DNA of 64,000 bases from contig CAVXYC010000018.1 in NCBI GenBank assembly GCA_963765765.1, positions 128,001 through 192,000 of the forward strand, given 5' to 3'. The notes under the pieces are model-generated. The model saw only the letters and a list, made by a program, of their open reading frames with translations, was not told the DNA's origin and searched no databases. Position 1 is the stretch's first letter. The number at the start of each line of letters is the position of its first letter. Both the position numbers and the translations under genes were made by a program. Of the stretch, positions 1 to 64,000 are shown one piece after another. The DNA comes from an uncultured Chloroflexia bacterium. Its GTDB lineage: Bacteria; Chloroflexota; UBA6077; JACCZL01.

Positions 1-1058
1 TCGGCGCCACCCACACCGACGTGCCGCGCAGCGTCGTGGCCGGCGCGGTGGACGGGCTCAGTTTTACCGATCCCGCCACAGCGATTAATCGTTACGTCAA
101 TGAGCTCCAGGGGCTTGGCGTGCGTGCGTACATCGTTCTGATACACAGTGGCGCTGAGCTCCGACTCAACGATGGGAGACCAGGCGGGCCTTTCCTTCAG
201 ACTGTCGAGGCGCTGGACCCCGACATTGACGTTGTGATCAGTGCGCACACGCACCACGGCTACACCACACGAATCGCAGGCAAGCTGGTGACGCAGGCGC
301 ACTCCTACGGTTCGGCCTTCGCTGATATCGATCTCACCATCGATAGGCAATCAGGAGATGTCGTTTCGTCCTGGGCTGAGATTGTCAGCGCCACCACATC
401 CGGCGTGACCCCTGACGGGAACGTCGCGGCGATCGTAGCAGACGCCCAGGCACGCGTTGGCCCACTGGTGACACGCGAGGTGACCTCCTTTGCGCGCTCT
501 CTTAGCGCCGATCAAGGCCGCACCGGCGAGTCTGGCCTGGGCAATTTGATCGCCGACGCGCAGCGCTGGAAGACCGGCTCACAGATCGCGATGGCGAATC
601 CCGGCGGCATTCGCGCGGGAATCCCGACCGGCACCGTCACCTGGGGGCAACTCTTCGCCGTTCAGCCATTTGGCAATGAGCTGGTCACCATGGATCTGTC
701 CGGATACCAACTTCATTCGTTGTTCGAGCTGCAATGGTCAACGCAATCGGATGGGAGCATTCGGTACCGACCTCTCCAAGTTTCGGGAATACGGGTAGTG
801 TGGGACGGATCACTGCCGCTGCGTGAGCGTATCGTGGAGCTGACCTTGGATGATGGCGCGCGAATCCAGCCGGATACGATTTACCGAGTTACGGTGAACA
901 GCTTTATGGCCAGCGGCGGTGATGGGTTCTGGATCTTCAATGACGGCCTCCGTCGCGAGTTTGGTGCGGCGGATATCGACGCTCTCGTGGAGTACGTCGA
1001 GCAGCTTCCGCAGCCTGTCGATGTACGTGTCGAAGACAGGATCTCGAGGCGTGACTGA
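1..1058 (+). CDS. bifunctional metallophosphatase/5'-nucleotidase (5' partial)
   Basis: Motifs DVVISAHTH, ESGLGNLIADAQR, NPGGIR, VQPFGN and NSFMASGGDGF; the N-terminus likely lies before the window. Confidence 0.9.
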   Translation, partial: GATHTDVPRSVVAGAVDGLSFTDPATAINRYVNELQGLGVRAYIVLIHSGAELRLNDGRPGGPFLQTVEALDPDIDVVISAHTHHGYTTRIAGKLVTQAHSYGSAFADIDLTIDRQSGDVVSSWAEIVSATTSGVTPDGNVAAIVADAQARVGPLVTREVTSFARSLSADQGRTGESGLGNLIADAQRWKTGSQIAMANPGGIRAGIPTGTVTWGQLFAVQPFGNELVTMDLSGYQLHSLFELQWSTQSDGSIRYRPLQVSGIRVVWDGSLPLRERIVELTLDDGARIQPDTIYRVTVNSFMASGGDGFWIFNDGLRREFGAADIDALVEYVEQLPQPVDVRVEDRISRRD

Positions 1059-1328
1059 GCGTTCGGCCAGCGGTGACAAAAGTTGAGCTCAAGATGCACG
1101 AGTCGAGCACGCTTCCACTCGGCAACGCCGTACTGAGCAGACCCCGACCATTGTCAGTTCCGCCGGACATCACGATCCCGAATTGCTTTCCTGTTCGTGG
1201 CGGCCCCCGCGGCAAACGACTATCCTAGGCACCGGGTTTCGGTGTAGCGGGCGATCACCAACTCGGCCAGTGACGGTGGATGCCCCACCCGGAAACCCGT
1301 CCCCCTGTTTAATCCGAGGAGAGACTCC

Positions 1329-2504
1329 ATGGCGAGTTCCACGGCGGCGACGACGCTTCTAGAATCGGCTCGCCAGCTTCGACCGCTCATCCTGGCGCAG
1401 CGCGATCAGATTGAGGCCGGGCGCCGGCTGCCCGAGGAGCTAGCGCGCGAGCTCACCGGCATCGGGTTATTCCGAGCCTCCCTGCCTGAAGCGTACGGCG
1501 GCTACGACCTCGGACCGCTCGAGACGATGGAGATCTACGAGGAGCTGGCGCGAGCGGACGCATCGGTAGCGTGGTGCGTGTGGAATGCCAACACCAACTG
1601 GACCACGGCCCGCATCCCGACCGAGGCGGCACACGCGGTCTTCGACGATCCGAATCACATGCTCGCCAACAGCACCCAACCGTCGGGGCAGGCCGTCATC
1701 GTCGAGGGCGGCTATCGCGTCAACGGGCGATGGGCTCTGGTAAGCGGCTGCCAGGTCAGCACGTGGCTGATCCTGCTGTGCGTAGTGCACGCGGATGGGG
1801 CGCCGCGCCACACGTCGGACGGCGCACCAGAGGTCCGTTTCATGCTGCTCCCAACGGCCAACAGCGAGATCGTCGATACGTGGACCGCGGGCGGCTTACG
1901 GGGCACGGGCAGCCACGACGTGATCGTGCGGGACCAATTGGTGCCGGCCACGTTCGCGTCCTACCATACCGATCAGTTGGTGCTGCCCGAGCCGCGCTAC
2001 CGCTGCCCGCTGGTCGCGCGCATCACCTCCGGCCTGGCCGTGATGGCTCTTGGCGTCGCCCGAGGCGCGATCGAGGCGCTGATCGACCTGGCGGCCCAGA
2101 AGCGGAGCCCGGGAGCGAGGTCCACGTTGCAGCAGGACCGGGGCGCGCAAACACAACTTGCGCAGGCGGAGGCCCAGGTCCGCTCCGCCCGGCTGTACCT
2201 TTTTGACGCCGTCAGCCGCGTATGGGACGATGTCTTGCTGAGCCGCGAGCCTTCGCTCGAGGCGCGAGCCCAGGTGCGCCTCGCGGCCTGGCATGCCGTG
2301 ACCAGCGCCGCGCGTGCAGTGGACCTGGTTTACCTGACGGGCGGCGCGACTTCCCTGTATGCGACCTGTCCGATCGAGCGCGCCTTCCGGGATGTGCACG
2401 CCTTTACACAACACTACGCCGTTCATCCAAGCGGCCTGGAGCCGATCGGCCAGGTACTCTACGGCCTGGAGCCGGAGTTCGCACCAGGCAGGACGCGATT
2501 CTAG
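1329..2504 (+). CDS. acyl-CoA dehydrogenase-like flavin-dependent monooxygenase (HsaA/IacA-like)
   Basis: Motifs DASVAW, GRWALVSGC, DTWTAGGLRGTGSHD and IERAFRDVHA; GAGGAG RBS upstream. Confidence 0.85.
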   Translation: MASSTAATTLLESARQLRPLILAQRDQIEAGRRLPEELARELTGIGLFRASLPEAYGGYDLGPLETMEIYEELARADASVAWCVWNANTNWTTARIPTEAAHAVFDDPNHMLANSTQPSGQAVIVEGGYRVNGRWALVSGCQVSTWLILLCVVHADGAPRHTSDGAPEVRFMLLPTANSEIVDTWTAGGLRGTGSHDVIVRDQLVPATFASYHTDQLVLPEPRYRCPLVARITSGLAVMALGVARGAIEALIDLAAQKRSPGARSTLQQDRGAQTQLAQAEAQVRSARLYLFDAVSRVWDDVLLSREPSLEARAQVRLAAWHAVTSAARAVDLVYLTGGATSLYATCPIERAFRDVHAFTQHYAVHPSGLEPIGQVLYGLEPEFAPGRTRF

Positions 2505-2652
2505 TGCGGCCGCCTGGGGGAGCAGGCCTCTCCAGATTGAGAGATCTCCAGTCGCGCGGCGCACACGATCGGCTCGTTTCGAGCTGTCGCCCCCGTTGAC
2601 AGTATGTATCGTCGGGTCTAGGATCCCCACGAAGCAGCAATGGAGGACCCTC

Positions 2653-3681
2653 ATGGCGATCATCGATGCAGATGCGCATGTGGTCGAAAGCGAGAAAACC
2701 TGGACGTACATGGCCGGCGCCGATGCCAAATTTCGGCCGCAAACGGTCATGATTACCGGCCCGGACGGTGGCGTGCGCGAGCATTGGGCCATTGACGGCC
2801 GGCTCATTAGCAAGGGACCGATCTCCGTCGACGAGATGACCCGGGCCGAGCGCGAGATGGACGACTTACCCGGTCGCCTGCGACACATGGACGAGCTCGG
2901 CACCGATATCCAGGTGCTCTATCCAACGATTTTCCTGGGGCCGGTGACGCAGAAGCCTGAAGTCGAAGCAGCCCTCTATCGCGGCTACAACCGCTGGCTG
3001 GCCGATATCTGGCAACAGACTAACAACCGTATGCGCTGGGCGGTGATGCTACCCTTCATGTCGCTGGACGTCGCGATGGACGAGCTGCGATTCGGGCTCG
3101 ACAATGGTGCGTGCGGTGTGTTCATCCGCGGAATCGATGCCGAGAGACAACCATCCGATCCGTACTTTTTCCCGATCTACTCAGCCGCACAGGAAGCCAA
3201 TATTCCGGTCTGCGTGCATGCCGCTACCGGTAGCTTCGCGGTACATGACTTCTTTGGCGAAGACCCTGGCATCTGGCGTTTCAAGGTGCCCGGCATCAAC
3301 GCGTTCCATTCGCTGCTCATGCAGGAAGTGCCGAGTAAGTTCCCGACGCTTCGCTGGTGTTTCGTGGAGCTGGCCGCACAATGGGTACCCTACGCGGTAC
3401 ATGACATGGTGCGTCGCAAGGAGAAGCGCGGCAAGCCGCTGGACAAGCACACCGTCGTGGCCGACAACCGCTTCTACGTCGCCTGTCAGACCGATGACGA
3501 TATTCCTTACGTCTGCTCCTACACCGGGTCAAACAACATCATCATGGGCACAGACTACGGCCACTCCGATACATCGAGCGAGCTGGAAGCGCTCATTCGT
3601 CTTAAGGAGATGCCCGAAGTCGGCCCGGATCTGGCGGCCAAGATTCTGGACGCCAATGCGAAGGCGGCGTACGGGTTCTAG
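2653..3681 (+). CDS. amidohydrolase family protein (Amidohydro_2, decarboxylase/hydratase-like)
   Basis: IIDADAHV start after GGAGG; VCVH and MGTDYGHSD motifs. Confidence 0.85.
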   Translation: MAIIDADAHVVESEKTWTYMAGADAKFRPQTVMITGPDGGVREHWAIDGRLISKGPISVDEMTRAEREMDDLPGRLRHMDELGTDIQVLYPTIFLGPVTQKPEVEAALYRGYNRWLADIWQQTNNRMRWAVMLPFMSLDVAMDELRFGLDNGACGVFIRGIDAERQPSDPYFFPIYSAAQEANIPVCVHAATGSFAVHDFFGEDPGIWRFKVPGINAFHSLLMQEVPSKFPTLRWCFVELAAQWVPYAVHDMVRRKEKRGKPLDKHTVVADNRFYVACQTDDDIPYVCSYTGSNNIIMGTDYGHSDTSSELEALIRLKEMPEVGPDLAAKILDANAKAAYGF

Positions 3682-3774
3682 CGGGTCTAGGGACGAGCGC
3701 TCTTGGGGAGCGTGCACGGAACACCGCTTTCTCGAGTGGGACAATCTCCGGTCGTACTCATAACCACCGAAGCC

Positions 3775-3862
3775 TTGTCATCCTGAGCTACAGCGAAGGA
3801 TCTTCCCCACCGGAATCCGTCACACCCGCGGGGAAGATCTTCCCTGTGGCTCAGGATGACAA
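3775..3862. repeat. REP-like palindromic element, GTCATCCTGAGC family (copy 1)
   Basis: Inverted arms ttgtcatcctgagc...gaaggatct and agatct...gctcaggatgacaa; second copy at 16879-16977. Confidence 0.8.
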
Positions 3863-3958
3863 TGAGCTCGGGTGTTGGCATCGTCAAACTGTTGTGCGGA
3901 GGTCAATAAAGCGGCTCTTGCGCACTCACTCCAAAGCGCTTCGCGCAAGTTGCTCCCG

Positions 3959-4789
3959 TTACGCCGAACCTGGCGTATCCTCCACACCTAAATCCACGAT
4001 CTGCCGCCAGATTCGGTCACGCAAGCGGCCGAACGTCTCAGTGGCCATGGCGTCGTAGGTGCGTGGACGCGGCAGATCAACCGCGACGCGGTCGAGCACG
4101 GTGGCCGGGCGCGTTCCGAGTACCACGACCTGGTCTGAGAGAAATACGGCCTCGGTGAGGTTGTGAGTCACGAAGATAATCGTCTTGTGGGTCGCTTCCC
4201 AGATGCGCAGCACCTCGGCGCCCATGCGCATGCGCGTCTGTTCATCCAACGCGGCAAACGGCTCATCCATGAGAAGCACACGCGGATCCTGAATGAGCCC
4301 GCGGGCGATGGCCACGCGCTGCTTCATTCCACCGGACAGCTCGCTGGGATAGGCCTGCCTAAAGTCGGACAAGCGCACGAGGTCCAAGAACGCCGCGGCT
4401 CGATCGTAGCGCTCCTTTTTGGAAACCCCGCGCAGCTCCAATGGAAATGCCACGTTGTCCATCACCGAGCGCCAGGGCAGCAGGTTTGCTTCTTGAAAGA
4501 TGACGCCTAACTGCTCCGGAGCGGGACCCGTGATGGGCTGACCATCCACGCGCACCTCGCCAGCGGTTGGCTCGAGAAGCCCGGCAAGACACAGCAGCAA
4601 CGTTGTCTTACCGCAGCCGCTGGGCCCGACGACCGCGACGAACGATCCCGGCGCTACGTCCAGTGATAGTCGATCAAAGACCGACAAAGGTCCATTGCGC
4701 GTCTGGTAAATCTTGCTGAGGTCGACAATCTGAACGCCAGCAGCGCCTGAACGGCCAGCATGCACAGGCGCTGACACCTCAGCCGTCAC
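3959..4789 (-). CDS. NitT/TauT ABC transporter ATP-binding protein
   Basis: Walker A GPSGCGKT, signature LSGGMKQR, LLMDEPFAALD. Confidence 0.93.
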   Translation of the reverse strand: MTAEVSAPVHAGRSGAAGVQIVDLSKIYQTRNGPLSVFDRLSLDVAPGSFVAVVGPSGCGKTTLLLCLAGLLEPTAGEVRVDGQPITGPAPEQLGVIFQEANLLPWRSVMDNVAFPLELRGVSKKERYDRAAAFLDLVRLSDFRQAYPSELSGGMKQRVAIARGLIQDPRVLLMDEPFAALDEQTRMRMGAEVLRIWEATHKTIIFVTHNLTEAVFLSDQVVVLGTRPATVLDRVAVDLPRPRTYDAMATETFGRLRDRIWRQIVDLGVEDTPGSA

Positions 4790-5538
4790 GTCGCCCCCGC
4801 TCCACGCCAGCGCCCCACCCGGCCTTCGCAGAAGCGCAGTGCGCTATTCACCGCGATAGCACCCACGGCGGCCAGCATCGCTCCGGCCAGCATCTTGGGC
4901 AGATCGTAGCTGGCTCCCCAGATGTTGATCATGCGCCCGAGGCCTCCGCGCGCCGCGTACATCTCGGCGAACAGAATGCCCCCGGCAGCGTAGATCACGC
5001 CGACGCGGACGCCCTGCAGAATCACGGGCAGCATGTATGGCAGATAGATCTTGAGGTACATCTGACCGCGGCTGGCGCGTAGCGCTTTGCCTACCAGGGT
5101 AAGCCCCGAAGGAACGCCCTGCACCGCGACCAGCGTGGACACCGCCACGACGAAGAACGCCTGGACCACGCCAAACACCACCTTTTGATTCATCCCAATG
5201 CCCAGTACGAGGATGAATAGCGGCAGGAACAGCGATTTCGGAACGGCCGTCCCCACGTACAACAGAGGCGCAAGCACTCGCCGCGCGGCGGGACTCTCGC
5301 CCACCAGAAATCCCAGGAGCACGCCAGTGGGCACGGCAAACAGCGTGGCCAGTACCAGCTCCTGCGTAGTGATCCAGATGCCATCCTGGACCCGCGGATC
5401 AGCCAGCACCACGGCCATCGCGGCAAACGCCTCGCTTGGCGCCGCCAGGACCCGATTAGAGACGAGACCTGTGCGTACGACAAGCTCCCACAGACCGATG
5501 GCGAGCAGGATCGAGCCGAGCTGGGCGAGGCGAATCAT
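4786..5538 (-). CDS. NitT/TauT ABC transporter permease
   Basis: Hydrophobic helices, AEM...GLG motif, operon context. Confidence 0.88.
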   Translation of the reverse strand: MIRLAQLGSILLAIGLWELVVRTGLVSNRVLAAPSEAFAAMAVVLADPRVQDGIWITTQELVLATLFAVPTGVLLGFLVGESPAARRVLAPLLYVGTAVPKSLFLPLFILVLGIGMNQKVVFGVVQAFFVVAVSTLVAVQGVPSGLTLVGKALRASRGQMYLKIYLPYMLPVILQGVRVGVIYAAGGILFAEMYAARGGLGRMINIWGASYDLPKMLAGAMLAAVGAIAVNSALRFCEGRVGRWRGAGAT

Positions 5539-5551
5539 CGGGCTTCGCCGA

Positions 5552-5622
5552 TGACGGACGACAGACGAGGGACGATCCCAACCACCAGGGGACCCAGTCC
5601 TCCGTCGTCCGTAATCCGTCGT
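5552..5622. repeat. heptamer-repeat hairpin (GACGGAC / GTCGTCC)
   Basis: gacggac gacagac gagggac ... gtcctcc gtcgtcc gtaatcc gtcgt. Confidence 0.55.
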
Positions 5623-5632
5623 TCAAACGGCA

Positions 5633-6719
5633 TCAGTCCAGCTTCACAGGCGTGAACTTGTCGGTAAAGAACTCAGCGGTTGGAGGTATATCGGAAAGCC
5701 CGCCCAGCTTTGCCAGGCTCAGCGAGTTCTCCAGCCACTCAGGCTGAATCTTGCCGTCGTCCGTGAACCCGGGGAAGCACAGAAGTGCAGACCTTCGTCG
5801 CGATTCCGGCGTCCTGATTCGTGTGCTTGGCCACGAATGAGGTGCAATAGTCGGCGTTCTGCTTCATGTAGCGCAGTGACTCGAACACCGATTTCAGATA
5901 CCGATTCACTGCCTCGGGGTTGTCATTGATGATCTTGTCCGAGGCAGCAATGATGCTGGGCAGGTTCGGCGGCATGTCAGCCCCAAAGTGGAACACGGAG
6001 CGCACCTCGCCCTTTTCCAGGCCAGTAAATACCAGCGGAGGAGTCACGACCCCGGAGTCGATCTGTCCGGCGATCACCGAGGGGTACAGAGCCGCGCTCC
6101 CGATGGGCACGATCTCCAGTTTGATGTCCTTGGTCTGTGCCAGCCACAACGCGAAGAAGTCGGTGGTGCTGCCTTTGGCGGTCACGCCGACCTTCTTGCC
6201 GTTCAAGTCCTCGACCTTCTGAACGGGCGAGTTGGCCGCAACACCGATATGCCATTCACTGGGACGGAATTGGTCAGTAGCGATGATCTTCTGCTTCACT
6301 CCCTTGCTCACGGCCGTGGCAATGCCGGGCGGGAAGTAATGAATGATGTCCGCCTCGCCAGCAGCCAGCGCCTCCTGGGCTGCTGAACCGCTGTTGTGGT
6401 CCGTGATGTCAGGCTTCAGACCGTTCTTGGCAAAGAAGCCGCGGTCCACGGCGCCGTACACGTACGAGTAGTTCGCGCTACCGACGCCGATGAGTCCGAC
6501 CTTGATCGGAATCTCAGTGGCCGGCTTGATCTCGGTCTTGGCCGCCTCCACGGGCTTGGCCGCTTCCGCTGGCTTCGCCACTTCGGCTGGTTTGGCTGGC
6601 TCGCTCGGCTTGGCAGTGCTCGCTGGTCCGCTGGACGGCGCGCACGCCGTAAGAAAGCTCAATCCCGCGGCCAGCACGACCGCTCCGACGGAGTTGCGTG
6701 AACGAGACTGACGCTGCAT
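5633..6719 (-). CDS. NitT/TauT ABC substrate-binding lipoprotein (frameshift ~5770)
   Basis: Lipobox LTAC, KPAE repeat linker, LNGKKVGVT..GS; the C-terminus FTDDGKIQPEWL...KFTPVKLD* is in another frame. Confidence 0.85.
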
Positions 6720-6744
6720 GATCCCCCCTTTGTTCGACGACCGA

Positions 6745-7551
6745 TTACGCCTGCCAGCCGGAAACGCGCCGCTCGAGCCAGCTCATACCTGCGTTTGTAC
6801 CGATGGCGAGGCCGAGCCCCAAGAGGATGCCGAAGTACACCCGCGGGGCATCGAGCGTCTCACGTGCGTGGCTAATGAGATAGCCGATCCCGCCAAACGA
6901 GCTGAGCATCTCGCCGATGATGATGCCGATGACGACCAGACCGAGTCCCACACGCAATCCGGCGATGATCTGCGGCAACGCAAACGGGAAGAGCACCTTG
7001 AAATACATCTGTCGCCGCGATGCGCCCAAAGCGCGAGCCAGGAGGACGTAGCGTTGATCGACGATCGAGACGGCCGCCGCGGTGGCCAGCAGGATCGGAA
7101 AGATCGCGTGCACGCCGGCAAACAAGATCTTGGATGGCGACCCGATGCCGAACCACACCACGGAGAGTGGGTAGAAGACTACCCAGGGAAGCGCAAAGGT
7201 CGAGTCCAGCAGTGGCGTCAATACACGCATCGTCGTCTTCGAGCTGCCAACGAGCACGCCGAATCCAACCCCGAAGACAACGGCAATGGCAGATCCCGCC
7301 AGAATCTCAACTGCGGTAACCTGAAGCCCGTTGGCAAATGAGCCGAAGTCCGTGATACCAGCGACCAGGACCGCCGACGGCGCCGGCAGGATGATGCTGT
7401 GCACCAGGTCGAGCGCCGCGATCAGTTCCCAGATGCCGACAAATGCGACGATCGCCAAGACTCGGCCACTGAGTCCCAAACGCGTGAGACGCCCAAGGCC
7501 GGACGGTAAGCCAGCCTCAATCCAGGGTGTCGCCCGAGATGCCATGACCAC
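6745..7551 (-). CDS. NitT/TauT ABC transporter permease
   Basis: ILPAPSAV, ARALGASRRQ, GEML...GIGY motifs. Confidence 0.88.
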   Translation of the reverse strand: MVMASRATPWIEAGLPSGLGRLTRLGLSGRVLAIVAFVGIWELIAALDLVHSIILPAPSAVLVAGITDFGSFANGLQVTAVEILAGSAIAVVFGVGFGVLVGSSKTTMRVLTPLLDSTFALPWVVFYPLSVVWFGIGSPSKILFAGVHAIFPILLATAAAVSIVDQRYVLLARALGASRRQMYFKVLFPFALPQIIAGLRVGLGLVVIGIIIGEMLSSFGGIGYLISHARETLDAPRVYFGILLGLGLAIGTNAGMSWLERRVSGWQA

Positions 7552-7650
7552 GCTCCATTGCGCCTCTGCCCGTACTCGCCGGGCAACCGCGGCACAGTGA
7601 ATTAGCCTAGCACCTAGCAGTGCGAGTGTCTACGAATTCGCAATAGCGCC

Positions 7651-7848
7651 GGTGTGGGACCAAAGGGACGTCAGGGATACAAAGCACATTGAGCCGAACA
7701 GATCTTCAAGAATCCGGCTCGCTCCCTGCCGCAGCGAGAATGCCGGGTTACCCAATCAGGGATCGGTCTCCTTGCCGAATCGTTCCAGGAGAGGAGGGCC
7801 GTGACGCAACATGCTTCATTGACCTTTGTGTCCCTTTGGTCTCACACC
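7651..7848. repeat. inverted-repeat (MITE/REP-like) element with 19-bp arms
   Basis: ggtgtgggaccaaagggac pairs with gtccctttggtctcacacc (1 mismatch); arms show ~9-nt periodicity. Confidence 0.55.
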
Positions 7849-7858
7849 ACGTGACTTC

Positions 7859-7888
7859 GTTGACTTGGCCACCGCGTCAACCTATGAT
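7859..7888 (+). promoter_or_regulatory. sigma70-type promoter with overlapping operator palindrome
   Basis: TTGACT-17bp-TATGAT upstream of the Rieske gene; GTTGAC-N11-GTCAAC overlaps it. Confidence 0.6.
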
Positions 7889-7924
7889 CCAGACACTTGA
7901 AGGCATGCGCCGGAGGTTTCTTGG

Positions 7925-9136
7925 ATGCTGACTAAAGAGGCGAATGAACGTTTGACGCGAGTTGGGCCGGGAACGCCCATGGGCAACCTTCTGCGCCGCT
8001 ACTGGCACCCCATCACCACAGTGATCGAGCTCGAGAAGGAGCCAGTGCTGGCGGTCAAGCTACTGGGGGAGAACCTGGCGCTGTACCGATCGCCCGATGG
8101 CGCGCTGGGACTCGTGGCCGAACGCTGCCCGCACCGCGGCGCCAGCATGGTCTACGGCATTCCCGAGGACGGCGGCTTGCGTTGTCCGTACCACGGTTGG
8201 AAATTCAGCGATGAGGGCGTTTGCCTGGAGCAGCCCGCCGAGCCGGCCGAGAGCACCTTCAGGCATCGCGTACGCATCCCCGCGTATCCCGTCCAGGAGC
8301 TGGGTGGACTGATCTGGGCATACCTCGGGCCAGCCCCCGCCCCGCTGCTCCCACGCTGGGACATCCTTGTGCGCGACGATCTGAACCGCCGCGTCGGCAT
8401 CAGTCACGTTCCGTGCAATTGGCTGCAGTGCATGGAGAACTCGATGGACCCGATCCACTTCGAGTGGCTCCATGCTTACTATGGGAACTACGTCCAGCGG
8501 AAGCAGGGCAAGCCGGAGGCTATGACCGTGCGCCGGCATCTCCGCATCGCGTTCGACGTCTACAAATATGGGATCTCCAAGCGGCGACTGCTCGAGGGCG
8601 ACACGGAGGAGTCGGATGATTGGACGGTCGGCCACCCGATTCTGATTCCGAACATCCTGGCGGTCGGCGATAGCCATGGGCCGGGATTCCAGATTCGCGT
8701 GCCGGTGGACGACACGCACACGCTGCACTACTGGTACCAGACTCGTCCGCACGGTCCAGAGAATGAGCCGCGGGCCAACATGATTTACGACTATCCCTGC
8801 ATCCACCCGGACGGAAAGATCGTCGTCGAGAGCGTGGGCGCCCAGGACATGATGGCATGGATTACCCAGGGCCCCATCTCACTACGCGAGGCCGAACGGT
8901 TGGGCACGTCCGATAAGGGCGTCATCCTTTATCGCAGCGTGCTGATGGAGCAGATGGAGAAGGTGGCCCGAGGCGAAGATCCGATGGGCGTCATCCGCGA
9001 TCCCGCCGAGAACGATCCCATGATCGTGATTCCGCGCGAGGGACAGACGCTACGTGCCTTCGAGATACGTCGCGACCTGACCGAACAGAACATGAAGCAC
9101 ATGATCGATCAAGGGGTCACCGCTACGGAGAGTTAA
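7925..9136 (+). CDS. Rieske non-heme iron oxygenase alpha subunit (LigX/phthalate dioxygenase-like)
   Basis: CPHR...CPYHGW Rieske motif; ENSMDPIHFEWLH; QDMMAWITQG. Confidence 0.92.
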   Translation: MLTKEANERLTRVGPGTPMGNLLRRYWHPITTVIELEKEPVLAVKLLGENLALYRSPDGALGLVAERCPHRGASMVYGIPEDGGLRCPYHGWKFSDEGVCLEQPAEPAESTFRHRVRIPAYPVQELGGLIWAYLGPAPAPLLPRWDILVRDDLNRRVGISHVPCNWLQCMENSMDPIHFEWLHAYYGNYVQRKQGKPEAMTVRRHLRIAFDVYKYGISKRRLLEGDTEESDDWTVGHPILIPNILAVGDSHGPGFQIRVPVDDTHTLHYWYQTRPHGPENEPRANMIYDYPCIHPDGKIVVESVGAQDMMAWITQGPISLREAERLGTSDKGVILYRSVLMEQMEKVARGEDPMGVIRDPAENDPMIVIPREGQTLRAFEIRRDLTEQNMKHMIDQGVTATES

Positions 9137-9158
9137 GTTAGTTCAACCGTACTGACAT

Positions 9159-9192
9159 AAGGCCGCGAGCACCGCCTTGCGGCCTTTGTTGT
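9159..9192 (+). terminator. intrinsic terminator
   Basis: Hairpin aaggccgcgag...ttgcggcctt with a T-rich tail after the Rieske stop. Confidence 0.6.
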
Positions 9193-9703
9193 TGCGCCCT
9201 TAGGGCGCAAGTGTGGCTTGGTTTCTCAACGCCCGTAGCAGTCGGCACACCGCGCAATTCAATGGCGTGGGTCAGGACCTACTGAGCGCCATCGCCGTGC
9301 AGGAGGCTCACAACCGTGTGTTGACACATCATGAGGCTCGTAGTGAGCGCTTCATAGGACTCCGTTAAGTCGTAATTTCCGAGTCATGGTGCCCGGAAAG
9401 TGTCCACATTCATGCTGATTTGGCGTCACCGGTCCAACGTTTTCAGCGAATCTGCCGGCCTTGTTGGGCGGAATGACCCATTGGGGTCGCAGCATCCTTA
9501 CGGTTAACGGAGTCCTATTCAGCGCCTTTTCGTCGATAGGTACAAGCAAGCGCAGCAATGCGACGAGCGACATCGGAGGCCAACCGTCCGTACCAGCTAT
9601 CGGCAGCCGCATCGCTGCACTTGCTTTCGACATCACGAAAAAGCGCTGAAGCGACCACTACAAGCCTGGGTGTGAGCCATGCGTTAACCGGATTGGATTG
9701 CTT

Positions 9704-11458
9704 CTATGCCGCGCCGCTCGAGAGCTCGGTGCGCGTTAGCTTTCGGGTGAGCAAGACGCAGCCCATGATGATCGCCGTCATGATGATGGCTACCACGCTC
9801 GCCCGCTCAACCGCTCCGTTCTGCCAGAGGCTGAAAAGCAGAGTCGAGTACACGACCGACTTCGGACCGGTCAGGAACGCAACGAGGGCAAGCTCGCCGA
9901 ACGAATACACGAACCCAATGATCCAGCCCGCCACGAAGCCGTTCTTGACCAGAGGCAAAATGATCTGTCGGAACGCCTGCGACCAGGAGGCACCGAGAAC
10001 TCTGGCCGACTCTTCCAGCTCCTTATCGAGCTGAATGATGGTCGAGCTCATGATCCGCGTCTTGACCGGCATACTTCGGATTACGTGCGCGATGACCAGG
10101 ATCGCCAGCGATCCGTAGAGGATTGACATGGGCGAGAAGAGCACTGCCCACAGCATGCCCAGGCCCAGAATCAGTGATGGCATGCCCCAGGGAATCCAGG
10201 CCGCGATCTCGAGTGCCTTACGTCCTCGAAACCGCGTGCGCGTGACGACGTAGCCAACCAATGAAGCCACAGTCATGCCGATCGTGGATGATGCCACGCA
10301 CAATATGAGGGTGTTCATCAACGCGGTCTGCGGCAATTTGAGGTTGAGAATCGCATTCCAGTTATCCATCGTGTAGCCAATACTGGAGAAGAGGTTGACG
10401 CCAGCGGTGCGCATGAAGCTGCTCTGAACGAGCACAATGGCTGGCAGAACAAGGCCAACGAAGAGAAAGGTTGCCACAAGCGCAAATGCTGGCCAGCGCA
10501 GTATGCCAAGCTGGATGGTGCGTGCCGAATAGCTACGCCCACCCACGGTTGCGTAGCTGCGATTTCCAACCACTCGCCAGTTCATGACCACCAGCAGTAG
10601 GGCCATCACCAGCATCAGAAATGCTAGTGTGAACGCGGAAGGGTAGTCGGCCGGCACCGTCTCATTCAGCAGCTGGTAGATCCGATTCGTGAATACGAAG
10701 ATGCCGGCTTGCGTACCCAGAAATACCTCAGTCTCAAACGACGACAGCATGAGCAGGAGCGCCAGGACAAAAGCGCTCATGATGGCCGGGCGCATCAACG
10801 GAAACGTAATTGATCCCAGAACCTTGCGCGGCGCAGCGCCGCAGACCTGCGCGGATTCTTCGAGCGAGGCGTCCATCGCGCGGAATGCGGGTAGCATGAA
10901 CACGGTCAGGAAGGGAGCGATTCCAATGACCGAGGCGAATATGACTCCTGCGTAGGAATAGATATCGAGCGGCCCCCGGTCCACGTTTATGAACGGAAGC
11001 AGTCTCAGGAGCTGATTGAGGTATCCCGTCTGCGGACTGGCGAGAATTGTCCAGGTGAGAAGCTTTCCGAGTCCCGGGAAGAAGAAGCTGAGGACAACCA
11101 GGAACTCGAGCTGGCGCCGGAAGGGGCAATTCGTGCGGGCAAGGATCCACGATAGTGTGACGGCTGTGCCCAGAGCGAACACAACTCGTACAATCGCAAG
11201 CCATAGCGTGGTCCAGGCGATGTTCCAGGTGGACGGATCATTCACCGCCGTGGCCAGCCCCTGAAGGGTCCAGGTCCCTTCACGACCGGGCGAATTGTCC
11301 CGCACGGCCGAGATGACGATGACCGCCGCCGGCGTGATGGTCAGCACGGCAATGATCACGAGGAGCAGCCACATCAGGGCTGTCCCCATGTCAAATTGCC
11401 GTACGGGCTTTAAGGCGACCGGCCTCTCGGCCGGTGAAGCACTAACCGCTGAGCTCAC
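9704..11458 (-). CDS. Fe3+-type (FbpB-like) ABC transporter permease
   Basis: Two EAA loops (LEESAQVCGA, LEESARVLGAS); 584-aa membrane protein. Confidence 0.9.
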   Translation of the reverse strand: MSSAVSASPAERPVALKPVRQFDMGTALMWLLLVIIAVLTITPAAVIVISAVRDNSPGREGTWTLQGLATAVNDPSTWNIAWTTLWLAIVRVVFALGTAVTLSWILARTNCPFRRQLEFLVVLSFFFPGLGKLLTWTILASPQTGYLNQLLRLLPFINVDRGPLDIYSYAGVIFASVIGIAPFLTVFMLPAFRAMDASLEESAQVCGAAPRKVLGSITFPLMRPAIMSAFVLALLLMLSSFETEVFLGTQAGIFVFTNRIYQLLNETVPADYPSAFTLAFLMLVMALLLVVMNWRVVGNRSYATVGGRSYSARTIQLGILRWPAFALVATFLFVGLVLPAIVLVQSSFMRTAGVNLFSSIGYTMDNWNAILNLKLPQTALMNTLILCVASSTIGMTVASLVGYVVTRTRFRGRKALEIAAWIPWGMPSLILGLGMLWAVLFSPMSILYGSLAILVIAHVIRSMPVKTRIMSSTIIQLDKELEESARVLGASWSQAFRQIILPLVKNGFVAGWIIGFVYSFGELALVAFLTGPKSVVYSTLLFSLWQNGAVERASVVAIIMTAIIMGCVLLTRKLTRTELSSGAA

Positions 11459-11503
11459 GGGCGGAGACGCCGGTATATTGTCAAACGCTCAACGGAGCGC
11501 ATT

Positions 11504-12664
11504 CTAATAATCGAAGAGCTTGCCATCCGTGATCCATTTGATGTTTTCACGGGTGGGCAGCTCGTGCTGGTCGTCATACCAGAACATCTGCGGGTGCGTT
11601 TCGGGCGCAACGCTCGGGTGGATCGGCACGTCCTTGCGCGCGACCGCTTCGCCATTCTGAGCGAGAAACTCCTGGGCGGGCTTGGTCAACCAGAACTCAG
11701 CCCACACCTTTGCCGCGTTGGTATTCGGTCCGCCCTTCACCGTGACCGGAATGGTCTGCGTGATGGTGCATCCCGGCAGCGGGCAATGCGTGATGACCGG
11801 GTCCTTGTTCTCCGTGTTCTTGAACGTCGGACCCACACCGATGACCGCGTGAAATTCGCCGCGGAGCACCGGGTCCATCGTGGCCACATTGACGATTCTT
11901 GGCTTGTACGAGGCCAGCGTACGCACCCACTCATCACCATATTCAGCCTGGTTCAAGATCCGCAAGCCGTAGGAGAGGATGTGTCCGTGTCCGCCACTCA
12001 GTCGCGGATCATAGAGCGCCACGAGGTTGCGCTTGAACAGGTCGACCCAGAACGGGTCCCTCAAGACATCCCACCACGTTTTGGGCAGCTTGTCCTCAGG
12101 CACGAGGCTCGTGTTCACACCAAGCCCGGTAGGGCTAGCCTGCCAGACAGTCAGCTTGGTTTGACTGAGAACGATCGGGAAGTGATATTCCACCGACGGG
12201 TCCAGCGCTGACGGCGGGACAAACGACTCCGAGACGCCACGTCCGGCGAGGTTGCGCGCAGAAGTGCCGCCGCAGAGGAAGCTGTCAGCCTGAATTTTAC
12301 CGGCGGCGGCTTCCGCGGCGATCTTCTCCACCTGGGCGTTGCCGGGTCCGTAAATATAGTTGACGGTGATGTCTGGGTACGTCTTCTGGAAGAAGTTCAC
12401 CATAGGCTCGCCCTCATCCGCCTGGCGACAGGTGTACCAATTCATCTCCCCTTCCTTTTTCGCGGCGGGGACGATGACGGTGTCGAACTCGGCGCGGGCC
12501 TGCTGGTAGGCTGCCTGAGCCGGAGTGAGGTTGGCCACCTGCTGCGGTGAGAGCGTGGGCGCAGCGGTGGGAGCCGCGGCCGTTTGACTCTGGCACGCCG
12601 AGAGCACCAATGATCCAACGACGGCCAGCGCTCCAAGCGCTTGACCTAATTGCAATCTCTTCAC
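11504..12664 (-). CDS. ABC extracellular solute-binding lipoprotein (Fe3+/polyamine class)
   Basis: Lipobox LSAC, AKKEGEMNWY, PNTNAAKVWAEFWLT. Confidence 0.88.
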   Translation of the reverse strand: MKRLQLGQALGALAVVGSLVLSACQSQTAAAPTAAPTLSPQQVANLTPAQAAYQQARAEFDTVIVPAAKKEGEMNWYTCRQADEGEPMVNFFQKTYPDITVNYIYGPGNAQVEKIAAEAAAGKIQADSFLCGGTSARNLAGRGVSESFVPPSALDPSVEYHFPIVLSQTKLTVWQASPTGLGVNTSLVPEDKLPKTWWDVLRDPFWVDLFKRNLVALYDPRLSGGHGHILSYGLRILNQAEYGDEWVRTLASYKPRIVNVATMDPVLRGEFHAVIGVGPTFKNTENKDPVITHCPLPGCTITQTIPVTVKGGPNTNAAKVWAEFWLTKPAQEFLAQNGEAVARKDVPIHPSVAPETHPQMFWYDDQHELPTRENIKWITDGKLFDY

Positions 12665-12769
12665 AGACGTTCTCCTTGCATCATTGCGTGAGGGCCGAGG
12701 CAGGCTTCGATTCTATGCCCGGGCCGACAAGCGCACAAGGATTTGAAGGTGCAGCAGGCCAGACCGTTC

Positions 12770-12866
12770 GGACCGCGGCGGTCTTCGCTGCTTTCCCGCC
12801 GGCTGGAAGCCGATGGCGGACGCGCTCCGCGCTCGTAGAAAGCGGCGAAGACGGCCGCAGTCAAAA
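12770..12866. repeat. REP-like doublet, GGACTGCGGCG..GCCGCTTT family
   Basis: gaccgcggcggtcttcgctgcttt...aaagcggcgaagacggccgcagtc; relatives at 26596-26703 and 30992-31104. Confidence 0.7.
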
Positions 12867-12878
12867 GCCGTTCATCAA

Positions 12879-12914
12879 GAAGAGCGGGACTGATCGAAAT
12901 CAGTCCCGCTCTTC
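12879..12914. terminator. 16-bp perfect hairpin downstream of SBP gene
   Basis: gaagagcgggactgat-cgaa-atcagtcccgctcttc. Confidence 0.6.
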
Positions 12915-12936
12915 AGTTCTGGCTATCTTCGTAGAT

Positions 12937-14149
12937 CTAGCGGAAGAACGCCTTGTCGAAGATGTCGATGAACTCGTTGTTGCGGGAAACCTGGTCGTCC
13001 GTCCGCTTGGAAGGGTTCACCTCCTCGAGCGGCGGCTGTCCGGCCGGTGGCGGGTAGCCCGGCAGGACGGAGTAAACATTGCGCTTGTCCACGACGACCT
13101 TCTGCCCTCGGGAGAAAGGATCCAGGAATGAACATCTTCGCAGCGTCCTGACCGGGCGCACCCTTGACGACGCCGATGGTGCTCTCCTGGATCGTCGTTC
13201 CGCCATCCTTCATGTAGAACACCTTGACCGGGGCCGCCTGCTGGAGATCCAACAGCTCCGAGGTGACCGACGCTGGATAGAACAGCGAGTATTCACCCCG
13301 CGCGACCTGGCTTGGCGCATTGTCGCGGTCACGTGTAAAGGTCGGCTCCTGGGCCTTGAGGTCTGCCAGCCACTGGTCGCCGAGCTGGACGTAGTTCACC
13401 GTGCCAACGTCCAGGCCGGGGCCATTGCCTCGAGGATCCTCGAGGAGCAGCTTGCCCTTGCCCTTGAAGAAGGGAGTCAGGAGGTCCGTGCGCTTTGTCG
13501 GGATCCTATCCGCGGGAACGAGCTCGGTGTTGACGATTCCGGAAAAGAGGCTGAAGCTGTGCGACCAGCGCGTCTTTCCCTCGGTCAAGCCGGCCGGCGG
13601 AATGTACGGCGCGGTGGGCGGCCCTTCCCACTCCGTCAGGTCACCCTGCTTGTCAAAGGTTGACATGGTCGTCTGCCCATGCGTCACCAGGTTAGCGATC
13701 AGCTTACCGCTGGCCTTCTCGGCCGCGAGGCGCTGGAGCATCCCGGGCCCAAGAAGGTTGACCTTCTCCATGGAGATATCAGGGTACTTCTTGCGGAACT
13801 CGGAGATGACATCGTTCCAATCCTCAGCGAGTCCACCATAGATGACCAGGTTGGTCTCACCCGAGGCCTTGGCCTTCTGGTAATAGCCATTGATAACGGC
13901 GTCATTGTCGGCCTGCGAAGGGAGCGGACCGCCCCTCGCCGGCGGAGGAATGTTCGGCAGAGCCCCGCCAGAGGTCCCTGCTGCCGCTGCCGGCGAAGCC
14001 GCGGCGCCTGGTGAAGCCGCCGCGGCTGGCGATGCAGCGGCCGCGGGGGCAGACGTCGGCTTGGCCGGCGCGGCGGTTGGACTCGCGGGCGCCGGCGAGC
14101 TGCAGGCTACGGCAAGCAGCGACGCGAGCAAAAGGACAATTGCGCGCAT
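12937..14149 (-). CDS. ABC extracellular solute-binding lipoprotein (frameshift ~13120)
   Basis: MRAIVLL...AVAC lipobox, AAASP linker, VARGEY; C-terminus lies in ORF 12937-13206. Confidence 0.85.
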
Positions 14150-14354
14150 TCCTGAGATACCCTCCATCGGGGTCCGGGTCAAATTGCTTTTGCAATCAGC
14201 CAGTGGACTTTTGAACCTCTTATAGTAGCGTGAGCGAGGAGAAAAGACGCAATAAATTCCGATCGCTTGCCAAAGCGCTGGGCGAGTTCCGAGGTGCTCC
14301 GCGCCTGAGCTACACTCATTTCCGCCTGAAACCATCAGAAAGACGGAGAAATCT

Positions 14355-15523
14355 ATGACCACATCGCAGACGCCCGCGTGGCATCGCGTAGACCAGATCG
14401 GCAGCTTGATTCAGACCCGCCGGGCTGGTAGAAGCCTTTAAGAAGTTTGATCTGGGTGAGCTGGACGAGGCTTCCCTGCGGGCACAGCAGGATCAGGCCA
14501 TCCGCGATATCCTCGCGCGACAGGAGGCTATGAAGTTCCCCGTCGCCGTCGATGGCGAGTTTCGGCGAGAGGGATTTCAGGACAGCTTTGGCCAGGCGGT
14601 CAGCGGCTTTGTGGGCGGCGATGAGAACCCCAGTCAAGAAGGGGCAGCTCGCCCCGGCCGAGTTGAATCCGGCCTGGAAGCTCTGGGACGCCCTGTCAGC
14701 ACTCGGCAGCCGGCGGTTGCCCGATTGAAGCTAACGAACAATGTGCCCCTGGATGAATACCTATGGGCCAGCGCCGCGACCTCACTGCCTGTCAAGGTAG
14801 CCATCATTGGACCCGACCGTGTGGCGCAACGCTTTCGATGGGAAGAATCGCTTTCTGTCTATGACGGTCTCGACGATTTCGTGAACGACGTCGTGTCGAT
14901 CGAACGGGAGATGATCTCAGGCCTGGCCGAGGCGGGCTGCCCATACGTTCAGATTGACGCCCCTGGATACACCGCCTACGTGGATGCGCCGTCTATGGAG
15001 CGCATGCGGAAGCGCGGGGAGGACCCGCAAAGAAACCTGGCACGATCTATTGCAGCGGACAACGCGCTCATCGATGCCTTTCCGAATGTCGAGTTCGGCA
15101 TCCACATCTGCAAGGGCAACTCGCGGATGATCGATCCGACCTCCGGAAAGGTCGTTGCACGATGGCATCGCGAAGGGTTTTACGATGCCATCGCGGAGCA
15201 GCTCTTCAGCGAGCTGAATCACAAGCGCTTCCTGCTCGAGTACGACGATGAGCGATCGGGCTCATTTGAGCCCTTGCGGTTCGTTCCTAAAGACCGCATT
15301 GCGGTAGCTGGGCCTGGTGTCCACCAAGCGATCGGACGTGGAGACAGTGGACGAGCTCAAGCGGCGAATCGAGGATGCATCGAAGTATCTTCCCGTCGAG
15401 CAGCTTTCCATCAGCCCACAGTGCGGCTTTGCATCAGGAATCGGCGGCATCACCGTGGGCGAGGACGCGCAGTGGCGCAAGCTGGAGAACCTCCTGGAGA
15501 CGGCTCGGCAGGTCTGGGGCTAA
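14355..15523 (+). CDS. cobalamin-independent methionine synthase II family protein (2 frameshifts)
   Basis: HRVDQIGSL, DGEFRR, YVQIDAP, GIHICKGN, LLEYDDERSG and ISPQCGFAS across three frames. Confidence 0.85.
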
Positions 15524-15534
15524 GCAGGCCATGG

Positions 15535-15568
15535 TCTGACACGCGGGATACGTATCCCGCGTGTCAGA
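15535..15568. repeat. perfect 34-bp palindrome
   Basis: tctgacacgcgggatacgtatcccgcgtgtcaga equals its own reverse complement. Confidence 0.9.
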
Positions 15569-15578
15569 GTGGGAAGCC

Positions 15579-16139
15579 ATGCAACGCGTCTGTGTTATCG
15601 GCGTCACGGGATCAGGCAAAACCACGCTGGCCAAGCGTCTCGCTGGCCAGCTCCGTTTGGATTACGTCGAGATGGACTCGCTGTACTGGAATCCGCACTG
15701 GACTCCTATAGATCCTGAGATTTTCCGCTCACGCATCGCGGGCGTGGCGGAGGGCGATGCCTGGGTCACCGATGGAAACTACTCGCGAGCGCGCGACATC
15801 CTCTGGCCGAGAGCCGACACGTTTGTGTGGCTGGACTTGCCTTTCCACGTGACGTTTATGCGTCTGGTGCATCGGACGTTCAGGCGATGGCTCCAAAAAG
15901 CCGAGCTCTGGAACGGCAATCGAGAGAGTCTTCGAGAGCATTTCTTCTCGAGAGACTCGATTTTTCTGTGGGCCATCAACACTCACCCGCGTTACCGTCG
16001 GGAGTTTCCGCCGCTGCTCGCGGAACAGCGGGCGCTTGGAAAGGCGGTCTACCGGCTGCGGTCCGTACAGGCTGTTGAGCGCTGGACCCACACTGCCTGC
16101 CGACAAAGCGGACCGCGGCGCGCAGAGTCGGCTCGTTAA
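15579..16139 (+). CDS. adenylate kinase-like P-loop protein (FlaR/topology modulation family)
   Basis: VIGVTGSGKTT, WVTDGNYS, LWNGNRESL. Confidence 0.85.
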   Translation: MQRVCVIGVTGSGKTTLAKRLAGQLRLDYVEMDSLYWNPHWTPIDPEIFRSRIAGVAEGDAWVTDGNYSRARDILWPRADTFVWLDLPFHVTFMRLVHRTFRRWLQKAELWNGNRESLREHFFSRDSIFLWAINTHPRYRREFPPLLAEQRALGKAVYRLRSVQAVERWTHTACRQSGPRRAESAR

Positions 16140-16233
16140 TGCAGGCGTCATTAGCGCATTGCGACACGTCTTAATGTAAGTATATGCTTACGCAATCCCG
16201 TGACGTAGCGACTCAGCGGGTGGAGGTCTATCT

Positions 16234-16797
16234 GTGAGCTCGATTGACGATCTAGAGCGAGTGCTCGACATGGCGGAAGCGGTGATGCTCAAAGTCACTT
16301 CAGACGATCTGGCAAAGCCAACGCCGTGTAGCGAATGGGATGTGCGCGCGTTGGCGAATCACATGACTGGCGTCTGCCTTATGTTCGGCCGCGCGGCGCA
16401 GGGAGAAGCCATCGAAGGTCGGCCGACTTTCACTGACTTGATCGGGGATGACCCCGGAGCAGCCTACATCCGAGCCGCGGAGGCGAACAGGGAAGGCTGG
16501 AACTCGCCCGGCGCCCTGGAGAGGACGCTCACCGTCCCCGCCGGCCAGCTCCCCGGCAATGTCGCCATAGCGATCAATACGGCAGACCAGCTTCTTCACA
16601 CCTGCGATCTAGCACGCGCCCTCGGCCACGACGTCGCCTTGCCCGAAGATCTGGCCGAAACCGGTCTGAAGTACCTGCAAATGCTCATGAGTCCCGAGCG
16701 CCGAGGCCCAGGCAAGCCCTTTGGCGAAGAAGTCCCCGTGCCCGACGACACCCCGATCCAGCAACGATTACTCGCGTTCTCGGGGCGACAGCCTTAG
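16234..16797 (+). CDS. TIGR03086 family metal-binding protein (MDMPI/DinB superfamily)
   Basis: PTPCSEWDVRALANH, LHTCDLARALG, RLLAFSGRQP. Confidence 0.88.
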   Translation: MSSIDDLERVLDMAEAVMLKVTSDDLAKPTPCSEWDVRALANHMTGVCLMFGRAAQGEAIEGRPTFTDLIGDDPGAAYIRAAEANREGWNSPGALERTLTVPAGQLPGNVAIAINTADQLLHTCDLARALGHDVALPEDLAETGLKYLQMLMSPERRGPGKPFGEEVPVPDDTPIQQRLLAFSGRQP

Positions 16798-16878
16798 TCC
16801 GGCGCCGAGCGCTTTGAATACGGCGAGATCGTCGCTTTCTGGCGTGGCTAGCCGCTGGACACCACTCACAACCGCGGC

Positions 16879-16977
16879 GGCCTTGTCATCCTGAGCATTT
16901 AGCGAAGGATCTATCCCAACTGCCTCAAGGAATCCAGCCGGGAAGATCCTTCGCTAGTCGCTCAGGATGACAGGGCC
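16879..16977. repeat. REP-like palindromic element, GTCATCCTGAGC family (copy 2)
   Basis: ggccttgtcatcctgagc...gaaggatct...agatccttcgct...gctcaggatgacagggcc. Confidence 0.8.
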
Positions 16978-17087
16978 ATGAATCAAGCGTTGCGCCAATT
17001 CCGAACCAGGAGTCTTACAAAGTCCATCCTCTGTGATACTCCAAGACGCACCTGCCCGGACTCTCCGGGCCGGCCCGTCAGGTACAC

Positions 17088-18638
17088 TTGCCTCCTGCAT
17101 TCCACGCACGAGGCTCCCAGACGCTCTCCGACCAAACCTCCGCTCCTACTTCCCAGGCTCGACCGGGCTTCTTTTACGGCTGGGTCATAGTTGCCGTCGC
17201 TTTTCTTTGTGAGCTCGTAGCATTCGGCACTGGCAATGCAGCCTTCTCTGTCTTCCTCAAACCCATGAGCGATGACCTGGGCTGGAATCGCATGGTGCTT
17301 AGTGGCGCTGTCACGCTTCAGGCTGTGGGCAATATCGCGGTCTCGCCCGTGGCCGGATGGGTGCTGGATCGACACGGCCCGAAGATGATCATGGTCTTTG
17401 GCGCCACCGTCGCCACAATCTGCTTTCTTTTAATGGGCTCGGTGACGGAACCCTGGCAGTTTTATTTGCTCTATACCGCCGCGACGGTGCTGGGCCTCAA
17501 TGAAATGGGCAGCCTTGTCACCTCTACCACGGTGGCGAAGTGGTTTGTGCGCAGGCGGGGCCGAGCTATGTCTCTGGCTAGCATCGGACTCAACGTCGGC
17601 GGCGCCGTGCTGGCCCCACTCATCGCGCTCATCATCACAGTCGTCGGCTGGCGACAGACCTGGAGTGTGCTCGGCATCATCGTGGCGTGCACCGTCCTGC
17701 CCGCGGCGATTCTCTTCTTCAAACGGTCTCCCGAAGACATGGGACTGTTACCTGATGGGGACGCTGCTGGAAGCACTCCCACGCGTCCCGGCGAGCGAAC
17801 CGCGTCATCAGAGCAACAATGGAAGCTGGGTGACGCGCTGCGCAATCCAACCACCTGGGTCATCGTGGCTGCGTTCAATCTCATTCTCGTAGCCGCGTCA
17901 GCCATGTCGCAGCATTCCGTTGCCTATCTCGAGGACACTGGAATGTCTCTGGTAGAAGCGAGCGCCATGTTCGGCGCTTCGCACCTAGTCACTATCGGCG
18001 CCAAGCTGACCTGGGGCGCCATATCTGACCGGTTTCCGGTGCGCTACTGCTTGATCATCAGCAGCTTCGCGCGCATCGTCGGCCTGCTGAGTCTCATGTT
18101 CGCTACTGGCCCATCCAGAATGGCAGGATTCGTGATCGGTCAGGGCATCGGGCAGGGGATGGGCCTGCTGGGCCCCAAGCTCTGGGCCGACTACTACGGC
18201 CGTACCTTCCTGGGCACCATTCGCGGAGTGCTGCAGCCCTTCAGCGTCGTCGCCAGTCTCGTTGGACCTCTCTTCGCGGCGTACGTTTACGATACCTCCG
18301 GCAGTTACAACATGGCCTTCTGGGTCATCATCGTGTGCCTACTGCTGTCGGTGGTACTTCTCTGGCTAGCACGGCCGCCGAGGAAGCGTCAGCGCTCGTT
18401 GCGGACTAGAGCGGTACCGCGGCATCACAGGCTCGGAAGTCAGGCGGCCACCGCAAATGAGCGAATGACTCAACCCCATACCACTCATCACTCCACCACC
18501 CGATCCGAGCCCTCGACAAACCCCGGCCCATTCATCACGACGTACGTCATGTGCCCCTCGAACACGTACGGGACGCCCATCGGAATGAAGACGACGTCAC
18601 CGGCGCCAACGCGGTCAGGCGAATCGTCGCCGACTTGA
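17088..18638 (+). CDS. MFS transporter (OFA-like); true 3' end probably near 18410
   Basis: FFYGWVIV, GWVLDRHGPK, WFVRRRGRA, YDTSGSY; the tail overlaps the convergent cupin gene and may be readthrough. Confidence 0.85.
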   Translation: MPPAFHARGSQTLSDQTSAPTSQARPGFFYGWVIVAVAFLCELVAFGTGNAAFSVFLKPMSDDLGWNRMVLSGAVTLQAVGNIAVSPVAGWVLDRHGPKMIMVFGATVATICFLLMGSVTEPWQFYLLYTAATVLGLNEMGSLVTSTTVAKWFVRRRGRAMSLASIGLNVGGAVLAPLIALIITVVGWRQTWSVLGIIVACTVLPAAILFFKRSPEDMGLLPDGDAAGSTPTRPGERTASSEQQWKLGDALRNPTTWVIVAAFNLILVAASAMSQHSVAYLEDTGMSLVEASAMFGASHLVTIGAKLTWGAISDRFPVRYCLIISSFARIVGLLSLMFATGPSRMAGFVIGQGIGQGMGLLGPKLWADYYGRTFLGTIRGVLQPFSVVASLVGPLFAAYVYDTSGSYNMAFWVIIVCLLLSVVLLWLARPPRKRQRSLRTRAVPRHHRLGSQAATANERMTQPHTTHHSTTRSEPSTNPGPFITTYVMCPSNTYGTPIGMKTTSPAPTRSGESSPT

Positions 18639-18829
18639 AACTCGGCCGAGCCGTTGATGATGTAGTAGACGCGGTCGCTTCGGTCGCAGACGACTTTCTC
18701 ATGCCGACCCCAGATGTTCACCCAGGTCAGGCTGATGTGCTCGCTCAGTGATTGATTGATGACCTTCTTCATTCGCAGCGGCCGGGGCGGCTGAAGAAGA
18801 TCGGGAACGTCGTTCAGGTGGATGATCAT
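18488..18829 (-). CDS. cupin domain protein
   Basis: RVYYIINGSAEF...AGDVVFIPMGVPY cupin motifs. Confidence 0.75.
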   Translation of the reverse strand: MIIHLNDVPDLLQPPRPLRMKKVINQSLSEHISLTWVNIWGRHEKVVCDRSDRVYYIINGSAEFQVGDDSPDRVGAGDVVFIPMGVPYVFEGHMTYVVMNGPGFVEGSDRVVE

Positions 18830-18845
18830 GATGTCTTCGCGCCGC

Positions 18846-19628
18846 TCAATTTGCCCGACGCTCCCGTGGCAGCCAGTCAAGCCCTTCAAGCGTGCCGTTG
18901 GCGGGGCGATACTCGAGCGAGACGTAGCCTGAGTAACCAGCAGCGTCGATGGCCGACAGCAGATTGGGATAGTTGATCTCGCCGGTGCCGGGCTCGTGTC
19001 GGCCGGGCACGTCGGAGATCTGGATGTGACCAATCTTGTCCAGGTTGCCCGTCACGGTGGCGGTCAAATTCCCCTCCATGATCTGCATGTGATAGGCGTC
19101 GTAGAGGAACTTGACCGACGGGCTCGCCACGGTATCCACGATCTCGAAACCGACGCTGGACCTATCGATCAGATAGGTGGGGTTATCGATGGTATTCAAG
19201 CCTTCGATGCACAGCGTAACGCCGGCGGATTCGGCCTGTGGGGCGATGCGTCGCAAGTTCTCGATGGCGACAGACTTCGCCGTATCAACCGCTACGCCAT
19301 CTGGGACGAGCCCTGCCAGCGGATTGATCAAGTGCGCACCGAGCCGCTCGGCCACTCGTAGCGCGTCCTCCATCCCAGCCTTGAAACGAGCCTCCTGACC
19401 GGGGTGACACATGTAGCCGCGCTCGCCTCGAGCAAAGTCTCCACGGTCTGAATCGAATAGGATCATCTCGACGCCGCTGTCCTTGACCGTCCGCTCCAGC
19501 TCATCGAGATCGTGCTCCTCGGGGAAGAGGAACTCCACGTGGGTGAATCCCGCATCGGCCGCGCGTTTGAATCGCTCGAGCGCTGGCCACTCACTGAACA
19601 TGAATGAGATATTCGCGGCGAACTTCAT
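18846..19628 (-). CDS. hyi: hydroxypyruvate isomerase family protein
   Basis: KFAANISFMFSE, LYDAYHMQIMEG, HIQISDVPGRHEPGTGEINY. Confidence 0.88.
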   Translation of the reverse strand: MKFAANISFMFSEWPALERFKRAADAGFTHVEFLFPEEHDLDELERTVKDSGVEMILFDSDRGDFARGERGYMCHPGQEARFKAGMEDALRVAERLGAHLINPLAGLVPDGVAVDTAKSVAIENLRRIAPQAESAGVTLCIEGLNTIDNPTYLIDRSSVGFEIVDTVASPSVKFLYDAYHMQIMEGNLTATVTGNLDKIGHIQISDVPGRHEPGTGEINYPNLLSAIDAAGYSGYVSLEYRPANGTLEGLDWLPRERRAN

Positions 19629-19817
19629 GGCCTACGCTCCCGGACTTGTGGATAGCGAGCTCCGAAGTACATATCGGAGGTGTTAGATCGGCTGAAGACT
19701 ACCACGATTCCGGACGCTATTCTCTTCACCGCTGGTACCATTGACAGCGGATGCCGCCCTTACCGCCGCTCGAGTGATATCGGCGTCTGGCTCGCACGAC
19801 CACGAGAGGAGCAGCCT

Positions 19818-20132
19818 ATGGCAGTGCACAGCGCGACCAGCCCCCTGACCCAGCGAGAGCTCATCGAACAGCACTTCGTGGAGCATCGAACGATGGTGCT
19901 TGACATCGCGGCCTTCCTCGATCGTCTGGATCGCGCCCGTGAGATCGACGCTTCGGACGACTTCCGGCTCATCGCCTTCCGCAAGGCGCTCGAGGTGCTC
20001 TGCTCGGATGATCCTTCTCGGATTCACACAATCCAGATGGTCCTGAGCGATCCGCGCTCCGAGCTCCTACCCGAGCTGGACCGCAAGAGCGCCTTCGGTG
20101 CCTACCCAACGCAGGAAACGGAGACCCGCTGA
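19818..20132 (+). CDS. conserved hypothetical protein upstream of ebo-like genes
   Basis: [22 protein letters not shown]; stop overlaps the TatD start. Confidence 0.7.
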
Positions 20133-20962
20133 TGGAATATATCGACATCCATTCACACATGGGCTCCCGCACCACCGACGATTACGAGCAGATGGCGCTC
20201 ACCGGCTGCGTGGCATTGACGGAGCCTGCCTTCTGGGCAGGCTATGACCGAGGCTCCTCCCAGGCATTTCGCGCCTACTTCGAGCAGCTCACCGATTTCG
20301 AGCCGAAGCGCGCCGCGAAATACGGCATCAAGCACTTCACCTGGCTGTGCTTCAATCCGAAAGAGGCGGACGATCGCGCGCTTGCCGCGGACGTGCTACC
20401 GCTCATCCCGGAGTACCTGGACCGGCCGAACGTCATAGGCATCGGTGAAATCGGGCTCAATCGCGTGACGCGCAATGAGCTGGCGACCATGGTGGATCAC
20501 ATCGACCTGGCCATGCAGTACGACCAGATCATCCTGGTGCACACACCACACCTCGAAGACAAGTACAAGGGTACGAAGGTGATCGTCGACACCATGGCCG
20601 CGGACCGGAGGATCAGTCCGACCCGCGTGTTGATCGATCACGCAGAAGAGCACACCATGCCGATGATCCAGGAAGCCGGCTTCTGGGCGGGCATCACGCT
20701 CTACCCACAAACCAAAGTCTCGCCCGGGCGCGCGGTCGACATGATCGAGATGTTCGGGAGCGACAAGATTTGCGTTGCTTCTGCCTGTGATTGGGGGCCG
20801 TCCGTTCCCACCGCCATGGCTCACTTCGTCCTGGAAATGCGCCGACGGGGCCATCCCGATCGGCTGATTCGGAAGATCGTCTACGAGAACCCGATCGAGT
20901 TCCTGAGTCAATCACCCAAGTTCGAGCTTCCGCGCCTGGAAGCAGCGGCAATTGCGCGTTGA
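20132..20962 (+). CDS. TatD family hydrolase (EboB-like)
   Basis: [36 protein letters not shown]. Confidence 0.88.
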
Positions 20963-20968
20963 TGAATG

Positions 20969-21186
20969 ACAGAGTCGCATCCCGTGAAGGTGCGGCTCCT
21001 CTCGTGATGTTCGCTGAATCGGTCAGAGCCGCGACCGTGAGGAAGCGGTTCCTTCACGACCGGTCGGACGGCGATCTCGCGAGGAACCGCTTACTTACGT
21101 GCGCGGCTCGAAGGCTGGCTAGGGAGTGTCATCCGGGACGGAAGTGTTCGTGAGAGGGTCCGCACCCTTACGGGATGCGGCTCTGT
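20969..21186. mobile_element. MITE/REPIN-like element with ~36-bp imperfect terminal inverted repeats
   Basis: acagagtcgcatcccgtgaaggtgcggctcctctc pairs with gagagggtccgcacccttacgggatgcggctctgt; internal hairpin aagcggttcct/aggaaccgctt. Confidence 0.6.
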
Positions 21187-21200
21187 TGGTGAGAGTGACC

Positions 21201-22091
21201 ATGTCTCCTGAAGCCCTTCCTTCCAGGGTGACTCACCGGAAGCGAATCCTTGGCTGGCTCACGTCAATGCGCCTGTCCAATAGCCCCACGGTCGTAAGTA
21301 ACGTGTTAGTGGGGGCGGCGCTGGCTGGCATTCTCCAGCCAGATCATCCGTCTGTGGTGATGCTGGCCGTAGCAATGGTGCTCTATTACACAGCCGGCAT
21401 GATTCTGAATGACGTGTGTGACTTCGCCTGGGACACGGTGCACCGCCCCAGCCGTCCCATGCCCGCCGGAGTCGTCTCGCGTGGGGCCGGCGCGGTGGCT
21501 GTCGTCGTGCTTTTCGCCGTCGGTACAGTGCTGCTCTGGTACGCCGGCGGCATCAACAGCGTCATCAGCGGCGTCATCCTCATCGGAGTCATCGCCCTGT
21601 ACGACTTCTGGCACAAATCCAACCCAGCAAGCCCCCTGGTGATGGCATTGTGCCGTGTGCTGGTATACGTCACCGCGTTTGTTGCATTCGCATGGCCACT
21701 CACGGCATCACTCGGGATCGCGTCGCTCTTGCTTGTGCTTTACATGACGGGACTCACGGCGATCGCAAAGAGCGAAGTGCGCCCAAGCATGGTGGGTTAT
21801 TGGCCCGCGGCGATTCTGTTCATGGGGCCATTCTTTTATGGAGTTCGCGGTGGATCGTTCCAGGCGGCCATCCTGGCAACCATGCTGGCAGGATGGATTC
21901 TGTACAGTCTTCACACGGTGTATCGAGAGGAAAGCAGAAACGTCGGTCTAGCCATTGGTCGCCTCATCGCCGGAATCTCGATGTTCGACGCGCTTGTGCT
22001 GGCTTCAGCGGGCGCCACGCAATCCATCATGGTGGCGCTGGTCGCCTTTGGTACAACGCTCGTCTTCCAGCGATACGTCGAGGGCACCTAG
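21201..22091 (+). CDS. UbiA family prenyltransferase (EboC-like)
   Basis: RLSNSPTVVSNVL, GMILNDVCD...D..HRPSRPMPAG, YDFWHK. Confidence 0.85.
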   Translation: MSPEALPSRVTHRKRILGWLTSMRLSNSPTVVSNVLVGAALAGILQPDHPSVVMLAVAMVLYYTAGMILNDVCDFAWDTVHRPSRPMPAGVVSRGAGAVAVVVLFAVGTVLLWYAGGINSVISGVILIGVIALYDFWHKSNPASPLVMALCRVLVYVTAFVAFAWPLTASLGIASLLLVLYMTGLTAIAKSEVRPSMVGYWPAAILFMGPFFYGVRGGSFQAAILATMLAGWILYSLHTVYREESRNVGLAIGRLIAGISMFDALVLASAGATQSIMVALVAFGTTLVFQRYVEGT

Positions 22092-22093
22092 AT

Positions 22094-23495
22094 ATGCAGA
22101 AGACCGCTGTCATTGACGTCGTCGGGCTGACACCCGATCTCATTGGGCCGCACACCCCCCGCCTGCAAGCGTTTCAGGCCGCCGGTAAAACAGCGAGCAT
22201 TCAACCGGTCCTCCCCGCGGTAACGTGCGCCGCTCAGGCCACGTATCTCACCGGCACCCTGCCCACTGAGCACGGCGTCGTTGGAAACGGCTGGTATTTC
22301 CGCGACGAGTGCGAGATCAAGTTCTGGCGACAATCGAATCGACTCGTGCAGCGTCCCAAGATTTGGGAACAGGCTCGCGAAGCTCGACCCCGCCTTCACC
22401 TGCGCCAACATGTTCTGGTGGTTCAACATGTACTCGTCCGTGGACGCCGCCGTCACTCCACGTCCGATGTATCCAGCCGATGGACGCAAGCTACCAGACG
22501 TCTGGGCCTCACCGGAGCATCTTCGAGGAAGGCTCCAGGCGGAGCTCGGGCAGTTCCCGCTCTTTCAGTTCTGGGGTCCCGGAAGCTCCATTGCCTCCAG
22601 CCAGTGGATTGCAGACGCCGCTCGCCTGGTGGATCAGTGGAACGATCCAACCTTGAACCTGATCTATCTACCGCACCTGGATTACAGCCTGCAGAAGTAC
22701 GGTCCTGACCACCAGCGCATCTCACAGGAACTGAAGGCCATCGACAAAGTCTGCGGTGACCTCATCGACCATTTTCAGGCTCGAGACTCCAGTATCGTCA
22801 TGCTGTCTGAGTACGGCATCCGAGCCGTTAACCGCCCCGTCGATCTCAATCGTCTTCTTCGGCAGCGGAGCCTCCTGGCCGTTCGCGAGGAGATGGGCCT
22901 CGAGCTGCTTGATGCGGGGGTGAGCCGAGCATTCGCCGTGGCCGATCATCAGATCGCACACGTATACGTGAATGATCCCGAGTGCATGAACGAGGTCCGC
23001 TCGCTACTGGAGCAGACGGACGGCGTGGCGGAGATCCTGGACGACGAAGGTAAGCGCGCGCGGGGTCTGGATCATGAGCGCGCGGGCGACCTCATCGCTG
23101 TTGCAGAGCCAGACGCATGGTTCACGTATTACTACTGGCTGGATGACGCGCGAGCACCGGACTATGCGCGCACAGTGGAGATTCACCGAAAACCGGGCTA
23201 CGACCCGGTAGAGCTGTTCCTGGATCCGGCAATCTCACTACCGAAACTGCGCATCGGTTCCATTCTGCTGAAGCGGAAGATCGGTTTTCGGTCACTCCTG
23301 GACGTCATCCCGCTCGACGCCTCGCTGGTCCGAGGATCGCACGGGCGCGTGACAACCGATCCCGGGCAATCACCCGTACTCTTGACTAACCGACCGTCGC
23401 TTCTCGAAAGCGAGGTCCTTCAGGCAACCGATGTCTACGGTGTGCTTCTCTCGCATCTACAGGATGCTGTCCGCGCTCTGAGCCCATCACGTTAG
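22094..23495 (+). CDS. alkaline phosphatase / nucleotide pyrophosphatase family protein (EboF-like; frameshift ~22380)
   Basis: VIDVVGLT, PAVTCAAQATYLTG, YLPHLDY, DHQIAH, HRKPGYDP, GSHGR. Confidence 0.88.
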
Positions 23496-23906
23496 ACGTG
23501 CGGCGATGATCGCCGCTGTGCGCATTGTCCTCACCCGAGTCGGGAGATCGAGAAGGCGGCAGTTCTCTGCGCACTCCAAGGATCCTCGCGCCGGCTACGC
23601 ACTTTCCAGAAGCGTCTAACCCTCGCGTCGAAAGCCCCACCCGGCTAACACGTCCTCGCGGCTCCGCGGGAAATCACAGCGGCTATCCCAGCCGAATTGG
23701 GTTGCAAGCACTGCCAGCATGACGAGTGCCCCCAGCGTAATAATTAGGTCCACAGCACAGTCCCCCTATCCAGGAGTCCAATCCAACACGCACGAATGAC
23801 GACTGAATTGGTACTATTTGCAAATCGAGATCGGTCCACTTGCTCTATGCAACCAGAATAGACCGACAATAGACGAGGTAAAGTGGTCCAATTTGACATT
23901 ATTGGT

Positions 23907-25385
23907 ATGAATTCAAGCACACCTGATGTCGCGACTGCTCTAGGGGCATGGATCCAGGCGCCCGGCCCGATGTACCGCCGTCTGGCACGGGCCATGACCC
24001 GCGCGATAGAGAACGGCTCTATCGCGGCGAGCTCACTCTTGCCACCGGAGCGATCGCTTGCTGAGCAGCTCGCAATAAGCCGGAGTACGGTGATCGCGGC
24101 CTACGATGTACTCCGGGCCGATGGCCTGGTGGAGAGCCGGCGCGGGAGCGGAACTCGGGTCTGTCCAAGGCCAAGCCACATCCTTGCCAGCGGCAACAGT
24201 GGTCCCGTTGAGGCGGTGGGTGGCGCCCAGCTCCCCGGTGTGTTGGCCGGTGCGACACACGTTACAGACAGCGTCGATCTAACAGCCGCCGCGCCAGCCG
24301 CGCTCTCCCAACTGCTCGCGGACCAGCTTGTTGCGTCGGCCGAAGAGATTGCTCCACTTCTCAAACAGCACGGATACGCCCCCGCTGGACTGCCCGCGCT
24401 TCGTTACGCCGTAGCCGATTACTTCACGCGTCAGGGCGTGACCACACATCCCGACCAGATTCTGATCACCAATGGCGCCCAGCAGGGCATCTCATTGCTC
24501 AGCACCATTCACCTTCGCGAAGGGGACGCCGTGCTTGTTGAGAACCCATCGTATTTCGGCGCGCTTGACGCATTCCGACTCCTGGGCGCGCGAGTGATCG
24601 GTGTGCCGATGGATCACGACGGGATTCGACCAGAGGTACTGCGTGAGAAGATCGAGGCGGCTCGTCCCCGGCTCATCTATCTCATCCCGACCTATCAGAA
24701 CCCAACCGGCTCGGTGCTGCCTGAGTCTCGGCGCCGGCAGATCGCGGACATGATCGAGGCGCTTGGCATTCCACTCATCGAAGATCTGAGTCTGGCGGAC
24801 ATCGTGCTCCACGGGCACCCGCCCGCACCAATCGCACAACACACGTCGTCAGCAGCACTTTACACACTTGGGTCATTGAGCAAGTTATGCTGGCCCGGTC
24901 TTCGCATCGGCTGGATTCGTGGCACGCCTGAAGCCATTGGGGAGCTCGCCCGAGCCAAGGCTGTGGCGGACCTTGGATCCCCATTGATGGATCAGGTGGT
25001 GGCTGCCAGGCTTATGTCTCGCATCGATCAGATGATCGATTGGCGCGCAAAGGAGCTGACTCCACGCTACGAAGCCCTCGCCCACCATCTCGCGCGAGAG
25101 CTTCCCGAATGGCATTGGCGGCGTCCCAACGGCGGTCTCTATCTCTGGATCAAGATCCCACGTGGCGACACACGAACACTCGCACAACGGGCGTTACGCC
25201 AGGGTGTGCGGATCATTCCCGGTTCGGTCATGTCTGTGGACGACAGCCAGAGTCAATGCTTCCGATTTCCGTTTGTGGAAACACCGGAAGTTCTAGCCGA
25301 GGCGGTCGGAAAGCTCAAACAGGCCTGGCTTGAGATGGAATCCCGCCCCGTTCTGCATGTCACAAGCTCGCAGGTGCTGGTGTAA
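23907..25385 (+). CDS. MocR/GntR family PLP-dependent transcriptional regulator
   Basis: LPPERSLAEQLAISRSTV HTH; QNPTG; GSLSKLCWPGLRIGW. Confidence 0.9.
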   Translation: MNSSTPDVATALGAWIQAPGPMYRRLARAMTRAIENGSIAASSLLPPERSLAEQLAISRSTVIAAYDVLRADGLVESRRGSGTRVCPRPSHILASGNSGPVEAVGGAQLPGVLAGATHVTDSVDLTAAAPAALSQLLADQLVASAEEIAPLLKQHGYAPAGLPALRYAVADYFTRQGVTTHPDQILITNGAQQGISLLSTIHLREGDAVLVENPSYFGALDAFRLLGARVIGVPMDHDGIRPEVLREKIEAARPRLIYLIPTYQNPTGSVLPESRRRQIADMIEALGIPLIEDLSLADIVLHGHPPAPIAQHTSSAALYTLGSLSKLCWPGLRIGWIRGTPEAIGELARAKAVADLGSPLMDQVVAARLMSRIDQMIDWRAKELTPRYEALAHHLARELPEWHWRRPNGGLYLWIKIPRGDTRTLAQRALRQGVRIIPGSVMSVDDSQSQCFRFPFVETPEVLAEAVGKLKQAWLEMESRPVLHVTSSQVLV

Positions 25386-25503
25386 ATTCCCGGTAATCAC
25401 TAAGCCTTGTGAGTGCGCCGCTGGATCCCGGTGGCGCGCGCCAGGCCACCCTAAGCATCAGCAACATTCTTGCTTCCGGACGGCGAGTATGAGTCCTAAG
25501 CCC

Positions 25504-26521
25504 CTACTGGGAGCGAGCCTTCAAGGTCCGATCCAGTCTGGGATAAACATGGCGCGCATTCCCTCGAACACCTTATGACGATCCCCATCGGTGAGGAAGT
25601 CCAGCTTGTCTAGATAGAGCTTCGTATCATCGAAGTACGTGTCCGTCTTGGGGTCCTTACCCCGCACCGCTCCGATCATCTCCGATGCAAAGATGATGTT
25701 CTCCATTGGTACGGACTTGAACAATGTCTCAATGCCTGGCTGGTGATAGACACAGGTATCGAAGTAGATATTGTCCATGAGGAATTCGTTCAACTCGGGC
25801 CTGCCCATGCCAGCGCGATGCCACGGTATCGTCCCCAGTGATAGGGAACCGCGCCGCCGCCATGAGGGAGCACAAACTTCAGCGTTGGGAAATCCTTGAA
25901 GATCTGCGGCTCCTGAATGCACTGCATGAAGACCGTCAGGTCACCGTTAAGATAGTGTGCCCCAGTGCCGTGGAAGTTTGGATTGCAGCTTCCGCTCACG
26001 TGGATCATCGCCGGTACTTCCAGCTCCACCATCTTCTCGTAAAGCGGGTACCAGTGCTTGTCCGTCATAGGCGGATCGATCCAGTAGCCGTCAGACGGGT
26101 CCGGATTGAGGTTGCAGGCGACGAAGCCGAGCTCGTTGACGCAACGCTCCAGCTCCTCGATGCAGTTTGACGCGGGCACGCGAGGCGATTGAGGCAGCTG
26201 GCAGACGGGGATGAAGTTCTCTGGAAACAGCGTGCAAACGCGATGGACCAGGTCATTGACCGTCTCGGTCCAGTAGCGGCTAACGCGAGCGTCACCAATG
26301 TGGTGTGACATGCCGCCGGCCGTCGGAGAGAAAAGGGCAAGATCGGTCCCGCGATCGTTCTGCATCTTGAGCTGGCCCTTGACGATGGACTCACGAATCT
26401 CATCGTCAGTGACGTTGAGCGAGCCCTTCGTTGGGTTGTGCAGGTTCTGCTGCTGCCATGCGCGGTAATCGCGCAGGCCCTGTGGCGCCGTGGTGTAGTG
26501 CCCGTGTACGTCGATGATCAC
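25504..26521 (-). CDS. ligJ: 4-oxalomesaconate hydratase (amidohydrolase; frameshifts ~25800 and ~25560)
   Basis: IIDVHGHYTTAP, NLNPDPS, HGTGAHYLNGD, PHGGGAVPYHWGR, FDTCVYHQPG, FASEMIGAVRG. Confidence 0.85.
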
Positions 26522-26595
26522 CAGTACATCCCCCCGTATTTCCTCGCGGGACTTAGGATACAGGGATTGAGCGGATTCCGACGAGGAGGTCCCAC

Positions 26596-26703
26596 GCGCT
26601 TTAGACCGCGGCGGTCTTCGCCACTTTGGCAACAGAGCGGAGAGACACGGAAGGGCGGCTTCTAGCTTGAGTGAGAATGCGGCGAAGACCGCCGCAGTCC
26701 AAA
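26596..26703. repeat. REP-like doublet, GGACTGCGGCG family
   Basis: gaccgcggcggtcttcgcc...gcggcgaagaccgccgcagtcc. Confidence 0.7.
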
Positions 26704-26716
26704 GTTCTGACGGAGA

Positions 26717-27013
26717 CTAGCTGGCGGGCGTGACCACAACCACCCCGATCATCGTGGGGTGCAGCGGGCAGTAGTACGGGTACTCGCCAGGCTCGGCGAA
26801 CGTGTAGCTAAAGCCGTCTCCGGGCATGATGAATGGCGACTCGAAAAGCTGTCCCGTCATTCTCGCTATCCACGACTTCGGAGGCGACGTTGTGCGGGCA
26901 TAAGATCCTCGGTGTTGGCTCCAGAGCACTGAGTCACCCTGCGAAACGGTGATTGAGGAATGGGCTGAATGCGAGGTCCCGAATCTGAATTGATGGAATC
27001 GGTCGGGGCCCAC
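26717..27013 (-). pseudogene. cupredoxin (plastocyanin/azurin-like) fragment
   Basis: FSYTFAEPGEYPYYCPLHPTMIGVVVV type-1 copper ligands; N-terminal part broken across frames. Confidence 0.6.
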
Positions 27014-27077
27014 GGGCGGCTGAGAAGCTATTGCGAATTATTCCTGCACTGTCTCTGCTCTGATGTCGACTAAGAGC

Positions 27078-28470
27078 TCAGCGTTGAACTCCGGCGATCC
27101 CTGCATCAACGAGAGCCCGAATGCTCTCGGCGTCATCGATGCGCTGGCACACGCCGATGAGCGTTTCCACCTGCTCCGAGCCTCCAGGAATCTCCGGAAT
27201 GAGCGCCCGTACGATCTCCGTGTCCGCTGCGAAATCGAGCTTGAACTCATTCCCCGTGGCCTGCGCCCGATACGTTGTTCCATCCTTCAGCTTGATCGAT
27301 ACGAGTGGACTGAGCGGTGCGGTGTCGGCGGAGCCAACGACCTCAACCCGCTCGGCCAGCGCCTGGGAAGCCTGATGTGTAGGTAACCGGTCGATGCCCT
27401 CGATGGGCGATGACCAGCCGTCGGGACGATCCGCCGGCAGCGCAAATCCGCGATTCACGCATGCCGCCGCAACGACGAACGCGGTGGTGCCCAGCCCCCT
27501 GCGTCGCCCGTATGCGCTGGCGAACTTGGCGCCAGGATAGCTCGTCTCGAAATCGTTCATTTCGACGCGAGCCGACTCGATTTGATCGGGGTGAATATCG
27601 TGACCCCGCGTAAGATCGAGCATCATCTGCGTGGGTGGCTGGTTGAACATCGATGTCGGGTAGCGCTTGAGGGTCACCTCGAGGATCTCCCAACGCTGTC
27701 CGAGATGGTCCGCTATGTGATCGAGGCCATCATTGGAGCCTGTGAACGAGTAGTAGAAGCCAATCGGGCCTTCAAGTGATGTATCCGACGCACGAGCGCC
27801 CTGAGCCGCAAGCTGGGCGGCCAGTAGACCACTTCGTGGTGCTTGTGACACCTGCAGCACCATGACGTCGGTCCCATCACCACCCTCGAAGGTTCCCGCG
27901 GAGAAGGTAGCCGCGAAGCCGATTGCGTGGGTCATCTGCTCTTCGTTCAACCCAAGCAGCTTTCCCACCGCCACGGCCGCGCCAAAGGTGCCATAAATTG
28001 GGCTAGACCGGAAGCCTTGCTCATTGCTGCGGGGAATGAAGTCGGCAGTAATCGCTGTCTCCACCTCATAGCCTGCCACCAGCGCGGTCAGTAGATCCCG
28101 ACCATTCGAGCCCAGAGTCTCGGCCGCGGCAAGCGCCGCGGGGATGATCATCACTCCGGGGTGACTGCCCGTGTGATAGGCATCTTCTTGAAGCTTGCGC
28201 GTGCATCAAGGCGCTGTTGACGAATGCCGCCGCGCCCGGCGTGGCGCGTTCTCCGGTGACCAGGATCGTGGCGCCACCGTCTTGCACCGATTCATCCATC
28301 AGGACCGCCGCTTTCGCTCTGTGCGCGGCACCGCTACCATGGCCCGCGAGACCAACGCCTATGTTGTGAAGCAAGCAGGCTCGGGCTTTATCCAGTACCT
28401 GTGGCGGAAGGTCCTCGCAGTTCAGACCACTGGCAAAACGGGCAAGTCGACGCGCGAGTGTATCGGACAT
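27078..28470 (-). CDS. MmgE/PrpD family protein (frameshift ~28190)
   Basis: LARRLARFA, AAFVNSALMH, ALVAGYEV, LKRYPT. Confidence 0.85.
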
Positions 28471-28575
28471 CCATTGATCCTCTCAGACGCATGGGGGACG
28501 AGATCCAGTTGGTGGCATTATCCATGGGGAGGAAACAGCGTCAGCAATCTCGGGCTGGATCAGTCCCTTCGCCAA

Positions 28576-29689
28576 CTACCCTCCGGAAACCTGCGACGGG
28601 AATTCCACTCCGCACTCCTCGGCTAGCTCTGTGAGATCCCGCACTAACACATCGTGCAGCGGCACGCCGTTGGCACGACGGTCATCGGTGTTGCGGAATT
28701 CGATCTCACCAGGAATCAGCACCCGCTTTGCTGGATCGAGTGGCGGGGTTGCGCGCAGGTCGCGAATCATTCGGTCCATGTTGATTTTGAACTCCTCGGA
28801 CTCCACGAAGCCATCGATCCGCCACGCGCCAAACCACTGGCCCACGCCCTCAACGTCGTTCAGCATGACGGACGAGCCCATGCCTGTCAGCATGCCCGAA
28901 AGCACATCCACGAAGGCGCCCAGCCCGTAGCCCTTGTAGCTGCTGGTGTCCGGCCGACCACCTAGTGGCAATAACCAACCACCTTCAACTGGCGCAAAGG
29001 GATCATCGCTGTACTGACCGTCCGCATCTTGGGACCAGCCCACTGGGACCTTCTTGCCCGTGCGACGCGCGAGGAGAAACTTACCGGACGCGACGACGCT
29101 GGTGGCCATGTCAAGGACAAACGGTCGCTCTTCGTTGGCCGGCACGGCTACGGCGATTGGATTCGTACCGATCATCGGGCGCGCCCCAAACGTCGGCGCC
29201 ACCCACGGACGGCTATTGCACACGCTGATGCCGATCATGTCATGAGGCAGCGCCATCATCGGATAATGTGCGGCCATCCCGTAATGGCGACCATCCCGTA
29301 GTCCTACGAATCCGCTACCCGCGTCTCGCGCCTTGGAGATCGCCAGCTCCATCGCCTCTGTGGCGGAGGCCGCGCCGAGACCGCCATCGTTGTCCATGAG
29401 CGCCGTGCTGGGCGTCTCCCGCACGATGCGCCGATTGGGTCGCGTGTTGACCGTGCCGTCTTTGAGTCCCGGCACGTACGCGCGGTTATGCGTAAACATG
29501 TTGATGCCATGCGAGTCCACGCCTCGCAGGTCGGCGTGGTTCAGCGCAGATGCGGTTGCGTTGGCATCCGGTTCGCTGGCGCCGAGGCGGACCATGAGCG
29601 TTGACCATGAACGCTCGGAGCGCATCGGCGGGGTAACGGTGAACGCCGCCCGCGACTGACTCAGGATCCGGCCTCGCTTCACCGCGCAT
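28576..29689 (-). CDS. Ldh_2 family oxidoreductase (frameshift ~29597)
   Basis: ADLRGVDSHG, GTNPIA, LDMATS, YKGYGL, VLIPGE. Confidence 0.88.
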
Positions 29690-29708
29690 GTCTCACATTC
29701 TCCCAAGC

Positions 29709-30962
29709 TCACTCGTTCACCGTCACGGCGTTCTTTATCGGCTGTCCGCCATTGTTCTTGACTTCCCAATCGGCGATGAATGCTTTTACCTTCGATTCGA
29801 ATTCGGCCTGGGAGATGCCCTTGGGAAGCTGCTGGACGATATCCGCCGCATGGAGAGCGTTGCCTAACCGAGACTGGTCAACGCTGAGCAGCGTGATCGG
29901 GCCCTTCTTGCCTCCACCCACGACCTGTCCCTTCAAGAGATCTGGCAGGTAACTCGGGACGTCGCGTCGAATGCCATCATCGTTGCGCTTCATTTTCTTG
30001 ATGAAGTCCTGGCCCTCTTTACTCATCGTCCAGTTCATGAAGACGAGGGCGGCATTGGGGTTCTGGGCCGTTTTGGTGACGCCCATCATGGCCGGCTGGC
30101 TTACCAGCGGCCGCTCCGGGAATGCCATGATTCTTACGGGTGCCTCTGCCTCGGCCAGGCTGAGAATGCGATCGCTGCCCAACCCCAGTCCCAATGCAAT
30201 CTCGCCTCGACCGACCGCCGCTTCCTGGTCGCCCGAGCGCGCAAGTGTCATCACTTCCTGCACTCGGTACATCGACCAGATTTCGGCTAGCGTGATGTTG
30301 TCGGTGGCATAGCTGTGCTGCATCAGGAACGACGTCACCGCGGCACTCGCGCTGGGATCCAGCCAGGCGATCTTGCCCTTGAAGCGCGGATCGGTGGCGA
30401 GCTCATTAAACGTCTTTGGTTCCTCACCGGAGGCGACCATGCGCGTGTTGAGGATGTAGTGGCCCTCCATCTTGCCCAGGCGGCTCACCGTCACGTCCAT
30501 CGCGTCGCCAAAGAAGGTTGGCGCTGTGAGCCAGACGCTTGCCGGTTCGGCAAGAACAGGCAGCGGCTTATCCCGCAATGGGAGGAACGCGCCTTCGGTT
30601 CGCAGGGCCGTGAGCGTGGTGGGTGATCCTTCCATGAGGTCCGCCGAGGGCTGCCCAGCCTTCGACTCCTGCTGGTAGCGCGGAACGAGCTGCGCGCCGG
30701 TGGCACTGATGATGTCCACGGTGATGCCGGCGATCCGTTGCAGCTCAGTATTGATGAGCGTACCTTCCTGGCCGGTGAACCGCTCCGCGTAAATCAGGAG
30801 CTTCCCCTCACGCCGAGCCGCGTCAAGGACTTGCTGCCACTCGGCCGAGACGGGGGCGTTAGTGGACGGAGCCGAGCCGCTGGGCGCGGGCGACGCACTC
30901 GGCGAACAGGCAGCCAGCGTGAGTAACGCCGCTACGAGGAGTGCGCGGTGCATATGAGACAC
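29709..30962 (-). CDS. ABC extracellular solute-binding lipoprotein
   Basis: Lipobox LAAC, AARREGKLLIY, NPNAALVFMNWTMSKEGQ. Confidence 0.88.
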   Translation of the reverse strand: MSHMHRALLVAALLTLAACSPSASPAPSGSAPSTNAPVSAEWQQVLDAARREGKLLIYAERFTGQEGTLINTELQRIAGITVDIISATGAQLVPRYQQESKAGQPSADLMEGSPTTLTALRTEGAFLPLRDKPLPVLAEPASVWLTAPTFFGDAMDVTVSRLGKMEGHYILNTRMVASGEEPKTFNELATDPRFKGKIAWLDPSASAAVTSFLMQHSYATDNITLAEIWSMYRVQEVMTLARSGDQEAAVGRGEIALGLGLGSDRILSLAEAEAPVRIMAFPERPLVSQPAMMGVTKTAQNPNAALVFMNWTMSKEGQDFIKKMKRNDDGIRRDVPSYLPDLLKGQVVGGGKKGPITLLSVDQSRLGNALHAADIVQQLPKGISQAEFESKVKAFIADWEVKNNGGQPIKNAVTVNE

Positions 30963-30991
30963 GGTGAATCACCTCCAGGGCTCAACTCCCG

Positions 30992-31104
30992 GCGCGGAGC
31001 GCTTTAGCCTGCGTGCGAGCATCGCCGCTTTTCAGACTTCACGACTAAGGCTGGGATATCAAGAAAGCGGCGATCTCTCGCCGCACTCTAAACTGCTTCG
31101 CGCC
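30992..31104. repeat. REP-like doublet, GGAGTGCGGCG..GCCGCTTT family
   Basis: gcggagcgctttag...atcgccgcttt...aaagcggcgat...cgccgcactctaaactgcttcgcg. Confidence 0.6.
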
Positions 31105-31119
31105 AAGTGGTCCAGCCGC

Positions 31120-31580
31120 TCAATCGCCGAAGAACTGGCCTTCCAGGATCTTCGCATCGATCTTCTCGCGCAGCGGCGGACCGAGTCGCTCGAGGCCGCC
31201 CGGCTCATTCTGCCCCATTGCGCCGATACGGACGTAGACCAGTGTCTCATCCGACGCGCTTTCAAACCAGTAGCGCCCCATGCGAGGCACCAGGATTCCC
31301 TGGTAGCGGCCGATAGTGGCCACCTCGCGATCTTCATCCGTATAGAAGGTTGCCTGCCCCTGCAACACCAGGAAGATCTGGTCCTCCCCGGGTGATAGTG
31401 GAAGATCGTCTCACCACCCGGCTTGCCTACGGACACCTGCGCCGTTATCAGGTCCGTGGCCGCAAGCGTGGTCGTCATCTTGCCTTGTTCGAGCAGCGGC
31501 GGACGCACATCGAACTTCTTGAACGAACTTACTGGCGACTCGTCATCAACGCGTGCACCCATGCTCGGCTCAACTGCCAT
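31120..31580 (-). CDS. cupin domain protein (frameshift ~31385)
   Basis: GGETIFHYHPGEDQIFLVLQGQATF when frames are joined; paralogs at 61-64 kb. Confidence 0.75.
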
Positions 31581-31634
31581 ATCCCGCTCTCCCGTCGATC
31601 TCGCTCAAAGTCTACTCCTAGCAGAATCCGCCTT

Positions 31635-33201
31635 TCAGCCTAAGGACTGGCCCCTCCCGTTAGTGAAGAAATTCACGTCGTCAGGGTTGATGAGGTCGGG
31701 CACGGTCCAGCCGTTAGTGTCGTACTCCGCCATGCACTTCTCCGCGAAGGCCTTGAATGCGGCCGTCTGTCCACTCTGGGTCGCGCCCATCAAGGCAGCC
31801 AGGCGCGTGTCCTCGTGGCTACCGGCGTAGTTCATCTCGTACAGCTCATGGCGACCGCCGAACTCCGTGCCGACCGCGTCCCAGAGCAAGCGCATGAGCT
31901 TGATGCGGTCGATGGCCTCGATGCCGTTGCTGCCGCGCAGGTACTTATCCAGATAGGGCCGTAGCTCCTCGACGCCCCAGTCCTGGACATGCGAGTTCTG
32001 ATAGATGAGTCCGCTGGCCACCACCTGATAGATGATGTGCTTAATCTTGGCGTAGATCTCCGGCCCGTAGACGCGGACCGTGGAGCCGTACTCCTGGTTG
32101 GGCAGCAAGTAGCCATCGCCCCAAGGAGTGGCCGCCTGGATCTGCGCGTCACTGAGCGCCCAACAGATGTTGCGCCAGACCACCACCTCGCCGATCTGGG
32201 CTTGCACGCCGCGAAACTCGTTTGTGCCGGCGATCTCCGTCGCCTTGAGCAGCAGGCCCAGAATGAAATCCAGCTTGACCGCCAGGCGCGTGATGGCCTG
32301 AAAGGTGAAGCGACCCAGAAAGCCTGAGTGGTGATAGAAGGAGTTGGCCTTCTCGAGGTCGCCGTAAACGAACACGTTCTCCCACGGAACCAGCACGTTG
32401 TCGAACACCATGATGGCGTCGTTCTCATCCATGCGGCTGGACAGCGGATAGTCGAACGGGCTGCCGATGACTGAAGCTTGGAGCTCATACGACGGTCGGC
32501 AAATGAGCTTGCAGCCCGGCGAGTCCATATCTGCCAGGAAGACGAGCGCGAACTCCTTCTTCTTGAGCGGTATTCCTCGGTGCGCGATGAAGTTCAGATG
32601 CGTGAGGGCGGAGCCGGTCGCCACTACCTTGGCACCGCTCACAATCAGCCCTGCGTCCGTTTCCTTTTCCACGTGCACATACACGTCAGCCACTTCATCA
32701 GGCGGGCGATTGCGATCTACCGGAGGGATGAACGATGGCGTGGTTCATGAATGGCATCTGCTCCTGCGAGATGCGATACCAGCGCCGCGCGTTCTCCTCG
32801 TACGGGGCATAGAAATCGGCGATACCACCGAGCGTGGCCATAAAGGAGGCTTTGTAGTCGGGAGTGCGGCCCATCCAGCCGAAACCGATTCGCTGCCATG
32901 CGGCAATCGCGTCACGCGAGGCCACGAGGTCCTCGCGTGTCCTCGGGGCCTTGAAGAACGGATGGGTGAAACCACCGTTGCCCGTATCGGTCTCGGTGGT
33001 GAGCACGGATTGCTGAGCAGGGTCGTGGAGGGCGTCATAGAGCCGAGCGATCATGCGTGCTGAGTTCCTGAAGGCGGGGTGCGTTGTGACGTCCTTCACC
33101 TTCTCACCGTAGATCCAGATCTCGCGCCCGTCCCTGAGGCTCTCGAGATACTCGTCGCCGGTGAATGGTCGCGTCACCGTTCGCGTGGTATCCAGGGCCA
33201 C
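31635..33201 (-). CDS. hpaB: 4-hydroxyphenylacetate 3-monooxygenase oxygenase component family (frameshift ~32720)
   Basis: [49 protein letters not shown]. Confidence 0.85.
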
Positions 33202-33363
33202 GTTGCCTCACCTCCCGGTTGCCCGCTGGGCATTAGAGCGCCATGCGTCTGCACCGAGGTTATACAGAGCCGCTCACTCTCCAGGACGCACATCAGGCGC
33301 CGGCACAGTTTGTGTCTATGTCTCCATCCAATATCGACCGGATCGGACGGTGCGGAGGATTAG

Positions 33364-33711
33364 ATGACACAACCAGGCGCCTCAGATCTCAATAAGCTCC
33401 AGAAGGGAGCGCTGGTACTGGGAACAGATCTGGAGATCGGAGCGCTGGAGGAAGTGAAGCCGGCCGAAGGATCACAAGGCGCGCGATTAATCGTGCGTCA
33501 CGGCTATGCCGATTACCTTCTCGCAATTCCCGCTGAGTCTATCAAGGACGCCGAGCCGACGCGTATTCATCTCAATCTTCGGCGTGAAGACGCCGAACGG
33601 CTGGTCTACGAGCAGGACGGGGACGCTGGGCCCGCAAATGCGAGCCCGGACAACAGCACCGTCATCGGCGCCCCGGAGCCAGAGCTGCCCGGCGGGCCGA
33701 GTACAGGTTAG
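33364..33711 (+). CDS. hypothetical protein (PRC-barrel-like)
   Basis: GGAGG RBS; pattern GALVLGTD.EIG...LIVRHG...IPAESI resembles PRC barrels. Confidence 0.5.
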   Translation: MTQPGASDLNKLQKGALVLGTDLEIGALEEVKPAEGSQGARLIVRHGYADYLLAIPAESIKDAEPTRIHLNLRREDAERLVYEQDGDAGPANASPDNSTVIGAPEPELPGGPSTG

Positions 33712-33769
33712 AGCACTTTCACCGTTGCTGCGTCCCGGGCAGAACCTCATCGGGCGCGGCAACACCCGC

Positions 33770-35020
33770 TTACGGCGACGTGACTTTGTAGATTCCGCCG
33801 GCAAGTGACAGCAGATACACTTCGCCGGCTTCGTCCTCGCCAAACGAGCTGATCTGATGGTCAGTATCCGCAAGCAGTCCGGACGTCCACTGGCCCGAGT
33901 TGTCACGACGGAGCATCCAGAACCGACCAGAGCAAAAATCTCCGAACAGATATGTGCCCTGGAGCGCAGGAGACTGGGCTCCCCGATACACGTAGCCGCC
34001 AGTTACCGAGCAATCTCCATCGGCGTGTGAATACTCCGCGATTGGGAGAATGAAGCCATCCGTTGAACAGCTTGCGTTCGCCGGATAGCAGTGCGAGCCC
34101 TCTGTGACGTTCCAACCGTAGTTCTCGCCGCCGGTGCTCGTGGCCGGTTGGAGATCGATCTCCTCATAGTCTCCCTGACCAACGTCCGCGATGTAGATCT
34201 CGTGCGTCAAGCGATCGAAGCTGAATCGCCACGGGTTACGCAGACCGTATGCCCACACCTGGCCGCCCTCCCCGCCGCGATCCGCGAACGGATTGCCTGG
34301 CGGGATCGCGTACGGGAGCCCTGGATCCGCACCGTTCACGTCGATGCGCAGTATTTTTGCGAGCATGGCCTGGGTCTTCTGCCCGTTACGATCTGGGTCT
34401 CCGGCGGCGCCGCCGTCTCCAGTACCGATATACAGGTATCCATCAGGCCCAAACGCAAGCATGCCGCCATTGTGGTTGTCGCGCGTGTCTGGAATCGCAA
34501 ACAGTATCGAACCGCTGTTGGGGTCAGCCACATTGGGGTCAGCGGACATGATGTATCGCGCTACAGTGTTGGCCTTATCGGTCGCCGTGTAATAGATGAA
34601 GAACTGGCCGTTGTTTGCGAAATTCGGGTGGAATGCAAGTCCCAACAAACCCTGTTCCGGTCCGGACGTTGTGATCAGCCCACGAACGTCAAGAAATGGC
34701 GTTGCCAACGTCTCTCCGTCCTGGACGATGCGGATTGTGCCGCCCCGTTCCACGACAAACACCCGGCCGCTGCCATCCCCAGCGTGCGTGAGGTAAACGG
34801 GCTGACGAAAGCCTCGCCCGAGCTCAACCAGGGATGTCTGAACCCCGGCAGAGGCGGCACCTCTTCCAGTTGGAACACTGATCGTGCTGGTCTGAGCCGA
34901 AGGCCGAGCTCCCGCACGACCGGGAATGACTCCGCAAGCCATGATGACAACGGCGATCATTGAAATGAGGGCGAGGATCCGCGTTGCCTGCCGCCGACTC
35001 TCTGGAGCTAACCGATTCAT
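33770..35020 (-). CDS. PQQ-dependent sugar dehydrogenase (GSDH family)
   Basis: EQGLLGLAFHP, NHNGG, GTGDGG, AYGLRNPWRFSFD, ENYGW. Confidence 0.9.
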   Translation of the reverse strand: MNRLAPESRRQATRILALISMIAVVIMACGVIPGRAGARPSAQTSTISVPTGRGAASAGVQTSLVELGRGFRQPVYLTHAGDGSGRVFVVERGGTIRIVQDGETLATPFLDVRGLITTSGPEQGLLGLAFHPNFANNGQFFIYYTATDKANTVARYIMSADPNVADPNSGSILFAIPDTRDNHNGGMLAFGPDGYLYIGTGDGGAAGDPDRNGQKTQAMLAKILRIDVNGADPGLPYAIPPGNPFADRGGEGGQVWAYGLRNPWRFSFDRLTHEIYIADVGQGDYEEIDLQPATSTGGENYGWNVTEGSHCYPANASCSTDGFILPIAEYSHADGDCSVTGGYVYRGAQSPALQGTYLFGDFCSGRFWMLRRDNSGQWTSGLLADTDHQISSFGEDEAGEVYLLSLAGGIYKVTSP

Positions 35021-35322
35021 GGAGTACTTACAGCATATACAGGTCGGGCTCAGCTCCAGCTAGAACGAGCCCGCGCCGCCACCCACGAATGACGGCCACG
35101 TCCCGCATGCATCCGTCACCGTGAACCGCACCGTCGTCGCCACTCCCCGGAGGAAAACAGCGATTCCGACCCGGCACCATTGCTTTGACGCATGCGCGTT
35201 GCACCTTCCAGCAGCGTGTTCGGTTCGGGGGCGAGCGTAGGGTTCACAAGGCCCCTGAGCTGAGTCCGACGCCGCTGGCTGATATATCCTGGCTTTGCAT
35301 TCGCACGAGGACTGTTGCCCCA

Positions 35323-35698
35323 ATGGAACGAATTTTCTTCATAATTGGATCCCTTCTGGCGTTCCTGGGCGTGGCGGCCGGTGCGTTTGGCGCACACGGC
35401 TTACGTGGACGTGTCTCGCCTGAGCTGATCGACGTATTCGAGACGGCCGCGCGCTACCATATCTATCACGCGCTGGGGCTCCTAGCCGTGGCTTGGGCAG
35501 TCTCGCGCTGGCCCGGCACGGCAACCACGGCCGCTGGATGGCTGTTCTTCAGCCGGCGTGGTGCTCTTCTCCGGCAGCCTCTATTTGATGACCTTCACCG
35601 GAATGCGCTGGCTCGGCGCGATCACCCCGCTCGGCGGAGTAGCCTTTCTGGCTGGTTGGGCCGCGTTGGCCTGGGCCGCCTGGCGCGGAACTGCATAG
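35323..35698 (+). CDS. DUF423 (YgdD/TMEM256) membrane protein (frameshift ~35550)
   Basis: [23 protein letters not shown]; FSGSLY...GAITPLGG in the shifted frame. Confidence 0.85.
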
Positions 35699-35743
35699 GT
35701 ACTCCACTAATTCGTCCTTTGCGTCCCTGCGGTCCCTTTAATC

Positions 35744-38700
35744 TCACCGGAAACTCTTCGCCGGCGGGATGGCGGGCAGGCGAGCTTTGGCCGCTTCTTC
35801 TCGGGGATCGTTACCTGGGCGGTCGCGTGACTCCAATGTCGGCAAGTCGCCCTCGCGTAGCGCTTCTATGTCGTCCACCAGGATGTTGATATTGCCGTCG
35901 CGGCACTGAAGGCGGCCGCGGACGATGACCATGGTCTCGCCACGAATGATCGGTCGCTTGCGCTCATAGAGCGGCGGACGAATGATCGCGTTGGCCATAC
36001 CCGTCTCGTCCTCCACCAGCAAGAACGTGAACCCCTGAGCGGTGCCCGGTCGCTGGCGGCACACCACCAGCCCGGCCACGCGCACCGGCCAGCCATCCGG
36101 TAACGCCTCCAGCTCCTCCGCTGAGACAATGTCGGACGGCAGCCGTGCCCGCATGAGCCCCAGAGGATGGAGTGACGGCGAGAGCCCCAGCGTGTGGTAA
36201 TCCGCCACCATGCGCTCCCACGCGGTCATCTCTGGCCGCTCGATCATGTCCTGTTCCGTGCCGAAACCGAGAGGGAGGTTGCGGGGCGTGCCTGGGGAAG
36301 CTTCCTCGCCCCCTGGGAGAGGGTTGGGGTGAGAGAAGCTCGATTGCTTCTTTCGCGAGGCCCTCACCCCAGCCCTCTCCCAGGGGGCGAGGGAGCTCTT
36401 CCGACTTGGCTGCGGCTTCTTTTCCCGCCTCGATTGCTCCAGCAGCCCGTACTGCCACAACAGCTCACGACGGTTGAGCTGGAACGAGGGAAACGCGCCC
36501 AGCAGAATGAGGTTCTCCATGGCCGGGCGCTTGATGTCATACGCCGCGGTACGGTGAACGAAATCCTCGAGATCTCTGAACGGCCCGTTCCGCTCCCGTT
36601 CCGCTACGATCAACGCACTCATCTCTGAATTCAGGCTCCGCACCCGATCCAGCCCCAGGCGAACCGCGGACAACGTCGAGTGATGAGTCATGAGTGATGA
36701 GTCATGAGTACGGTCATCTTTACTCATCACCCATGACTCATCACTCGACACCTGGTATGTCACCGTGCACTTCACGCCGCTCCGATTGATGTCCACCGGC
36801 AGCACGTGCACGCCGTGGCGGCGGCCGTCACCCACCAGCACGTGCGGCGCGTAGAAACCCATGGGCTGGTTGTTGAACAGGGCGCAGAGATACTCCGCTG
36901 GGTAGTGGTAGCGCAGCCAGGCGGATTGGAACGCCAGGATGGCAAAGGCCGCCGCGTGGCTTTTGGGGAAGCCAAATTCGGAGAAGCCCACCAGCTTGTC
37001 GAACACCTTGGTGGCGGTGGCTTCGTCCACATCGCGCTGTATGGCACCGTTCAGGAACTCCTCACGGAACGCCTGCATCGCTTCGGCAGAGCGCCGTCGG
37101 CTCATCGCTCTACGCAGGCCATCCGCTTGCCCTGAGCTGAAACCGGCCAACTCCTCGGCCACCTGCATCACTTGGTCCTGGAAGAGCACCACGCCCAGGG
37201 TGTCGCGCAGCACCTCCTTTAGAGAAGGGTGGTCCACCTCGTAATCCGTGGCGCCCTGCCGCTGCCGCTCACGCTGGCGGACGTAGGGATTTACCGCGCC
37301 CCCCACGATGGGCCCGGGCCGAACGATGGCCACCTCGATAGCCAGGTCATCCAGGTTGCGCGGCTGGGTGCGCGGCAGCATCTGAATCTGCGCACGACTC
37401 TCTATCTGAAACAGCCCCACGGTATCGCCCGCGCAGATCTGGTCATAGATCTTGGGGTCGTCGTAATCGATCCGAGTGAGATCCTCCACTCGTCCCGTGT
37501 GTTGCCAGATGAGCTCCAGGCATTCCTCCACCAGTGAGAGCATGCCCAGCGCCAGGAAGTCCACCTTGATGAAACGCGCGTCATCGCACGAATCTTTGTC
37601 CCACTGGCAGATGTAGCGACCCTCCATGGCCGCCGGCTGCACGGGCACCAGCTCGATAATCGGGCGCGATGAGATGATCATCCCGCCCACGTGCTGACTC
37701 ATGTGGCGCGGAAAGCCGGCAATCTGCCGGGCCAGCTCAATGAGGTGACGCCAGATGGGTACGTGCACCAGGTCCTTGAGATCCGGCAGCCGCTCCATCT
37801 CCTGCTCCACGGTAGCCGCGGAGCCCCACTCGCTCAGCTTGGCCAGCTTGTCCAACGTGGGCGCCGGCAAGCCCAGCACCTTGCCCAGATCCCGCACGGC
37901 GCTGCGAATGTGATACGTGGCAAAGCTGCACACCAGCGCCGCGTGGTCCTTACCGTAGTGCTCGTACACCCGCAGGATGAGCTGCTCCCGAATGTCTCGC
38001 GCAAAGTCGAGATCGATATCCGGGACGGAGTGCATCGCATCGTTGAGAAAACGCCCTAGAAACAGATTGTTCTTGACCGGATCCACCTGAGAGAGGCCAA
38101 TCAGGTAACAGACGATGGAGCTCACCGAAGAGCCGCGTCCCCGCCCGCAAGGCAGATTTGATTTGCCGCGCGCGGTATTGGATCCACCGCGGACGTCATT
38201 GGCCACTTCTCTGGCCATCTGCAGCAGATCGCGATACACGAGGAAAAACCCGGACAGCCCGTGGCGCTCAATAAGCCCCAGCTCCTCACGCAGCCGCCCC
38301 ACCGCGTCAACTCGTCCCGATGATCCTTCCGGATATTTCTCCTCCAGCGCCGCCCAGCAGTACTCACTCAACACCGCGTCTGCATCCGTGGCCATATCCT
38401 GCAGCGCGCCGATATTGGTGCCCGGAGCTTCATCAGAGGAGGCGCTCCCTCGCCCTTTGGGAGAGGGTTGGGGTGAGGGCCCTACGGTGGGGGATATCGA
38501 GCTTCCCTCACCCCAACCCTCTCCCAGGGGGCGAGGGAGACGCCTCCCCACCCCAGCCCTCCCCGTGCGCGGGGAGGGGGCCGGATTCTCCAGATTTCTC
38601 TGTCACAGCCCCCTCCCGGAGCAAATTTTCTCCATATCCGGCCCCCTCCCCGCGCACGGGGAGGGCTGGGGTGGGGTCGTCCCCTCCGTCGCATCAGTCC

Positions 38701-39714
38701 CCTGAGTCCCAGAGGCCCCATACACCCCGCCCGGCCGCACATCCCTCCGAAACTCCGGAAACCGATACCCGAGATCCTCAGTCAGATCAAACTCGCTGCA
38801 ACGCTCGGCAATCTCGCGGGTAGATTGAATGGCCTGAGGCAAATCGTGGAACCGTGCCGCCATCTCCGCCGGGGTCTGCAGAAAGAACTCACTGTTTGGT
38901 CGACGGAGCTGATGGGAGCCTTCCAATGTAGAGCGATGCTTGATGGCCACCATGGCGTCCTGCAGCCGGTGTCGGGCGCGCTCGTGATAGTGCACGTTGC
39001 CCGTGGCCACGATGTCCACATTCAGTCGCTCAGCCAGCTCCACCAGGCGCAGCACGCGACGCTCATCGCCCTTCACCAGATGACGCTGCAGCTCCAGATA
39101 CAGCGCGTGCCCGCCAAACAGATCGCGCAGCCAGCGACCGGCCGCTTCCGCCTCCGTCAGCCGCCCTTCATCGATAAGCTGGCACAGTAGCCCGTGTCGA
39201 CAGCCAGACAGCGCGATCAATCCGCGCGTGCGCCCCTCCAGCGCCGCCGCCGGCAGACACGGCGCCTTCGCCCCTGGGAGAGGGTTGGTGAGGGCTCTTT
39301 CCACCGAACGAGGCTGATTGCTCTTCCCTCACGCCAACCCGCTCCCAGGGCGAGCATGGAGCCTGACACATTGCGACGCTCCGGGTCGCACGCATCCGTC
39401 AGCAGCCGACACAGGTTGGCGTAGCCCTCGGGATTCTCGGCCAGCAGCGTCAGGTGGCAGCGTCGACCGGATACGTCAAGCGTCAGCTCCGCCCCGGTGA
39501 TCGGCTGGATCTCCACAATCTTTGCGTACTGGGCAAAGGCCATGGCGCCGGCAAGGTTGTCATGGTCGGTAATCGCCAGCGCCCGGTAGTCGAATTCGCA
39601 GGCGCTATTCATCAGCTCCTCGATCTGCGACGCGCCGTCCAGAAACGAGTACGCCGTGTGGAGATGCAGCTCTACATAGTGATGAGTAGTGAGTGATGAG
39701 TGATGAGTCACCAT
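35744..39714 (-). CDS. dnaE2: error-prone DNA polymerase III alpha (DnaE2/ImuC), with palindromic inserts and frame breaks
   Basis: YVELHLHTAYSFLDGAS, AITDHD, GRGSSVSS, PDIDLDF, PRHMSQHVGG, QWDKD, FGFPKSHAAAF, RQRPGTA, C-terminal KSFR. Confidence 0.9.
36303..36394. repeat. CCCTCACCCCAACCCTCTCCC-type palindromic doublet inside dnaE2 (in frame)
   Basis: Encodes SLAPWERAGVRA...SHPNPLPGGEE. Confidence 0.8.
36675..36749. repeat. heptamer hairpin (GAGTGAT/GAGTCAT) inside dnaE2
   Basis: gtcgagtgatgagtcatg pairs perfectly with catgactcatcactcgac. Confidence 0.8.
38446..38730. repeat. compound palindromic insert in dnaE2
   Basis: Two adjacent doublets (gggagagggttggggtgaggg; ccctccccgtgcgcggggaggg) plus ~9-mer repeats. 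Confidence 0.8.
39268..39353. repeat. palindromic doublet in the dnaE2 PHP domain
   Basis: tcgcccctgggagagggttggtgaggg...ccctcacgccaacccgctcccagggcga. Confidence 0.7.
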
Positions 39715-39773
39715 CGGCAAGGATCTCTACTCATTACTCATGACTCATTACTCATGACCCATTACTCATCACT
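39678..39773. repeat. heptamer hairpin spanning the dnaE2 start
   Basis: (gtgatga)n ... (tcattac/tcatgac)n. Confidence 0.8.
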
Positions 39774-39779
39774 GCGTCT

Positions 39780-40061
39780 TTAGCGCTGGGCGTACCACTG
39801 GCCGTCCACCAGGTCTTTGTAGATCTCCAGGCGCTTTCCGCCTTCCAGCAGCACGCCAAAATACAGCCGGCTCACCGGCCGATTTCGCCACCACTCGTCA
39901 TCAATGCGCCAGCGCTCCAGCACTTCAGCCACTCGGCGCCGGCTTCGCTGCCAGGTCACCGTTATCGGCGCGCCATCCTGATGCTCCACGCGAATTGCGT
40001 TCGGCTCGTTCAGAAATTGCAGTCGACCAGTGCCCAGCGACGCTCGGGAAAGCGTGACCAC
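39780..40061 (-). CDS. small conserved protein between imuB and dnaE2 (DUF6504-like)
   Basis: RVAEVLERWRIDDEWW...RLYF...IYKD...WY; GGAGG RBS; overlaps the imuB end. Confidence 0.7.
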   Translation of the reverse strand: MVTLSRASLGTGRLQFLNEPNAIRVEHQDGAPITVTWQRSRRRVAEVLERWRIDDEWWRNRPVSRLYFGVLLEGGKRLEIYKDLVDGQWYAQR

Positions 40062-41385
40062 GGCTCCACCTCCATGATTCGATACAGTTGTCCGGCCGGG
40101 GCATCGCCAAAGCGCATGCGTAGCTGGCGCGCGGCCTCGGCCACACCCGTAAGCTGCCGGCGACGACCGCTCCACAGCTCCTCCTGCATCACGCTGGCGC
40201 CCTGCTTCAGCACCAGCGTTACTCCTAGCTCTGCCACCGCGCCCTCCGGATGCGCATTGCCCAGCCGCCCACGCAGATGCTTCAGCGCCGTAGCAGCGCT
40301 GGCCACCGGCTCGCGCAGCGTGAAGGTGCGTTCCCAGGACGAGTGAGCAGAGGTGAGAGGTCGGAGGTCAGAGGTCAGGAATCGTCTCCGATCACCTCGC
40401 TCATCACTGACCTCTGACCTCTGACCTCTGACCTCTCGTCCTTCGCCCCACGCCCGCAATGTGATCTGCTCCACAGAACGGCCTCGCGTCACCGGCAGAC
40501 TGAAGGCGCGCACCAGCACACGCTCTAGCCCGGCCAGCAGCCCTTGAGAGCTCGCCACGGCGGATGGAAAGCGCAGCCGCGCCTCGGCCTTCAGCGCGCG
40601 AGCTCGGGGCTGGAACGGACGATCGTCCTGCCCGCACGCCAGCCTCCAGGCACGGCCGCCGGCCAGCGCCAAACTGTGCCTGTACCGGCCCCAGCGGCAA
40701 CCCTGAGAGGGCGCCCAGCGTATGGAGCCCCTGCTGCTGAAAGCTGCGCGCAAGGTCCGGCGTGACCGGCAGCAGCACCGCCGGCAACGGCGCCAGAAAC
40801 GACTTCTCCGCCCTCGCGGGCACAATGCTCACCTGCCCCGGGCTGTGCCTGCCGCGCCGCCGCCTCCGCCACAAACTTCCCCCGTGCCACCCCCAGCCGC
40901 GCCCGGAACATCGAGGGCACGGAGCGGAGGATGATCTGGAGATCGCTTTGCGAAGTGAAGAGTGAAGAGTGAAGAGTGAAAGACGGCAGTGTGGGTGGCT
41001 CATTCTCCACTCTTAACGCTTCACTCTTCACTTCCTTCCCCAGCGCCTCCACATCACAGAACACCACCCCCAGCCCGGCCGGCTCCACCGGGCCAATGAC
41101 CTTCTCCAGGTCATCCAGCACCTGCTCAAACCGCTGGGCGTAGAGCACCGGATCAGGCGGCACCATCACCAGCTCACGACACAGCGCCAGCGCCTCCCGA
41201 GCCGGCATGCCCGGGCGCACACCCACGGCCGCGGCCTCAGGAGAGCACTCCAGAATCTCGGGCCGTTGCCCCACGCCGGAGGTGAGCGCCAACGGCGCGC
41301 CGTCCTGCGCGGCATTACGCATCGTCTCCACACGCAGCGCAAAATGCGGCAGCAGGAGGCAGCCGATCATTTGCCTGGCCATCAC
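40010..41385 (-). CDS. imuB: Y-family polymerase-like ImuB (catalytic acids not conserved; 2 frameshifts)
   Basis: CSPEAAAVGVRPGMPAREALALC, KFVAEAAA, FLAPLP, GLHTLGAL; lacks DMDAF and SIDE motifs; upstream of dnaE2. Confidence 0.8.
40349..40436. repeat. heptamer hairpin (AGAGGTC/TGACCTC) inside imuB
   Basis: (tgacctc)x4 opposite (agaggtc)n. Confidence 0.8.
40952..41034. repeat. heptamer hairpin (GTGAAGA/TCTTCAC) inside imuB
   Basis: (gtgaaga)x3 opposite cttcactcttcacttc. Confidence 0.8.
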
Positions 41386-41422
41386 TCGTCCCCTCCAGCC
41401 GGGCCCTGGGGCCGCGGGCGTC

Positions 41423-41935
41423 CTACCCGTCCCCGGCTTTCCGGTGGGACGGGCGTCCCTGCCCGTCGCGGCCTGGAGGGCCGCCCCTCGAACACAGCGA
41501 GCGGTGACGGGGAGTACTGGAGGCGGGCTCGACGCCCGCGACGGGCAGGGACGCCCATCCCACCGGTGGAAAAGGAACGCTCCCCGGCCCTGCGGTACAG
41601 CCGTCCATCACTCGTCTCCCCGGAGCGTTCGTCCCGGCCGCCATGGACCCGCGCGAAGACCGCACCCGCACGCCGGCGGCAGAACGCCGCCCCGCGCTGA
41701 GCTGGGTGTCCACCGCGGCGTACAGTCCGCTGGCAGAAAGCCCCAGCGCCAGGCCGCGCATCACCGCGCCGGCCATCGTGATGCCGTCATCCGCCGCGAT
41801 GAGGCTGAGCGCCAGGCCCAATGCCAGCGCCATCGGAGCCGCCCACCGCGCGCTCAGCCCCGTACCCTTGGCCACCTCCACCAGCCCAATGATCACCGGT
41901 ACCACCAGCACACCGAAGAATTCCGTTGTATCCAC
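41423..41935 (-). CDS. phage holin-like membrane protein with repeat-derived C-terminal extension
   Basis: VPVIIGLVEVAK..GL.ARWAAPMALALG...GLALGLSASGLY pattern; about 3 TM segments. Confidence 0.7.
   Translation of the reverse strand: MDTTEFFGVLVVPVIIGLVEVAKGTGLSARWAAPMALALGLALSLIAADDGITMAGAVMRGLALGLSASGLYAAVDTQLSAGRRSAAGVRVRSSRGSMAAGTNAPGRRVMDGCTAGPGSVPFPPVGWASLPVAGVEPASSTPRHRSLCSRGGPPGRDGQGRPSHRKAGDG
41441..41566. repeat. REP-like doublet GTGGGACGGGCGTCCCTGCCCGTC
   Basis: ccggtgggacgggcgtccctgcccgtcgcg pairs with cgcgacgggcagggacgcccatcccaccgg. Confidence 0.8.
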
Positions 41936-41952
41936 AACCGTCCCCCTGACGG

Positions 41953-42051
41953 GAGTTAAGAGTGAAAAGTTAAGAGTGAAATTGAGATTGTCGAAATCAA
42001 ATCAGCTTCCCCAGTGCCATTCTTAACTCTTAACTTTTTCACTCTTAACTC
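41953..42051. repeat. heptamer hairpin (GTTAAGA/TCTTAAC), intergenic
   Basis: gagttaagagtgaaaa pairs with ttttcactcttaactc. Confidence 0.8.
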
Positions 42052-42058
42052 AACCTCC

Positions 42059-43879
42059 TCACGCCTCCAACAACCTCAAGCTGCCTCTCAACTGCGTTCC
42101 CATCCGTTGGCTCATCTTGGCCCCCTTCTCCTCGTAGTCCAGCAGCCACACATTCCGACTCACCCCGTCCAGATCCACATACGTCAGCGGCCCCGCCTGA
42201 CCGGCAATGCCCCACAACGCCGTGCTGAGCTGCGCGCTTGTCTGCGAGCTATTGCTCCCATCCAGCAGCACCATCGGCATCTGCCCGCTCCCCTCGATGA
42301 GGCAATCGAACTCCCACACGCGCTTGACGCCCGGCGCCGGCCGACAGCGCATCTCGAGCGAGAAGAACCGCAGCGGCGTGGCCCCGCCAGCAGGGCCCGT
42401 CAGGATCACTCGGAACGCGATGAGCTTGCCCGCCACCGCCGCGCCAAACGTGAACGTCGCCGTGGTGCTACTCGTCGTGCTGTTCGTGCCCAGGCTCGTC
42501 CACGCGCCGGTGTCCTCCAGGCGGTACTGCACCTGCACGCTCTGACCCGCCAGCAGCGCCGCGTGGTTGATCGTGACGCTCCGAAACACTTTCGTCACGC
42601 CCGGCAGCCGCGCATCGATCAGCCCCGTCTCCAGCGTCGCCGCCGCCTGATGGAGGTCGCTCCGAACCCTGAGCATGAACCAGTTGGTCGTACTGAGCTG
42701 GGCAATCACGTAGAGATCGCCACCAAACCACGCCAGGCTCTGCGCGCGACCATTGCCGGCCATCGCGGCCACGGCCACCGGCTCGCTCCATCCGACTGAT
42801 CCGCCTGAGGCGGAGGCCGCTCCGTCGTAGCGCTTCAGGCCCACGCCGGCCCCGTCCGAGAACGCCATCCAGAAGCCCCCGCGACCGCTTGCCGTGGCGC
42901 CCAGCGCTCCGCCCGCGTACGGGATCGTCAGTGGATGCGGGATGGGCTCAACGTCGCCATTCCGCCAGCGGTACACCACCGGGTAGGCCGATGAGCCGCG
43001 CTGGCCCACCAGGTAGCTGGCATCTCCCAGCACGCTCCCACCCAGCAGGCTCACGCCATCGATCGTCGTCGTAAACGCCCATTGCTCGGAGGCCGCGTTG
43101 TCCTTCAGGGTGTACACGCCCGTCCGCGCGCCGCTGCCCATCTGTGTCCCGCAGAACACCGCCGTTGTCCCAATCACCTGCGGCTGCACGCGACAGCTCG
43201 GCTCGTTGAGCTGGTAGCGCAAGGCGGAGAGCGTTGCCCCGTCCGTGTAATAGACTCGGCACCCGTCCGGCGCCTCACCCACCAGGTACAGGTAGGCCAC
43301 CGAGCCCCGATAGAACACGCCCATGCTGTAACACGCGGTGACCGGCGGCGGCAGCGTCACAAAGACGTCGGTGTAGGTCGCTCCATCCCATCTGGCAATG
43401 CTGCCGTTGCCCGTTTTGCCAACGTAGAGCTTGCCCTGATACTCGGCAAAGCTCGCCGCTCGACCGCCCGTGGCCAGCGTAAACGGCGCCCCCAGCGACG
43501 CCCCATCCCAGCTCACCACCGCGCCGCCGTTGGCCCCGTGGTAGTACTTGCCGAGTGCCGCGATGGATGGTCCGGGCGAGAGGTCATTGACGCCGGCGTT
43601 CACCTGGGCGGCATGCGGCCCCTGCCGAGCCGCGCCGGGCTCGGTCCATGGATCCAGGCCCGGACCAAACCGGTATCGCCCGGGCTCGTCCTCATCGTGC
43701 CGGGTGAAGCCCTCACCGCCGCTCCAATCGTCGATGAGCACAGCCATTTCGTTCCGCAGGTCCCCGTAGCCGCGATCCCCCGAAGACGTCTTCGGCGCAA
43801 ACGGGTCGGCCAACGTCCGCCGATAGCTCTGCACATCCAGCAGCAGCCCCTGCCCGGCCAGCATCACGTGATAAGTCAT
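42059..43879 (-). CDS. putative virion structural protein (beta-rich; tail nozzle/stabilization-like)
   Basis: 607 aa; DWSGGEG motif, repeated WDG/YDG strand units, LETGLIDA...KVFRSV; lies between capsid and holin genes. Confidence 0.5.
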   Translation of the reverse strand: MTYHVMLAGQGLLLDVQSYRRTLADPFAPKTSSGDRGYGDLRNEMAVLIDDWSGGEGFTRHDEDEPGRYRFGPGLDPWTEPGAARQGPHAAQVNAGVNDLSPGPSIAALGKYYHGANGGAVVSWDGASLGAPFTLATGGRAASFAEYQGKLYVGKTGNGSIARWDGATYTDVFVTLPPPVTACYSMGVFYRGSVAYLYLVGEAPDGCRVYYTDGATLSALRYQLNEPSCRVQPQVIGTTAVFCGTQMGSGARTGVYTLKDNAASEQWAFTTTIDGVSLLGGSVLGDASYLVGQRGSSAYPVVYRWRNGDVEPIPHPLTIPYAGGALGATASGRGGFWMAFSDGAGVGLKRYDGAASASGGSVGWSEPVAVAAMAGNGRAQSLAWFGGDLYVIAQLSTTNWFMLRVRSDLHQAAATLETGLIDARLPGVTKVFRSVTINHAALLAGQSVQVQYRLEDTGAWTSLGTNSTTSSTTATFTFGAAVAGKLIAFRVILTGPAGGATPLRFFSLEMRCRPAPGVKRVWEFDCLIEGSGQMPMVLLDGSNSSQTSAQLSTALWGIAGQAGPLTYVDLDGVSRNVWLLDYEEKGAKMSQRMGTQLRGSLRLLEA

Positions 43880-43884
43880 AGCGA

Positions 43885-43985
43885 GAGTGATGAGTAATGA
43901 GTCATGGTGACGAGTAGATGAGTGATGAGTCATAAGTAATGAGTGGGGAGGGATGCGTCCGCGTCCCGCTGCTGACTACTCATTC
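43885..43985. repeat. heptamer repeat tract (GTGATGA/GTAATGA/GTCATGA)
   Basis: About 8 degenerate units at the gene junction with a short complementary arm tactcattc. Confidence 0.7.
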
Positions 43986-44766
43986 CTTTCTGGGCATTTC
44001 CGAAGGCCGCCATCAGGCCGGGGTCGCGCAGGAGACTGAACTGCCAGAACGCCTCGTCCGGGCTATCCAGGATGAAGTACACCGCGCCTTCCAGGCCGGG
44101 CGTCTCCGCCAGATCGCGGCATACGCGATCGAACGGCACGCGGTTGAACTCGGTCACCAGCAGCGGCCGCTGGATGCCCGCCATCTCCAGCATCTCTCGG
44201 CAGCGTCGGTGCAGCCCCCAGCCATCCGCGTAGGCGTGCACGTCCACCACGTCATAGAGCGGAATCACCGGCTCCAGCTCACGCCAGTACTGGATGGCGC
44301 GCTCGCTGTTCTCGCCCGTCCAGCCGCTCCACGGAGCCGGCAGATGCAGGCGATCCTGCGGTCGCAGCGCGCGATAGACCTCCGCAAACGCGCTGAGCCA
44401 GGTGCGATGACGAGCGTAATCGTCGTGCCCGTTCTCCGCCGCGCCCGGCCAGTTCATCTCATTGGCCGGGATCACCTCACCGGTGCTGGACTCAAAGAAC
44501 ACCGTGGCGCGGCGAGCACATTCCACCGCCCAGGCAGCCGGGTCGCGTTGCGGAATATCGCGCGCGTAGCAGCGCAGCAGTGGCACGCTGCCGCGCGCTC
44601 GAAGTCGGGCCGCCAGCGTGCTGTGCTGGCCCAGCCCCTCCCACTCCTGTATGTCATGCGCCAGAAACAGCGTGTGCCGCGGCCGCAGCCGCGCCAACGC
44701 CCCCAGCGTCGGCCGATCATACGCCCCGGCCACATTAGGGGTTTGAATACCTAAGAGATGCTGCAT
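43930..44766 (-). CDS. putative clan GH-A glycoside hydrolase (TIM barrel)
   Basis: ANEMN (acid/base), DVVDVHAY and LLVTEFN (nucleophile) in GH-A order. Confidence 0.6.
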   Translation of the reverse strand: MQHLLGIQTPNVAGAYDRPTLGALARLRPRHTLFLAHDIQEWEGLGQHSTLAARLRARGSVPLLRCYARDIPQRDPAAWAVECARRATVFFESSTGEVIPANEMNWPGAAENGHDDYARHRTWLSAFAEVYRALRPQDRLHLPAPWSGWTGENSERAIQYWRELEPVIPLYDVVDVHAYADGWGLHRRCREMLEMAGIQRPLLVTEFNRVPFDRVCRDLAETPGLEGAVYFILDSPDEAFWQFSLLRDPGLMAAFGNAQKGMSSQQRDADASLPTHYL

Positions 44767-44781
44767 AAATCCCTTCCAGAC

Positions 44782-44878
44782 GGCCCCCTCCCCGCGCACG
44801 GGGAGGCATGGGTGGGGTCGTCCCTCGCTCGCTTATAGCTAGGAGACCCCCTCAGTCCCCCCATGCGCGGGGGGAAGG
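44782..44878. repeat. CCCCCTCCCCGCGCACGGGGAGG palindromic element
   Basis: Near-identical to the arm at ~38640-38685 within dnaE2. Confidence 0.7.
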
Positions 44879-44891
44879 CGGTTATTGAGCG

Positions 44892-45758
44892 CTAGGCGTT
44901 ATTGATTCCTTTGATTCGGGCCAGGGCGGAGTCGCGCAGGATGGCGATGCTCACGTACCAGCGGATGCGCACGCGGGTGGCGTCCTTGGTCTGGAGCTGG
45001 CCCACGTCCAGCACCTCCAGGCCGCCGTTCTGCAGACCCACCACGCCGTCACCTTCATCGAAGTGGATGGCGTAGATGCTGGAGGTGGCGTTGTCCGTGC
45101 CCTGCGTCTCCGCATCAGGCTGGAAATCGCTAATCTCCACGGGCACGCCGTCGTACAGCATGACCTGTCGACCAAACGCGTTCTCACCGCGCTCCACGTA
45201 GTGCGCGCTGGCCTGCAGCAAGCTCTTCAGCTTGCGACGCGTCCGTCGACTCATCAACAGCAGCGTGGGCTTGCCGCCCAGAATCAGGTCCATCACCTGA
45301 TCCAGCAGCGCCAGCGTCAGCGGCCCGCCGTTGGTCGCCACGCTGATCGTCTGACCCGCGGCCACCTGCTTGCGAATGCCGTCGAACGCGTTCGCATCCA
45401 CGCCGGTATCGCCGGTGATGAACGTGTCCTCAAACTTGCGGGCCACGCTCTTGGCCTTGAGCTGAGTCTGGATAGCCTGCTGATTCTGGAGACTGGAGCG
45501 CGTGCGCTGGATGAAGTTATCCACGTCCGCGTCGCCACCCAGAATCGCCAGACTGGCCGTCTTGTTGGAGAACGTGCTGGTGGCCTCCGTCCAGGTGCCA
45601 TCCACCGCGTAGAACGCCGCGCCACCCAGCACATTCTCCTGGTTGTATTTGTAAAACTGGACACAATGTGCTCGTCCTGACGTGGACCGACCGAAACGAG
45701 GCGGCCTCGAAGGGGGTCTGAGAGGCCTTGGGACAGCCTCAACGCTCTGGCAAATCAC
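44892..45758 (-). CDS. phage major capsid protein (epsilon15 gp7/BPP-1-like HK97 fold), N-terminus apparently replaced
   Basis: YKYNQE, LAILGGDADVDNFIQ, FDGIRK, SSIYAIHF, RVRIRWYVSIA...ALARIKGI. Confidence 0.8.
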   Translation of the reverse strand: MICQSVEAVPRPLRPPSRPPRFGRSTSGRAHCVQFYKYNQENVLGGAAFYAVDGTWTEATSTFSNKTASLAILGGDADVDNFIQRTRSSLQNQQAIQTQLKAKSVARKFEDTFITGDTGVDANAFDGIRKQVAAGQTISVATNGGPLTLALLDQVMDLILGGKPTLLLMSRRTRRKLKSLLQASAHYVERGENAFGRQVMLYDGVPVEISDFQPDAETQGTDNATSSIYAIHFDEGDGVVGLQNGGLEVLDVGQLQTKDATRVRIRWYVSIAILRDSALARIKGINNA

Positions 45759-45779
45759 TCCGACTCCTCACACTCTTCA

Positions 45780-45810
45780 TCACTTATAGAACTTATGTTC
45801 TATTTCTAGA
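45780..45810 (-). promoter_or_regulatory. LexA (SOS) box AGAAC-N4-GTTCT with adjacent -10-like TATAAG
   Basis: atagaacttatgttctat palindrome at 45786-45803; GAGGAG RBS and GTG start at 45758 lie ~30 bp downstream. Confidence 0.8.
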
Positions 45811-45836
45811 GTAGTCCTTAGTGGTCCCTTGATGCG

Positions 45837-46170
45837 TCATGAGGCGCACCAATCCGGGCATTCTGGCGACGGAAATAACCCCTGTCGCAGATCGGAAGTT
45901 ATGGGTAGTGAGGCGGGTGGCTGGCGCCGCGACGCTAGCGCCGGTTCTCGAGGAAGCTCGATCAAGCCGCGACGAAGAGCGACCGCGAGGGCCGCTTGCG
46001 CCGTGTGGCAACCCAGTCGCTTCATTGCGGAGCGGACGTGCGTCCGAACCGTGTGCTCGCTCAGGACGAGCTGGTCAGCGATCGCCCGTCGCGACTTGCC
46101 AAGAGCCAGGAGGCTGAGCACTTCTCGCTCACGTGGCCGCAGGTACGGCTCGTTGTTACCGGCTCGACCC
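45837..46170 (-). CDS. stand-alone LuxR-type HTH protein (start uncertain)
   Basis: LRPREREVLSLLALGKSRRAIADQLVLSEHTVRTHVRSAMKRLG. Confidence 0.7.
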
Positions 46171-46188
46171 AGAATGATTCCAGGTTCC

Positions 46189-46971
46189 TCAGGGCAACTC
46201 GAGGACGGGCTGGAAGTGCTTTTGCTCGCACCACGAGCTGCCTAAGAGCTGAGAGGTCCGCTCGTGCAGAATCTCTTCGTGAGCCCCTGCTGGCATGATG
46301 CAGAAAAGCCTGCGTGAGCCGCGACAAAACTGGACAGCCCAGACTCGATTGACATTCAGTCGTTCACGGATCTCCGCAATCCGACGGCGAGCTTGCACCT
46401 CGGCCGATGCCCTCCGGTCGACATGCTGATACACCACGAGACTTTGGCCACGCTGCAGGAACGGCAGTAGCTCATCGAAGAACGCGTATTTAGGCCCGCG
46501 CGCGCGGAACGGCCCCGTGGAACCGACCTGGAGCCCGTTATCGGGATCGACGAACACAAGCTCACACCCCTGAGTGGCCGCCATAGCGTCCTGGACCCAC
46601 GTGTGCCTATAAATCCGGCGCTCGCCAGGCACCATATCCCGAAATGAGAGTTGTTCGGCGAAGTATCGAGTCGAGCTCGGGAAGAGATTAAGCTCGTGGA
46701 TCGCAGAGACACGACGCTCTCCTCGCGTAATCAGTGTCGCGAGTCGCTCGTACAAGTCAGGGTCGCAACTCCTGAACCGAGCATTTAAGAGATTCTCACC
46801 GAGCAGGTAGGAAACATGCTTCCCGTCATCATTGTGGGACTCGTCGGGCACCAAGTACCAAACGATCCCCAAATCGAGAAAGGGCTCCGCTCGCGGCTCG
46901 ACCCCGCAGAGCCACCGAAGAAGTCCGAACTTTCCGAAGTCGCCCACGTCACCCGCGTATCGGTCCTGCAC
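46189..46971 (-). CDS. conserved hypothetical protein, possible SAM-methyltransferase-like fold
   Basis: MQDRYAGDVGDFGKFGLLR, LVFVDPDNGL, SLVVYQH. Confidence 0.6.
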   Translation of the reverse strand: MQDRYAGDVGDFGKFGLLRWLCGVEPRAEPFLDLGIVWYLVPDESHNDDGKHVSYLLGENLLNARFRSCDPDLYERLATLITRGERRVSAIHELNLFPSSTRYFAEQLSFRDMVPGERRIYRHTWVQDAMAATQGCELVFVDPDNGLQVGSTGPFRARGPKYAFFDELLPFLQRGQSLVVYQHVDRRASAEVQARRRIAEIRERLNVNRVWAVQFCRGSRRLFCIMPAGAHEEILHERTSQLLGSSWCEQKHFQPVLELP

Positions 46972-47122
46972 GAATGTTTACTCCACAACCCATCCGGCGT
47001 TTCACAAGGATCGCCCTGACTTCAGGCCGATCAGAGGTGCCGCGAGCAGCGAGCCGATTTGCTCCTGCAATGCACTTGAGGACGTAATGACGACCACGTT
47101 GTCAGACGATGGCTACAGAACA

Positions 47123-47195
47123 CCGTCCGCAGCGTCCAGAGCGTCCAGGCCACAATCCCCAGACTGGGCGCTGTGGACGGTGTGGACGCTGTGCG
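47123..47195. repeat. 9-mer repeat hairpin
   Basis: ccgtccgca gcgtccaga gcgtccag ... gctgtggac ggtgtggac gctgtg. Confidence 0.5.
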
Positions 47196-47252
47196 GGGCC
47201 CCTGTTTGGAGGACGAGTCGAAATTGTTCGCGATGGGCCTGGCGCGTTCGCC

Positions 47253-47568
47253 TTAACTTGCTGATCGCGGTGACCAGGGGGTGTCGAGATCTGCCGGCAG
47301 TGCTCGATCAGGTCGCGGCCGCATCGCGGTCGTCGAATCCACCGGCTCGAGCTCTTCGGGGATGTCGGGAGCGGCGCGCTCGAGCTGGTTGTACGCGGTC
47401 TCGACGTCAGTGCTTGACTCGGATGGAGCCCGCAGTGCGGAATCAAGTTCCACGAAGATCGCCCCCTCGTCCGTGATCCCGTCGACCGAGATAAGCGTGC
47501 CGGTCCTGTCGAGCGTGAGGATCTTCACTCGTTAGAGCCACCGACGGGGTCCAGTTACTTCGTGCCAT
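47253..47568 (-). CDS. hypothetical protein (possible frameshift ~47530)
   Basis: AAGGAGG RBS before ATG at 47568; ORF 47253-47528 continues in a shifted frame. Confidence 0.35.
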
Positions 47569-48222
47569 CGGTTCCTCCTTCTTCGCGGTTACAGGACGAG
47601 CAGGTCTGCGATGCGTCCTACCCCGACCGTCTGCATTCCGCCGCCTTCCGACCCCGAACTCGACTGTCCGGAGATCCCCCACCGTGGCTTCGCGGTTAGG
47701 CCACCCGACCCGCACCAATTGACGCCGACCGGGACAGGGATCTAGCTGCGAGCGCTAGGCGCCTCAAATACCTGTATGTACTCGAGCTCCACGTGCACCA
47801 GTGAATCAACACCACGGTACCACACCACTAAACATAATGAAAGATGTCACTATAGGGCCCCGCGGCTATGATCCCGAGTTGATGAGCAAAGCTGTGTCCC
47901 TGCCACGGGCTCGTGTCCTGCGGTGCGAGTTAGCAGGTCCACAATCGTCGCTTGATAGGGCACGCCGTGCCGCAGCACGTAGATAATGGGGCCCAGCACT
48001 CTGTCGACTGCGTCGCCAGTTGGGGCCGCCGTGGCGGTACCGGATGGCGTTGATTGCGTCTTTCGGGTCGGCGCCCGCGCAGCCCCGGTCTGCTGGACTC
48101 ATGCCTCGTCAGCATATCCTCGGGATCTACGGTTCCGGGCGGTACATTCGTTGCTGGAATGCTCGCGCACGACTATGATCGCGGTACATGCTGGAAGCCA
48201 TGCACCGGGGAACTGAGTACGG

Positions 48223-49195
48223 ATGACAGCGACCGAGAATGGCGACAAAGAGGGCTCGGCGCCTTACGATGGGTTGCCCGGAGTTACCTTGCATCAGCTT
48301 CGCATCTTCCGGGCAATCGTCAACGAGGGCGGTTTTGCGCGGGCCGCTGAGGCGCTTTTTCCTCCGAGGCCACCGTTTCGAATCAGATCAAGACGCTGGA
48401 GCAGGTTTTGCAGGCGCGTCTGTTTGAGCGGGCTCCCGGCCAACGCAAAGTCCAGCTTACGGCCGCTGGACAAATGTTCTTCCAGACGAGTACCGAGGAA
48501 TGTTTGACGTGCTCCGGCAGGGCTTTGACCGGATCACCTCGCTAACCAACGGTCAACACGCCTCGGTCAGTGTCGGCACAGCATCGTTCTTTGGCGTCCA
48601 CGTATTGCCACGACTGTGCGAGTCATTTAGGCGTGAGCATCCAAGCGTCATGGTGCGCGCCGTTTTGGAGTCCAGGCGAAGCGTTCTCGACCAGCTTCGA
48701 CACCGGCATCTGGATCTTGCCGTGGTTATCGGCGGAGTGGAGGACCCGGAGCTCGTGTGTAATTCGCTAATGCGCTTTGAGATGGTGCTCGTAGCGGCTA
48801 CCGGCCATCCGCTGGCCGGGCGACGCTCCGTATCTCTCCAGGACCTAAAAGCGGAGACGTGGATTCTCGGCGACGAGACGAGCGACCTCGCGGAAGTGGC
48901 TCGAGCAGCTTGCCGCTGAGGCCCACCTGCGATTGAACGTCGCCCTGGAAGCGAATAACGTCGACGTTCGACTGCAAGCGGTCAGAGCCCGGCCTGGGCA
49001 TCGCCCCACTTGGTCACTCCGCGGTGATCAAGGCCGTTGAGTCCGGAGAGCTCGAGCTTCTGAACGCCGAGAATTTTCCCTTCTACGAGGAATGGTGCTC
49101 TGGTTTCTTCGCGAGACCCACTGTCCCCAACAGCACAAACTTTCAAAGAGCACATCTTGCACCATTGCAACGATGAGCGGTCCGTCAGGCCCTGA
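48223..49195 (+). CDS. LysR family transcriptional regulator (multiple frameshifts)
   Basis: TLHQLRIFRAIVNEGGFARAAEAL; VSNQIKTLE; LDLAVV; HPLAGRRSVSLQDL. Confidence 0.85.
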
Positions 49196-49339
49196 ATTAC
49201 TTCATCGACCGGAAGCAATGCGTGGACATCGCGCTGCAAGGACAGCGTGAGAGACAGGATCTCCATGGCGCCCGGAAAGTCCGGCCTACGACGCCGTCAC
49301 ACCCAACGCCCACCCGCTCGATCTTGATAAGGCCCGTTC

Positions 49340-51056
49340 ACTACTCCAGCAGGCGGGAGTTCCCAACATCGATTTGACTTCGTCTATAACGTAGATCCGA
49401 CATCGGTCAGTTTGCCCAGATTTACCAGCAAAATCTCGCCAGCATCGGGGTCAAGATGCATATCGTGCCGCTCGAGAGCGCGTCGGTTGCGGCCGCGGCG
49501 CAGGGGCGCACGTACAGTGGGATCTACGGCGGCTCGAATCTTCAGCACCCAATTCTCGGAGCCCAGCACGGTCCTGCAGCGCAGCGTATCTTGTGGTCCC
49601 GCAGAACAACCGATCGGGATTCAAAGACGATCGCTATAACGCTCTGGTGGACCAGCTAGCCACTGAGCCTAATCTCGCGAAGCAAAAAGAGCCTGTGTCC
49701 TATCGCAAACGCCATGATCCGCGATGAGGCGTTCACCTGCGCCGTGGCAGTTGCGCAAACTATCTAATGACGCAACCAAAGGTCCACGACCCCACCTGGG
49801 GGTGCGGTGTGAACTCGAGATTGAAGCTCACCGATACGTGGGTGAGCTAGCCATCGGCTCCCGGCGGCCGGCCCTAGCCCGAGCCCATCTGTGACTCGCT
49901 TTATCGTTCATCGCTTCTGGCAGGCCTCCTGTCGCTGTTCAACTCGAGCGTGGGCGTCTTCTTGCTCCTGCGACTGCTTCGGGTGATCCACGCTGATGCT
50001 GGCCGGCACGGAAGCGTCAAGTCCCGAGGCCGTGACGGCAAATACGCCGCGACCTGGGACTGGAGGAGCCATTGCCCGTCCAGTCTGGGCTCTGGTTGAG
50101 CCGCGTCCTGCGAGGCGATCTCGGGACATCCGCGCAGAGCAATTTCCCGGTGTCGCGCCTGATCATTGAGCGTGCGCCCGCTACCATGGAGCTCACCTTC
50201 CCGGGCTTCATCCTGTCTGCCCTGATCGGCCTGGCGCTCGGAATCAAGGCGGTGGTCAAACAGCACAGCGCCATCGACTGGGCCATCCCTACGTTCATGG
50301 GATTCGCAATCGCAACCCCGAAGTTTTGGCTGGGCATTCTCTGCATCATGCTCTTTGCGCTGGTGTTGGGGTGGCTCCCGGCGGGCGGCCACGGTGACTT
50401 CACTCGTGATCCGGTGCAGGCGCTCAAGTTGCTGTTGCTGCCAGCCGCCTGCCTGGCGCTCCATCCTGGGGTGGGGTTGTCGAGCTTGGTAAAAGCTTCC
50501 ATGCTAGAAGTGCTCTATGAGGACTACATTCGTACCGTCCGTGCAAAGGGTGTGGCCAATGGTAGCGTTATTCTGGGCCACATGCTACGCCTCGCTCCGT
50601 CTCAATCATTACGGCGCTTGGTCCCGAGTTCGGTCGGGTATTGGGCGGAACTGTGATCATTGAGAACGTCTTGATTAGGCCCGGGGATGGGCACGTCGAT
50701 GGTTCACGCCATCCGCAACCGCGACTATGTGGAGGCCGCTCGCGCGATTGGCGCGTCAAGTGCCCGCATCATGTGGCTCCACGTGCTGCCGAACGCCGTG
50801 GCCCTGTTCTGACCCAGTTGAGCCTCGTCATGGGGTTCGCCGTACTGGCCGAATCAGAGCTTTCCTTTCTGGGGCTAGGAACACATCCGCCGGACCCAGC
50901 CTGGGATCCCATGCTCAATGAAAGCCGCAACCACATCCGACAGGCACCGTCGTTCGGGATATGGCCTGCCTGGCGCTGGCTCTCCTGCCGCTTGGTCTGA
51001 ACTACTTCTCGGACGCGCTGCGAGATGCTCTCGATCCGCAGCGCGTGAACGGCTAG
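49340..51056 (+). pseudogene. decayed Dpp/Opp ABC operon (SBP C-terminal fragment, DppB, DppC fragment)
   Basis: AQIYQQNLASIGVK; GDLGTS, PKFWLG, SMLEVLYEDYIRTVRAKG; DYVEAARAIG, AESELSFLGLG, with large deletions. Confidence 0.65.
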
Positions 51057-51281
51057 GAGTCAATGAGGCTACTGCTACTCGGTGCGGCCGGGCAATGATC
51101 ACCGGCCCGCAACAATTACTTCGGAATTTGGCTATTGCCCAGGGCCAACGCCGCTGGTAGTTTGGACCCACGGGCGCGGACCGTCCGCGGAAGCAGTCGA
51201 ACCCCGGCGGTACAGCCACGTGGCCACGCGACGTACTGCGTAGGAGTACGGTCGCATCTTCAAATGCATGAGGAGTCATTC

Positions 51282-52345
51282 ATGACAACTGAGGCCCCAA
51301 GCCACGGCGGCAGCATCGCAAGCAAGACCGGGATTTTGATCTCATCAGATAGTCACGTCATCGAGCCGCACGACCTGTGGACGAAGGCGCTGGGAGGGCG
51401 GTTCGGTAATCGAGCCCCCGCGTTCGAGCCTTTGAAAAAGGGCGAGGGGTCCACTTCCACGCCGGTGGTCAGGATCCGCATGCTCGCGTCAAGGAGATGG
51501 CTCAGGACGGCGTGAGCGCCGAGGTGCTGTACCCAACCGTGGTACTGGGCATGTTTGGGGAAGATGACGTAGAGCTCCAGGAAGCATGTTTTCAGGTCTA
51601 CAACGATTGGCTCATGGAATATTGCGCGGTTGCTCCAGAGCGACTCGTGGGCATTGCAGCGATCTCGACCTACAACATTGACCATGCCGTTCAGGAGCTA
51701 AGGCGCTGCCACGCAGCGGCCTCCGAGGGGGTTTGATCTGGGAGGCGCCAGCATCCCAGCCTGCCGTTCACATCGGAGCACTACGAGCGGCTCTGGGCAG
51801 TGGCTGCCGATTTGCAAATGCCGATCACGATGCATATCTTGACGGGTCACGGATACATGAAGCAGCCGCGCACGGGGCTCGAGATCCATCGCGGCAGTGT
51901 GACACTGAAGACGCTCGAGGCACTCGAATGCCGTGTTTGACTTCATCTTCTACGGCGCCCTGGATCGTCACCCCGGTCTCAAGCTGGTGATGGTTGAGCA
52001 CGAGATCGGGTGGCTCCCATTTCTGGTCCAACAAATGGATTACTACGCGCAGCGCCACGCCAGACGGCACGGTTGGGCGTTGTCGAAGCTACCGGGCGCA
52101 TATGTCAATGATCAAGTGTACGCCACGTTCTTCAACGATCCCATTGGCACGTTCACACTTCAACGGTGGGAGGCGACAACTGTATGTGGTCCAGTGACTG
52201 CCCACACGAGAACTCCACCTGGCCGCATTCTCTGGACGTCATCGCACGCGACCTGGGTGATTTGCCGGAAAGCACGCTCCATAAACTGGTGCGGGAGAAC
52301 GTAGACCGGCTGTACAACCTCCGCGTCCCCGAACCGATCGCCTGA
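51282..52345 (+). CDS. amidohydrolase family protein (frameshifted)
   Basis: ISSDSHVIEP, DGVSAEVLYPT, YNDWL, VEHEIGW, MWSSD.PH. Confidence 0.8.
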
Positions 52346-52375
52346 AGCCCCTCATGATGTGGAGATACGCGATGC

Positions 52376-53151
52376 ATGTCCTTTCTCGACATTGCCGGCA
52401 CCCAGATTTCGTATGAAGACGCTGGCGGCGGCGGGAGACCAGTGGTTCTCATTTTTATCCCGGCGCCGCGACCAGTGAGTGCTAGGAGAATAAGCTACCG
52501 GCGTTCTCCGAGCCGGGTTTCGCTGTATCACTTACCACCTGCGTGGTCGTGGGTAATCACGCTTCCTATCGGAAGATTCGGACCCCGGCTGCGCCAGCGA
52601 TGATCTCGATGCTCTGGCGCGGCATCTCCAGCTGGAGCGCTTCATGATCGCGGCTGCGGCCTACGGTGGGTTCGCGGCCACCGATTTCGCGCTTCGTTTT
52701 CCTGAGCGGATAGCTGCCTTTGTGCTGGCCACAAGCCATGCAGAATTGGTGGATCCGAAGTACCCGGATGCGCGCCAACGCATTGCTGGACCGGAGCTGC
52801 GCGTGCTACCTGTGCATTTCCGCGAACTCGGACCATCGTATCGCGCTGAGAACCCAGAAGGAGTCGAGCGCTGGATAGCAATCGAACATGCCGCCGGGCG
52901 GCCACCCAGGCAGCAGAGGCTGCACTTCCAGATCACGCTACCCATGCTGGAAACCCTGTCCGTGCCCACACTGGTCTTGGCAGGTGACCCCGATCTGCTC
53001 ACCCCTCCGGGGATCATACGGATGGTGGCGGCACGAATCCCGAGTTGTGAGTTCGCCGCTATACCAGAAGACCGGGCACTCGGCTCACTGGGAACGCCCG
53101 GACGAATGGAACCACATCGTGCTGGAATTTCTCAGGCGCCACGCGGGCTGA
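52376..53151 (+). CDS. alpha/beta hydrolase (frameshifted)
   Basis: YEDAGG, AAYGGF, PTLVLAGD.D, GHSAHWERP. Confidence 0.75.
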
Positions 53152-53309
53152 TGCGGCGTTTGGACCCATTACTGATACTTAGTCTGAACATGGGCGGGCG
53201 TGACCCGGCGCCAGCGCCCAACGCCGGCCTTCCCGACAGCCATATTACCGGTCCGTTGGCTCAGCAGCCGTGTCTAACGCGCTACGAGCTTGATTGGAAA
53301 CTGTGACTT

Positions 53310-54161
53310 ATGGCGCCCATCATTGATGGACACGCTCACGCGGTCGCGATTAACATCGAGCGCTACCCGCGCGATCCATTGGACGGTCGACTCCCCAACA
53401 GGCTTGCTGAACGGGCGGCAACGGGACCCGAGCTAGTGGCAATGATGGACGCTGCGGGAGTAGCGAAGGCCGTCCTCATCCAACTGGTACTGGTGGACGG
53501 TCGTCGGAATGACTATCTGGGCAATCTGGCTCGTGAATATCCCAGATCGATTTGCCCGGTGGGCTGCTTGGACATGCTTGCACCGGACGCGGCGAATCGA
53601 CTGCGCTACTGGGTGGAGGAGCGAGGGGCCGAGGGCTTCCGTCTTTCTTCCATTGGCGCCGTCCGGGAGGCGAGATGGCCTGGCTTGAACGGCCAGAAGT
53701 GTGGACCGAGGCGGATCGGCTCGGCGCCGTCCTGTGCGCCCATTTCTCCGGGGCCGTGGAGGCCGGGAGCATCGGTGGCTTGCAAGCTATGCTGATCGAT
53801 ACCCCGGGGTCAGCGTGATCCTGGACCACGTGGGCAACCCTCCATGGGGCGAGGGGCCGCCGCACTACGGAATGGGCCAGGTGCTCGAGTTCGCCGAATT
53901 CCCCAATCTCTTCGTGAAGGTTTCGACGATCAACCTGAACCGTATGCAGGCCGCCGGCGTTGCCGCCGAGACGCCCATGGCGCTGCTGGTCGGCGCCTTC
54001 GGAGCGCGGCGTCTTCTGTGGGGCTCCGATATGCTCAACACCCTGGTGAATACGAGGACATGATCCAGCGCATGAACGCGGCCCTGGCCGGGCTGACCGA
54101 GGAAGATCGAGGCCGGGTCCTCGCGGGCACGACACGCGCACTGTTTCCCCAATTCCAATGA
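53310..54161 (+). CDS. amidohydrolase family protein (lactonase-like; frameshifted)
   Basis: IIDGHAH, ILDHVG, NLFVKVS, LLWGSD. Confidence 0.78.
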
Positions 54162-54184
54162 CCTTCACAAGACGGAGGACTGAC

Positions 54185-55305
54185 ATGACGACGATCCCTG
54201 AAACGCCAGCCATTGAGACATCCGCGGCAACACAAACGTTTCTGACCAACCAGGAAATCATTCAGGCGGCGCATCAAAACCTGGGCAAGGGTCAATGGGA
54301 CAACCTGGTTGGCGGGTCCGAGTCTGAGACAACCATGCGTCGCAACCGCCTCGGGTTCGATCGGATCGCATTTCGACCCCGCATTCTCGTGGACGTCTCC
54401 CACACCAATACGTCCACAACGCTTCTAGGCCACCGTCTCCGAATTCCGGTAATCCTGGCGCCAATGGGATCGCTCCAAGAGCTGACGCCGGCGGGAGCGA
54501 TCGCAGCCACGCGAGCTGCCGCAGAATTCGGATCTCTTCATGTCATCAGCTCCGTCACGCAGCCCAGTCTGGAGGAGACCGCGGCCAGCGTCGATTACCC
54601 GAAGGTCTATCAGCTCTACGTGACCAATCATTGGGACTGGGTCAAGGAGACATTAACGCGGGTGAAGAGCTCAGGCTACTGGGGCTTCTGTTTGACTGTG
54701 GACACGGCGCATTACAGACCGGCGCGAACGACCCATGATGAGCAATTACCTGACTCCGAATCGACGGACCCCGCCCGACCCAAAATGGCGAGCTTCGCTC
54801 ACCTGGGAAATGATGGACCGCATCAAGGACTTCGTCGATCTGCCGTTCATGCTCAAAGGCGTGGCAACGGCCGAGGACGCGGCCATCGCCGTGGAGCACG
54901 GGGTCAACGTGATCTGGGTATCCAACCACGGGGGCCGGCAGCTCGATCACGGCCGTGCGACGATCGATATCTTGCCTGAGATCGATCCGGGCGGTGAATG
55001 GCCGGGCTCAAATCGTTCTTGATGGCGGCATTCAGCGGGGCTCTGATGTGGTGAAGGCTATAGCCCTGGGAGCCGACGCGGTAGCTATTGGCAAGCTTCA
55101 GGGGTGGGGTCTGGGCGCCGACGGTCAGGCAGGCATGCTGCGTGTTCTTGAAATACTGGAAGACGAGATTCACGTAGCCATGGGTCTGCTCGGAGTCACA
55201 GCGATGGATCAGCTCAGCAACGCGTACCTGTGCCGCGAGGACCCCGTGATGTGGCCGCACGAGATGAGTCAATTCTCGAACCTTACGGAAGGGCCTCTGC
55301 GCTAG
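54185..55305 (+). CDS. FMN-dependent alpha-hydroxy acid oxidase/dehydrogenase (frameshifted)
   Basis: FRPRILVDVS, LTVDT, LKGV, VSNHGGRQLD, DGGIQRGSDVVKAIALGA. Confidence 0.88.
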
Positions 55306-55361
55306 ACGCCCAGTCATTCGGCGATGCCATGGGCATCTGGGGCCGTGGGCGGAAAACCAAT

Positions 55362-57223
55362 ATGGGAGTAGCGACGATGATCGAACCGCGAACGTTCGCC
55401 GGAACACTCGGTGGGGTGAATTCCCCGCCGAAGAGTATGCCGACGCGCTCTTGACGTCCATGAAGCTCGGAGGCATCGACCATTTCTTTTTGTTCCGGAT
55501 CAGAGTTGGCGTTTTGGCAAGAAGGTGTGGCTCGAGCCATCGCTCGAGGCTGGCCCACACCGAGTCTCTTTACCGTCATGCACGAGTCAGTAGCGCTCAA
55601 CGCGGCACTGGGCTCAGCAATGGTCTCCGGTCAACCGACCGCCACGGCAGCGCACGTTGACGCTGGCACCCTCAACTATGGTGCGGCCATTCACACCGCA
55701 TGGCGCGGATGCTACCCCATGCTCATCGCCGCGGGGACGGCGCCGCGGGCCTTCCCCGGCTCATGACCGGGTCACGCAATAGCCCGCCGCAATGGGTGCA
55801 GGAGCCGCGCGACCAAGGGTGAGATCATGCGCCAGTACACCAAGCTGGATCACCGGCTCGAGCACCAGGACAATCCCGGGCATATGGTGAGCCGCCTCCT
55901 GCAGGTTGCAATGAGTGAGCCCAAAGGACCAGTCTACCTGAGCGTTCCGCGCGAGGTGGCGATGCTTCAAGCTCCGGGCGCAACTCGGTTCCCGACCCGC
56001 GACCAAATGGGCTTGGCCAGCCAGGCCTGGCCTGACCCAGCCGATTCACGGCGCGCAGCCAAGTGGCTAATCGAGGCCAAGAATCCGGCGGTCTACGTTG
56101 GCCGTGCTGGCCGAAACGCCGAATCGGTGGAGGTGCTGGTGCAACTCGCCGAGCTTCTGGCGCTACCGGTGATGGGGGGTAGGGCCGACCGTATCAGAAC
56201 TTCCCACCACCCACCCCCTATTTGGCACGGGACCCACGCCACAGGACGCAGACGCTCTTCTCGTGCTGGAGTCGCCGCTTCCCTCGGATGCCCGGTCGGA
56301 ATTCCCCGAGGCCGATGCGCGGATCGTTCGGGTGGATCCTGACGCCGTGGAAGGGCGCTACAAGACGGTTGAATTCTGTGCCGATCTGTGGTTCCCTGTA
56401 ACGGCCGCGGCGGCGGTACGCGCACTCCATGAGGCTGCCACCAGCATGCTCTCGACTTCTGACCTGGAGTCGAATCGAGACCCGTCGCGCTCGCCTCACC
56501 GAGAAAAAGCAGACACTTCCTCGCGGCCTGGGAGACGAAGGCTCAAGATGCTGGACGACGAAGTCCTATTGATCCGCTCTGGGTCCGGTACCAGGTTGGA
56601 AAGATTCTCGCTCCCGATGCCGTCCTCGTGGATGATCTCGCCGCCGGCATGGAGCCGAACAACCATCGTCGAGTGCAACCCAGTACGTACTTCAAGAGCG
56701 GGGGCACGTCGGGTGGGTTCGGATCACGGAGCCGCGTTTGGCGCCAAAGTTGCCCAGCCCAACCGCGATGTCATTCTGACAAGTGGGGATGGTTATTTGA
56801 TGTTCGGCACGCCGCTCCCCGCGCTATGGTGCTCGAGCCACTACAAAGCGCCGTACCTGACCGTAGTCATGGTCAACAAGTCTTACTCCACGGGAACCAC
56901 GGCGTTGCGGTCGGGTTACCCGGAAGGCGTCGCTGTGAGCGCTAGCAATTACGAGGGCGGAATCTTCGACCCCCCGCCAAACTTTGCTCGGCTAGCGGAA
57001 GCCGGAAATGGCTATGGGGAGCAGTCACCGATGCCGATCAAGTTGCGCGGCCCTCCAGCGGGGCCTCCAGCACACGCGCAACAGAACACCGGCCCTTATT
57101 GCTGTTGACTTGCCGACCTTCGTCCAGGAGCAGAGCGCTCACGCCAGTAGATTGACGTGGCAACGGCGCTCGCGACACAAGGTAGGACCTAACTCGGCGC
57201 AAGCGCGTCAATGCGCCCACTAA
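55362..57223 (+). CDS. thiamine pyrophosphate-binding enzyme (frameshifted)
   Basis: HESVA, AHVDAGT, RQYTK, PKGPVYL, GDGYLMFG...N TPP motif. Confidence 0.8.
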
Positions 57224-57279
57224 TGCGACGAAATCCGAAGTACTCTTATGCCGTACTGGCTCATTTGAGGTAGCTATTC

Positions 57280-59058
57280 ATGCGAGTTTCATCCAGACCC
57301 ACCGCGAGCTGGCGCTGGCCTCCCTGGTCAGGGCCGCCGCCGTGGCCAGCCCGCCCTGGAGAGTCCGGCAGTGGATTCTCACGACTCTCCTACGCGACCG
57401 TGGTATCGACTCTCGTGCTGGGCGTTGTGGGATTTCTGGTGGTGGTGCCGGTGGTGATCCTGTTCCTTAACAGCTTCCAGGTTGGCCAATTTGGAACCCA
57501 AACCCAATTCGGCTTTGAGAACTGGACCACGGCACTCAGCAACCCCAGGATTGCCGACGCGCTGAAGAACACCTTCACCCTCGCGCTGACCCGGCAGGGT
57601 ATCGCCCTGGTGATCGGCCTCTTGATCGCCTGGCTGCTAGCCCGTACCGACCTGCCAGGGCGGAACTGGTTGGAATTCGGATTCTGGGTGGCGGTGTTCT
57701 TGCCCTCGCTCACGGTCACGCTGGGCTGGATCATGGTCATCGACAACTTTAACGGGCTGGCCAACCAGGCGTGGAGGGCCATCTTTGGTGTAGACGGTCC
57801 GTTCAACATTTTCTCCTGGTGGGGAATCATCTGGGCCCACCTGATGACGGGTACGTTAGCCATCAAGATGATGCTGCTGACACCCGCCTTCCGGAACATG
57901 GATGCGACCCTGGAAGAGCTTCTCGCGCCTCTGGTGCGAGCACGCTGGGCACGCTGTTTCGGGTTGTCATACCCCTGGTCGCGCCCACCGTTCTGGTGGT
58001 GCTCCTGCTCGGCACCATCCGCTCGCTCGAGGCGTTCGAGATCGAGCTGATCCTGGGTTATGAGGCGAAGATCAATGTGTACAGCACGCTGATCTACCGG
58101 CAGGCACTCGGCTCTCCGCCGGAGTACGGCCAGGCGACGGTGCTGGGCATGGTGGTCCTGGGCGTCTTGATGCCGTTTATCCTGCTGCAACAATGGCACA
58201 GCGGGCGCCGCAGCCATGCCACCGTCAGCGGCAAGTTCCGCACATCCCCTCAGCGACTGGGACCATGGCGGTGGCCCCTGTTCGCGGTCGTGTTCGGCCT
58301 GGTCCTGATCATGACCGTGCTGCCCCTCATCCTGGTGCTCATGGGCACATTCATGAGTGTGTTCGGCATGTTCGGCGTGCGTGAGCCATGGACCATGAAA
58401 AATTGGAACACGGTGCTGGGAAATGCAAGCTTTCTCCAAGCACTGTGGAATCGCTTATCATCGCCGGCGGCACGGCGGTATTTGCGATGGTGTCCTTCGT
58501 TGGGGTGGCATACATCATCGTGCGTACAAAATTTTGGGGCCGCGGCGCGATGGATTTCCTGGTCTGGCTGCCATCCACCCTTCCCGGTATCGTCATGGGG
58601 CTGGGCTACCTATGGCTGTTTCTGGGTACGCCATTCCTGCGGCCACTTTACGGCACCACGTTCATCCTGATACTGGTGGCGTCGCTGGGAAGCATCACGC
58701 TGACGACGCAGCTTGTGAAGAGCAACCTACTGCAGCTGGGTGATGAGCTTAAGGAGCCTATAACTTCGGGGCTCCCTGGTGGTACACGTTCTGTCGCGTG
58801 ACCATGCCGTTGATTGCGCCGTCTCTGGCCGTGGTGGGCGTACTGGCGTTCTCAGCGGCGGCGAGGGCAACCAGCCACGTAGCACTGCTATCGACAGCGG
58901 GCAATCAACCTTTGTCGATCTTGCAGCTTAACCTCATGAGCGACAACAATTTCGAGGCGGCGTCGGTCGTCGGCGTGTTCATCCTGCTGCTGACCGTGGG
59001 TGTGGCCTTTGTGGCCCGCTTCCTGGGTCTGCGACTGGGGCCGGGTGCCGGACGCTAG
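57280..59058 (+). CDS. Fe3+-type ABC transporter permease (frameshifted)
   Basis: AWLLARTDLP, PAFRNMDATLEE, LPGIVMGLG; paralog of 9704-11458. Confidence 0.85.
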
Positions 59059-59118
59059 TGTTGCGTGGCACCGGTCCTCGGTGAGACTCACGCACGAGGA
59101 AACGGTGCCACGGTCGGG

Positions 59119-60354
59119 TTACTGAAACTCCTTGAGTACTTTGATGGTTCTGGCAAGCACAGCTTCACCCTCCGCGGTCCCGATCTTGAGCGTGTATTGG
59201 GCCAAGTTGGAATAATCCGGGGACTCCTCGGCGGCGTAGCTCTCGATCCCTACCCGACGCGTGCTTGTCTCGAGGGACTGCGCCATCGCTTCCTGGCCCT
59301 CCTGGCTTAGGTACCAACGCAGGAACACCTTGGCGGCGTTCGGATGGGGGGCATTCTTCAGGACTTCCGTGCCATAGGCGATCAAATGCGACGTTGGACG
59401 AACGTTCTCAACCTCAGTCCCAACGCCCTGCTTCTGGAGGTCCGCATCATGTCAGCGTTGGCGTAGATTGAGATCGGATACCGGCCCTGCGCAACATACT
59501 CGGTCGCCGAACGGATGTTGTCTAGTAACTTGACCTGGCCCATCAGCTTGCGGATGAAGTCCTCACCGTAAGGTTCGAGCAGCTCGGCCATCACGAAGGC
59601 GCTGCCCGTCGCGCCAAACGGATCGTAGAGTAGGATCTGGTCTTTCCACTTCGGCTTGAGGAGATCTTCCCAGCTATTGACCCCTCCTTTGGAGCGAGCC
59701 GTCGGTTAACGAAGAACCCGCCCGTAATGTCGAAGTGGGTGATGAACGTCACCGGTTGCACGGGTCTGTGAGCATGCGGAACCCGCCGGCCCACTTGGTG
59801 TCGTCGGACACTTCCGCGGGGAGAACGTCCAGATAGGGCGTGATGTTCTCAAAAGCGCCTGCTGGTCTGAGCACGGTGAACATCTGACCCGAGGGTCCCA
59901 AGTGCACGTCCCATAGATACTGGTCATTGCGCTGCTCCACAATGACGCGCGGAGACCAGTCCGTCGATTTCATCGCCGTAGATTGGACGTTAAGGTATGG
60001 AAGCGCCTGCTTCACCCGCTCGTTAATGTTGTCCCAGACCTCCGCTCCGGCGTGGGTGGACAGCACCAGCACGCCCTCCCTTTTTGCCGCGGCCTCGATC
60101 TCATCCCAATTACCTCCGGTACTCGAGGCGGGCTTGGCCGTGGAGCCGACCATAGTGGGGACGGCTTTCGCCGACGCCACCGTTGGAGGCGGAGCTTCTG
60201 TCTTCGGCGCGGGCGCAGTGGTGGCCGCGGGCAATAGAGCAGGCGGGGCACAGGCCACGAGAAGTGATGCGAATGCCACGGCGACTCCATGACGATAGAT
60301 GCTCGAAGAAGGCTTCGACGGCTGATCCAGCCGGCCCACCCAGGGCTTGCGCAT
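59119..60354 (-). CDS. ABC extracellular solute-binding lipoprotein (frameshifted)
   Basis: Lipobox LVAC, AAKREGVL, APHPNAAKVFLRWYLSQEGQ. Confidence 0.8.
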
Positions 60355-61024
60355 TTGTGGCTCCCCCTCACTTTCTCACTCAGTCGGCCTGCGCACTCGA
60401 CAGGTCAGGCAGCACGCCCTCAGGTACCGAGACCAGCCGACCTTCCAGACATTGCGAGCACATTCATAGACCCGATGACGGCAGTACACCAGATGAGATG
60501 AGGCGACTTCGCGATCGGATAGCGACCCGCTCCGCGCTGCAGAACATTTCGCAACGCGTAGCACCGTAACAGTGGCCGTGCGGTCGTGCCAGATTGAAAA
60601 CCCAATCAAATTGTTCAATTGAGCCGATCATTGCCTTGATCCAGCGGGACGCAGGTATTCCCTGCCTAGGAAGTCCGCGCCAGCGGCGTCCCCGAGTCGG
60701 TAGAAGACGTCGACGCAAGACGCCACACCAAACGCACCCCAATACAATCACGAGCGCGGAGCGGATGAGCCGCCCGGCTAGTTCAGTCCTTCTGACCATA
60801 TTCCTCGTGAAAACAACATGGTCACACTCAGTTGGTGCTGGTAGGCTTGACTCGCGAGGGTGAGCAGACCCGAGACACTATGCTGCCAGATCACTCGCAG
60901 AGACCTGCAAGGGAGGCCAGAAACATGGCAACGAACGTAGTGGATCGAAGGCCCGACGGAAGCGCGGTCGAAGTCGCAGTCCGCCCAGACGGCAGTATGC
61001 GCGAAGTGGTCGAATAGCTGCTTC

Positions 61025-61549
61025 GTGGGAGAGGTCTTTGATCTGAGGTCACCCTATCTGTTGCAGGGGCGAACGACCGACGTCCGCACCAAGACGGAGT
61101 TGATGCGGGTGGCGGTCAAGGTATACGCCGGCGGCGGTGAGAATGCCATGCATGCGCATGGGCATGAGGACCATACGTTTGTCGTGTTGGAAGGTGAGGC
61201 CGAGTTTCACCTGGGAACCGACGAGAATGCCGTCAGGGTGGGCCGCTACCAGGGCGTAATGCTTCCGAAGCACGCCCCATATTGGTTTGAGGCGGTGGGT
61301 GATGAGAACCTCGTCATGCTGCGCGTGGGCACCTCCGACAACGGGTTTCAACACATACACATACAGACGGACGGTCGCACGATCGCGGGTGATTCTCCTG
61401 AGAACAAGACGGTGGAGCGGATCGAAACCGGGCCCAGGATTCGGAGGGTAGTCACTCAGCGTGGTGGACTAAGGCGCATCTGCATTGCGGAGCGGGAATG
61501 CAGATACGCGCTCCTGGTCTCACCTTGTGTTAACCAAAAGCAACGATAA
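61025..61549 (+). CDS. cupin domain protein (true start may be ATG 60925 via frameshift)
   Basis: GGENAMHAHGHEDHTFVVLEGEAEF. Confidence 0.8.
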   Translation: MGEVFDLRSPYLLQGRTTDVRTKTELMRVAVKVYAGGGENAMHAHGHEDHTFVVLEGEAEFHLGTDENAVRVGRYQGVMLPKHAPYWFEAVGDENLVMLRVGTSDNGFQHIHIQTDGRTIAGDSPENKTVERIETGPRIRRVVTQRGGLRRICIAERECRYALLVSPCVNQKQR

Positions 61550-61684
61550 CCCTTGGCAAACATCGCGCCGCCGACGCTGTTACTCAACTAACGGGATACA
61601 CCGAAACCGCCTACTGCGTCCAAGGCCCGACAATGCATGGCCCGCCAAGAATGCATTGATACCGGGCCGCCGCGGTGATCACCG

Positions 61685-62782
61685 ATGAAACTAGATCGCG
61701 AGGAATCAATTCCCATAACCACCGGAACGCTGGAACGATCTGCTTCCACGCGGACAGAGTTGCAACTTATCTCTGCGGATTCACACGTCAGTGAAGACCC
61801 CAACCGCCTGGCAGGAGCGCCTGCCCGCGAAATTCAAGGCCCTGCGCCAAGTTCCCGCAAACGCGCCACGGAAGAAATGGCAAAGTTTCACCCTGGTGCG
61901 GTGGGATGGGCCAGCACGTCTCGAGGAGATGACGCAGGACGGGGTAAGCGCTGACTCCTATACGCAAGTCTCGGCGGCCGATCGTTCGCGCCCATTAAAG
62001 ACCCGGAGCTGCAAGAGGCGGGATTCAAAGTCTACAACGATTGGCTGATGGAGTTTTGTTCAGCCGATCCCACGCGCCCTCGTCGGTATCCCACAGATTT
62101 CGCTCTACAACATTGATCACGCCATTGCCGAGTTGGAGCGTTGTAAGCGCGGCGGCATGGTGGATAGCGGTCTGGCTCGTTCCGCCAGACGATCTACCGT
62201 CTCCTGGCCTCACTACGATCGTTTCTGGGCCGCGAGTCAAGAGATGGACATGCCAGTAACAGTCCATCTTCGCACCGGCTTCGGTTCCAATAGAGATCGA
62301 GATGCCAGCCGCGGTCAGGAGCGCTTTCGACGCAACGTGAACATCAAGATCCTTGAGTTCGAGAGAACGCGCTCTTCGACTTTATCTTTTTCGGAATTCT
62401 CGAAAAGTATCCATCGTTGAGGTTCGTGCTCTCCGAGCCCGAGATCGGCTGGGCGCCGTTCGTACTTCAGATGTGGGACTATCATTTTGAGCGCTTCCGC
62501 AAGAGCGACCCACTGCCGATGAGCGAGCTACCCAGCACCTCTTCCGTCGTCAGGTGTCAGTGAGCTTCATCAACGACCAGGCCGGGACTCGCTTTTTCCC
62601 AGTGGGGCGTGGACAACTGCATGTGGTCGAGTGACTATCCGCATCCTGCCTCCCCGTGGCCACACTCGCGAGACTTCGTTGCCAGGCAGCTTGCGCACGT
62701 CCCGGATGATGACCTGAAGAAGATTCTGAGTGAGAACGTGATAAGGGTGTACGGGCTGGAGCGCCCGGAGAGCAGGATCTAG
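61685..62782 (+). CDS. amidohydrolase family protein (frameshifted)
   Basis: ISADSHVSE, YNDWL, MPVTVH, EIGWAP, MWSSDYPH; paralog of 51282-52345. Confidence 0.78.
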
Positions 62783-62843
62783 TCGGTCGGCCAGTTGCGC
62801 AGCCCGGGGTTGTGGGCTATCAATCCGGGTAGGAGGAATTGAG

Positions 62844-63278
62844 ATGGCGACAGAAACATTGACCAAAGATGGCGTCTTTGATTTGCGCACGCCGTTGTTA
62901 AAACAGGGACTGACGACGGACTTTCGAGCCCGAACCGATCATCTGTCGGTCTGCATCAAGGTGTATGCGGACGGCGGCAACCTCTACCACTCGCATTCCG
63001 CTGAAGACCACGCCTTCGTGGTGCTCTCGGGTGAGGCCACGTTCCTCAGGATCATTGACGGCGAAGAAAAGGAAACGGTTCTGGGAAAATACAGCGGGAT
63101 CATGTTGCCCAAGGATATGGAATACAAGTTTCAGAGCACAACAGGATCAGGTGGAAATCTGGTCATGCTACGCATTGGTGCGCCCATCCCGGGCTTCACG
63201 TCAGTCGGCAAGGACAAGTCGTTTATCCCGGAGCGGATAGAGATCCCGGGCATGTTCTTCCCGGACGATTGCCCTTGA
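62844..63278 (+). CDS. cupin domain protein
   Basis: NLYHSHSAEDHAFVVLSGEATF. Confidence 0.82.
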   Translation: MATETLTKDGVFDLRTPLLKQGLTTDFRARTDHLSVCIKVYADGGNLYHSHSAEDHAFVVLSGEATFLRIIDGEEKETVLGKYSGIMLPKDMEYKFQSTTGSGGNLVMLRIGAPIPGFTSVGKDKSFIPERIEIPGMFFPDDCP

Positions 63279-63602
63279 AGCTCCACGAATGGGTCATTGA
63301 ACCCGAGGGCTTCACGACTTCTCCTGGATACGACAGAGCCACGATCCATCCATCCAAAGTAGCGATGCGTTCGGTGCTGCCGATTACTGTCAGTCGTACC
63401 GGACGGTAGATGCCTTCCGTCCAGTCTTGGCCAACCCAGCCGCCATCGCATTCGCATGGGGAGATCGTCTTTAGAGAGCGATCGAGTCGAGGGATCGGGA
63501 TGACCATGCTAGGTGATCCGAGCCTTCCGTGCGATTGCCATGCTTGATTCTCTCACGCGAGTTGCAGACTAGCTGGGAACGTCCCGCCCTTCCATCGCGA
63601 GG

Positions 63603-63997
63603 TTGATTTTCACTTTGGAGGAGAAAGAAGGAGGCTGCGACGTTCGAGACGCACAAGATCCAGCCACAACTCATGGAGTACGGCAAGTCCGCATACGGCT
63701 TGCGCGGACCGATCTGTTAGGCGTCGGCGTCCCGGGGATCGCCTCAATCGGGAGACCAACTTCCACGCGCACCGGCGAGGACGCAACCTGGTTCGTGCTC
63801 CAGGGCAGCGCCCGCTACTACACACCGGCGACGAACTCGTGGCGACACTGAACAAGTTCGAGGGCCTGGTCATCCGCGCGATGCTCCGTCCTGGTTCGAG
63901 AGCGCCGCAGACAAAGAGAACCTGATCATCATGCGCATCCGCGCGTCCGCCCCGAACGAGCCAAAGTGCCGCATCGACCACAGCCCGAGCCAGTTAA
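63603..63997 (+). CDS. cupin domain protein (frameshifted)
   Basis: LARTDLL, ETNFHAH.GEDATWFVLQG, WFES...ENLIIMRI across frames. Confidence 0.65.
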
Positions 63998-64000
63998 TAA

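Follow-up and report, generated by a model that had tools for sequence, protein, structure and literature searches.

Phage-derived virion and lysis genes ahead of the imuB-dnaE2 mutasome of an uncultured Chloroflexia bacterium: probably a degraded copy of an operon type shared in its order

Why do a phage capsid gene, a glycoside hydrolase, a virion-like protein and a holin stand between a LexA-type box and the imuB-dnaE2 mutasome of a soil Chloroflexota bacterium? An earlier note on this DNA (64,000 nt; we call this whole stretch the window) proposed a domesticated phage module under host LexA, with a decayed prophage as the alternative. The window probably holds a degraded copy of an operon type that genomes across this Chloroflexota order share. 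At the level of the lineage, the evidence favours a domesticated module that has been joined to the mutasome, as the linkage recurs, dN/dS is low and the box is backed by those of lexA, ruvC and recA. The decayed prophage describes the copy at hand, where the capsid is truncated, the portal was not found and imuB and dnaE2 are broken, but not the lineage.

After the box come, on the minus strand, the capsid, the GH-A hydrolase, the nozzle, the holin, imuB, ImuB-C (DUF6504) and dnaE2 (table 1). These are the seven co-oriented genes described earlier if counted as units, but the capsid gene is 5'-truncated, imuB is split and dnaE2 consists of three ORFs. The capsid protein matches phrog_212 (1.5e-62; the match begins at position 49 of the profile) and NF045672 (173.7 bits). 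Its residues 36-288 are homologous, while the first 35 codons are unrelated and match nothing. The 43 N-terminal residues absent here are kept in seven of seven relatives (alignment A1), and the truncation corresponds to 130 nt of replaced sequence with no indel. The hydrolase has no match in Pfam, PHROGs or NCBIfam. Its AF2 model (pLDDT 84.5) has PslG as best Foldseek match (3.2e-9), followed by GH53, GH5 and GH26 enzymes, and NE (102-103) and E206 are invariant (alignment A4). It occupies the slot of the relatives' amidase endolysin (Amidase_2 in G020) and is a probable lysin or depolymerase. The supposed 607-aa virion-like protein is indeed a virion part, but measures 606 aa from a conserved Met and can be named as a podovirus tail nozzle; its longest ORF begins at 43933, within a repeat. 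The model (pLDDT 84.6) matches the PhiM1 nozzle (3.9e-12), P22 gp10 (4.9e-12), Sf6 and T7 gp12 among PDB structures, and its BFVD matches are P22 Gp10-like. The holin (phrog_1299, 3.2e-15, residues 5-78) is 90% identical across 84 residues to the 112-aa holin of the sister species (G001), our reference for window comparisons. As reported before, no terminase, portal, integrase or phage repressor was seen in the window: Pfam recognised none of them in the 68 other window ORFs, and the relatives' TerL, portal and adaptor have no tblastn match on its contig.

Table 1. Positions of the features of the locus in the window.
Feature	Position	Strand	Basis or remark
LexA-type operator, predicted	45788..45801		AGAAC-N4-GTTCT; extended form ATAGAAC-N4-GTTCTAT
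5'-truncated major capsid protein, epsilon15 gp7 / SU10 type, HK97 fold	44892..45758	-	phrog_212, NF045672
Clan GH-A (TIM-barrel) glycoside hydrolase	43930..44799	-	AF2 + Foldseek
Podovirus tail nozzle, P22 gp10 / T7 gp12-like	42059..43879	-	AF2 + Foldseek; 606 aa from conserved Met
Inverted-repeat element, ~110 nt, nozzle/holin gap	41945..42058		2 blastn matches only in genome
Holin	41423..41935	-	homologous part only 41684-41935; remainder reads through inserted element
Palindromic insertion, 212 nt, holin/imuB junction	41394..41605		gap in blastn vs G001
imuB (inactive Y-family polymerase, iPolY)	40010..41385	-	PF00817 IMS 2.3e-15 on first ORF
Standalone ImuB-C-like protein (DUF6504)	39780..40175	-	PF20114 0.0031
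dnaE2 (error-prone Pol III alpha), three ORFs: 39217-39720, 38603-39304, 35744-38551	35744..39720	-	NF004225
Dispersed GC-rich palindromic repeat, MITE-like, one copy	38440..38545		translates as PLGEGWGEG...SPQPSPKGRGS

The box at the head of this string is the perfect palindrome noted earlier, AGAACATAAGTTCT as read on the gene strand, 30 nt 5' of the first ORF. It is followed by TATAAG, GAGGAG and the GTG start at 45758. The -10-like motif and ribosome-binding site noted before can thus be read there, but a scan for consensus motifs gave no sigma-70-like promoter there. The window has one copy of the core palindrome, where 0.84 is expected and 55 of 100 shuffles have one or more. The 8-base core is not enriched genome-wide (83 versus about 81 expected); only the extended 14-mer is (11 versus about 3.0). 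The weight of the window's box therefore lies in its position and not in the rarity of the core palindrome. An identical 14-mer is found 31 nt upstream of lexA (PF01726 + PF00717) and 28 nt upstream of ruvC, and a copy with one mismatch lies upstream of recA, overlapping TATAAT. This agrees with the earlier assignment of GAAC-N4-GTTC to LexA-type sites and makes the box very likely, on sequence grounds, to be a real LexA operator. Several of the 11 perfect 14-mers precede non-SOS genes (GT9 transferase, amidohydrolase, alpha-amylase). From the box to imuB there is no GAAC-N4-GTTC with one mismatch or fewer, in line with the remark that imuB has no SOS box directly upstream. A comparison of the window's box with the portal-proximal box of the sister species, made for orthology, gave an 18-nt similarity only (E 1.6), too little to support it.

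The sister species lacks the 212-nt insertion, which separates holin from imuB and extends the holin ORF. The GC-rich repeat has 101 blastn matches, spread over 17 contigs; 49 span 60% or more of the repeat, and further copies lie inside dnaE2. Aligned with the intact 444-aa gene of the sister species (alignment A2), imuB shows a +1 insertion near 40842, another near 40665, and two inserted repeat elements; it is an apparent pseudogene, although the frameshifts could be assembly errors. In dnaE2 (the last ORF matches NF004225 at 1.1e-238, and the first two contain the PHP domain), a repeat insertion of 85-86 nt at ~39220-39377 shifts the frame, and an in-frame TGA at 38603 falls within a second repeat insertion, a double repeat unit. 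The two breaks are insertions of 85 nt and 225 nt and not single-base slips; the sister's dnaE2 is open for at least 946 aa. The ImuB-C-like protein scores 18.2 bits with PF20114, under the cut-off of 24.2, and is 62% identical to its orthologue in the sister species, which aligns with the C-terminus of the long ImuB of G009 (E 0.002). The genome-wide search suggested earlier did recover TerL, together with the adaptor, as frameshifted pieces on other contigs, but the portal was not found in this genome, estimated to be 91.8% complete. Particle formation in this organism thus seems unlikely and, if the breaks are real, it probably has no working mutasome. Because only the hydrolase, the nozzle, ImuB-C and the homologous part of the holin stay open, the most that the locus is likely to give is the expression, under SOS induction, of lysis and tail genes left over from the module.

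The nozzle is encoded by 21 of the 41 relatives and, within the order, by 20 of 39 genomes, with every frame open (eight of the nine high-quality genomes have it). We fetched 16 loci around the nozzle. In twelve of them a box marks the 5' edge of the module and stands 11-206 nt ahead of its first gene (eight boxes are perfect and four have one mismatch), and the 16 loci hold 10 perfect boxes in 259 kb versus 0.44 expected. One module (L030) has no box in the 4.4 kb 5' of its capsid. From the side of the mutasome, we counted 24 ImuB-DnaE2 loci, excluding five lower-scoring Y-family loci (L153-L157). Sixteen have their own box just 5' and no phage gene there. Seven have the nozzle or the holin 5' with no box in between (G000, G001, G002, G005, G009, G023 and G029, from families f1, f4 and f6). 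One has neither, and none has both. Hence, the linkage sought beyond this genome is not unique to it. There is a single mutasome per genome examined, of the fused or of the own-box kind, never of both. A separate promoter for imuB finds no support: no own box was found in fused loci, and in G001 and G029 the holin stop and the imuB start overlap by 4 nt (in the latter, L032 11049-11348 and 11345-11683). Three Dehalococcoidia-labelled loci with the order holin-ImuB-DnaE2 (L062, L064 and L065) have no box.

In relatives, LexA boxes stand ahead of virion genes (TerL, portal, adaptor, capsid, nozzle, holin), in some cases in two distinct places. TerL is open in five of five genomes tested, at a site separate from the capsid operon, and is preceded by a perfect box in G014, G015 and G023; the portal is preceded by one in G001 and G002. 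G002, G014 and G023 each have the module genes spread over at least two loci, and G002 has portal-adaptor-capsid on another contig. The nanocompartment suggested earlier is unlikely, because the TerL, portal, adaptor and nozzle that relatives keep form a DNA-packaging virion. In seven loci (128 ORFs, Pfam and PHROGs), host genes directly flank the module and no integrase, repressor or replication module was recognised, which speaks against a whole prophage.

The phage genes are under purifying selection. Between the window and the sister species dN/dS is 0.09 for the capsid, 0.11 for the holin, 0.20 for the hydrolase and 0.25 for the nozzle; neutral evolution of the phage-like genes, raised earlier as a possible refutation, is thus not borne out. 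The values are 0.11-0.26 for imuB and 0.12-0.14 for dnaE2. Phage-gene trees mostly follow host families: capsid and nozzle group by family (f6 3/3, f2 2/2), and the six f1 nozzle rows all fall to one side of a branch.

We propose that in the intact form a LexA operator beside the promoter would head a podovirus-derived virion and lysis module, with the order (TerL)-portal-adaptor-capsid-(lysin)-nozzle-holin. In several lineages the module continues into a mutasome without its own operator, consisting either of iPolY/ImuB, ImuB-C and DnaE2 or of an ImuA-like protein, ImuB and DnaE2. DNA damage would activate RecA and lead to LexA self-cleavage. A single transcript could then carry the genes for virion and lysis; read-through and translational coupling would bring in the error-prone polymerase genes as well. 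In this genome, a deletion has probably fused the box, RBS and GTG to capsid codon 44.

A functionless remnant of an ordinary prophage is an improbable account, though the best of the others. An old podophage would have decayed beside the mutasome, and the box and intervening genes would have been kept only as carriers of the mutasome's SOS promoter and because an unrepressed holin would be lethal. This earlier alternative suits the window, whose copy is plainly decaying, and the first gene after the box varies between genomes (TerL, portal, adaptor, capsid, nozzle). Where the nozzle alone precedes the mutasome, dN/dS reaches 0.73 (G009 versus G002), so not all retained pieces are constrained. 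However, eight loci keep box, module and holin with no mutasome found behind (L023, L027, L028, L030, L031, L033, L034 and L035), and these cannot owe their retention to promoter donation. Between families the capsids share 60-91% identity, at the low dN/dS given above, and the "lost" genes are often found elsewhere, open and with their own box (TerL in all five genomes; portal-adaptor-capsid in G002). Neutral leftovers should not outlast order-level divergence and yet track host families.

Somewhat less probable again is a temperate podophage or satellite that is active or was so until recently. It would use host LexA as repressor and carry the mutasome, or else a DnaE-type polymerase, as cargo or for its replication, and the window would hold a dead copy of it. 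LexA-repressed temperate phages, such as CTXphi, have LexA boxes at phage promoters, by which damage switches phage genes on, as we infer for the module. Excerpts of two papers on GIL01 give a precedent for direct control of phage genes by host LexA (PMC4551915, PMC6182141); as described there, LexA acts at the early/lysogenic promoter of a complete mobile phage, whereas the boxes here stand before genes for structure and lysis, in an element where no genes for lysogeny or replication can be recognised. PHROGs families of phage DnaE-like and Y-family polymerases were matched (phrog_405 at 1.3e-182, phrog_1268). Fused-type ImuBs have long branches and fall outside the tight box-type clade; they are not one clade (two changes needed on the unrooted tree). 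There are also 463 tblastn-confirmed capsid relatives across Chloroflexota, with a second gene order among them. Against such an element, the seven annotated loci show no recognisable integrase, repressor, primase, helicase or small terminase, the module is usually single-copy, and its genes are dispersed in G002, G014 and G023. The host-tracking capsid and nozzle trees and the single mutasome per genome examined, fused or own-box, argue in the same direction.

Least credible of all is an operon intact and working here, its imuB and dnaE2 breaks being assembly errors and its shortened capsid a functional new protein: dN/dS is low for every piece, so that any inactivation would be recent or not real, further window genes are also split (HpaB, FMN_dh, LysR) and contigs of four soil runs left the frameshift sites unsettled, but assembly is not expected of an HK97-fold capsid protein that has lost its N-arm, the capsid and dnaE2 lesions are a replacement and long insertions (one with an in-frame stop), the portal was not found at the estimated completeness, TerL and adaptor are frameshifted, and a median 6-kb bin of the genome covered to 70% by ORFs of at least 200 aa disfavours genome-wide sequence error.

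The domesticated module has partial counterparts among known systems; we found no published account of such a fusion of phage module and mutasome. Parts of two papers describe split-ImuB mutasomes of a 'DnaE2X' class, i.e. iPolY, standalone ImuB-C and DnaE2 (with RecA), in operons that often include or follow lexA (PMC6511836, PMC12926913). The window matches the order given there, with a Y-family homologue, a small ImuB-C-like protein and DnaE2, and has no imuA in the locus. Unlike that class, the window and six relatives have the cassette behind holin or nozzle, without an operator of its own, and the window's imuB and dnaE2 are broken. The words capsid and holin do not occur in the main text of either paper, nor LexA and Chloroflexota in that of PMC12926913.

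LexA and DNA repair have been tied to GTAs in parts of two further papers (PMC9632790, PMC6473078). RcGTA-type GTAs resemble the module in being chromosomal phage structural genes without integration or replication genes, mostly vertically inherited, at more than one locus in some genomes, with host regulators and linked lysis genes. To our knowledge the known GTAs are siphovirus-like, whereas the module is podovirus-like (SU10/epsilon15 capsid, P22 gp10-like nozzle), has predicted LexA boxes directly at its operons and a mutasome fused downstream, and is known from genes alone, this genome having no complete set. Expression of SOS-induced tailocins and colicin-type lysis operons kills the producer; they are inducible by damage and derive from phages or are linked to lysis. 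Tailocins keep tails and lose heads. Like such operons (cf. PMC12066065), the module is phage-derived, lysis-linked and predicted to be damage-inducible, but unlike tailocins it keeps head, portal, terminase and short tail, and it carries polymerase genes.

The clearest result on the linkage between phage genes and mutasome came from the mutasome side. We searched 41 relatives with an ImuB alignment and mapped 30 loci, setting aside five lower-scoring Y-family loci. Among the 24 ImuB-(ImuB-C)-DnaE2 loci, 16 had a box of their own (the AGAAC-N4-GTTCT palindrome, a 14-mer) closely preceding imuB and lacked phage genes, seven had the nozzle or holin gene directly upstream with no box between, one had neither and none had both. 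The box of one locus (L150) lay ~800 nt upstream. The seven fused loci belong to genomes G000, G001 (the sister species), G002, G005, G009, G023 and G029, from host families f1, f4 and f6. The earlier note had allowed that the linkage might be unique to this genome; the survey of relatives found it in others. The order Y-family homologue, ImuB-C, DnaE2 occurs also in 23 further loci of relatives. The DUF6504 family (PF20114) was dropped as a mutasome probe, as ten relatives gave 0/5 and 3/5 weak matches and that of G020 did not belong to a mutasome.

The stop codon of the holin and the start of imuB overlap by 4 nt in the sister species, and the same 4-nt overlap is found in G029 (ORFs 11049-11348 and 11345-11683). 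In G009 and G002 the string consists of a box, the nozzle, an ImuA/RecA-like gene, a long ImuB and DnaE2, and there are therefore two mutasome architectures behind phage genes: the phage remnant is the same, and the cassette joined to it is a canonical-looking ImuA-ImuB-DnaE2 one in one genus and of the split-ImuB type in other genera. The ImuA-like gene matched NF033429 at 1.8e-7 and 3.4e-9, below the cut-off. It lies at 7999-8937 in locus L025 (G009) and at 11419-12522 in L026 (G002), and the long ImuB of L025 has 673 aa. The fused string of G005 carries a second perfect box, with TTGACG-17-GAGAAT, directly before dnaE2 (L024, 16136), and a 587-aa ORF without family between imuB and dnaE2. 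In the ImuB tree, 15 box-type proteins formed a tight clade (99/99); the fused types fell outside it, on long branches and not as one group. The window's mutasome resembles the split-ImuB class (iPolY, standalone ImuB-C and DnaE2, with RecA replacing ImuA) as described in the main texts of PMC6511836 and PMC12926913, from which capsid and holin are absent. A full-text search of the literature found no paper joining imuB, dnaE2 and capsid, and nothing on a fusion of module and mutasome.

The string of seven co-oriented genes described in the earlier note is real and lies entirely on the minus strand, but two of its genes, imuB and dnaE2, are each broken into more than one ORF, and that of the holin is too long.

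Genes of the string and repeat copies in the window, with dN/dS (Nei-Gojobori) between the window and the sister species G001
Feature	Position	Strand	Size and matches	dN/dS
Major capsid, epsilon15 gp7 / SU10 type	44892-45758	minus	288 aa; phrog_212 1.5e-62; NF045672 173.7 bits (curated cut-off 75); PF17236 36 bits (curated cut-off 24.1)	0.09 (core; dS 0.56)
GH-A protein (GH; fit to clan from predicted model)	43930-44799	minus	289 aa; no family by profile	0.20
Putative tail nozzle ORF	42059-43933	minus	624 aa, 606 from conserved Met; no family by profile	0.25
Holin	41423-41935	minus	170 aa; phrog_1299 3.2e-15, residues 5-78 only	0.11
imuB	40591-41385 + 40010-40825	minus	two overlapping ORFs; IMS (PF00817) 2.3e-15, first ORF	0.11-0.26 (pieces)
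DUF6504 (ImuB-C-like)	39780-40175	minus	131 aa; weak, 18.2 bits vs cut-off 24.2	0.37
dnaE2	39217-39720, 38603-39304, 35744-38551	minus	three ORFs; NF004225 1.1e-238 on last	0.12-0.14 (pieces)
Repeat copies in imuB	40380-40470, 40950-41060
Repeat copies in dnaE2	38440-38545, ~39220-39377, 38389-38730, 36309-36397

Two proteins of the string were characterized through structural models. The 606-aa protein, aligned with 20 homologues, matched nothing in Pfam, PHROG or NCBIfam, and every name among 16 homologues was hypothetical or blank. Its AlphaFold2 model (mean pLDDT 84.6) matched solved nozzles in Foldseek, namely PhiM1 (3.9e-12) and P22 gp10 (4.9e-12) and also Pa223, Sf6 and T7 gp12, with E values of 3.9e-12 to 1e-10 and TM scores of 0.41-0.58 for PhiM1, P22, Pa223 and Sf6. 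Searches of BFVD gave P22 Gp10-like viral models, down to 5e-25. On the basis of this model we call the protein a putative podovirus tail nozzle (P22 gp10 / T7 gp12). Its gene lies in one string with portal (PF05133), SU10 adaptor (PF24175) and capsid in relatives, but not in the own genome. The model of the 289-aa protein (AlphaFold2, pLDDT 84.5) alternates strands and helices, and its best Foldseek matches were clan GH-A enzymes, PslG first at 3.2e-9, in agreement with the Atlas lead for this protein. An alignment of eight sequences showed N102-E103 and E206 to be invariant. The predicted fold and the invariant Asn-Glu and Glu fit clan GH-A, the placement of these residues on the strands being presumed. 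Sequence relatives of the GH protein are found only in the sister genome and among a few unnamed or uncharacterised database proteins. In G020 the GH slot is occupied by an Amidase_2 endolysin, and from this position the GH protein is therefore likely to be a lysin or depolymerase. The holins of relatives have 86-124 aa, with membrane segments seen by eye.

Of 41 relatives, 21 have the nozzle, as do 20 of 39 genomes of the order (eight of nine among those of high quality), tallies that count one partial match in G006, on which no other claim depends. The frame is open in every case, and there is mostly one copy per genome. We retrieved the surroundings of the nozzle at 16 loci and located the window's proteins in each. 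The sister species carries the full string capsid-GH-nozzle-holin-imuB-DUF6504-dnaE2, and G005, G023 and G029 carry capsid-nozzle-holin-imuB. In G016 the holin is followed by a 4.7 kb gap and imuB, and at eight of the 16 loci we found capsid and/or nozzle plus holin and no mutasome behind. PHROGs and Pfam were then run on 128 ORFs of seven relatives' loci. Upstream of the capsid they revealed an SPP1-type portal (PF05133) and the SU10 adaptor (PF24175), and in G020 the large terminase. The terminase slot of G029 holds a 586-aa ORF without family match, for which tblastn found a homologue. Host genes of an ordinary kind directly adjoin the module at these loci. No integrase, repressor or replication gene was found among the 128 ORFs, and Pfam and PHROGs found none in the window either. 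By these searches, the window and the seven relatives' loci hold virion genes without genes for integration, replication or lysogeny, as gene transfer agents (GTA) do. The nanocompartment, or encapsulin, that the earlier note had entertained was rejected, since relatives keep TerL, portal, adaptor and nozzle.

TerL is open in all five genomes tested, and is separate from the capsid operon. A perfect AGAACATTTGTTCT lies ahead of it in G014 (where the portal is next), in G015 and at one of two G023 loci; no box was found ahead of TerL in the examined flanks of G005, G011 and the second G023 locus. The TerL-portal loci of G023 are L161 (on C73) and L164/L166 (on C54), and at one of the two the portal match is interrupted by stop codons. 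In G002 one contig carries box-portal-adaptor-capsid and another box-nozzle-imuA-imuB-dnaE2. The sister species has a perfect box 15 nt before the portal (box end 5190, ATG 5206), on a contig that ends just past this gene. Because absent genes often sit elsewhere with a box of their own, the apparent nested 5' truncations of the module seem to be, at least partly, a cluster split into several LexA-headed units.

Boxes head most of these modules. Twelve of the 16 nozzle loci have one 11-206 nt before the first module gene (TerL, portal, adaptor, a 342-aa ORF or nozzle), perfect in eight cases and with one mismatch in four. A 13th locus (G016) has a perfect box directly ahead of imuB; among the remaining, two end at or inside the capsid gene and L030 has no box. 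The 16 loci contain 10 perfect boxes in 259 kb, when 0.44 are expected at the own genome's rate. Scanning species-representative genomes for the capsid gave 463 confirmed relatives, nearly all labelled Chloroflexota (Thermomicrobiales, Sphaerobacteraceae, Dehalococcoidia, Chloroflexia), and MAGs labelled Sphaerobacter and Nitrolancea carry such relatives (L060, L109). In the 1.06 Mb covered by the best 80 of the 463 capsid loci, perfect boxes number 24, against 1.8 expected; they often precede the capsid by 0.5-1.5 kb, and many of these 80 loci have a different order, capsid-portal-adaptor-TerL. This second order, with a box, ~1 kb, then capsid-portal-adaptor-TerL and further on the nozzle, is seen at L069, L074, L093, L106 and other loci, and turns up commonly in MAGs with a Thermomicrobiales or Chloroflexia label, one of them a complete chromosome of 3.6 Mb. 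Three loci labelled Dehalococcoidia carry holin-ImuB-DUF6504-DnaE2 and no box of this form.

At the window's own locus, ATAGAACATAAGTTCTATAAG lies at 45786-45806 (minus-strand reading), followed by GAGGAG and by a GTG start at 45758; a consensus scan found no sigma-70-like promoter at this box. The GAAC-N4-GTTC core occurs once in the window (0.84 expected) and 83 times in the 6.49-Mb genome, when ~81 are expected from base composition. Its 10-base form AGAAC-N4-GTTCT occurs 11 times in the genome (~3.0 expected). The palindrome by itself is not above chance, and what counts is the location of the sites. The gene for a 213-aa protein with LexA_DNA_bind and Peptidase_S24 domains (lexA) is preceded, 31 nt upstream, by TAGAACGAGTGTTCTA, directly 3' of TTGACA-17-TATCAT. 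A perfect box lies 28 nt upstream of ruvC, and at recA (contig C29) AGAACGTTTGTGCT, with one mismatch relative to the box, overlaps TATAAT. Perfect boxes also occur with no obvious SOS role downstream (GT9 transferase, amidohydrolase, alpha-amylase). Given the site ahead of lexA, as autoregulation would require, and the sites at recA and ruvC, we take the 14-mer to be the predicted LexA operator of this organism. The stretch adjoining the window's box upstream (45837-46971) holds a 94-aa ORF whose sole domain is a LuxR/GerE helix-turn-helix, and a second ORF, of 260 aa, without family; both of these ORFs and the GSDH gene were unmatched in all 16 relatives' loci.

The phage-like genes and the mutasome genes show low dN/dS between the window and the sister species (see table). 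The nozzles of G009 and G002, where this is the sole phage gene before the mutasome, gave 0.73, which argues against uniform constraint. In trees of few taxa, read against family assignments in place of a host tree, capsids and nozzles cluster by host family (3/3 for f6, 2/2 for f2), and a branch with 96% support has all six f1 nozzle rows on the same side; the capsid row of G013 is faulty (branch length 10) and was disregarded.

The own genome's copy carries many lesions. Its capsid lacks the conserved first 43 residues, kept by seven out of seven full-length capsids in the alignment, and has 35 unrelated residues instead; the profile match starts only at position 42-49, and DNA homology with the sister species begins at 45651. 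The idea that a portal start was fused to the capsid is unproven, because blastn of 45654-46000 against the relatives' loci and the own genome matched only itself, and comparing the window's 5' segment with the box-portal junction of the sister species gave 18 nt of similarity (E 1.6). In the genome-wide search for terminase and portal proposed in the earlier note, tblastn found one copy of TerL, on C33, whose frame changes near residue 390; neither the portal nor the capsid N-terminus was found in the whole genome. The terminase profile PF03354 was unmatched in this genome, which is a limit of sensitivity, since tblastn with relatives' TerL found the C33 copy. The adaptor, on C17, is split between frames (tblastn).

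The mutasome genes, imuB and dnaE2, are intact in the sister species. Relative to the sister's 444-aa imuB, that of the window carries additional repeat elements and two +1 insertions, one near 40842 and one near 40665. In dnaE2, a palindromic insertion of 85-86 nt at ~39220-39377 shifts the frame, and an in-frame TGA at 38603 lies inside a double repeat unit. A 212-nt insertion at the holin/imuB junction takes the place of the sister's short overlap. The repeat is GC-rich, palindromic, ~100 nt long and MITE-like; it is inserted in coding regions and translates as PLGEGWGEG...SPQPSPKGRGS. Its copy at 38440-38545 has 101 blastn matches on 17 contigs of the own genome, and the sister species has other repeat elements, in frame, at the same imuB and dnaE2 sites. 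Assembly errors are another possible reading of the breaks, in line with which further genes of the window (HpaB, FMN_dh, LysR, an ABC permease) are split as well. Logan contigs of four soil runs (X1-X4) were pieces of 78-681 nt, none shown bridging the imuB frameshifts or the capsid junction. We judge the decay to be real, because the lesions in capsid and dnaE2 are structural and long and the genome as a whole is normal (ORFs of at least 200 aa cover a median of 70% of a 6-kb bin); the two single-base imuB insertions are the least sure. Given the low pairwise dN/dS, inactivation would be recent. With no portal found, a truncated capsid and frameshifted TerL and adaptor, this genome appears to lack a complete particle gene set. 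Its locus is best described as a recently decayed copy, predicted to be unable to make particles and probably without a working mutasome. Next to it, the stretch 48001-54000 has 0% of its length under ORFs of at least 200 aa, the lowest of 1065 six-kb bins, and contains pieces of a LysR gene (48223-48919) and of an ABC permease gene (50072-51000) among other short ORFs. Both genes are split, and the stretch looks like a local pseudogene cluster. Two other genes of the window, for HpaB (4-hydroxyphenylacetate 3-hydroxylase; 31635-33201) and for an FMN-dependent dehydrogenase (54158-55305), are each split into a pair of adjacent ORFs.

The earlier note had seen here a phage module domesticated under host LexA or else a decayed prophage. 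Its observation was largely right and domestication finds support at the level of the lineage, but this copy is decayed. Tentatively, and with more doubt than confidence, we suggest that a vertically inherited, sometimes multi-locus, LexA-operated podovirus set of this order (terminase, portal, adaptor, capsid, nozzle, lysin, holin) could still build damage-induced particles as a GTA-like or killer-particle system of a new, short-tailed kind, that the polymerase cassette was wired into the same transcript in several lineages, and that the window holds a recently inactivated copy. If true, mutagenic repair would be induced together with lysis and the release of particles. The role of the intact system may be to make GTA-like particles, to time lysis by SOS or merely to supply an SOS promoter. 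Among described systems, the phage part appears closest to gene transfer agents and to phages repressed by LexA, GIL01 for example.

Error-prone repair and phage-type particle production with lysis are SOS outputs that are usually studied separately. Should the reading proposed for the lineage hold, both would stand under one operator and, in places, on one transcript predicted to be translationally coupled. Known domesticated virion systems are few, and a short-tailed, LexA-box-driven candidate would join them, from a soil phylum whose genetics is little developed. The intact operon of the sister species is the object to test, and cultured members of Sphaerobacter or Nitrolancea may serve. 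The window alone is a modest result, a decaying copy that can serve comparisons as a natural knock-out.

The own genome has other perfect AGAAC-N4-GTTCT sites. One precedes a Rad52/22-family gene (C10:202694), and another, 4.3 kb beyond, precedes small unnamed ORFs (C10:206994). A third lies in a region without a nearby ORF of at least 80 aa (C7:155734), and a fourth is ahead of an N6/N4 DNA methylase gene (C23:192802). These sites may mark more SOS-controlled mobile or phage-derived genes.
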